DNA from: Anaerolineae bacterium
GTDB lineage: Bacteria > Chloroflexota > Anaerolineae > Anaerolineales > E44-bin32
Assembly (NCBI GenBank): GCA_030598885.1
Contig: JAUVOZ010000002.1
Span: 1-37,629, forward strand
Direction of reading: 5' to 3'
Length of the DNA: 37,629 nucleotides
Shown: positions 1-37,629 of the stretch, piece after piece
Layout: every line of letters starts with the position of its first letter
How positions within the stretch are numbered: position 1 is the stretch's first letter
Program-made: the position numbers and the translations under genes
Notes under the pieces: generated by a model
What the model was told of the DNA's origin: nothing
The model's database searches: none
The model's input: the letters and a program-made list of their open reading frames with translations, nothing else

Positions 1-1166
1 ATTAAGATTTTGGGCGCTACCGCGCTCTCGAATCCATAAGCCATTCCGGTGATGATATTCACTCCCGGCCCGCTCGTGGCCGCTTCGGCTATCTCTTGTA
101 CCGGCCTAACGTTTGAGCCGGTGTAGTATTGGACGATTAGCGCGCTCAACAGTGCGGTGCCTAAACCCAGGGTAAGGCACCAGAAGAGGCGCATATCATG
201 CATCACCCAATTGGCTAAGGCGAAGAAGGCGATCATGGAAAAGATTCCGGTGGTAAAGTAGCCCAGGTTCAATGAAGCGATTGGATTGCGCTTACCGGTG
301 CCGCGCACGACCAAGACTCCGAGTACAGCGCCGACAGCGCCGATGGAACGGGTCAGTAGGGGGAAGAGAACGGCAGCGAAACCATAGCCAGGGAAGCCAT
401 ACTCCGGCATGGGGCTCATGAAAGCCAGGCCCAGGATCATGGTGGCGACTAGGTTGTCAGAACCTGACTCAAAAAGATCAGCCCCACGACCAGCGCAGTC
501 ACCCACATTGTCCCCCACCAAGTCAGCGATCACTGCCGCGTTGCGGGGGTCGTCTTCGGGTATGCCAACCTCAACCTTGCCTACTAGATCTGCCCCCACA
601 TCAGCTCCTTTAGTGAATATCCCGCCGCCCAGTTGTGCGAACAGCGACGACAGACTGGCTCCGAAGCCGAAACCGACCAGCAGGCTAACATTATCGGGGT
701 TATCGGGGCTTACACCAAAGAGAATGGCCAGGAGCGCGATACCTAGGAGATTAAAAGCCACAATGGTCAACCCCATCGTCGCCCCACCACGGAAAGCGAT
801 GGTAAGCGCCTTTCCTGGCAGTGTCCGAGCAGCCTGAGCTGTGCGCACGTTAGCTCGAGTGGCCACATTCATGCCGATGACGATAGCCAGCATCGAGGCG
901 ACAGCTCCACAGACGAAGCTGAAGGCAATCTCCCACTGAGGCCAAAAAACGATTAGCAATATCACCGTCAGGGCAACGATGAAATATGCGATAGTTTGGA
1001 ATTCCCTACGTAGGAAAGTGTTAGCTCCTTGACGGATAAATGAGGCTATCTCCTGCATGCGAGGGGTGCCCGGATCTTGTTTGTTGACCCAGCGAGCGAA
1101 CAACACCACGAAGAATAAGGCGAAGACGCCAGCTAACGGGGTGATGAATATGATGTGGGGACTCAT
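1..1166 (-). CDS. hppA: Membrane-bound H+/Na+-translocating pyrophosphatase, N-terminal ~388 codons (gene runs off the left edge)
   Basis: Absent from the supplied ORF track because it is edge-truncated. My reverse-strand translation from the ATG at 1166-1164 reads MSPHIIFITPLAGVF... with no stop down to position 1. It contains the M-PPase signatures GGGIFTKGADVGADLVGKVE and EDDPRNAAVIADLVGDNVGDCAGRGADLFES. GGAGG lies 11 nt upstream of the ATG. Confidence 0.9.
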   Translation of the reverse strand, partial: MSPHIIFITPLAGVFALFFVVLFARWVNKQDPGTPRMQEIASFIRQGANTFLRREFQTIAYFIVALTVILLIVFWPQWEIAFSFVCGAVASMLAIVIGMNVATRANVRTAQAARTLPGKALTIAFRGGATMGLTIVAFNLLGIALLAILFGVSPDNPDNVSLLVGFGFGASLSSLFAQLGGGIFTKGADVGADLVGKVEVGIPEDDPRNAAVIADLVGDNVGDCAGRGADLFESGSDNLVATMILGLAFMSPMPEYGFPGYGFAAVLFPLLTRSIGAVGAVLGVLVVRGTGKRNPIASLNLGYFTTGIFSMIAFFALANWVMHDMRLFWCLTLGLGTALLSALIVQYYTGSNVRPVQEIAEAATSGPGVNIITGMAYGFESAVAPKIL

Positions 1167-1829
1167 TATCTTTAGAACCTCCAAAGAAGCAAATAATTGG
1201 TAGCAGGATCTGGTTCAATATGCATTGTGCTCGGACAATATACCGATCTAAAGAGGCTATTGCGCCGTGATCAATAGCGAAGACAGCACAGACTCGAAAT
1301 TCCTCCTATAGATCAGCCTAATCAAAAAGGATCATTTAGGTTGACCAAGCTCAACCCTAAACATTACACTGCCTGGACGCTCCCAGATAATGGACGATGT
1401 TTGTGTATCACATCTGCCATTTGGTTGCGTTGTCAGCAGTGTAGAGGGGACTTACTCCCCAGTTCCTAACCAATCTTAACACCCATAATAGGATGTGCGG
1501 AGTGTTGCCAGAACTACACCCCGGTTATTAGGATATCAGCGCTATGTTATAAAACTCCTGCAATCGCCCAATTCGGAGGTCGACTCGGCGCATCCGCTTC
1601 AGGACCATCTCGACTGCCTAATTACTTCCATCTCCTGTGACATAGTAGATCCGACTTTATTCGGTAGACACCGAAGCCTTCGTCGCCTAGCGGAAGAGAT
1701 GGAAAACATGAATTATACTTGTCGGAAAAGTTGATGTCAAGCAAGAGCATCCATCCGCAGCCTTACCATAAACTACCCCCCAAAAAATAAAATTCGATAT
1801 TAATTATCGATGAGAATTCAGCGAACATA

Positions 1830-1859
1830 TTGACTCGGTGACCTATTTTTTTGTATAGT
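1830..1859 (+). promoter_or_regulatory. Candidate sigma-70-type promoter upstream of rpoD (TTGACT-N18-TATAGT)
   Basis: TTGACT at 1830-1835 and TATAGT at 1854-1859 with an 18-nt spacer, in an AT-rich stretch. It would give a ~235-nt leader before the 2101 start. Pattern match only. Confidence 0.35.
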
Positions 1860-2100
1860 GGTGTCTGGGACAATCACAACCCAGTATCGGTCTGAGAGCA
1901 CATGCTGCCTGACTGATGATGGCTGCAGTGCTTTTTATTCGTATGTATATATGTCTGCGTCGGGCAAGAGTATTATTAACGGATGATTCTCGTTGGTTAT
2001 GTTGTTAGTGAGAAGTTAACAATTCTATTGTAGTGTAGGGTATAGATCGCTATGCTGACAAGAGCAAGTGTAGAATCTCGAACCCTATGCTGTCACCAAT

Positions 2101-3396
2101 ATGTTGAGCGAAGAGATGTCAAAAGTAAAAAAGGTTACTGGTATCAATAAAGAATCCACCAAAAGCCATAAAAAGCTCGATCCTGAGGCGCGCCTGGAAC
2201 AAGGTGATGCTGAAGATGTACTGACGGTTGGCGAAGGACATCCAGCGATCGATCAATTGATCGAGCTTGGTAGAGAGCGTGGCTATGTCACTATTAACGA
2301 TCTCTTGGCCGTCTTTCCAGAGGTTGAGCGAGACATCGATCAACTCGAGGATGCATACGCTGCATTGCTAAGCGTGGGTATTACCTTTCTTGATAATGCG
2401 GTAAAGGTTGAAGTCGGGCGGGATGACGGATCAACCGATCGGAATGGCGCTGGTGATACGTTTAAAGAGGAAAACCATCTCGCAGCTGTCGATACGGATG
2501 ATACTGTTGGTCTTTACCTAAAAGAGGTTGGTAGGGTACCGCTTCTTACGGCGCCAGAAGAGGTTATATTGGCTAAGCGTATCGAGATGGGGCGAGAATC
2601 GCGCGAAGAATTAGCCCGGGAAGCAGTATCAATAAAACGCCAGGCTGAACTACAACTTAGTATTGAGGATGGTTGGGCAGCTCGCGAACACCTGATCACG
2701 GCTAACTCACGCTTAGTTATCAGCGTAGCAAAAAAGTATATGGGTCGCGGAGTGCCATTTTTAGACCTGATTCAGGAAGGTAATATCGGTCTAATCCGGG
2801 CGGCCAAAAAATTCGACTACCGTCGTGGTCACAAGTTCTCCACCTATGCCACATGGTGGATCCGTCAGGCGGTGACGCGTGCGATCGCCGATCAGGGTCG
2901 GACGATACGTGTACCGGTGCACATGGGTGATCAAATCAACAAATTACTACGTGTGTCTCATAAACTTACCCAGAAGTTGGGACGTTCTCCGACGACTGAG
3001 GAGCTCGCTGAGGAATTGGATGTTCCCCCGAAAAAAGTCGAGAACATGATCCAGGTAGCCCGGCGACCACTGTCCTTGGAGACGCCAACTGATGAGGAAG
3101 AGGACTCTTGTTTAGGTGATTTCATCGAGGATGAAAGATCACCGGAACCAACTGAAACAGTGACCCAAAATCTGCTAAAGGAGCACTTGCAGGATGTCAT
3201 GCATAGCCTCCCTCCGCGCGAGGTTCGCATTCTTCAATTGCGATATGGACTCCAAGACGGTAAAAGTTATACTCTAGAGGAGGTAGGCCGTAAGATGGGT
3301 GTTACCCGAGAGCGGGTGCGGCAGATCGAAGCCCAGGCTTTAAACCGGTTGCGCCATCCTGGTCACCGTCGAAAACTGTTTGATTACTTGCGGTAA
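2101..3396 (+). CDS. rpoD: Primary (group 1) RNA polymerase sigma-70 factor
   Basis: 431-aa ORF. Region 2 reads [70 protein letters not shown] and region 4 reads [48 protein letters not shown]. An acidic N-terminal region resembles region 1. The true start could be the internal Met (MSKVKK). Confidence 0.93.
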
Positions 3397-3461
3397 TAGC
3401 TGCTGAAACTCGTCATACAAGGTGATGCCCGAAATCTTGTTTATCCACGAAGTATTTCTAT

Positions 3462-3497
3462 GAACCTGGTGGTTTACCATCGGGTTCATTAATTTTG
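3462..3497 (+). terminator. Rho-independent-type terminator hairpin after rpoD
   Basis: gaacctggtgg-ttta-ccatcgggttc forms an 11-bp stem (two G-U pairs) with a 4-nt loop at 3462-3487, followed by the T-rich attaattttg. Confidence 0.55.
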
Positions 3498-3609
3498 GGT
3501 GTGAGAGACACACTGAGAAGACCCTGCTTGAGTGCTCTGCTACATACGAATTTGTGGAAAGAATCTAGATCCACTTTGCTATAAGCATCCGCGGCACTGG
3601 CATTATTAC

Positions 3610-5181
3610 TTATCGTCTTCGAAATATAAGCATCCCCTCAGAACCATAGATATCAGTGGGAATCAAGGTAATTTGTTCATAACTTGCCTTAAAGTTAGCG
3701 TCTTCTAAAAGGGTTTTTCGACCATAAATCTCAAGGATCACTAGGAAATCCGGCTGAAAGTCGCTGATTAGGTTTGAAGGGATGGCATAGTTGATCTCAT
3801 ACATACTTTCTGGCAGTGGGTAGTATTTATCGACTTGAGGTGAGATCAACCCCAGGGTGTCCAGGATACGGGCTTGGGTGTAGTAACCCAACGCGCCGAT
3901 ATCACCAGCAGCCAAGACTTGGTCAGGATGGATTTGATTTCGTAGTTCGATTGCTGCTTGTTGATACAGCAGCTCAAGTTTGATGTAAGCTATTCTCGGA
4001 GATGGGCGTAATAGGCCGTGGTCAGGGCGTGAGGTCCAACCATTTAGGGTGAGTACTACTGCGGCTGTAGCCAGGATATAAGTTGGTAACTTAGATCTCA
4101 AGTCTGAGGCGAGCCGCTCTCCGCCCAGAAAGATTCCAAGGAAGTATAACGGCAGGGGTGGTACAAGGTACCAACGGAAGATCAGTGGGTTGGCGAGAGC
4201 GAAGACGAGCAAGTAAATCCACGGGTATGCCAGAAGGGGCCAAGCGATCAGTTTCTGTCGTAGAAGTTTAAGTGCACCTAATCCGAAGAGAACTGGAAAG
4301 AGCACTAATCCTACGCCAATCCACCATGTGCCAAATACGAGATGACCGAGGAAGGGTGTGGCGTAGTGCTGGAGCAATCGTATCAGCCCGGCTTCTCCTG
4401 GCAGGTGATAGGCTGAGATCTTCGCCAGAATGGAATGCGGGATCGGGTTGCCGTAAACGACGGTGCCGTAGACAAACCACAACAAAGCGGGAATGGCGAA
4501 AACCACCACTTCCTTGGTGCTGATGGGGAGTGGATGAGGGTTGAACTTCTTAGATCCGATTGCGCGCCTTAAACGCTCGACTGCCAAGGGAAGAAGGAAA
4601 AGTAAGGCATCAGGCCGGGTGAGCAGACTGAGGCTACCACATAGCGCAGCCGCGACTGGCTTGTCAATCAAATAGAAGTAAAATGTAGCTGTTCCGAGCA
4701 GTATGAGCAGGCTGGTTTCCATCCCACCAATGGCGAAGGTCACGGACCAAGGTGCTATCGCCCACACTAGAGCAGTAGCCATGCCGGCGCGACGGTAACC
4801 TAACACCTCTGCCATCCTGATGAGCAACCAGCATGTGAGCCCATCAGCCAAGGCGTTGACAAGCAACGCCAAGTAAGGGAAGGGGGCTTGGCTACCGCCG
4901 GTGAATAGACCCAACCCTGCCATCAGTAGGGCATAAACAGGGGTAGTTGTCCCCAACACAGCTTCGCCGGGGTTATAGACCAGCCCATTTCCCGAGAGTA
5001 GGTTTTGGGCGTAGCGGAAGGTGATATAAGCGTCGTCGATAGTACGCGGGCCTGGGAGCAGGCGTGCGACCAGCGCGATGATTATTAAGAAGGTTTCGGG
5101 TTGACACAATCTTCGCAAGCGCACGATAGCATTATACCGACGGGGACAAAGGCGGGAAAGTCCCGACGGTGGAGACTTCAT
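3610..5181 (-). CDS. GTC-1: polytopic membrane protein, GT-C-fold glycosyltransferase-like (ArnT/PMT-like first-loop motif); paralog of GTC-9
   Basis: 523-aa ORF with many hydrophobic helices. IDDAYITFRYAQNLLSGNG follows the first helix; TRPDALLFLLPL and the C-terminal AAGDIGALGYY..ILDTLGLISPQV are shared with 16866-18362. The start is uncertain: the ORF overlaps the divergent ORF at 5101-5181, and in-frame GTG (5124) and TTG (5118, 5109) are alternatives. Confidence 0.75.
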   Translation of the reverse strand: MKSPPSGLSRLCPRRYNAIVRLRRLCQPETFLIIIALVARLLPGPRTIDDAYITFRYAQNLLSGNGLVYNPGEAVLGTTTPVYALLMAGLGLFTGGSQAPFPYLALLVNALADGLTCWLLIRMAEVLGYRRAGMATALVWAIAPWSVTFAIGGMETSLLILLGTATFYFYLIDKPVAAALCGSLSLLTRPDALLFLLPLAVERLRRAIGSKKFNPHPLPISTKEVVVFAIPALLWFVYGTVVYGNPIPHSILAKISAYHLPGEAGLIRLLQHYATPFLGHLVFGTWWIGVGLVLFPVLFGLGALKLLRQKLIAWPLLAYPWIYLLVFALANPLIFRWYLVPPLPLYFLGIFLGGERLASDLRSKLPTYILATAAVVLTLNGWTSRPDHGLLRPSPRIAYIKLELLYQQAAIELRNQIHPDQVLAAGDIGALGYYTQARILDTLGLISPQVDKYYPLPESMYEINYAIPSNLISDFQPDFLVILEIYGRKTLLEDANFKASYEQITLIPTDIYGSEGMLIFRRR

Positions 5182-6771
5182 CCTGGGTTTTTTACAGGAG
5201 GGGTCGTTCTGCTGGCGTTGGCTTTGAAACTAGGTTTATTGGCGCTTGATGTTTTTCCATTTAACGCCGATGAAGCTGTAGTCGGGTTAATGGCGGGTCA
5301 CATTCTTGAAGGACGTTGGCCGGTTTTCTTCTATGGACAGGCGTATATGGGTAGCATGGATGCGTCGCTCGTAGCCATAGGTTTTGCGCTGTTCGGGCAA
5401 AGGGTGATTGTAATTCGTGCAGTCCAAGTCTTGCTCTATCTGGGCACCGTCTTCACAACCATGCAATTAGGCCGGCGGATATTTCGTTCAACGCGAGTGG
5501 CCCTAATTGCCGGGCTGTTGATGGCTATCCCGGCGGTCAATGTCACACTCTACACCACGGTATCGCTCGGTGGTTATGGGGAGATGCTTCTGATCGGCAA
5601 TTTATTACTCCTGCTCGCCCTTCGCATAGCCAAAAGAAAAGATGAGAATTGGCCTTATTTGGTCTGGGGGTTTCTAGCGGGACTTGGTTTTTGGGCATTT
5701 GGAATGACGTTGGTGTATATCCTGCCCGCGGCTGGATTGATAGGGTGGGTGATGTGGCGTGGGACTACACGAAGTCTAATCTTAAAAAGGATCCTTGGTG
5801 CGATCGCCGGTTTTCTCATCGGAGCCGGGCCGTGGATCGCGTGGGCGTTCACTAAAGGACCGACCCAACTTATCCAAGAGCTATTAGGTTCTGCTATCGC
5901 CGGGGTTTCTCCAGGCGGGCCTCTGGAGGTGATCGGTTCGAGGATGCTCAGTTTGTTTGTTTTCGGGAGTACGGTCAGCATAGGTTTACGCCCGCCTTGG
6001 GAAGTGCGTTGGCTGGCAATCCCTCTCCTCCCAGTAGTACTTGTATTTTGGTTGATCGCAATATCGAATGTAATACTCAAATTACGTCAACCCGGACCGG
6101 AAAGGGATGGACGAAGGTTGCTGATCGGAGTATCCATTCTTCTGCTCGTTGGATTTATACTCACCCCCTTTGGAGCTGACCCATCTGGAAGGTATTTTCT
6201 CCCGCTGGCAGCACCTTTGGCGCTATTTGCGGCTGATTTCATATGGGGGTTGAAGCGTAGAATAAACATTTTAATCCTGTCGATTATTCTGCTTTGTGTG
6301 CTCGGGTTTAATTTAATGGGAACTCTCGAATCCGCGTTACGTAACCCACCCGGTCTAACAACTCAATTCAACCCCATTACTCGGATCGATCACAATCATG
6401 ATCAAACGCTGATCGAATTTCTGGAACAAAATGGCGCGCAAAGGGGCTATGCCAATTATTGGGTGTCATACCCGCTTGCCTTCCTTTCGGGTGAACGACT
6501 GATATTTGTTCCCCAATTGCCCTATCATCAAGACTTCCGTTATACAAGTCGGGATAACCGCTATGCTCCTTATGACTACGAGGTCGCCAAGAGCGAACAA
6601 GTGGCATATATCACGTCCAACCACCCAGCGCTCGATGACTACTTACGGTCCTCTTTCAGTGAGCTTGAGTTGACTTGGGAGGAGGCGCGGGTTGGGGATT
6701 ATCAAGTATTTTATCGTCTCTCTCGTGTGCTGGTTCCCGAGGAGATTGGACTGGGGATCACAACACCTTAA
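5101..6771 (+). CDS. GTC-2: polytopic membrane protein, GT39/PMT_2-like glycosyltransferase family (putative)
   Basis: 556-aa hydrophobic ORF with a TTG start in the track. The first helix FFTGGVVLLALALKLGLLAL is followed by FPFNADEAVVGLMAGHILEGRWPVFFYGQAYMGS, a DE motif like ArnT/PMT_2 proteins. A soluble C-terminal ~130 aa follows. Confidence 0.75.
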   Translation: MTQSSQAHDSIIPTGTKAGKSRRWRLHPGFFTGGVVLLALALKLGLLALDVFPFNADEAVVGLMAGHILEGRWPVFFYGQAYMGSMDASLVAIGFALFGQRVIVIRAVQVLLYLGTVFTTMQLGRRIFRSTRVALIAGLLMAIPAVNVTLYTTVSLGGYGEMLLIGNLLLLLALRIAKRKDENWPYLVWGFLAGLGFWAFGMTLVYILPAAGLIGWVMWRGTTRSLILKRILGAIAGFLIGAGPWIAWAFTKGPTQLIQELLGSAIAGVSPGGPLEVIGSRMLSLFVFGSTVSIGLRPPWEVRWLAIPLLPVVLVFWLIAISNVILKLRQPGPERDGRRLLIGVSILLLVGFILTPFGADPSGRYFLPLAAPLALFAADFIWGLKRRINILILSIILLCVLGFNLMGTLESALRNPPGLTTQFNPITRIDHNHDQTLIEFLEQNGAQRGYANYWVSYPLAFLSGERLIFVPQLPYHQDFRYTSRDNRYAPYDYEVAKSEQVAYITSNHPALDDYLRSSFSELELTWEEARVGDYQVFYRLSRVLVPEEIGLGITTP

Positions 6772-6827
6772 TATCTCTTATTATTCCATCAAATTATCTT
6801 TGAGCCTACTTGACAGTCGCATTCATG

Positions 6828-6855
6828 TTGCGCCTTTTAAAGGAGCAAGTATAGT
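6828..6855 (+). promoter_or_regulatory. Weak promoter candidate upstream of GTC-3 (TTGCGC-N16-TATAGT)
   Basis: TATAGT at 6850-6855 has the same -10 hexamer as the rpoD candidate. TTGCGC lies 16 nt upstream. A TTGACA at 6810-6815 is too far away to pair with it. Confidence 0.25.
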
Positions 6856-7061
6856 ACTGTGGTGATCGCTCTATCTAGGCTCCACCATAAGATGCTGCAC
6901 GCTCAGATATGTTTGTAACCGCGTTTGGTTTCTGGCTTTGAAATTGCACCTTGTGGATACAGCGCACCTCAAACCAATAATACGGATCCTACAATGATCA
7001 CCAACCGTTGAGTTGTAAGGTGCGTCAATAAATGGAGTTTTTCTGTTTAGGAGTCTAACCC

Positions 7062-8537
7062 ATGAGTTTCCGAAGGTTAGTAGTGGGTTTGACATTTCTT
7101 GCTGTGTTCACCATGGCCATGCGGGTTTCGGTGGATACGGATACCTGGTGGCATTTACGCGCCGGGGAGTGGATTGTGCAACAACGTCAGATTTTGCGGA
7201 CGGATCCATTCTCGTTGACGCGGCAGGGCGAAACGTGGATATATCCTGGTTGGCTGGCGCAGATTGGCCTATATACAATTCACAACGAGTTCGGCTTTGC
7301 TGGCTTGAACCTCATTACAGCGTTAATGGTTGTCCTCGCGTTTGTGTTCATCTGGCTATTGCTTGATGGTCCATTATTGATGCGAGCCTTTGTTTTACTC
7401 TTAGCGACGACGGTCTCTGGCGTTTATTGGTCAGCGCGGCCTCACATCTTCAGCTTCGCTCTAACGGGAATTTTCTTATGGGTGTTGGCGCGTGCCTATG
7501 CCGGGAGGCGATCTTGGCTTTGGACCCTACCGCCATTAATGGCACTTTGGAGTAACCTGCATGGTGGTTTTGCAATCGGTTTTTTATTGATTGCGGTATA
7601 CCTGGTTGGGGAAGTTCTCGAGGCGTCGCTGTCAGTATTGCATCGCCACGCAACTGTAAGTGAGGTTTGGCGTGAGAGACGTCCCATAATTCAAGCATTG
7701 GTCATTGTTGGTCTTGCCTGTGCGGTAGCAGTTGCGATCAACCCCCATGGTCTCCAGATGTTGCTCTATCCCTTCAAGACGATTTCGGTCAGTACTTTGC
7801 AGGCTTACATTCAAGAGTGGCAATCTCCTGACTTCCACCGTTTAGAGGTCCAGCCCTTCTTATGGATGCTTATCCTATGTATGGTTGTCTTGGCGCTCTC
7901 AGACAAACGAAAACGGGCGGTTGAGCTTGTATTAGTTGCGGGTTTCGCTTATCTAAGTCTGGTTGCCGCGCGAAATATCGCCCTATTTGCGCTTGTGTCC
8001 GCACCGGTTGTAGCGCGACATGGATACGCAGCTGTGAAACCACTCCTTAAAAACATGACCACAGGACCTCAATTACCAGAACGCCGTGCTCAGGGGATTA
8101 ATATTGTACTCTTCTCCATTGTTACCATCGCGGCTTTGATTAAGATCTCCGTCCCGCTTAGTGATCAGGTCAACCAGGAAGCCATCGCTAATCAAGTTCC
8201 TGTCGAGGCGATTGACTACCTTCGCCATCAACCATCACTTGGGAATCTTTTAAACTCCTACAATTGGGGCGGATATGTGATTTGGGAGCTCTATCCGAAA
8301 TACCTCAGCTTTGTGGATGGACGGACTGATCTTTTCAATGATGAGATTCTCGAAGCTTATCTCGCCGTTTGGCGTGCCGAGCCAGGTTGGGAGGATATGA
8401 TCGACCGCTGGGACATAAGGCTCGTGCTGCTTGAGCCGTACGCACCACTGGCCAGGGTGTTGCAGGATTCTGGCTGGGAGCAGTTATACGCTGATGATCA
8501 AGCGGTTGTGCTAGGGCAGGGTGTTGAGCAGGAATGA
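7062..8537 (+). CDS. GTC-3: polytopic membrane protein of an uncharacterised family, GT-C-like by motif position
   Basis: 491-aa ORF with AGGAG 9 nt upstream of the ATG. VDTDTWWHLRAGEWI follows the first helix; SNLHGGFAIGFLLI and many further helices are present. The family assignment is inference. Confidence 0.7.
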   Translation: MSFRRLVVGLTFLAVFTMAMRVSVDTDTWWHLRAGEWIVQQRQILRTDPFSLTRQGETWIYPGWLAQIGLYTIHNEFGFAGLNLITALMVVLAFVFIWLLLDGPLLMRAFVLLLATTVSGVYWSARPHIFSFALTGIFLWVLARAYAGRRSWLWTLPPLMALWSNLHGGFAIGFLLIAVYLVGEVLEASLSVLHRHATVSEVWRERRPIIQALVIVGLACAVAVAINPHGLQMLLYPFKTISVSTLQAYIQEWQSPDFHRLEVQPFLWMLILCMVVLALSDKRKRAVELVLVAGFAYLSLVAARNIALFALVSAPVVARHGYAAVKPLLKNMTTGPQLPERRAQGINIVLFSIVTIAALIKISVPLSDQVNQEAIANQVPVEAIDYLRHQPSLGNLLNSYNWGGYVIWELYPKYLSFVDGRTDLFNDEILEAYLAVWRAEPGWEDMIDRWDIRLVLLEPYAPLARVLQDSGWEQLYADDQAVVLGQGVEQE

Positions 8538-8701
8538 GGCAGTGGTGGCTAGCGTTTAAAACTACGGCTTTACGGGTACGATTCATACAAGTTATGCTGG
8601 TGAGGGTCAGACATAGAGCGCTCGGTTATACAGCATGTCGTGAGTAGTATGAGCGCTTGCGAATGTGCTAGTTGAGAAGGATCTAAGGGGTAAAAGGTCT
8701 T

Positions 8702-10183
8702 ATGTTTGCCAAGCTTTCGCCCATGCTACGATCTCAAAAAGTAACTACCTGGCTTCTATGGTGTCTGATTATCATCTATATCACATTTTTTACTGTCGTA
8801 TCATTCCTACGGCACGATCGATTTGAAACGGCCGCGTATGATCTGGGTATCTTTGACCAGGTTGTGTGGTTTACATCACAAGGCAAAATACTTAAGCTTA
8901 CTAACCTACCTGATAATTATAGCTTATTGAACGTTCATTTCGCGCCGATCCTTATTCCCCTCTCTTTATCCTACCTCGTTGCACCTACACCCAAAACGCT
9001 GTTATTGTTGCAGTCGGTTTCGCTGGGATTAAGTGCTCTCCCAATTTTTTGGTTGGCAAAGCAAAAGCTAAATGTCTGGGCTGGATTGGCCTTTACCCTG
9101 ATATATCTTCTCTTTCCTGCATTGGAAGGTGCTAATTTGTTTGATTTCCATCCCGCAACTCTAGCTGTTGTATTTCTGGCCTTTGCTTATTGGTACCTGC
9201 AATGCAGAAATTACAAGATGTTCCTGTTATTTGCTTTACTGATCATGAGCTGTAAAGAGGAGCTATCGCTATACGTGCTTTTGATGGGTCTCTATGCTGC
9301 TGTAATAAATAGAGATTGGAAGATAGGCATAGGCATCTTCATCCTAGGCTTGGTTGTTTTTCTGACGGTTAATCTAGTTGTGATGCCGACCTTCAGTCAC
9401 ACCGGTCAGATAAACTTTCATCTTTCTCGATATTCTGCGCTGGGAGATACAGCAGGTGAGATACTCCAGACACTACTAAGTCGACCAAAATATGTATGGG
9501 AATACATTGCTTCTGATAAGAACCGTCTGTACTACCTGAGGAGTCTGTTGGCTCCGACGGCCTATCTTTCTTTGCTCGACCCAGCCACCCTGTTTACAAT
9601 AATCCCAACGGTGGCTATTAATATCCTATCCAATTGGAATCCAACCTACGCACTTGATCGATTTCACTATACAGCGCCCGCGGTACCCTTCATCGTTGCT
9701 GCAGCCATCAATGGGATGGCTCGGTTGGTTAAACTTATCCAGCGTTTGTACAAGCTACGGCATACTTTCATCATTGCACTATTTATCTGCGCAACTGTGG
9801 CTGTTGCAGTTGTGTATCACGTTCGCTTTGGTCATACGCCGATGGGTGGTAACTATTACTTGCCCGCTCAGGAACCGCGCCACACAGTTGCACGCCAACT
9901 GCTAGATCTGATTCCACCAGATGCTATTGTTTCGGCTCAAGCCAACCTGAACCCGCATCTAACACACCGTGTTGTCACCTATTCATTTCCAAAAATCGAG
10001 GACAGCCGAGAAGGTCCTGCCACATATATCGCTCTTGACACTATTGGAAATATCTTCCCCCTTTGGCCGGACGACTACAACACTCTGGTTAGCGAACTGT
10101 ACAATGGAGGAGACTATGAAGCGATCTTTGAGCAAGACGGATATCTCCTATTGCGTCGAATATCTGGGGCGGATGACCTATGA
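8702..10183 (+). CDS. GTC-4: DUF2079-like polytopic membrane protein
   Basis: 493-aa ORF. HDRFETAAYDLGIFDQVVWFTSQG after the first helix matches my recollection of the DUF2079 signature (fDLgifdQ). Hydrophobic throughout, with a soluble C-terminal tail. Confidence 0.75.
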   Translation: MFAKLSPMLRSQKVTTWLLWCLIIIYITFFTVVSFLRHDRFETAAYDLGIFDQVVWFTSQGKILKLTNLPDNYSLLNVHFAPILIPLSLSYLVAPTPKTLLLLQSVSLGLSALPIFWLAKQKLNVWAGLAFTLIYLLFPALEGANLFDFHPATLAVVFLAFAYWYLQCRNYKMFLLFALLIMSCKEELSLYVLLMGLYAAVINRDWKIGIGIFILGLVVFLTVNLVVMPTFSHTGQINFHLSRYSALGDTAGEILQTLLSRPKYVWEYIASDKNRLYYLRSLLAPTAYLSLLDPATLFTIIPTVAINILSNWNPTYALDRFHYTAPAVPFIVAAAINGMARLVKLIQRLYKLRHTFIIALFICATVAVAVVYHVRFGHTPMGGNYYLPAQEPRHTVARQLLDLIPPDAIVSAQANLNPHLTHRVVTYSFPKIEDSREGPATYIALDTIGNIFPLWPDDYNTLVSELYNGGDYEAIFEQDGYLLLRRISGADDL

Positions 10184-10324
10184 ATCGAGAAAATATGGTT
10201 AGACTGGTATTCTTACAGGTAAAACTTGACGGTGCGATTTGGTTCGGTGACTTCCGACATTCTTGGTTAAATTCAGTTACGCCGCAAATTCTCTGAAGAA
10301 GAGAAGAACTATACGAGGTGTGCA

Positions 10325-11545
10325 TTGAATATCTCCTATCCAAATTGGCTTAGGATGGGATTATTGTTTCTCACCCTGGCGGTGCTGATTGGCCTTGGGT
10401 TTGCCAATTATCAGTTTTCTCTGTTGTCGCCTGGCGGGAATGATTTTCTCGCGCGCTGGGTGGGAGCTCACTACTGGGTGGTGAAGGGCGTCAATCCCTA
10501 CGACCCGCAGGTTAGCCTGGCTGCCCAGGAGATGATTTACGGCCGACTGGCTGATCCAGATAAAGGGGAAGATATTGCGCACTTCGTCTACCCTTTGACA
10601 GCGATGATCTTCTTCGCACCCTTTGGCTTGCTCCCTTACCCTATCGCACGAGCTGTTTGGATGACTCTTTTGGAGATTAGCCTGCCACTTCTAGTTCTGA
10701 TAGGCGTCGAATTGGCACGATGGAAACCATCTCGGAAACTATTGGCTTTCTTAATGATCTTTTCGGTCGTGTGGTATCACGGTTTTCGTTCGGTGATCGT
10801 CGGTCAATTCGCCGTGATCGAGGCGCTCCTCATGGCAGCAGTTCTGCTGTCCATTCAGAGGCGGCAAGATAGCCTGGCAGGAATTCTATTGGCACTTTCT
10901 ATCGCTAAGCCACAGATGTCGGTGCTCTTGATACCCTTTGTCCTTTTATGGGCAGCCCGATCCAGGCGGTGGGAGCTCATTATGTGGACACTCGGAGCGA
11001 TGACGACCCTGGTTGTGGTTTCTCTGGCCCTGATCAATGATTGGCCCTTGCTTTGGCTCCGTCAGTTGGTTGAGTATTCAGACTATACATTCAATCCTAC
11101 GCCGGTCTCGATCCTTGCAGGGGTTATACCAGTCGCTTCGAGAGCTCTCACATATGGTCTCACAACGCTGTTGTTAGTGTATTTGCTCTGGGAGTGGGTG
11201 CAAGCGATGGGCAAAGGGGATCGTTGGTTCCAATGGACATCAGCCCTAACGATTGTGCTTACGAATTTAATCCCCCTTCGCACTGCGACAACCCACTATG
11301 TCGTGCTTCTGCCAGCTCTGTGTTTGATCTTCTGTGCATGGGATGAACGCTGGGGCAAGAAAGGAATTGTGTTGATCATATTCTCCCTATCCGTGATCCT
11401 CATCGGTTTGTGGGCGCTCTTCATGATATCGGTAGAGGGTGCTATAGAGAATGAGATTATGTATTTGCCGCTTCCCATTCTTAGCCTACTTGGTCTGTGG
11501 TGGTCTCGGTGGTGGATCGTTCGCGTTTCATCGTTGCGGATATAG
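10325..11545 (+). CDS. GTC-5: GT87/DUF2029-like membrane glycosyltransferase (PimE-type family, putative)
   Basis: 406-aa hydrophobic ORF with a TTG start and GAGGTG upstream. GGNDFLARWVGAHYWVVKGVNPYD after the first helix resembles the DUF2029/GT87 first-loop motif. Confidence 0.7.
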   Translation: MNISYPNWLRMGLLFLTLAVLIGLGFANYQFSLLSPGGNDFLARWVGAHYWVVKGVNPYDPQVSLAAQEMIYGRLADPDKGEDIAHFVYPLTAMIFFAPFGLLPYPIARAVWMTLLEISLPLLVLIGVELARWKPSRKLLAFLMIFSVVWYHGFRSVIVGQFAVIEALLMAAVLLSIQRRQDSLAGILLALSIAKPQMSVLLIPFVLLWAARSRRWELIMWTLGAMTTLVVVSLALINDWPLLWLRQLVEYSDYTFNPTPVSILAGVIPVASRALTYGLTTLLLVYLLWEWVQAMGKGDRWFQWTSALTIVLTNLIPLRTATTHYVVLLPALCLIFCAWDERWGKKGIVLIIFSLSVILIGLWALFMISVEGAIENEIMYLPLPILSLLGLWWSRWWIVRVSSLRI

Positions 11546-11650
11546 CAAAACCATGGAAGTGGTGGAAAAATCATCGCGGAAATGGATTTCTCCTTCTGCG
11601 TTTATCTACCGAAGTTTCGATTTCTGCGATGTTTAGTTATGTGATAGAAG

Positions 11651-13672
11651 TTGAGTCCCGAGCAGTGGATAGTGATGACCGCTAGAAAACAGATATTCGC
11701 TTGGATAGTGCTTACTTGGATGTTTGTCACAATTGTGGCTTATTACATCTTCCATAAGCCCATAAGTATTGACCAGGTCCTGTTGATGGGGAAATCCGTT
11801 TGGGGAATAGTGGTCGCCAGTTCGGTGATTCTAGCTGGGGCTGCGATTGGGAGGCTGCTCTTCTCTCGCTTATTGCAAGGATTCACTCCGCGCTCCATTG
11901 TGCTTTTAGCATTGGAGGCGGGTCTGGGTCTGGGAACACTTAGTTTAGTGTGGTTGCTGGTGGGTCTTATCGGTGGATTCGAAACGATCCTAGCTTGGGC
12001 AGTGTTAATCGTGATTGGCTTTGGTGCTCGACATCAGATCCTCGGTTGGTGTCGAGACATGGTTGTCGTAATAATAAAGGTAATTCCCAATACGCGGACA
12101 GAGACTTGTTTAGCAGCTTTCGTCTTTTTCATGATCATTGTAGCTTTGCTTAGTGCCCTGGCTCCAACTTCAGCTTGGGATGCCCTGCTTTATCACCTAA
12201 CAGGGCCTAAGGCGAATATTGCCTCGGGTAGGCTTGAAATAAATCCATGGCTGCCTGAAACTGGGTACCCTCAAGGGTTGGAGATGCTCTATACATGGGT
12301 GATACTTTTGGGTTCGTCCAGAGCTGCAGGCGTTCTACACTGGTTCTTTGGTTTCTTAACTTTACTCTTGGTATGGCAGTGGGGCGAGGAACTAGTCGAC
12401 AGCGAGACAGGGTGGTTGGGATGCGCAATCCTGGTCAGTGCGACCACATTTACAACTATGATGGGTAAAGCCTATGTTGACGTAGCCACAATTCTTTTTA
12501 CTGCCCTTGGCATTGCCGCAATAAAGCATTGGAGAGACACTGAACTGGATGCCGCCTTGGTGGTTTGTGGATTTTCAGCCGGCTTCGCCTTTGGAACTAA
12601 GTACACTGGTGTGGTGATTGGAATAGGGTTGGCTGTATTGATCGCTATTGCACAACCACGCCGGGTGATGAGAAATCTAATGGTTTTTGGGGTACCTGCT
12701 ATTGTCGTAAGTACCCCTTGGCTATTTAAAAATGCCCTACTAGCTGGAAATCCGACTTATCCTTTCTTTTTCAACGGTCTTGGTTGGGATAGCATCCGCG
12801 CTGATTGGTTCAGCCAATTAGGTACAGGGTTGCTGTACTCGGCCCCCTTGAAACTTATAGCCGCGCCTCTCATTATGACAATCGTTGGTAAGGAGGGCAT
12901 AGAAACCTGGCATGCAACTTTTGGACCGTTATTCATTATGCTTGTGCCGTTGATCGCAATACGATGGAAGCATCATACATGTCGAACATGGCTTCGGGAC
13001 GCGCTCATATTTTTCATTGTACTTTACTTGATCTGGCTTTACGGCGCTGCGGTTTCTAGGTTGATGATCCAACCTCGCTTCCTTTTTCCTGCATTGCCGC
13101 CATTGGCAGTGCTGTCTGCTATGGCTTATGGCTCGTTGCGTTCACTTGAGAATACATCTTTTGCCATCCATCGTGTCTCTGGCTTTATTATCGCGCTGGT
13201 GCTGTTCTTGACTGCTTTCAGATTCGGCATTGATATGCTGCAGCGTCAAGATCTTCCTGTATTGACAGGAGCTCTTTCGGAAGAGGACTACCTTTACCAT
13301 CGCCTCGGCTGGCATTATGCGGCTGTGCAAAAGATAGGTGACTTGCCAGATGGCTCGCGCGTACTTTTCTTATTCGAACCACGAAGCTACTATTGCCCAT
13401 CTCACCGTTGTCTGCCTGATGGGATATTAGATATCTGGTACCACGCTCGGCGGCAGGGCGGGACAGCCGCTAGCATGGCTCAGGATTGGCGCGAGGAGAA
13501 TGTTTCCCATGTGCTCTTCTACGCGTTAGGTGCACAGACATTACGCGAAGCTGGCAAGGATCCCTTCACAGAGGAGGATTGGGTGGAGTTGGACCGTCTT
13601 CAGTCTAATCAGTTGAAGCTGGTCGAAAACTTTGGCGATGTCTATATGCTTTATGAATTACCACCTAGATGA
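11651..13672 (+). CDS. GTC-6: large polytopic membrane protein, PMT_2/ArnT-like core preceded by an extra N-terminal multi-helix module
   Basis: 673-aa ORF (TTG at 11651; in-frame ATG at 11675). The acidic/aromatic motif SAWDALLYHLTGPK sits at about residue 175, after several helices. A soluble C-terminal ~130 aa follows. Confidence 0.7.
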   Translation: MSPEQWIVMTARKQIFAWIVLTWMFVTIVAYYIFHKPISIDQVLLMGKSVWGIVVASSVILAGAAIGRLLFSRLLQGFTPRSIVLLALEAGLGLGTLSLVWLLVGLIGGFETILAWAVLIVIGFGARHQILGWCRDMVVVIIKVIPNTRTETCLAAFVFFMIIVALLSALAPTSAWDALLYHLTGPKANIASGRLEINPWLPETGYPQGLEMLYTWVILLGSSRAAGVLHWFFGFLTLLLVWQWGEELVDSETGWLGCAILVSATTFTTMMGKAYVDVATILFTALGIAAIKHWRDTELDAALVVCGFSAGFAFGTKYTGVVIGIGLAVLIAIAQPRRVMRNLMVFGVPAIVVSTPWLFKNALLAGNPTYPFFFNGLGWDSIRADWFSQLGTGLLYSAPLKLIAAPLIMTIVGKEGIETWHATFGPLFIMLVPLIAIRWKHHTCRTWLRDALIFFIVLYLIWLYGAAVSRLMIQPRFLFPALPPLAVLSAMAYGSLRSLENTSFAIHRVSGFIIALVLFLTAFRFGIDMLQRQDLPVLTGALSEEDYLYHRLGWHYAAVQKIGDLPDGSRVLFLFEPRSYYCPSHRCLPDGILDIWYHARRQGGTAASMAQDWREENVSHVLFYALGAQTLREAGKDPFTEEDWVELDRLQSNQLKLVENFGDVYMLYELPPR

Positions 13673-13763
13673 AAACGGGCGTATCATTTCATCTGTTTAG
13701 GACCTCAGTCAGTTCTAAAACTCGTATCTTGAGGGGAAAGATTGTGAAGGGTTGAGCTTGTAA

Positions 13764-15293
13764 ATGATTCTGAAGAGAATGATCGCCCGCATAGATAAGG
13801 TTGGACAGGTTCTTCGAAACCCCAAATTAGAGATCATCCTTCTTGTGTTTCTGCCCCTTGCTCTTTTGCTTCGCATCCCCAATCTACAAAGCAAGCCAAT
13901 TTGGTACGACGAAGCCTTCAGTATTTTTCTATCTCGACAGCCCTTGGCGGAAATCATATCAGGAACAGCAGCCGACACCATGCCTCCCTTGTACTACTTT
14001 CTGATGCATGGTTGGATGTTCTTAAACCGCCAGATTTGGTTCTTGCGAACCCTTAACGTCATTATTAGTTTGGGAATCGTTACCCTTGTCTATGTTGCAA
14101 CATCGAGTTGGTTGGGCCAGTCTGCTGGCTTGTGGGCAGCGCTGTTCACTGCCGTCTCACCCTTGCAGATCTATCATGCCCAAGAATTACGGATGTACGC
14201 GTTGCTGACGCTCGCTTTGTTAGGGTACATTCATTTTTTTATGCGGCTTTGGGGTGAACGGCAATCGATTAGTGATACTTGGACGAATTGGCTCGGACTG
14301 ATACTGTGTGGTACGACGGCGATGTATTCCCACAACCTGGCGATCTTTACTATGGTCGTGCCAAATATTCTCTTGCTGGTCCGACGTGATTGGCAATTCC
14401 AAGTTCGCCTGATCCTAGCTCAATTTGCCATTGGCTTGGCGTGGCTGCCGTGGCTTGGATTTGTCCCCATGCAGATCGCGAAAATCCAGACCGCCTTCTG
14501 GACACCACAACCAGGATTGCTTCAGATTGTGCAAACCATAGTCACCTTTCACACAAACCTGCCTGTGCCTGATTGGTTCTTAACGATCTCGGTCTTCACT
14601 AGTTTGCTGGTGATGGCACTGGTTTTCTACGAGGTGGTGAGGTCCGCTCGAGGGAATAAGATGGTATATGCACTGTTATTGTTTACGCTTGTCCCGCCCT
14701 CGCTTCTATTCATCATGTCATACCTCATGCGTCCGTTGTTTGTACCGCGCGCCATTATGCTTTCATCACTGACATATTATGCGCTTATGGGCCGTGCGGT
14801 GAGCCACGCACGCAATCGGGGTATGGCTTTGATTTTATGTCTGCTTTTCGTCCTCCCTGCTCTGGTCGTGTTGCCATCGCAATACACCTTCGAAAGCTTC
14901 CCGCGTTCTCCATACAAGACAGCAGCTAAAGACCTTGCGATCTCGTTCGTAGATGGGGATATGATTGTCCACGATAACAAACTGAGCTATTTCCCGATGC
15001 ATTATTACCAGCCACAATTACCTCAATTCTTTCTTGCGGACCCACAAGGATCTCACAATGATACACTTGCACCGGGCTCGCAATCGGCTCTCGGTATCTT
15101 CCCCATTCCGGATTTGGAGACAACTGTTGGAAACACCAGGCGTGTATGGTTTGTAGTATTTGAACGTGCCATTGAAGAGTACGTTAGCACAGGTCATTCA
15201 GATCATCCGCAGTTGGCATGGCTTCATAAGAAGTTTAGTATGGCTGGTTTGCGCACGTTTAACGATTTGCGGGTCTATGAGTTTATTCGCTAA
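13764..15293 (+). CDS. GTC-7: GT39/PMT_2-like membrane glycosyltransferase (putative)
   Basis: 509-aa ORF. KPIWYDEAFSIFLSRQPLAEIISGTAADTMPPLYYFLMHGW is the classic lW.DEa.s first-loop motif of the ArnT/PMT_2 family. Confidence 0.78.
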   Translation: MILKRMIARIDKVGQVLRNPKLEIILLVFLPLALLLRIPNLQSKPIWYDEAFSIFLSRQPLAEIISGTAADTMPPLYYFLMHGWMFLNRQIWFLRTLNVIISLGIVTLVYVATSSWLGQSAGLWAALFTAVSPLQIYHAQELRMYALLTLALLGYIHFFMRLWGERQSISDTWTNWLGLILCGTTAMYSHNLAIFTMVVPNILLLVRRDWQFQVRLILAQFAIGLAWLPWLGFVPMQIAKIQTAFWTPQPGLLQIVQTIVTFHTNLPVPDWFLTISVFTSLLVMALVFYEVVRSARGNKMVYALLLFTLVPPSLLFIMSYLMRPLFVPRAIMLSSLTYYALMGRAVSHARNRGMALILCLLFVLPALVVLPSQYTFESFPRSPYKTAAKDLAISFVDGDMIVHDNKLSYFPMHYYQPQLPQFFLADPQGSHNDTLAPGSQSALGIFPIPDLETTVGNTRRVWFVVFERAIEEYVSTGHSDHPQLAWLHKKFSMAGLRTFNDLRVYEFIR

Positions 15294-16869
15294 AGCATCA
15301 CACCGCTGGATCATTTCCCTGCTGACCATAGGGCTTGTTGTGAATCTATTCGCAGCGTACTGGGTCCGGTCGCCTGGCTACATGGACGCCGAGTACTATT
15401 ACACCACAGCCCAGCGGTTAGTAGATGGTGCAGGTTTTACTGAGCCGTTCTTATGGAACTATCTCGATTATCCGATAGGACTGCCTCATCCATCTCATCT
15501 CTATTGGATGCCGCTGACGACGATAGTGTCGGCTGGACCAATGGTCCTTTTCGGTAAAAGTTTTCGTGCAGCCCAGCTTCCTTTTCTAATGCTTGCCGCT
15601 ACCCTACCTGCTATGACCGCGCTTCTAGCCCTTAAGCTTCATGGAAACCAGAGGTGGGCTTGGAGGTCAGGGCTAATCGCTTCTTTACCAGGTTTCTTTC
15701 TACCGTACCTTGTGACGACAGACACATTTATCCTCTACGCTTTAATCGGTGGCGCCGCGCTGTGGGTCATGGCTGATGCTGCCCAAAACCAGAGCGCATC
15801 ACGTTGGCTAGTGGCTGGTTTATTGATAGGGCTTGGTCATCTGACTCGAGCCGACGGGTTTCTTTTGCTGGTACCGGCGATGATCGCTTTGTTGTGGATT
15901 GAGCAAGGGAAGGGGAGAGCTTTCATATTCCTTATGATTGGATACTTGTTGCCGACAGTGCCTTGGTTTGCAAGGAATTTGATCGTCACTGGGAGCGTCC
16001 TTCCCCCTGGAAATGGGCGTGTGCTCTGGCTGCTGTCCTACGATGAATTGTTCTCCTATCCGGCTGATATTCTGACCCCTGCTCGCTGGTTGAGCTCCGG
16101 TTTTCTCTCGATCTTCAAAGCACGGTTTCAAGCTTTGGGGATCAATATCCAACGGCTAATCGGAGAAAATGGCATTGTTTTCTTGGGTCCTTTTATGGCC
16201 TTAGGAGCTCATCGTCTCTGGAAGCAGCCGCTCGTCCGACTGGCGACAATCTACCTCGTGCTGCTGCTAGGTGTGATGAGTTTTATTTTTCCGTATGCCG
16301 GTTCCTATGGGGGCTTCTTTCACTCCAGCGCAGCACTAATGCCGATCTTGTTTGTCCTGGCACCGGTTGGTCTTGATACTGCTATCGCATGGGGGGCGAA
16401 GAAAAGAGGTTGGAACCTCCGGGAAGCAGAGGTAATTTTCGGAGCCGGCACAGTGGCGCTAGTGGGTATCTTAACCGTCGGTCTAGTCTGGACCAGGGTT
16501 ATTGGGCCAACGCCAAGTGAACCACGATGGGCTTACTCCCTGCGTACATATCAGGAAGTTGGGGAGCTTCTATGCCAGTTAGAAGAATCTCCCGGTGTGG
16601 TGGCAATTAACAATCCTCCAGGATTCTACCTGGCAACCAGCATGGAATCAGTGGTCATCCCCAATGGACCGATAGAGACGTTACGCCAAGTGGTTGAGCG
16701 CTACAGTGTGGACTGGGTGGTTCTCGATGCCAATCGGCCAGTCGATTTGGCGGCGTTGTACAATGCACCTGAAACCGTGCCTTGGCTTGAGTTAGCTGAC
16801 ACTCTGCAAGACTCACAAGGTCGAGACATCTATCTGTTGAAGGTTTCCCTGGAGATATCCCAGCCATGA
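15277..16869 (+). CDS. GTC-8: polytopic membrane protein, GT-C-like; related to GTC-1 and GTC-9
   Basis: The track ORF starts at 15160 (TTG), inside the previous gene. The ATG at 15277 (MSLFAKASHRW...) gives a normal N-terminus and a 17-nt overlap with the GTC-7 stop. Motifs are GYMDAEYYYTTAQRLVDGAGF and LTRADGFLLLVP. Confidence 0.72.
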   Translation: MSLFAKASHRWIISLLTIGLVVNLFAAYWVRSPGYMDAEYYYTTAQRLVDGAGFTEPFLWNYLDYPIGLPHPSHLYWMPLTTIVSAGPMVLFGKSFRAAQLPFLMLAATLPAMTALLALKLHGNQRWAWRSGLIASLPGFFLPYLVTTDTFILYALIGGAALWVMADAAQNQSASRWLVAGLLIGLGHLTRADGFLLLVPAMIALLWIEQGKGRAFIFLMIGYLLPTVPWFARNLIVTGSVLPPGNGRVLWLLSYDELFSYPADILTPARWLSSGFLSIFKARFQALGINIQRLIGENGIVFLGPFMALGAHRLWKQPLVRLATIYLVLLLGVMSFIFPYAGSYGGFFHSSAALMPILFVLAPVGLDTAIAWGAKKRGWNLREAEVIFGAGTVALVGILTVGLVWTRVIGPTPSEPRWAYSLRTYQEVGELLCQLEESPGVVAINNPPGFYLATSMESVVIPNGPIETLRQVVERYSVDWVVLDANRPVDLAALYNAPETVPWLELADTLQDSQGRDIYLLKVSLEISQP

Positions 16870-18362
16870 AGTGGGTCGGGTTGGATACGTTTAGGACACG
16901 AGTGCTTCTGTTCATCGCACTGACTTGTCTGTCTGTTGGGGGTTTCTTATGGGTCAGCGCGGACACATATGGTTTAGGTTTCCCATTAGACGATGCATGG
17001 ATCCACCAAACCTACGCTCGTAATCTGGCAGAGCGAGGCGAATGGGCGTTTGTGCCCGGTCAACTAAGTGCTGGGTCGACCGCACCGCTTTGGACTGGAA
17101 TACTAACCTTAGGAAATTTATTGGGTGTCGAGAGCAAAGTATGGAGCTATTTCCTCGGGGGGTTGCTGCTAGCGATTACGGCATGGTTTTGTAGTCAGTG
17201 GATTGCTCTTCGAGGCTCTAATCGATGGTGGTGGAAAGTGTGGGTTGGAGTGCTGATCATATCTGAATGGCATTTAGTTTGGGCGGCTGTGTCGGGTATG
17301 GAGATCTTGGCACTGACCTTGGTAGTCGTGCTGGTTCTCGCCTGGCTTGAATCTCAGAAATGGAGTGCGTTGGGAATAGGTGCGTTGATCGGCTTAGGGG
17401 TATGGATCCGTCCTGATGCCCTCTCCCTTCTCTTGCCAGTAGTTTGGCACACATTCTTCCGACATCGCCATCAACTTCGCCAAACCATAGCTACTCTGGG
17501 TACTGTTGGAGTGGGGGTAGCGATCTTGATCGTTCCTTATTTAATGTTTAATCGCGTCTTAGCGGGTGCTTGGTGGCCAAGCACTTTTTACGCCAAGCAA
17601 GCGGAGTATATGGTTCATAGGTCGGTTCCGCTCCTCTTTCGCTTGGTTGATCAGCTCACATCTCCACTTGTTGGTGTAGGAGCGGTGTTGGTCCCCGGGA
17701 TAATTATCACGTCGGTCTTAGCGATATCCCAGGGCGCTTGGAGGAAGCTTGCGCCGATAATTTGGGCGTTGTCATACATGGGGATGTATGCGATGCTGCT
17801 GCCGGTTAATTATCAGCATGGTCGTTATGCGATGCCAGTTATCCCGATCGTACTCGTCGTGGGTTTGGAGGGACTACTGATTAGCATTTGGCCGGTGGCT
17901 GAAAATATAGTTCGGCGGGTAATTTCTCGCGTCTGGTTGTACACTATACCTGTGCTCACATTTACATTCTGGTTGCTTGGTGGCCGTTCATACGCTCAGG
18001 ACGTTGCCATCATTGAGACCGAGATGGTAGCTACTGCGCGCTGGCTATCGGTCAATACTGAGGCGGGGGCTTTGGTGGCAGCTCATGACATTGGTGCTTT
18101 AGGCTACTTCGGTGAACGCCCTATAGTCGATATGGCTGGGTTGATTTCCCCGGAGGTGATTCCAATCCTGCGCGACGAAGCCGCGTTGTCAAGGCTCCTA
18201 GATTCCCGAGGGGCAGAGTACCTGATGACATTCCCAGGATGGTATCCATGGCTTGTGGAACAGGCGTATCCGATTTATTCCACAAGTGCTCCATACAGCG
18301 TTAAAGCGGGTGGAGAGAACATGGTGATCTATAAATGGCGTCAAGAAGGGTTTGCCCCATAA
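16866..18362 (+). CDS. GTC-9: polytopic membrane protein, GT-C-like; paralog of GTC-1
   Basis: 498-aa ORF with an ATGA start/stop overlap with GTC-8. Motifs are FPLDDAWIHQTYARNLAERGEW, IRPDALSLLLPV and AAHDIGALGYFGERPIVDMAGLISPEV. Confidence 0.78.
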   Translation: MKWVGLDTFRTRVLLFIALTCLSVGGFLWVSADTYGLGFPLDDAWIHQTYARNLAERGEWAFVPGQLSAGSTAPLWTGILTLGNLLGVESKVWSYFLGGLLLAITAWFCSQWIALRGSNRWWWKVWVGVLIISEWHLVWAAVSGMEILALTLVVVLVLAWLESQKWSALGIGALIGLGVWIRPDALSLLLPVVWHTFFRHRHQLRQTIATLGTVGVGVAILIVPYLMFNRVLAGAWWPSTFYAKQAEYMVHRSVPLLFRLVDQLTSPLVGVGAVLVPGIIITSVLAISQGAWRKLAPIIWALSYMGMYAMLLPVNYQHGRYAMPVIPIVLVVGLEGLLISIWPVAENIVRRVISRVWLYTIPVLTFTFWLLGGRSYAQDVAIIETEMVATARWLSVNTEAGALVAAHDIGALGYFGERPIVDMAGLISPEVIPILRDEAALSRLLDSRGAEYLMTFPGWYPWLVEQAYPIYSTSAPYSVKAGGENMVIYKWRQEGFAP

Positions 18363-18367
18363 ACACT

Positions 18368-18382
18368 GAGTATGCTATACTC
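18368..18382 (+). promoter_or_regulatory. Palindrome GAGTAT-GCT-ATACTC upstream of the response-regulator gene; possible operator overlapping a -10-like TATACT
   Basis: Perfect 6-nt arms with a 3-nt centre, 30 nt upstream of the 18412 ATG. CATAAT follows at about 18391. Function is inferred only. Confidence 0.3.
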
Positions 18383-18411
18383 GCCGCTATCATAATGGTG
18401 GTGCAAAGATT

Positions 18412-19104
18412 ATGGACAAGATAGGGCTTATCATAGTCGACGATCATCCCCTCTTTCGCGAAGGAGTGCGCAATGTGCTCGAAGCAGAAGAGGATCTTGA
18501 AGTTCTAGCCGAGGGCACGAGCGGTGATCAGGCTCTGCAACTTGTACGTGAGCTACGACCACGCGTGGCGCTAGTAGATGTTAATCTACCCAACATGAAT
18601 GGCATGCAGGTTACTCGCCAAATATTAGCTGAGCGGTTAAACACCGCCATCGTTTTAGTTACAGCATATGATGACGTTGAGCAGGTATTGCACGCATTTC
18701 GTGCCGGGGCTGCGGCTTATTGTTCGAAGGATGTCGAAGCAGGTAAATTGGTGGATGTTATTCGACATGTCGCCCGCGGTTTCTATGTCGTTGGCGACCA
18801 GGTTTATGACGCGGCAGGTCTCGAACAATGGCTTTCACGTGGGGTGGAGACTGTTCGTCGCCCTCATCTCGATGGCGATGTGGAAGCCTTCACTCCGCTC
18901 TCTCCCCGGGAGATGGAGATTCTTCAGTATGTCACACGGGGCATGTCCAACAAAGAGATCGCTGCCCGCTTAGGTATCAGCCACCAGACAGTGAAGAATC
19001 ATATGACGTCAATCCTGCATAAATTGGACGTTGAAGATCGCACTCAAGCCGCGGTATACGCTTTACGCCATGGCTGGGTACGTCTACAAGACACACGAAA
19101 ATAA
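18412..19104 (+). CDS. NarL/LuxR-family two-component response regulator (REC + LuxR HTH)
   Basis: REC motifs IIVDDHPLFREG, VALVDVNLPNMNG and YCSKD. LuxR HTH: LSPREMEILQYVTRGMSNKEIAARLGISHQTVKNHMTSILHKLDVEDRTQAA. The ~40-aa linker between the domains is unusually long. Confidence 0.9.
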   Translation: MDKIGLIIVDDHPLFREGVRNVLEAEEDLEVLAEGTSGDQALQLVRELRPRVALVDVNLPNMNGMQVTRQILAERLNTAIVLVTAYDDVEQVLHAFRAGAAAYCSKDVEAGKLVDVIRHVARGFYVVGDQVYDAAGLEQWLSRGVETVRRPHLDGDVEAFTPLSPREMEILQYVTRGMSNKEIAARLGISHQTVKNHMTSILHKLDVEDRTQAAVYALRHGWVRLQDTRK

Positions 19105-19116
19105 ATCTGAGGCACT

Positions 19117-20166
19117 ATGAGCGAAGCCGATGCTAACGGTGAACTGAACCCGCTTGAAACTTTCATTGAGTTAACCCGCACCGAACTTGAACAGGTGCGC
19201 AATGAGATGACTGAGATAGGTATGCTGGTTGAGCAGAGTCAGGGCGAGGTTGATAAGCTAGCAAAACGCAATGCCTCAATCACCGCCCATCTCCACCAGA
19301 TTCAGGCGCATTTTGACTCTATGCCTAGGGATGATATCCGCTCAACCTATGAGGCATTCCAAGATGCACAGCAGCGTCTTTTCACTATGCGCGGACAACT
19401 CGAGAAACTTCAGAGTGATGAAGCCCATCTCAACCGTTATGAGAAATTCTTAGTAAAAACCCTGCAGATCGTGGAAGGCCGCCCTGCGTTAGATATCGCT
19501 GATCTAACCGGCGGCGGCGAGAAGATCATACAAGAGATCATCGAGGCTCAGGAGAATGAAAGGCGGACGATTTCCCGCCAGATTCATGATGGTCCGGCAC
19601 AGGTATTATCAAATTTCATCCTGCATACAGAAATTGCTTTGCGCCTCTTCGATACCGATCAGGATCAAGCACGCGAAGAGCTCACCAGTCTAAAAGCAGC
19701 AGCAACTTCGACTTTCTCCCAAGTACGGGATTTTATCTTTGACCTACGACCAATGATGTTAGATGATCTTGGTATGGTGCCTACTGTCCGACGCTACTCT
19801 GAAGCTTTCAAGGAAAAAACTGGTCTGGACATCAACTTGGTGATCACCGGCACTGAGCGTCGGCTGGAACCTCATCGTGAAGTTCTAATTTTCCGTGCCA
19901 TACAGAGTCTCATCCGAAACGTACGTGATCATGCTCAAGCAACACAAGTCAAGATCATGCTGGATATGGGCGAGCATCTTGTGCGAGTCTCAGTTGAGGA
20001 TGATGGAAGGGGATTTGATCCGGAGTTGATTTCAGAGGAAGACACGAAGAAATTTAGCCTGCCAATGTTGCAGGAACGGATCGAGATGGTAGGTGGCTCC
20101 TTGGAATTGGAAAGCGCTGCAGGTGAGGGGACTAGAGTAGCATTTTCCATTCCAACCGGTGATTAA
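19117..20166 (+). CDS. Soluble HisKA_3-type sensor histidine kinase (DegS-like architecture)
   Basis: 349 aa with no hydrophobic segment. The N-terminal ~140 aa look like coiled coil. H-box ENERRTISRQIHDGPAQVLSNF; N-box FRAIQSLIRNVRDHA; G-boxes VEDDGRGFD and GGSLELESAAGEGTRV. Confidence 0.88.
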   Translation: MSEADANGELNPLETFIELTRTELEQVRNEMTEIGMLVEQSQGEVDKLAKRNASITAHLHQIQAHFDSMPRDDIRSTYEAFQDAQQRLFTMRGQLEKLQSDEAHLNRYEKFLVKTLQIVEGRPALDIADLTGGGEKIIQEIIEAQENERRTISRQIHDGPAQVLSNFILHTEIALRLFDTDQDQAREELTSLKAAATSTFSQVRDFIFDLRPMMLDDLGMVPTVRRYSEAFKEKTGLDINLVITGTERRLEPHREVLIFRAIQSLIRNVRDHAQATQVKIMLDMGEHLVRVSVEDDGRGFDPELISEEDTKKFSLPMLQERIEMVGGSLELESAAGEGTRVAFSIPTGD

Positions 20167-20423
20167 TCGCGATATTCTGGGTTTGAGAGAGCGAATTTTC
20201 CAGATAGATCACGTCTGAGTGCTATCGGGTGAGATCTTTATCCAACCTGAGACAATGGGGGAGTGTTAATAACATCCTCCTATATACAAGTTAGAACTCC
20301 GAAACTGTGATGATCGACGGATTGTGGGGGATAATCGGATAGGAGGAATATAGTTAACAAACTCAATTGAAGCTGGTAAATAAGTCCTAAAATAAGGGGA
20401 TTCTGTATCGGAAATAGGTCCTA

Positions 20424-20452
20424 TTGAATCTTACTGCAGCTAAGCATATAAT
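20424..20452 (+). promoter_or_regulatory. Strong sigma-70-type promoter candidate for the pilin gene (TTGAAT-N17-TATAAT)
   Basis: TTGAAT at 20424-20429 and TATAAT at 20447-20452 with an exact 17-nt spacer, ~54 nt upstream of the flp ATG. Confidence 0.55.
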
Positions 20453-20505
20453 GAATCGTGCCCGGGTAAAATCGGGTAATTTCGAAGAGAAGGGAGGTGA
20501 AAGGT

Positions 20506-20652
20506 ATGTTATATGCACCAAAGGAAAGAGGCCAAGGGCTTGTAGAGTATGCGTTGATCCTTGTTTTAGTAGCAGTCGTTGTGATCGTCATTTTAGCACT
20601 ACTCGGGCCCGCCATCGGCAATGTATTCAGCAATATCATCAGCAACATCTAG
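20506..20652 (+). CDS. flp: Flp/Fap-family type IVb (Tad) prepilin, 48 aa
   Basis: Below the ORF-track size cutoff; translated by hand as MLYAPKERGQGLVEYALILVLVAVVVIVILALLGPAIGNVFSNIISNI. It matches the Flp processing motif G/XXXXEY (ERG|QGLVEY) followed by a hydrophobic helix. GGAGG lies 8 nt upstream, and the gene sits directly upstream of cpaB-cpaE-cpaF-tadBC. Confidence 0.88.
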   Translation: MLYAPKERGQGLVEYALILVLVAVVVIVILALLGPAIGNVFSNIISNI

Positions 20653-20706
20653 TTAGCCGATGGAGTTGAAAAAAGGGCAACGTCTCGATTGTTAAGAATG
20701 CCCTCG

Positions 20707-20731
20707 GGAGCCCTATCATAGATAGGGCTCC
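20707..20731 (+). terminator. Perfect 11-bp stem-loop after flp (terminator/attenuator or mRNA stabiliser)
   Basis: ggagccctatc-ata-gatagggctcc. Only TT follows, so it is not a canonical U-tract terminator. The position after a pilin gene suggests partial termination. Confidence 0.45.
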
Positions 20732-20779
20732 TTGTCACCTGAGTTCAATATATTAAATTAACGCCCTTTGGCGTTCACC

Positions 20780-20807
20780 TTGACTTTTAATGTGGAAAAG
20801 GTATTAT
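20780..20807 (+). promoter_or_regulatory. Promoter candidate for cpaB and the assembly genes (TTGACT-N16-TATTAT)
   Basis: TTGACT at 20780-20785 and TATTAT at 20802-20807, ~55 nt upstream of the cpaB ATG. Confidence 0.4.
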
Positions 20808-20860
20808 ACGCACGACATAGGATAAGTTGACCAAATTCGACCGTCTTAAAAGGAGGTTCC

Positions 20861-21982
20861 ATGCGCCGAGGACGCATTTTAATCCTACTAGCCCTGATCA
20901 TCATCTTGGGAGTTGGAGCTGCGTATCTATTACTTGGTCGTCCCTCAGAGGAGCCAGAACCAACACCAACACCTGAAGAAGGGTATATTCCCTCTGATAT
21001 GGTATTGGTAGTGGTTGCGGCACAGGATATCGCCCGGGGTTCGGAAGTTCCCAGGGACGCGATCGTTCTCCAGCAGATGCCCGCAGACCTTGTGGTTGAG
21101 ACCTGGATTGCTGGCACCGATGAGGCGACCCTAATCGATCAGGTTTCGGGGCGTCGAGCGAGGATAGACATCGAGAGAGGTATTCCGGTGACAACTGCAA
21201 TGATCACCGAGGAGGCGGGTGATTTGCTGGGGACAGGCTCCGATGCTTCTTTTGCCATCAAGCCGGGATATACCGCGATCGCGATTCCGATGAGCCGTCT
21301 CTCAGGCATAGCGTATGCACTCCGTGATGGAGACACAGTGGATGTGCTAATCACCATGCTGATGATCGATCTCGATATGGATTTCCAAACTGCACTTCCT
21401 AATCTGTCTACAATGGTGGTCGGTTCAGGAGGTACAGCAGAATTTCCTGCCACATCTCTTACAGCGATTTTTACCGGTTTCATTGGGAAGATTGTAAGAG
21501 ACCCAGAGCTTGACGAACTCGTTCACATTGTCCCCCAAGAGAACCAACGACCCCGTTTAGTGACCCAGCGATTGGTCGAAGCGGCGACTGTTCTGCATGT
21601 CGGAACATTCCCACTAGAGGAGGTTGTTAGCGAAGAGGCAGTTACCGCTGAAGCGGACCAAGGCATCGGCGCCCCACCACCACAACAGGCTGAAGGTGAA
21701 CCAGCCAAACCTCCACCGCCGGATGTCATTACCTTGATCGTCACCCCTCAGGATGCCCTGGCTCTGAACTGGGCGATGAAAGCCGGTGCTGATCTGGTAT
21801 TAACGTTGCGGGGACCGGGTGATGCCACAAGCATAGAAACCATTTCGGTGACCCTGCAATATCTCGTCGAGAATTACGATATCACAATTCCGGTTAAACT
21901 CCCTTACGGTTTGGAGCCTGCGCTGGACACGCCCATCGTGCCGGTATTACCGAACGATGCCACGGCGCCGCAAGAGAATTAA
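20861..21982 (+). CDS. cpaB: Flp pilus assembly protein CpaB/RcpC-like (N-terminal anchor, SAF-like domain), extended form
   Basis: AAGGAGG upstream. N-terminal TM ILILLALIIILGVGAAYLLL is followed by VLVVVAAQDIARGSEVPRDAIVLQQMP (SAF/CpaB-like). A Pro-rich linker GAPPPQQAEGEPAKPPPPD precedes a further C-terminal domain. 373 aa. Confidence 0.75.
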   Translation: MRRGRILILLALIIILGVGAAYLLLGRPSEEPEPTPTPEEGYIPSDMVLVVVAAQDIARGSEVPRDAIVLQQMPADLVVETWIAGTDEATLIDQVSGRRARIDIERGIPVTTAMITEEAGDLLGTGSDASFAIKPGYTAIAIPMSRLSGIAYALRDGDTVDVLITMLMIDLDMDFQTALPNLSTMVVGSGGTAEFPATSLTAIFTGFIGKIVRDPELDELVHIVPQENQRPRLVTQRLVEAATVLHVGTFPLEEVVSEEAVTAEADQGIGAPPPQQAEGEPAKPPPPDVITLIVTPQDALALNWAMKAGADLVLTLRGPGDATSIETISVTLQYLVENYDITIPVKLPYGLEPALDTPIVPVLPNDATAPQEN

Positions 21983-22017
21983 AGTAAATAATCTGTTGGT
22001 GAAGTACGGAGGGTTGG

Positions 22018-23271
22018 ATGTCGGAAAACGCGGACGATGTCATCCGCGTACTAATCGTTGACGACATCGCTGAAACACGCGAGAACATACGTAAATTACT
22101 GCAATTTGAACCAGATATCGAGGTCGTAGGCGCTGCTCGTACAGGCCAAGAAGCGATCGAGCTGGCGCGCGAAACCAAGCCGGATGTCGTCCTGATGGAT
22201 ATTAACATGCCGGATATGGATGGCATCGAGGCCACAGAAACGCTTAAACGTGATGTTCGATTTGCTCAAATTGTCATTCTATCTATTCAGAGTGAGGCCG
22301 ACTACTTGCGGCGAGCAATGCGGGCTGGCGCCAGTGACTTCATCGCCAAGCCTCCTTCCGGCGATGAGTTGATCGGAACGATCCGTTCGCTCGCAGTAGA
22401 TGCTAGAAGAATAAAGGATGAAATGGCCAGGTTGGAGGGGACTGGTCCTCTTCGACCTCAGATGGAAAGAATTGGACCGGAAGGCAAAATCCTGGCAGTC
22501 TATAGCCCTAAAGGTGGTGTGGGTTGTACGATGCTTGCCACTAACCTGGCGGTCGGCTTGGACACGACTGACACACCGGCGGTTCTGGTGGATGCGGCTT
22601 TACAATTTGGGGATGTGGCGGTATCTCTCAACCTACAGGTTAAAAATAGTTTTGTCGATCTTGCATCGCGCGCGGAAGAGCTCGATGCTGAAATTGTCGA
22701 GGATGTTCTTCTACAACACGAGTGCGGGTTACGTGTGTTAGCTGCCCCACCTAGACCAGAGATGGCTGACGAAGTACATGCGGAACAGGTCCGAAACGTA
22801 TTGGAGCATCTAAAGCAGCATTTTGCCTACGTGATTGTAGATACTAGCTCGACCATGGACGACATCACTCTTACCATCCTGGACCTGGCTGACCTGTTGA
22901 TAGCTGTGGCTACGCCCGAGATTCCTGCCATCAAGAATGCTCGCTTGCTCTTCGACTTATTAGGTGTGCTGGAGTTTCCAAAGGAGCATATCTTCTTTGT
23001 CTTGAATAAGATGGACCGGAAATCCGGTATTTCATCAGCGGCGATTGCCGAAAACCTCAAATACTCTGTGGATGGCGTAATCCCGGTTGACGAGCGCGCG
23101 GTGACAACCTCAGTGAACCGAGGTATACCACTCTTGTTAGCTGATAAGGGTCAGCCTTCAGCGAAAGGCATTCTTGACCTTCTTGGCTCAGTCAAACAAC
23201 GACTTGTGGAGGAAGTAGCAATTGACGAAGAAGAAAAAGAAGTCGAGCGACCTCGGTTGTTCAGTCGCTAG
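22018..23271 (+). CDS. cpaE: CpaE/TadZ-like MinD/ParA-family pilus assembly ATPase with N-terminal receiver domain
   Basis: REC: VLIVDDIAETRE (D15, D16), VVLMDINMPDMDG (D61), ILSIQS (S89), FIAKP (K111). ATPase-like domain: ILAVYSPKGGVGCTMLATNLAVGL, VIVDTSS. Located between cpaB and cpaF. Confidence 0.85.
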   Translation: MSENADDVIRVLIVDDIAETRENIRKLLQFEPDIEVVGAARTGQEAIELARETKPDVVLMDINMPDMDGIEATETLKRDVRFAQIVILSIQSEADYLRRAMRAGASDFIAKPPSGDELIGTIRSLAVDARRIKDEMARLEGTGPLRPQMERIGPEGKILAVYSPKGGVGCTMLATNLAVGLDTTDTPAVLVDAALQFGDVAVSLNLQVKNSFVDLASRAEELDAEIVEDVLLQHECGLRVLAAPPRPEMADEVHAEQVRNVLEHLKQHFAYVIVDTSSTMDDITLTILDLADLLIAVATPEIPAIKNARLLFDLLGVLEFPKEHIFFVLNKMDRKSGISSAAIAENLKYSVDGVIPVDERAVTTSVNRGIPLLLADKGQPSAKGILDLLGSVKQRLVEEVAIDEEEKEVERPRLFSR

Positions 23272-23313
23272 TGATTGGTTGTGAGATTCCGTAGCAGGTA
23301 AGGAGGCTGGATT

Positions 23314-24723
23314 GTGTCGCTGCTCAAACGTATTGAACAAGGTCAGACTCAGGACGCACCTGTCCCGAAAGAAGTGTCACCTACCGCCGGTACATCGCGC
23401 TTGGGTCAGGTGCGGGAACGCCGGGTCGCTCCAACGAGCTCAGCGCAACGAGATAAATATTACGACCTGAAAACCTTAGTGCAAAATAAACTACTGGCTG
23501 AACTTGACCCATCAATGGATATCAGCCAGACAACTGAGGTTCGCCGTACAATTGAGGAGTTATTTGAAAGTATCCTAGCTGAGGAGAAGATCGTCCTCTC
23601 ACGACCTGAGCGGCGGAGGCTATTTGAGCAGATTGTGGCTGAAATCCTGGGTCTTGGTCCGATACAACCCTTGCTGGCTGATGCATCGATCACCGAAATA
23701 ATGGTCAACGGAGCCAAACAAATCTACGTTGAGCGTGGGGGTAAGATCTATCGTGAACCAGCTTCCTTTGAGAGCGATGATCACTTGATGCGCATCATAG
23801 ATCGCATTGTTGCCCCACTCGGACGACGAATTGATGAGTCAAGCCCATATGTAGATGCCCGTCTTACTGATGGCTCGCGTGTAAACGCCGTCATACCACC
23901 AATTTCATTGGTTGGACCAGTACTCACGATCCGAAAATTCTCCACCGACCCAATTACTGTTCAGCAACTGATCGATTATGGAACCATCACGCCAGAGTCG
24001 GTAGAGTTTCTCAAGGCATGTGTAGTTGCAAGAATTAATATGATCATATCTGGAGGTACAGGTTCTGGAAAAACCACGCTGCTCAACGTACTTTCCCAGT
24101 ACATTCCTAGGGATGAACGGATTGTCACTATTGAAAACGCAGCTGAACTTCAACTACGACAGGAACATGTAGTCACCCTCGAGTCTCGCCCACCAAATAT
24201 TGAAGGACGGGGTGAAGTAACTATCCAAAATCTGGTCGTCAACTCTCTCCGTATGCGACCTGACCGCATCATCGTCGGCGAGATTCGCGCTGAGGAAGCC
24301 CTGGATATGCTTCAAGCGATGAACACCGGTCATGAAGGCTCAATGACCACTGCCCACTCTAATAGCCCGCGCGACACCTTGGCTCGTATTGAGACGATGA
24401 CCCTCATGGCTGGGATGGATCTGCCCATACGGGCGATACGTGAGCAAATTTCTTCCGCTCTTGAATTGGTGGTCCATCTGGAGCGAATGCGGGATGGGAC
24501 ACGAAAGGTCACCAACATTACTGAAATACAAGGAATGGAAGGTGACGTGGTTACAATGACCGACTTATTCGTATTTGAGCAAACGGGTTTCGAAGAAGGC
24601 AGGGTGATTGGCCGTTTGAGGCCTACTGGTCTACGTCCAAGGTTCGTCGATAAGATTGAAACGAGCGGCATTCACCTACCTGCATCCATTTTCGGTGTAG
24701 GCGAACGGACGCGTGGATATTAA
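23314..24723 (+). CDS. cpaF: Tad pilus secretion ATPase CpaF/TadA (type II/IV secretion NTPase)
   Basis: GTG start with AAGGAGG 7 nt upstream. Walker [17 protein letters not shown], Walker B/Asp box [34 protein letters not shown]. Confidence 0.92.
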
Positions 24724-24726
24724 CTA

Positions 24727-25710
24727 ATGGACACAAACCTGATCTTGATGGTAGGTGGCGGGATTGGCCTTTTAGTCCTGATCATTGGGGTTGTGATATC
24801 GGTTGTCGGCGAGCGTTCCGTGGTTGAGGAACGCCTTGGGCGGTATTCAGAAACAAGTAGCTTTATCGCAAGCACGGCAGATGCTCCCGAGGGTGCGTTG
24901 GAAAAATCGAGCCCGCTAGCATCCTTCTTTAACCGCATGTGGGAGGGTACTGATCTTTTTGAATCTATCTCAGGGCAGCTTGCCCAAGCCGATTTGAAGT
25001 TCCTTCCAATAGAATATATCGCGTTGATCATTGGCACCGCAGGCTTGGGAGGGGTTATCGGCTTGTTCGCCGGTCGTGGATCTATCCTCTTTGCGGGATT
25101 GGCAATGATTGTGGGCGCTTTCGTCCCCCACTTTTATGTCTTGAATGCACAAAAGTCCCGCCTGAAGAAATTCGATAATCAATTAAGTGATATGTTGAAC
25201 CTGGTGGTCAACGGATTACGCGCAGGCTTCTCGACCCTGCAAGCCATGGAGGCAGTTAGTCGCGAGCTTCCCCGACCTATCTCAGTTGAGTTCCACCGGG
25301 TTGTTCAAGAGATGATGCTTGGCCTACCGATGGAAGAAGCGCTCGATCACTTGATGCGACGAATCAACAGCGATGATCTTGACCTGGTGGTGACGGCGAT
25401 TAACGTCCAGCGGGAGGTTGGCGGTAACCTTGCGGAAATCCTGGATGTAATTTCCTACACTATTCGTGAACGCGTGCGGCTCAAAGGCCAGATTCAGGCT
25501 CTTACCGCCCAAGGCCGAGCAACAGCCTGGGTTATCGCCGCGCTTCCAATTGTGCTTGTATTGTTGCTCTTCGTGCTTAACCGCGAATATATTATGACGC
25601 TCTTTATCCCTGAAAACCGCGCCTGTGGTATCCCGCTTATGATCCTGGCAGGGTTAATGATCGTGAGCGGATTCATAGCTGTGCAGAAAATCGTTCAAAT
25701 CGACATATAG
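24727..25710 (+). CDS. tadB: Tad pilus inner-membrane platform protein TadB (T2SSF family)
   Basis: 327 aa. Starts 3 nt after the cpaF stop. N-terminal TM, cytoplasmic helical T2SSF-like region (LSDMLNLVVNGLRAGFSTLQAMEAV), C-terminal TMs. Confidence 0.82.
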   Translation: MDTNLILMVGGGIGLLVLIIGVVISVVGERSVVEERLGRYSETSSFIASTADAPEGALEKSSPLASFFNRMWEGTDLFESISGQLAQADLKFLPIEYIALIIGTAGLGGVIGLFAGRGSILFAGLAMIVGAFVPHFYVLNAQKSRLKKFDNQLSDMLNLVVNGLRAGFSTLQAMEAVSRELPRPISVEFHRVVQEMMLGLPMEEALDHLMRRINSDDLDLVVTAINVQREVGGNLAEILDVISYTIRERVRLKGQIQALTAQGRATAWVIAALPIVLVLLLFVLNREYIMTLFIPENRACGIPLMILAGLMIVSGFIAVQKIVQIDI

Positions 25711-25789
25711 TGACTCAAAGCTCAGGAACTTTCCTTATTTATGTGCTCATTCTTGCCGAGAGGTGGGTGGGCTCGCGAGGTGTGGACTG

Positions 25790-26734
25790 ATGGACCCTAT
25801 CATATTAGTTGCGGGGATCGTTGTGTTTATTGTGATCCTGGCAATCGTTCTGGTTGTTGTAGGCATCAAGATGCCTGTATCTACTGACCCGATTCAGGAT
25901 CGACTTGCTGAACTCAGCATCGGTGATGAGCCGTTATCGCTAGAAGAGATCGAGCTCTCACAGCGATTCGCTGAGCGGGTCATCCTACCAATCTTCAACC
26001 GAGTCGGGGAGTTTGCTTCACGCTTTACTCCTCAAGCAACGCTTGCGAGTGCTCGCCGTCGTTTAGAAATGGCCGGCAATCCAATGCGGTTGGATCCTGC
26101 TTTCTTCTTGACCACACGAATTGTGCTGGCGGTCCTGTTCGGTGGCTTGGTTTTTGCTGTATACGCCATCACCAAACGTAATTGGTTGCAGGGTCTGGGT
26201 TTATCGGTGTTGTTTTTAATTATCGGTTATATGTTCCCCGATTTGTGGTTGTCCAGCCGGATTAAAGCCAGGCAAAAATCCATCTTCCGTTCATTACCGG
26301 ATGCACTTGATCTATTGACTGTTTGCGTTGAAGCCGGACTAGGTTTCGATGCTGCGCTGCGTAATGTGCATGAGAAGTGGGAGGATGATCTTGCGCTTGA
26401 ATTTGGGCGAGTACTTCAGGAGATAGCGCTCGGTAAATTACGGCGGGAAGCGCTTCGGGATATGTCCGATCGGTTAGATGTGGCCGAATTGACCAGTTTT
26501 ATAGCTGCGGTGATCCAATCTGAACAGTTGGGTGTGAGCATGGCTAAAGTATTGCGCATCCAGTCTGATAATATGCGTGTACGGCGTAGGCAGATGGCAG
26601 AGGAGGAAGCCAACAAAGCACCGATTAAGATGGTTTTCCCCATCGGTTGTCTGATCTTCCCCTCTATTCTGATTGTCCTGCTTGGGCCGGCTGCCTTAAT
26701 GCTGCTATCCTCGCCAATGGCAGGGTTATTCTAG
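25790..26734 (+). CDS. tadC: Tad pilus inner-membrane platform protein TadC (T2SSF family)
   Basis: The track ORF begins at GTG 25763. The ATG at 25790 has GAGGTG 7 nt upstream and gives MDPIILVAGIVVF... The T2SSF-like core reads LPDALDLLTVCVEAGLGFDAAL. Confidence 0.8.
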   Translation: MDPIILVAGIVVFIVILAIVLVVVGIKMPVSTDPIQDRLAELSIGDEPLSLEEIELSQRFAERVILPIFNRVGEFASRFTPQATLASARRRLEMAGNPMRLDPAFFLTTRIVLAVLFGGLVFAVYAITKRNWLQGLGLSVLFLIIGYMFPDLWLSSRIKARQKSIFRSLPDALDLLTVCVEAGLGFDAALRNVHEKWEDDLALEFGRVLQEIALGKLRREALRDMSDRLDVAELTSFIAAVIQSEQLGVSMAKVLRIQSDNMRVRRRQMAEEEANKAPIKMVFPIGCLIFPSILIVLLGPAALMLLSSPMAGLF

Positions 26735-26755
26735 CGAGAATGGGGGGATGTCACC

Positions 26756-27511
26756 TTGCCTTTGGCGGATGGCTACCCAATAAATCAACTCGAGTCACTC
26801 TCTGAGCTGCGATGGCCACGACGCTGGCTTGAAGCGGCTCTTGTGCTTCTATTTCCACCACGTTGCGCCGGCTGTGGACAGCCGAAGACAATATGGTGCC
26901 CAGAGTGCAATCGTGCTTTACGGAGATTGAGCGGTCACATTTGCTCTCACTGCGGTCTTCCACTCCGTTCGCGAAGCACTTGTCTGGCTTGCAGCAGGCA
27001 CCCGATACCTCTGAAAGTGCGTTCTTATGCAACCTATGAGAGTCCGCTGGGTAAAGCGCTCCTACAATTGAAGTACAGCCCCAATCGTCTTTTGGCATTT
27101 CGCATGTCTCAATGGTTGGTTGAGCTCTTGTCCCGAGAATCTTGGCAAGTGGATTTGGTGGTACCCGTTCCACTTGGCAAGGACCGATTGCGTCAGCGCG
27201 GTTATAATCAAGCTGGTTTAATTGCTAGTGCGTTAGCTAAATCCCAACATCTACCATTCTCCGATCGAGCATTGTGGCGAGTTCGAGAGACATTGTCCCA
27301 AGTTGGTCTCGATGCTACGGCTCGGATGAAGAATGTTCAGGGAGCATTTTCAGCCGACTCAGCCATCGTAGAAGGTAAACGGGTCATAGTGGTAGACGAC
27401 TTGTACACAACTGGTGCCACACTGTCCTCATGCGCTCAAGCGCTCCTTCAGGTGGGAGCGGTGGAGGTATACGGTTTGACGGTGGGTCGAGCGTATAGTG
27501 AGATTCCATAA
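26756..27511 (+). CDS. comF: ComF-family protein (double zinc-ribbon + phosphoribosyltransferase domain)
   Basis: Cys clusters CAGCG..WCPECN..CSHCG..CLAC. PRTase motif RVIVVDDLYTTGATLSS. TTG start, 21 nt after the tadC stop. Confidence 0.85.
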   Translation: MPLADGYPINQLESLSELRWPRRWLEAALVLLFPPRCAGCGQPKTIWCPECNRALRRLSGHICSHCGLPLRSRSTCLACSRHPIPLKVRSYATYESPLGKALLQLKYSPNRLLAFRMSQWLVELLSRESWQVDLVVPVPLGKDRLRQRGYNQAGLIASALAKSQHLPFSDRALWRVRETLSQVGLDATARMKNVQGAFSADSAIVEGKRVIVVDDLYTTGATLSSCAQALLQVGAVEVYGLTVGRAYSEIP

Positions 27512-27520
27512 ATGACTAAA

Positions 27521-27585
27521 CTGAAAAAAGCTTAAATGCGAGAAGGTGAACATACCCCTTTTGCTCCGTCAGATGCTTTTTTCAG
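27521..27585 (+). promoter_or_regulatory. Long imperfect stem-loop between comF and hpf, closed by a perfect 11-nt inverted repeat
   Basis: ctgaaaaaagc (27521-27531) pairs with gcttttttcag (27575-27585). Inner pairing gagaagg / ccttttgctc is also possible. It could be the comF terminator or an hpf leader element. Confidence 0.4.
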
Positions 27586-27623
27586 TAGACTGATAAACAT
27601 AAACCGGTGATAAAGGAGATTCA

Positions 27624-28193
27624 ATGGCCGTTCAGGTTGTGATCAATGTGCGCAACATGGAACTTGGTGATCGGTTACAAGATTATATAACCAAGAAGGT
27701 AGCTAAGCTTGACCGATATTTAGATACGCTCGAGGAGGCGAAAGTTGACCTGACATATGTCAAATCTGCGCGTAGTGCCAGTGATCGTCAGGTAGCTCAA
27801 CTTACAATCCGAGGTAAAGGAGTTCTACTCCGAGCTGAAGAGCGCACAGATGATATTTTTGCCTCGGTCGATGCCGTGTTAGCTAAAATTTATCGACAGA
27901 TCGAACGTTACAAGGGCAAGCACTGGCGCAGTAGAGGCGATGGTCGGTCAGCCGCAGATGTGGCGCCAGACGTCCCTGAGACTCAAACCGATTTAGCTGA
28001 AATGGATGAGATCGTCGTCCGGCGAAAACGTTTCAAGCTCACACCGATGAATGTGCGCGAGGCGATTGAGCAAATGAGTCTCCTCGGTCATGAGGATTTC
28101 TTTATCTTCCTTAATGGAGGGACCGACCAGGTCAATGTTCTTTATCGTCGACGCGATGGTACGCTTGGTTTGATCGAACCTGAGATTGGTTAA
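27624..28193 (+). CDS. hpf: Ribosome hibernation promoting factor, long form (S30AE domain + C-terminal dimerisation domain)
   Basis: AAGGAG upstream. The N-terminal region VINVRNMELGDRLQDYITKKVAKLDRY matches the HPF/YfiA fold signature. The C-terminus reads VVRRKRFKLTPMNVREAIEQMSLLGHEDFFIFLNGGTDQVNVLYRRRDGTLGLIEPE. Confidence 0.9.
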   Translation: MAVQVVINVRNMELGDRLQDYITKKVAKLDRYLDTLEEAKVDLTYVKSARSASDRQVAQLTIRGKGVLLRAEERTDDIFASVDAVLAKIYRQIERYKGKHWRSRGDGRSAADVAPDVPETQTDLAEMDEIVVRRKRFKLTPMNVREAIEQMSLLGHEDFFIFLNGGTDQVNVLYRRRDGTLGLIEPEIG

Positions 28194-28207
28194 TTGGCTT
28201 ACGGATT

Positions 28208-28232
28208 GATCAGTAGATGGGTTCTACTGATC
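28208..28232 (+). promoter_or_regulatory. Perfect 9-bp hairpin whose 7-nt loop contains the predicted ATG of the next ORF
   Basis: gatcagtag-ATGggtt-ctactgatc, 15 nt after the hpf stop. No U-tract follows. Confidence 0.4.
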
Positions 28233-29362
28233 GACCAAAACTCTTTATCTTGACGGAACTCATTCCTGCTCTACTGATGTTGCCACCGGTTGGCTCTTCG
28301 CCAGCTGAGTATTGGGTGGCGGAAGGTCGTCGGGCAGCCGCCCGCGATCTGCTCCGGCGTCTTTTAGCTTTGGATTCGGTCGAACAAGTTCTTATTCTTG
28401 CAGCCGAACAGAATGACCGTGATGATCTGGCTGATCTCGGCGGCACCCCACTCATAATTCCTCCAGGTCAGTTTCATTTTGGCCATATGCTGGCGCACAT
28501 CGTGGAGGAAGGTGATTATCAACGGCTTGCGTACTTCGGCGGTGGAAGTGCTCCATTGATGACGACCGATCTGCTTCTCCAGGCGTTCGACCGCACATTA
28601 TCGGCTGAGAGACCAGTGGCGGTGGTGAATAATTACCATTCGAGCGATTGGGTAGTGCTCAACCACGCGCAATCACTATTACCATTAGCCGCGCGACTTC
28701 CTACGGACAACCCCCTTGGTTGGGTGCTGGATCATGAGGCCGGATTTGATGTACATGCGCTACCACCGTCAGCTGCTACCCGAAATGACATCGACACACC
28801 GACGGATATCTTGATCCTTCTGCATCATCCAAACATTGGAACTGACCTAAGAGAGTTTCTCGCTCAAGCTCCAAGGGAATGGATGACGCGTATAGATAAT
28901 CTACGCAAAGTGATGAACACCCCGGCGAGTACGCTAACTCTCATCGGTAGGGCATCATCCCATGTCTGGCAAACACTTGAGCGGAAAACCCAGATATGGG
29001 TCCGCGCCTTCGTCGAGGAGAGGGGGATGGTAGCTAGTGGGAGAATGGCGCGCAGTGAGGTGAAATCTCTCATCGGTGAGGTGCTTGATATGTGGGGCGC
29101 GCAGACCTTCGTTGAGCACTTGTCAAGCCTATCCGATGCGATCTTATGGGATACGCGTGTATGGATGGCCCACCGGGGGAAGTGGCCATCGACAGCTGAT
29201 CGCTTTGCATCTGACTTAGGTTGGGTGGATCAAGTGGAAGACTCGGCATTACGTGATTTAACCCAAGCCATTAATCAGGCTTCGATTCCGATTGTAGTTG
29301 GCGGTTATGGTGTGGTTTCAGGGGGGGTGTATGCCATGCTGGAGGTACTCGAGGGGGACTGA
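28217..29362 (+). CDS. Uncharacterised 381-aa soluble protein; N-terminal half weakly reminiscent of nucleotidyltransferase (MobA/CofC-like) folds
   Basis: Long ORF with composition like its neighbours. Alternating strand/helix-like pattern: FILTE.., VLILAAE, LAYFGGGSAPLMT, ending in NDIDTPTDILILL (compare the DIDTP.DL endings in CofC/MobA-like enzymes). I could not assign the C-terminal ~170 aa. No SD before the ATG, so the start is uncertain. Confidence 0.55.
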   Translation: MGSTDRPKLFILTELIPALLMLPPVGSSPAEYWVAEGRRAAARDLLRRLLALDSVEQVLILAAEQNDRDDLADLGGTPLIIPPGQFHFGHMLAHIVEEGDYQRLAYFGGGSAPLMTTDLLLQAFDRTLSAERPVAVVNNYHSSDWVVLNHAQSLLPLAARLPTDNPLGWVLDHEAGFDVHALPPSAATRNDIDTPTDILILLHHPNIGTDLREFLAQAPREWMTRIDNLRKVMNTPASTLTLIGRASSHVWQTLERKTQIWVRAFVEERGMVASGRMARSEVKSLIGEVLDMWGAQTFVEHLSSLSDAILWDTRVWMAHRGKWPSTADRFASDLGWVDQVEDSALRDLTQAINQASIPIVVGGYGVVSGGVYAMLEVLEGD

Positions 29363-29866
29363 TTACCAACCTTCGAGGTACGGTCGCCAGTCTTGATTTT
29401 CCTGTAGATGGGTACCAAATAGATATATGGCGGTCGCCCGCGGTTCAGAGGGTGGTCGCAGCAGGGTCATGCGAGCTTCCTGTAACGTGCGCCAGCCTTT
29501 CTTTAGGTTGCATAATTCACAGGCTGTCACTAGATTGAACCAACTATGTTCGCCACCCCGGTGGCGTGGGACTACATGATCGATGGTCAGACGAGTGGCC
29601 TTTATACCGCAGTATTGGCAGACGTAGTTATCGCGCCGTAAGATCTCTCGTTTGGTAAGTCGTACATGGGGACGCGGGCGTTTGATCATGTAACCAAGTC
29701 GAACGATGGAGGGACGGGGGTAGGAGGTGCGAACGGTGCGAACATAGCCGCGCCCATCGAGCAGCATTTGGGCCTTTCCAGCATGAAGCAGGCCAAATGC
29801 CCGGCGGGTGGTACATACGTTGATCGGTTCGTAATTAGCGTTGAGAACGAGTACCGGATCGTTCAT
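29363..29866 (-). CDS. Small stand-alone HNH endonuclease-family protein
   Basis: 167 aa. HNH core CQYCG...LTIDHVVPRHRGGEHSWFNLVTACELCNLKKG. The N-terminal VLVLNANYEPINVCTTRRAFGLL module is typical of the widespread ~165-aa HNH family. Its stop codon abuts the stop of the convergent 28217-29362 ORF. Confidence 0.85.
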   Translation of the reverse strand: MNDPVLVLNANYEPINVCTTRRAFGLLHAGKAQMLLDGRGYVRTVRTSYPRPSIVRLGYMIKRPRPHVRLTKREILRRDNYVCQYCGIKATRLTIDHVVPRHRGGEHSWFNLVTACELCNLKKGWRTLQEARMTLLRPPSEPRATAIYLFGTHLQENQDWRPYLEGW

Positions 29867-29941
29867 TTAATGGGACCTCAATTGGGGGGGATTATACCAT
29901 TCAAGGGTATCGTTGCAACCTAAGGTTTGTCATAAGCAGAA

Positions 29942-29977
29942 ATGCCCTGGCTTCATGGCTATTAGAGACCAGGGCAT
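29942..29977 (-). terminator. Candidate terminator of the phn operon
   Basis: atgccctgg / ccagggcat form a perfect 9-bp stem with an 18-nt loop, 24 nt downstream of the phnE stop. On the minus strand it is followed by ttctgctt. Confidence 0.4.
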
Positions 29978-30000
29978 GTCAATGGGTTCTAATAAAGAGA

Positions 30001-31515
30001 TCAAACAAATCGCTGCCGGACCTCAGCGCTTACGAAGTCTAGAATGGCTACAGTGATGGCGATAAACCAAACCGCAATACCCGCGGCTTTGTAGTCCAGG
30101 AGCCGTATCCATTGTGACAAAAGAAAACCTATCCCACCGCCGCCTACAAACCCGATGATAGTGGACATCCGGATGTTGATGTCCCAGCGATAGATAGTGA
30201 AGGAAACGAACGGGGGGATGATTTGGGGGATAACCGCGTAAACCACGACTTGTAGCCAATTCGCACCGGTAGCTTGGATCGCCTCGATAGGTCCTGGGTC
30301 AATCGATTCAATCGATTCCGAATATAACTTGCCAAGCGCGGCGATTGAGTGAACGGTTAATGCCATGATGCCGGCAAATGGACCTAGGCCAACAATGACG
30401 ACAAATATAATCGCCCATATCAGCGGTTCGATCGATCGGATGATATTCAAGATGGTACGGGTGACGAAGTAGATGCCTAAAGTGATCGGGGAGGCGGACA
30501 TCAGGTTGCGCGCCGCAAAAAAGCTGACGGGTAACGCAAGCAAGATGCCGAAGAAAGTCGCCATCATGCCAATGAAAATGGTTTCAATAATCTTCTCAAT
30601 GGCTAGTTTGAGCTCTGTGCTGAATTGCCAATCTCCAATGCTGGCAACTTGCCGGATTTGAATTTCCCAGATCGTCGTGTCGTCCCGGATATTGGCCGGT
30701 ACCAACCGATAGGGCAATTCGATATCAATTTGGAATGCTCCTCTTTCATCTGGTGTGATTTTTATATACTCGCCACCTTGACGCTGGCGAAACTCGTTTC
30801 CGATGGGATCTTCCCACCAAATATTGGCTATTGTATTGGGTATGAAGTTATGCCCGGTCAAAGTTACAGTTGATCCGGGCGCTCCCTCAAATTCCGCGAG
30901 CGTGCCACATGTTGGATCCGCTAAAAGATAAGGAGCGTCTTCTAATGCTCCACTCGGAGCAGGAGGATTCTCGGTGCAGGGTATCTGGATCTGGGCGGTT
31001 GTGGTTACAATGTCTTTCGGATATTCGATACTTTTTTCCCATGGCCAGAGTACGCTTGACAGGAAGGGTCCGGCATCGTCTGCCTGGGTGATAAGCGCGA
31101 CAACGTCAATCTGACCAATCTGCCAACCGAGCATGAAGAAAATGATTATTACCAGAAATAACAATCCTGCGGGATTGCTGCCTGAACGATTAGCGATTGC
31201 ATAAGCATCCACCACGTTCCATATGTAGAAAACTATGACGAGGATACTCAAGACGACAAGAGCAGGCTCCAGGCTCAAGCCTTTTCTAACGATGTTAATC
31301 AAGCCAGTGTCTCGACGTGCGGTTTCAGTGAAACGCCATGCCAGTAAACCGATGATAGTGGCAAAGCTGAAGAGTAACAACAAACCCCGGCGGATGGTTC
31401 GAGCCAGTATTTGACCTAGACCGGGGATGATTAGTGATAGTATTGCAGCCAAGAAGGGGGGCACTAGACTAGGTTTGAGATCTTCGGAAGAGGTAGGAGT
31501 ATGGCTTAGTCTCAT
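30001..31515 (-). CDS. phnE: Phosphonate/phosphite-type ABC transporter permease PhnE with a ~300-aa N-terminal extension
   Basis: The C-terminal ~200 aa are PhnE-like (ETIFIGMMATFFGILLALPVSFFAARNLM..., EAIQATGANWLQVVVYAVIPQIIP). ATGA overlap with phnC. The N-terminal extension is described in the findings. Confidence 0.85.
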   Translation of the reverse strand: MRLSHTPTSSEDLKPSLVPPFLAAILSLIIPGLGQILARTIRRGLLLLFSFATIIGLLAWRFTETARRDTGLINIVRKGLSLEPALVVLSILVIVFYIWNVVDAYAIANRSGSNPAGLLFLVIIIFFMLGWQIGQIDVVALITQADDAGPFLSSVLWPWEKSIEYPKDIVTTTAQIQIPCTENPPAPSGALEDAPYLLADPTCGTLAEFEGAPGSTVTLTGHNFIPNTIANIWWEDPIGNEFRQRQGGEYIKITPDERGAFQIDIELPYRLVPANIRDDTTIWEIQIRQVASIGDWQFSTELKLAIEKIIETIFIGMMATFFGILLALPVSFFAARNLMSASPITLGIYFVTRTILNIIRSIEPLIWAIIFVVIVGLGPFAGIMALTVHSIAALGKLYSESIESIDPGPIEAIQATGANWLQVVVYAVIPQIIPPFVSFTIYRWDINIRMSTIIGFVGGGGIGFLLSQWIRLLDYKAAGIAVWFIAITVAILDFVSAEVRQRFV

Positions 31516-32318
31516 GCTCCACCTCCGTTCGCGGTGAGCAGGTCACCCTGCAGTCCTCCACCAACCCTTTCGGCTTCTTGACCGTAGATTTCCTTGAATT
31601 CTTCGTCATTCATGCCACGGATCTCCTCGCGTGTGCCTCGATATACGATCTCCCCATCACGAAGCCCGAAGACGCTGGTTGCATAGCGCTGTACCAAATC
31701 GAGATAATGTAAGCTGCACAAAATCGTGATCTTATCTTCCTGGTTAAGAAGCTCCAAGTGTTGCAGTATCGAGTGGGCTAAGACTGGATCGAGACTGGCG
31801 ACGGGTTCGTCAGCCAGGATCATCTTTGGTTCTTGCATGAGCGCTCGAGCGACACCAACACGTTGTTGCTGGCCACCGCTTAGTTCATCAGCTCTTTTAT
31901 GAGCTTGATCTTCGATCCCCAAACGTTCTAGAGCATGCTGCGCCTTAGCGTTATCTTCATCAGAGAATCTACCGAATAAACTCTGCCAGGAAGACGTATA
32001 ACCTAGACGGCCGGCTAGTACGTTGGTAATCACAGATGAACGCCGAACTAAATTAAAATGTTGAAACACCATTCCGATCTTACGTCTTGCCATACGTAGT
32101 TCAGTGCCTTCCAATTTCGCTAGATCAACGCCATCCCAAATGATTTCGCCCTCTGTGGGGTCGATCAAGCGGTTAATGCATCTTAAAAGAGTTGACTTGC
32201 CTGAGCCGCTCAAGCCTATAATGACCAGGAACTCACCATCTGGCACGATGAAGTTTACATCTCTTAATGCTACGGTACCGTCGTCATATATTTTAGTGAG
32301 ATGGCGTACTTCGAGCAT
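31512..32318 (-). CDS. phnC: Phosphonate-type ABC transporter ATP-binding protein
   Basis: Walker A GLSGSGKSTLLRCINRL, signature LSGGQQQRVGVARAL, Walker B ILADEPVASLD. Lies between phnD and phnE. Confidence 0.9.
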   Translation of the reverse strand: MLEVRHLTKIYDDGTVALRDVNFIVPDGEFLVIIGLSGSGKSTLLRCINRLIDPTEGEIIWDGVDLAKLEGTELRMARRKIGMVFQHFNLVRRSSVITNVLAGRLGYTSSWQSLFGRFSDEDNAKAQHALERLGIEDQAHKRADELSGGQQQRVGVARALMQEPKMILADEPVASLDPVLAHSILQHLELLNQEDKITILCSLHYLDLVQRYATSVFGLRDGEIVYRGTREEIRGMNDEEFKEIYGQEAERVGGGLQGDLLTANGGGA

Positions 32319-32383
32319 AATGCATCTCCTATATCCAACAACTCGTTATTTTTCTTTAGTTATCCGCAGATGGCAATTATAGT

Positions 32384-32424
32384 ACACGCGGGGGTGGGAG
32401 TAAATTCGTCCCACCCCCGCGTGT
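32384..32424 (-). promoter_or_regulatory. GC-rich 16-bp perfect stem-loop in the phnD-phnC intercistronic region
   Basis: acacgcgggggtggga-(9 nt)-tcccacccccgcgtgt. A T-run follows only on the plus strand; on the operon (minus) strand there is no U-tract. It is more likely an intercistronic stabiliser/attenuator than a full terminator. Confidence 0.5.
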
Positions 32425-32461
32425 TTTTGCCTGCAGGTTTCAAAGGCAAGAGGTGTGAATA

Positions 32462-33376
32462 CTAATCCTGGTAATCTCCAATATTAACACCTGCGGCATC
32501 GAGGAACTGGCGGAATTGATCATAGAAGCTATCATCATGCCGTTCCAAGGCGTTCCACTGGTAGGCAACATTAAGCGCTTCTTGTCCTGCTTCGGTTTCT
32601 GCAATAGCTAACAGGGCTACATTGAGTTTCTCACGCATCTCAGGATCTAAGCTCGGGATATATTGCACACCATCGTTCGGAATGCCTTCAAAGGTCTCGA
32701 GGATTACAATGGCATCCATAATGTCATCGTAGGTTCCCTCGATTTTTCCTTCGACACGGGTTCGGGCGTCAATATAAGAAGCGCCAAAGTCACAATCGCC
32801 GTTATATACACCAGCAACCGCAGCCTCGTGAGAACCTGCATCAACGACTTGGGCAAGATCGGTATCTGGATCAATACCGGCTGCTCTAAGGAAGATGGTG
32901 GGTACTACCCAGCTGCTGGTGCTGGTTGGGTCAGCCCGGCACCATGTCTTACCAGCAGCTTCATCAATCGACGTAATGCCGCTGTCTGCCCGGACAAAGA
33001 TTTGGCCGCTGTAAGTGGGATCGCCATAGCGGACAGCTACCAGATCAACATCAGCACAACCTCTATCGCTAGCAAGAATGTAGGAGAAGGTTGCGAGAGA
33101 GGCCATATGAGCCTTGGGTGGATCGGCGCACATGGCTTCGATTACCCCGACATATTCGGTTGCTACGAATGTATCGATGACCAGGCCAGTCTCATCGAAA
33201 ATCATGTCGGCTACTTCTTCAAAGCCAGCTACAACACGCTCGGTCTCACCAGATGGTACAACCCCCCATTTGAGGGGATTTTCTTCAGTACCGAGTTCTC
33301 CGGGACCGCAGCCTATCAGCATTAGAGCCGATATGGCAAATAACGTCAATATAAGTGGCAAGCGGTTCTTGTGCAT
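32462..33376 (-). CDS. phnD: Phosphonate/phosphite-type ABC transporter substrate-binding lipoprotein
   Basis: 304 aa. Signal peptide with lipobox LMLIGC. PhnD-like body (WGVVPSGE..., YSGQIFVRADSGI). GGAGGA upstream. First gene of phnDCE. Confidence 0.85.
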   Translation of the reverse strand: MHKNRLPLILTLFAISALMLIGCGPGELGTEENPLKWGVVPSGETERVVAGFEEVADMIFDETGLVIDTFVATEYVGVIEAMCADPPKAHMASLATFSYILASDRGCADVDLVAVRYGDPTYSGQIFVRADSGITSIDEAAGKTWCRADPTSTSSWVVPTIFLRAAGIDPDTDLAQVVDAGSHEAAVAGVYNGDCDFGASYIDARTRVEGKIEGTYDDIMDAIVILETFEGIPNDGVQYIPSLDPEMREKLNVALLAIAETEAGQEALNVAYQWNALERHDDSFYDQFRQFLDAAGVNIGDYQD

Positions 33377-33582
33377 TGTACTTCTTCCTCCTCGTATATT
33401 TGGTGAATTTGTTTGCTCGAAATAGTTCGTTGGCTCTTAAAGGTACTTTGTAGATATTCCGTGATAGTCGCTCCTCCTCTCCGGTCATGAAGACCTGATT
33501 CATATTAGCGCGAATCTTACTCGAACGCAAGGGAATCATTAACCTTGTATGTTTCTCTAGCGGCGGTTAAAATTCCCCTTCC

Positions 33583-34959
33583 ATGATAGATCAACGCTAT
33601 CAAGAAGCACTCGACTATCTATACAGCTTCATAGATTATAGTGTAGAGCGGACCTACCGTTACTCGGCTGATACTTTCGACCTGAATCGGGTTCGCGACT
33701 TGTTTCAGGTAGTGGGTAATCCTCAAGATCAGTATAACTCAGTACACATCGCAGGAACCAAAGGTAAGGGTTCGGTTTCGGCCATGATTGCCTCAGTGTT
33801 ACTGGCTGCCGGCTACCGAACTGGACTCTATACTTCGCCCCATTTACAACATTTCACTGAGCGTATCCGAGTCGATGGTCAAGAGATCCCTAAGTCTGAG
33901 GTCGTTCGGCTGGTAGAAATTCTCAAACCCCATATAGAGGCCATTCAACATCTGACCGTTTACGAAATCATCACTGCACTAGGATTCCTGCACTTTGCTG
34001 AACAAGAGGTCGAGTGTGCAGTGGTTGAAGTTGGGCTTGGCGGACGTCTGGACGCCACCAACGTGCTCAATCCACTCGTTTCGGTGATCACCTCACTTTC
34101 CTATGATCACATGCACCTTCTGGGTGATAGCCTTTCAGACATCGCCCGCGAGAAAGCGGGGATCATCAAACCCGGCGTGCCGGTTATATCCGCCCCTCAG
34201 CAGTTCGAAGCAGAGCGAGTGGTCGAGCAGGTCGCTCATTCAATAAAGGCTCCCCTGGTGCTTGTCGGTCGTGACTGGCTTTACTCCCCGGGGGCTCGTG
34301 ATCTAAATGCACAGAGTCTGTATGTGTGGTCAGCGGCTGAGCAGCCACTGATGGACGCGTATGTCGAATCGGCTGGGGGGGAAGAGTGGGTGCCACCTCG
34401 GTATCAGATCCCGCTTCTTGGCCATCATCAGGTTGTCAATGGCGCTGTGGCATTTGCCGCCATCCAAACAATTAGAGAGCAAGGACTGGTGGTGAATGAA
34501 GAAGCCATCCAGGAAGGGTTCCGGGAGGTCTCCTGGCCAGGCCGTTTCCAGATACTTTCGCGGTCGCCAATCGTAGTAGTCGACTCTGCGCATAATCGCG
34601 ATTCCGCCCTCAAATTGCGAATCGCGCTGGATGACTACTTTCCCGGTCAACCGGTAACACTGATCTTCGGCGCTTCCGCAGATAAAGATATTTCAGGTAT
34701 GCTGATTGAACTCTTACCCCGGGTCTCACGGTTGATCGTCACTCAGGCTGGTCATCCGCGAGCGGCTGCTCCGGATGAACTTGCTCATATGGCACACACT
34801 CATGGTTTGCGGGTGGAGGTGGCATTGCCTGTCTCAACCGCGCTTGACCGGGCTATGACTAAAGCAAGACCAGGAGAAGTTATAATCGCTGCGGGAAGTA
34901 TATTTGTCGTTGGAGAGATTCTTGCAGCGTGGGAGAGGTTGGGGCAGCCGAAGGTATAA
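33583..34959 (+). CDS. folC: Bifunctional folylpolyglutamate synthase / dihydrofolate synthase
   Basis: Mur-ligase P-loop HIAGTKGKGSVSAMIASVL, plus SLSYDHMHLLGDSLSDIAREKAGIIKPGVPV and VVVDSAHN. Confidence 0.9.
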   Translation: MIDQRYQEALDYLYSFIDYSVERTYRYSADTFDLNRVRDLFQVVGNPQDQYNSVHIAGTKGKGSVSAMIASVLLAAGYRTGLYTSPHLQHFTERIRVDGQEIPKSEVVRLVEILKPHIEAIQHLTVYEIITALGFLHFAEQEVECAVVEVGLGGRLDATNVLNPLVSVITSLSYDHMHLLGDSLSDIAREKAGIIKPGVPVISAPQQFEAERVVEQVAHSIKAPLVLVGRDWLYSPGARDLNAQSLYVWSAAEQPLMDAYVESAGGEEWVPPRYQIPLLGHHQVVNGAVAFAAIQTIREQGLVVNEEAIQEGFREVSWPGRFQILSRSPIVVVDSAHNRDSALKLRIALDDYFPGQPVTLIFGASADKDISGMLIELLPRVSRLIVTQAGHPRAAAPDELAHMAHTHGLRVEVALPVSTALDRAMTKARPGEVIIAAGSIFVVGEILAAWERLGQPKV

Positions 34960-34982
34960 ATGTTTGAAATAAGGATCCGATA

Positions 34983-37415
34983 ATGGAGTATTGGGGTAAT
35001 TGGCCTCACCTGCCGGCAGAATGGGGCCGCGCGGTGAGCCGTCGAGCAGATGAGCTTTATAACATCAACCAAGCCACCTTGAACGAGGATGGTCTTATCG
35101 AGTGCGCGGTGCTCCCCTTGCGAGATGTGGTGCTCTATCCGAACATGATCACCCCGCTCTTTGTCAGCCATGAGCCAACGCTGAGAGCTATCGAGCATGC
35201 TGCCCTGACTAATGAAACCATGATCGCCATCGCTCAGCTTGACCATGAGGTTGAAGATCCAATCCCAAGCGATCTGCATGTCGTAGGCACTGAGATCGCC
35301 GTCGGTCGATTGATGCATATTCCTGATGGATCGACTTCAGTCCTCACCCAGGGTCGTCGCCGGGTTGAGGTGGTCGAATTCGTTCAAACCGAACCATATA
35401 TGCGCGTTCGAGGACGACCGATTGACGAGGATGTTGAGCGTACTAAGGAAACTCTAGCCCTGATGAGGGTTGTGCTGACTCTGTTTGAAAAATGTGTCCA
35501 ACTCAACCGCAGCCTGCCTGAGGAAGCCTATATCTACGCAGTCAATATCGAGGACCCTGCTTGGCTTGCTGATTTGATAGCTTCAGCCATTAGCCTGACT
35601 ATTTCTGAACGTCAGGCAATGTTGGAGACCTTCGATCCAATTGAACGTTTGCAGCGGACAAGCGTACTGCTTGGCCGGGAATTGGCCGTCCTGGAATTAG
35701 AAGATCAGATCCACAACCAGGTGCAAAGCGAGGTCGATAAGTCGCAACGAGAGTTGTATCTGCGTGAGCGGATGAAAGCGATCCAAACCGAGCTGGGGGA
35801 GACGGATCTGTGGACACAAGAGATTAATGAGCTACGCGAACGGGTCCAGCATCTAGAACTTCCTGAGGAAGTAGAACTTAGGGCTTTGAAGGAGATCCAA
35901 CGGCTCACTCAAATGCCTCCAGTATCCCCCGAGGTCAGTGTTATCCGGACTTATCTAGATTGGCTGATGGGTTTGCCTTGGTCTACCGCCACTCAGGATA
36001 ATCTCGATATCCAGCATGTGGCTGAGGTCCTAGACAGTAAGCATTACGGATTAAAAAAGGCCAAAGAACGAATATTGGAATATATTGCCGTTAAAAGCCT
36101 TGCCCCAAGGGAGCTGCGCCAACCGATTTTATGTTTTGTTGGACCACCAGGTACAGGTAAGACGTCGCTAGGTCAATCGATCGCCGAGGCGCTTGGCCGA
36201 GAGTTCATTCGCATTTCCCTCGGAGGGATCCGAGATGAAGCGGAGATTCGTGGACACAGAAAGACTTACATCGGTGCCCTTCCTGGACGAATTTTGCAAA
36301 CAATGCGCCGATCGGGTACTGTCAATCCTTTGTTTATGTTGGACGAAATCGACAAGCTTGGACATGATTTTCGAGGGGATCCCGCCTCATCGCTGCTCGA
36401 AGTGTTGGATCCTGAACAAAATCATTCATTTTCCGACCATTACCTGGAACTTCCCTATGATCTTTCCAAGGTGATATTTATTACGACTGCCAATACCCTT
36501 GAAACTGTTCCACCAGCACTAGCCGATCGCTTGGAGGTAATTAAGTTTACCGGCTACATCGAAGAGGAGAAGCTGTTCATCGCCCAGAAGTTCTTAGTGC
36601 AGCGCCAATTGGAGCAGAATGGTTTATTTATAAAAGAACTGACCTTCACCGAAGGAGCTATACAGAGCATCATCCGGGAGTACACTTGGGAAGCTGGAGT
36701 ACGGAATCTTGAGCGTGAAATTGGAAAAGTCTGCCGTAAAGTGGCTCGGCGTAAGGCTGAAGGGAAAAAGATGCCCCGGCGGATCACACCAGGTAGTATT
36801 AATAGATTGCTTGGACCACCTCAAATCATTCCTCACGAGGCCGAAACTGAGGACCAAATTGGGGCCGCTACAGGTTTGGCTTGGACGGAGAACGGGGGCG
36901 ATTCGCTGATCGTAGAGGCTCTTTTGGTCGAAGGTAAAGGTAACCTTCAGATCACAGGGCAAATCGGCGATGTAATGCAAGAGTCAGCCCAAGCAGCATT
37001 GACTTATATCAAATCACGCGCTGAGGACTTAGGAATCGCCCCTAGAATATTCGCAACGATCGACATTCACATACATATCCCTGAGGGGTCGATCCCAAAG
37101 GATGGCCCCAGCGCTGGAATTACGATCGCAACCGCGCTGGCCTCCGCTCTCACCGAACGACCCGTACGGCGAGACGTGGGGATGAGCGGTGAGATTACTC
37201 TGCGAGGGCGAGTGCTTCCCATTGGTGGTGTGCGCGAGAAAGTGCTCGCAGCTTATCGGTTAAAGATCAAAGACGTGCTCATCCCGGCCAAGAATGAGAA
37301 GGATATGGTAGAGCTCCCTCGTCAAGCACGGACCACTATGAATATCCACTTAGTCCAGCATATGGACGAGGTGCTCGAAATGGCCTTGCTTCCCCAATCC
37401 GAGCTGGTGCCTTAG
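34983..37415 (+). CDS. lon: ATP-dependent Lon protease (LonA type)
   Basis: LON N-domain [21 protein letters not shown]+ Walker [19 protein letters not shown] and Walker B FMLDEIDK. Protease Ser-Lys dyad context [19 protein letters not shown] and [15 protein letters not shown] lies 7 nt upstream of the ATG. Confidence 0.95.
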
Positions 37416-37531
37416 GATGCTGCCGTCGAACAAGTCTCATCTAGTCAGGATGTATCTGCAAGGTCGGGATGAGCCGCGATTAGATCGATCATGTTCGGTC
37501 AAACCATAACCAGGGTTAGAGTTATCGATTG

Positions 37532-37629
37532 ATGAAATACTGCAGCTATCGACACAATAGAATCCGAATCATGTTTGGTCTGTTAACGTTGATCATTGTG
37601 CTCACGGCTTGTACCCGAACTTGGATCCC
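37532..37629 (+). CDS. Start of a putative lipoprotein (runs off the right edge)
   Basis: Hand translation MKYCSYRHNRIRIMFGLLTLIIVLTACTRTWI: basic n-region, hydrophobic core and lipobox-like LTAC. An in-frame alternative ATG lies at 37571. Only ~32 codons are visible. Confidence 0.35.
   Translation, partial: MKYCSYRHNRIRIMFGLLTLIIVLTACTRTWI

Follow-up and report, generated by a model that had tools for sequence, protein, structure and literature searches.

Nine consecutive genes for polytopic membrane proteins in an Anaerolineales genome, GTC1 to GTC9, probably build an uncharacterized sugar polymer outside the cell membrane; we draw this from the occurrence together of nine genes assigned to the GT-C type, most of which are kept in the same order in related species. 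The genes lie in the window, the whole 37,629-nt stretch that was analyzed (contig JAUVOZ010000002.1, positions 1 to 37,629). With a probability of about 0.6, we read the locus as directing the assembly of an envelope glycan in serial, extracytoplasmic steps that depend on lipid-phosphate-sugars, in analogy to mycobacterial lipomannan (LM), lipoarabinomannan (LAM), and arabinogalactan. No description of the locus was found in the literature searched, in agreement with an earlier note on this DNA, which knew of no characterized pathway of this kind.

Nine large membrane protein ORFs fill the locus

An ORF check of the window found positions 3610-18362 filled by nine large polytopic membrane ORFs, with the coordinates and lengths previously given for all nine, and with GTC1 divergent and the other eight co-directional, as had been claimed. 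The run is operon-like: no intergenic gap reaches 300 nt, GTC7 and GTC8 overlap as maximal ORFs, and GTC8 and GTC9 share 4 nt at the stop of the one and the start of the other, an arrangement of GTC7, GTC8, and GTC9 that suggests co-expression. A hairpin and terminator search revealed no convincing terminator within the cluster. The only other ORFs inside the GTC genes are short and antisense (5655-6080, 15820-16152, and 16655-16966), and we take these as spurious. Taken as maximal ORFs, GTC2 and GTC8 run into adjacent genes; the real start of GTC2 may lie 3' of its maximal-ORF start, and the probable start of GTC8 is the ATG at 15277, giving a protein of 530 aa that agrees with the lengths of its orthologues, mostly ~515-530 aa.

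Family and fold assignments

Through Pfam, an AftB sequence match, or confident AlphaFold models, eight of the nine proteins are GT-C glycosyltransferases, and GTC4 probably is as well, on indirect evidence. They fall into five families (PMT_2, GT87, DUF2079, a GTC1/GTC9 family, and a GTC3 family); the earlier estimate of at least four GT-C-like families was an undercount. The Pfam search proposed in the earlier note found PMT_2, GT87, and DUF2079 and left GTC1, GTC3, and GTC9 unmatched.

Four proteins belong with PMT_2. GTC2 (5101-6771, plus strand, 556 aa), which is GT39/GT83-like, scored 30.5 bits (cut-off 26.1), with weak matches to the NCBIfam PMT/ArnT models, and GTC8 (15160-16869, plus strand, 569 aa as the maximal ORF) scored 35.8 bits. 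GTC6 (11651-13672, plus strand, 673 aa) scored 31 bits and weakly matched the LIC_10190 family of NCBIfam; it carries an extra N-terminal helical module of ~150 aa, with additional hydrophobic segments upstream of residue 180, and its orthologues match PMT_2 and DUF8201. GTC7 (13764-15293, plus strand, 509 aa) scored 23.1 bits, slightly below the cut-off, and all 21 of the 21 members of its family match PMT_2 (best 1.6e-16). GTC5 (10325-11545, plus strand, 406 aa) is a GT87, PimE-like enzyme (E=4e-15; 56.6 bits, cut-off 25) in which residues 79-360 weakly match the PRK13375 mannosyltransferase model. GTC4 (8702-10183, plus strand, 493 aa) matches DUF2079 (E=3.6e-76); among 19 homologues, three also match PMT_2 (best 3.3e-7) and three match EpsG, and hhalign aligned it weakly with a PMT_2-type family (E=0.0043, probability 8%).

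GTC1 (3610-5181, minus strand, 523 aa) is AftB-like, matching AftB (9dlf) at E=2.7e-5 with phmmer; a profile of 22 orthologues matched AftB at E=8.9e-10 over residues 33-244 and GPI mannosyltransferase 1 at 3.5e-5. GTC9 (16866-18362, plus strand, 498 aa) belongs to the same family (hhalign probability 99.7%, E=1.6e-25), and the two are full-length paralogues; none of 25 members of the GTC9 family matched Pfam. An AF2 model of GTC9 (pLDDT 90.0, pTM 0.91) matched STT3, ArnT, ALG9, AftB, AftD, AftA, PglB, and PimE in Foldseek, with TMq 0.60/TMt 0.56 for ArnT and TMq 0.60 at an rmsd of 5.5 for AftB (9dlh). For GTC3 (7062-8537, plus strand, 491 aa; model pLDDT 88.9, pTM 0.89), all 19 Foldseek matches at E<=0.001 were GT-C enzymes (STT3, DPY19, AglB, PglB, ArnT, AftA, and AftD). 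The structure prediction suggested earlier thus returned, for both models, only GT-C enzymes at E<=1e-3.

Neither GTC3 nor the GTC1/GTC9 pair has a Pfam match, or an NCBIfam match above cut-off (GTC3 has no NCBIfam match at all), and on these profile searches both would be new families that Pfam and NCBIfam models do not cover. GTC3 stands here as the founder of a very large GT-C family, a search returning 34,627 representative clusters with E<=1e-3 and 8,826 with E<=1e-30; its homologues number >1812, and every one is labelled "hypothetical." As a separate observation on annotation, one JGI source calls a GTC9 homologue "arabinofuranosyltransferase."

A conserved acidic motif in the first loop

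The acidic motifs quoted in the earlier note are all present and, GTC6 apart, sit immediately C-terminal to the first hydrophobic segment, which is preceded by an Arg/Lys-rich N-terminus and is thus N-in by the positive-inside rule. In GTC6 the motif is shifted, as had been noticed, starting at residue 176 after the additional N-terminal segments. Orthologue alignments showed that the motif is real, its residues being 95-100% conserved: D49 and D50 of GTC1, D57 and E58 of GTC2, D177 and H182 of GTC6, and D76 of GTC8 are 100% conserved, D49 and E50 of GTC7 and D42 and D43 of GTC9 are invariant, and D40 and R44 of GTC5 are at least 95% conserved. GTC3 has an invariant D27, with D25 at least 90% conserved, and W30, H31, EWQSPDFH, and VDGRTDLF are also invariant.

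Conserved gene order and a variable slot

In related genomes the genes are clustered, not scattered. Sampling one genome per species gave 80 loci, of which 62 had enough upstream flank, 48 enough downstream flank, and 42 both; the run was co-linear in 67 of the 80, and the arrangement is therefore not due to chance. The recurring order is a sigma-70 gene, GTC1 (minus strand), GTC2, GTC3, a variable slot, GTC5, GTC6/7, GTC8, GTC9, a response regulator, a kinase, and a Tad pilus locus, and most GTC genes hold this order in dozens of related species. At least six GTC families were present in 25 of the 42 loci with both flanks. GTC3 shows the highest conservation in the cluster; GTC1 was found in 44 and GTC2 in 50 of 62 loci, and GTC5 and GTC8 each in 33 of 48.

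The nine genes had been treated as one unit, which stands for most families but not for all nine. GTC4 was present in 0 of 48 related loci, the identity of its homologues falls from 95% to 50% with nothing between, and it is an accessory insert outside the fixed set; the GTC3-GTC5 slot that holds this DUF2079 gene here is occupied in close relatives by Wzy_C-TPR and additional GT87-like genes, and in relatives also by epimerase genes. A different GT-C gene takes the place of GTC1 in an 87% relative.

The upstream anchor is a primary-type sigma-70 gene (2101-3396, plus strand; Pfam regions 1.1 to 4), found in 42 of 62 loci and followed in the window by a hairpin with a 13-bp stem (3460-3489). 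Downstream, a NarL/LuxR-type response regulator (18412-19104, plus strand) and a DegS-like HisKA_3 kinase (19117-20166, plus strand), both identified by Pfam, are conserved neighbors; in 29 of 48 loci the regulator comes after GTC9, with 81-97% identity in most of these and 52-75% in more distant ones. We regard the regulator and kinase as conserved context and as candidates for a part in the GTC system. Since the sigma-70 and regulator-kinase-Tad flanks are conserved too, some of the synteny may reflect an inherited order of genes and not a functional link.

Partner enzymes in the window and in related clusters

The window ORFs that are 100 aa or longer include no enzyme of GT-A/GT-B type, no lipid-sugar synthase, no glycan flippase, and no gene for sugar nucleotides, and the sole ABC system is of phosphonate type. 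The claim that partner enzymes are missing therefore holds for the window but fails for the system, as clusters in relatives include them. A GT2 resembling AglJ, Ppm1, and ArnC, the polyprenyl-phosphate sugar synthase type, lies within or directly 3' of the cluster in loci L003/L004, L013-L015, and L072 (best matches AglJ, dolichyl-phosphate hexose transferase, PpgS, and ArnC), and L013-L015 additionally carry a flippase-like TIGR00374 protein. The cluster in relatives also includes a methyltransferase, an FrhB-like protein, a GDP-mannose-dehydratase-type epimerase, and a Wzy_C-TPR ligase/polymerase-like protein, and a Wzx-type gene lies ~9 kb upstream in the 87% relative. With synthase-like, flippase-like, and epimerase genes in these clusters, the pathway is not one acting entirely outside the cytoplasm, as had been proposed.

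Proposed pathway and its closest analogue

We propose that the locus is an Anaerolineales version of a GT-C assembly line. Each GTC protein would be an integral-membrane GT-C enzyme with its catalytic Asp/Glu in the first extracytoplasmic loop, moving a sugar at the outer face of the membrane from a lipid donor to a growing acceptor. The donor would be a polyprenyl-phosphate-sugar that a GT2 synthase makes at the cytoplasmic face before it is flipped; the genes for both steps presumably sit elsewhere in the source genome. The conserved families, seven to eight in number and widely diverged from one another (GTC1, 2, 3, 5, 6/7, 8, and 9), would differ in the residues or linkages that they contribute to a single conserved envelope glycan, which would be a lipoglycan or a heteropolysaccharide linked to the wall, with the variable slot supplying lineage-specific decoration. 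Chloroflexota envelopes have extra layers whose composition is not known and is possibly polysaccharide (PMC13319060).

The earlier note saw no match to O-antigen, capsule, teichoic-acid, or known protein-glycosylation loci. A close analogue nevertheless exists in the Corynebacteriales GT-C arrays (PimE, MptA-D, AftA-D, and EmbA-C), which build LM/LAM and arabinogalactan with many polytopic GT-Cs in series at the outer face of the membrane, LM/LAM being made with polyprenyl-phosphate mannose (PMC3123699, PMC3485146); polyprenyl-phosphate sugar donors would likewise serve here. The locus shares with them a GT87/PimE-type member (GTC5), AftB-like members (GTC1 and GTC9), and a conserved acidic first-loop motif. 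It differs in packing 8-9 GT-Cs into a single compact and largely co-directional cluster that has few or no GT-A/GT-B genes, in having two families without a Pfam model, in lacking ~1000-aa Emb-type enzymes with large C-terminal carbohydrate-binding domains, and in giving no equivalog-level match (23.8 bits against a cut-off of 1050 for the AftB model and 23.8 against 413 for the NCBIfam PimE-type model). The phylum also differs, and we know of no mycolate-type envelope in Chloroflexota.

Alternative explanations

It is possible, but unlikely, that the PMT_2-type and STT3-like enzymes act on secreted proteins (S-layer or sheath proteins, or proteins associated with the pilus), giving them O- or N-linked glycans, and make no free polysaccharide or lipoglycan. 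Four of the proteins fall in a Pfam family named for protein O-mannosyltransferases, the NCBIfam model that GTC2 matches best, though with a score far under the cut-off, describes a protein O-mannosyltransferase, and the Tad pilus locus stays a neighbor of the cluster across the order. That Pfam family, however, extends to ArnT-like lipid-modifying enzymes. ArnT is among the top structural matches of GTC9. Relative to ArnT and the PMTs (GT83 and GT39), the PMT_2 scores here lie just around the Pfam cut-off, the NCBIfam equivalog models give 16-19 bits where their cut-offs lie at 567-800, MIR domains are absent, and the N-terminal module of GTC6 is an addition. Oligosaccharyltransferases (STT3/PglB/AglB) are the best overall structural matches of the GTC3 and GTC9 models (TMq 0.52-0.63 at 9-15% sequence identity) and likewise join a GT-C membrane core to a C-terminal extracytoplasmic domain, but that domain is much smaller here, lipid-linked-oligosaccharide assembly genes are absent nearby, and enzymes with lipid or glycan acceptors (ArnT, AftA, AftB, and AftD) score similarly. 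The oligosaccharyltransferase motif WWDxG occurs in none of the nine proteins, and the neighboring Flp pilin, a 51-aa precursor, has no N-X-S/T sequon by reading of its sequence; pilin glycosylation, one of the options in the earlier note, therefore looks unlikely. To our knowledge, bacterial protein-glycosylation systems use far fewer than eight GT-C families.

Less probable again, in our judgment, is that each GT-C independently adds its own side-branch, as GtrC, YfhO, and ArnT do, to polymers or lipids from cytoplasmic pathways elsewhere, with clustering reflecting co-regulation or common descent and not one sequential pathway. The three-component logic of a GT2 polyprenyl-phosphate-sugar synthase, a flippase, and a GT-C transferase is widespread (GtrA/GtrB/GtrC, CsbB/GtcA/YfhO, and ArnC/ArnEF/ArnT; PMC11127046), and the AglJ/ArnC-like GT2 and flippase-like genes of relatives resemble it, as a mobile cassette in only ~6 loci. 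GT-C cassettes are swapped among close relatives, with turnover at both cluster ends and in the slot, and more distant loci are reduced to GTC3-GTC8-GTC9, so that the set may comprise several sub-pathways. The complete genome CP070708.1 carries the cluster in two parts, GTC2 and GTC3 at ~0.94 Mb and GT87-GTC6-7-8-9 at ~2.96 Mb; contiguity is thus not required. Three-component systems, in contrast, pair one GT-C with its own synthase to add a single side-branch, whereas nine GT-Cs stand here with GT2 and flippase absent from the window. Core families ~45-65% identical across many species in a fixed order fit fixed, non-redundant roles better than decorators that could be interchanged, and the GTC7-GTC8-GTC9 overlaps suggest co-expression.

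A reading in which most of the nine serve as transporters or as structural proteins of the membrane, and the acidic motif is coincidental, is very improbable and already largely refuted: GTC1, GTC3, and GTC9 lack a Pfam match and profile searches of PDB sequences with the GTC9, GTC7, and GTC4 families gave no match, but transporters appeared in the structure searches with GTC3 and GTC9 only at E>0.04 and TM ~0.1, versus 0.5-0.6 for GT-C enzymes, Pfam and AftB matches cover the other proteins, and the motif residues are invariant, so that the earlier assignment to GT-C-type glycosyltransferases rather than transporters is borne out by Pfam, the AftB profile match, and Foldseek alike.

Gene layout, motifs and predicted membrane topology

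An earlier note on this sequence had described nine large hydrophobic ORFs, one divergent and eight co-directional, and all nine were located where it had placed them, within 3610-18362 (GTC1 on the minus strand, GTC2 to GTC9 on the plus strand). Spacing between the ORFs is less than 300 nt, and the GTC8 stop and GTC9 start overlap by 4 nt. For GTC2 and GTC8, the longest possible ORF runs into a neighbouring ORF; by comparison with orthologues, GTC8 probably begins at the ATG at 15277 (530 aa). Hydropathy analysis of all nine proteins gave 7-16 hydrophobic segments per protein. The acidic motifs quoted in the note were each found directly C-terminal to the first hydrophobic segment, with that of GTC6 at residue 176, behind additional hydrophobic segments. 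An Arg/Lys-rich N-terminus precedes the first hydrophobic segment in each of the nine; under the positive-inside rule, the motif is therefore predicted to face outward and the N-terminus to be cytoplasmic. Conservation of the motif Asp/Glu is 95-100% among orthologues of GTC1, GTC2, GTC3, GTC5, GTC6, GTC7, GTC8 and GTC9, and D47 is invariant in the GTC4 family.

Family assignment and fold

Three of the proteins, GTC2, GTC6 and GTC8, score 30.5, 31.0 and 35.8 bits against PMT_2 (PF13231), above the Pfam gathering threshold of 26.1 bits. GTC7 scores slightly under this threshold at 23.1 bits, yet all of its orthologues match PMT_2 (21 of 21, best 1.6e-16), and we assign it to the same family. 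GTC5 belongs to GT87 (PF09594; 56.6 bits, E=4e-15, threshold 25 bits), and GTC4 matches DUF2079 (PF09852; threshold 28.2 bits) with 257.5 bits and E=3.6e-76 over profile positions 1-459 of 459. DUF2079 is presumably a member of the Pfam GT-C clan; among DUF2079 homologues of GTC4, PMT_2 is also matched by 3 of 19 and EpsG by 3 of 19. An hhalign comparison between the DUF2079 family and the PMT_2-type GTC7 family gave a weak match (E=0.0043, probability 8%), which we do not count as evidence. GTC4 is a putative GT-C whose link to the fold is indirect, and it is the weakest of the nine assignments.

Neither GTC1 nor GTC9 has a Pfam model. GTC1 alone matches mycobacterial AftB at E=2.7e-5, and a profile of 22 GTC1 orthologues matches AftB at 8.9e-10 and GPI mannosyltransferase 1 at 3.5e-5. 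GTC9 is a paralogue of GTC1 (BLASTP 2.6e-15; hhalign probability 99.7%, E=1.6e-25), and the homology of the GTC1/GTC9 family to AftB, seen in the GTC1 profile and in the GTC9 model, is real but distant. In an all-against-all BLASTP of the nine, GTC1 and GTC9 were the sole detectable paralogue pair, so the run brings together five or more old families and is not a recent tandem amplification. No NCBIfam equivalog cut-off is attained by any of the nine: GTC1 scores 23.8 bits against the AftB equivalog NF041481 (cut-off 1050), over its N-terminal region only, and the score against the PimE-type model is also 23.8 bits (cut-off 413). None of them can therefore be an orthologue of an enzyme already characterised, and their sugar specificity cannot be assigned.

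GTC3 has no match in Pfam or NCBIfam, and we place it in a new GT-C family on the basis of its AlphaFold2 (AF2) model and a structure search. The family is large (8,826 representative clusters at E<=1e-30, rising to 34,627 at E<=1e-3). By hhalign it is related only weakly to the PMT_2-type GTC7 family (E=0.34), and this comparison too is left out of the evidence. Sequence searches of the PDB gave nothing useful, either for GTC3, GTC4 and GTC9 singly or for profiles of the GTC9, GTC7 and GTC4 families, and evidence for the fold was therefore drawn from AF2 and Foldseek. Models of GTC3 (built from a 26-sequence alignment; pLDDT 88.9) and GTC9 (pLDDT 90.0) are all-helical to about residues 390-400, and every Foldseek match of either at E<=1e-3 is a GT-C enzyme (TMq 0.46-0.63). 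For GTC3 these comprise 19 PDB matches, to STT3, DPY19, AglB, PglB, ArnT, AftA and AftD, with a TM of only about 0.1 against transporters; for GTC9 they are STT3, ArnT, ALG9, AftB, AftD, AftA, PglB and PimE, the comparison with AftB 9dlh giving rmsd 5.5 and TMq 0.60. This structural similarity covers GTC3 and GTC9, and the other seven are placed by sequence family membership. The EWQSPDFH stretch of GTC3 (residues 252-259) is invariant and is the sole segment of the model with pLDDT <50; by analogy, it may resemble the external substrate loop that is flexible in PglB and ArnT. GTC3 also carries an invariant NWGG after its last helices, in a position comparable to that of WWDxG.

Conservation of the cluster in Anaerolineales

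When one genome was scanned per species, GTC3 relatives turned up in at least 582 species; 80 loci were kept for comparison, and gene order was mapped by tblastn of the window proteins against them. Named homologues come from Anaerolineae, Anaerolineales or Anaerolineaceae MAGs. The recurrent order is a sigma70 gene, GTC1 (minus strand), GTC2, GTC3, a variable slot, GTC5, GTC6/GTC7, GTC8, GTC9, a response regulator, a kinase and CpaB/Tad. The genes are thus not scattered in relatives, an outcome that the earlier note had named as one that would speak against its reading; 67 of the 80 loci are co-linear, and six or more of the families occur in 25 of the 42 loci having both flanks. On the upstream side, 44 of 62 loci have GTC1 and 50 of 62 have GTC2; on the downstream side, where inserts shift later genes past the 10-kb flank and counts are therefore lower bounds, GTC5 and GTC8 are each present in at least 33 of 48 loci and GTC9 in at least 29 of 48. 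GTC4 was found in none of the 48 related loci with a downstream flank, and the identity of its homologues falls from 95% directly to 50%; it is an accessory gene of the variable slot, which lies between GTC3 and GTC5.

Even so, gene content varies. In L086, an 87% relative and the nearest long one, another co-directional GT-C-like gene with a TDDAYYYF motif (5917-7473) replaces GTC1, and a Wzy_C-TPR gene and genes for a 364-aa protein and a GT87-like protein stand in place of GTC4 (11544-16484); these swaps are cassette replacement typical of surface-glycan loci. More distant lineages retain just GTC3-GTC8-GTC9, beside kinase and Tad genes, and in the complete genome CP070708.1 the cluster is split into two modules about 2 Mb apart. 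Recurrent slot proteins with no Pfam match were noted at 11763-13022 in L033, 4638-6407 in L040, 11500-12366 in L002 and 14210-15304 in L086; at least one of them, the 364-aa protein of L086 (an N-terminal helix, then ...DTDPDG...YDGQFVYY), resembles an additional GT-C-type protein that is so far unclassified. One locus (L023, JAIWHF010000093.1) is labelled 'Methanosarcinales archaeon' and carries an Anaerolineales sigma70-GTC1-GTC2-GTC3 block at 53-70% identity; contamination of that MAG during binning is the probable cause.

Partner enzymes

The earlier note had reported no partner enzymes, which holds for the window: a Pfam search of its other ORFs of at least 100 aa found no GT-A/GT-B enzyme, lipid-sugar synthase, glycan flippase or sugar-nucleotide gene. 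It does not hold for the system, as clusters in relatives contain such genes. A GT2 (314-332 aa) lies inside or abutting the cluster in L003/L004, L013-L015 and L072, with best NCBIfam matches to AglJ, dolichyl-phosphate hexose transferase, PpgS, ArnC and PgfS, all polyprenyl-phosphate glycosyltransferases, and an FrhB-like protein is encoded directly after it. L013-L015 and L072 also have a methyltransferase, and L013-L015 a TIGR00374 'flippase-like' protein; overall, about 6 related loci have a GT2 and 3 a flippase-like gene. In other loci the slot carries a GDP-mannose-dehydratase-type epimerase, Wzy_C-TPR proteins and additional genes of the PMT_2 or GT87-like type, and in L086 a Polysacc_synt (Wzx-type) gene lies about 9 kb upstream, at the upstream edge of the locus. 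These partner genes contradict the suggestion of a pathway without cytoplasmic steps and are what a lipid-phosphate-sugar model predicts. Use of lipid-phosphate-linked donors by the GT-Cs is putative, and for it the GT2 and flippase-like genes in some relatives' clusters are circumstantial evidence.

Proposed mechanism and alternatives

Given the observed folds or families, motif conservation, synteny and relatives' partner genes, the best-supported reading, to which we give a probability of roughly 0.6, is serial extracytoplasmic assembly of an envelope glycan by GT-Cs from flipped lipid-sugars. We infer donor, acceptor, sequential action and product as follows: GT2 enzymes encoded elsewhere in the source genome would charge polyprenyl phosphate with sugars, the lipid-sugars would be flipped across the membrane, and the conserved GT-C families would attach distinct residues or linkages serially to a glycan of the envelope, outside the membrane, with the variable slot as a source of lineage-specific decoration.

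Serial extracytoplasmic glycosylation by GT-Cs is an already known kind of system, the parallel being the GT-C arrays of Corynebacteriales, which make LM/LAM and arabinogalactan (PMC3123699, PMC3485146), along with the general logic of three-component glycosylation (PMC11127046). A three-component (Gtr-type) system itself places a GT-C beside a polyprenyl-phosphate GT2 and a small flippase, whereas the window has neither, and the window also has none of the Wzx, Wzy, chain-length regulator, initiating phosphoglycosyltransferase and cytoplasmic GTs of a Wzy-dependent O-antigen or capsule locus. What is new here is the phylum; a compact putative operon that consists almost wholly of GT-C genes and is conserved throughout an order; two families (the GTC3 family and the GTC1/GTC9 family) that have no Pfam model and no NCBIfam match above cut-off; and the lack of a published description in the literature searched. 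A full-text literature search (Anaerolineae/Chloroflexota GT-C, envelope and polyprenyl glycosylation; DUF2079, GT39) found no paper on the GT-C locus.

The PMT_2 family name and the STT3-like fold matches would both suit machinery that glycosylates proteins, but we consider this unlikely: the neighbouring Flp pilin is unpromising, and WWDxG, which stands at the start of the extracytoplasmic domain in the oligosaccharyltransferases STT3, PglB and AglB, is absent. Because of this absence, an oligosaccharyltransferase reading was rejected; neither WWDxG nor W[WYF]DxG occurs in any of the nine. It is quite improbable that the GT-Cs are independent decorators, since the fixed order and the 45-65% identity of each core family do not fit such a role, although cassette turnover does. 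That the nine are not glycosyltransferases is essentially excluded.

Serial extracytoplasmic assembly has a broader form, which we offer tentatively. The cluster might be an operon devoted to a near-universal, defining Anaerolineales envelope glycopolymer, with seven to eight families, two of them new, that build it outside the membrane from polyprenyl-phosphate sugars. This polymer would be the Chloroflexota counterpart of mycobacterial LM/LAM/arabinogalactan and might also make up the unexplained extra layers of the envelope. The two-component system (DegS/DegU-like) and the Tad pilus, both conserved next to the cluster, may be coordinated with the polymer. As part of this same tentative form, the GTC3 family may rank among the larger GT-C families without a Pfam or NCBIfam model.

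The Chloroflexota envelope stains Gram-negative and appears layered, without LPS and BAM genes; polysaccharide or protein has been suggested as the layer material (PMC13319060, citing Sutcliffe 2011). The order-wide conserved GT-C cluster provides a concrete, testable gene set for this envelope material. If serial extracytoplasmic assembly is correct, the 'mycobacterial' strategy of building complex glycans beyond the membrane reaches a second, unrelated phylum. The two GT-C families missed by family libraries are useful targets for annotation, CAZy-type classification and structural studies. Anaerobic digesters, sediments and activated sludge are rich in Anaerolineales, and in these settings filament surface chemistry affects granulation and bulking. 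Genetics is difficult in these organisms.

Neighbouring genes and minor observations

Upstream of the sigma-70 gene, about 1.26 kb (838-2100) has no ORF of at least 80 aa, Rfam match or tRNA; it may represent a long leader, the remains of a gene or an RNA that has escaped annotation. Rfam and tRNA scans found no Rfam family or tRNA match in the window, and a promoter and terminator scan gave counts at chance level, with a single strong hairpin at 3460-3489.

Downstream, between the kinase and CpaB, a plus-strand ORF (20497-20652) encodes a 51-aa Flp-type pilin (MKGMLYAPKERGQGLVEYALILVL...); glycosylation of this pilin is unlikely, judged from its sequence. The Tad locus that follows is complete, with CpaB (20861-21982), a CpaE-like ATPase fused to a receiver domain (22018-23271), CpaF (23314-24723) and TadB/TadC (24727-26734). 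Throughout the order, this regulator-kinase-Tad block (18412-26734) keeps its place immediately downstream of the GT-C genes, also in loci where these are reduced to GTC3 alone or GTC3-8-9 (adjacency seen in L022, L026, L027, L029, L041, L046, L052, L054, L080 and L085). Identity of the response regulator is 81-97% in most loci and 52-75% in more distant ones, and that of the GT-Cs is 40-65%. The lasting adjacency of block and cluster may reflect co-regulation, a functional link or merely inherited gene order. Right after TadC, a plus-strand gene (26756-27511) encodes a ComF-like protein with a double zinc ribbon and a phosphoribosyltransferase domain, and hibernation-promoting factor is next (27624-28193). 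A 381-aa plus-strand ORF at 28217-29362, with no Pfam or NCBIfam match, adjoins a convergent 167-aa HNH endonuclease ORF (29363-29866, minus strand).
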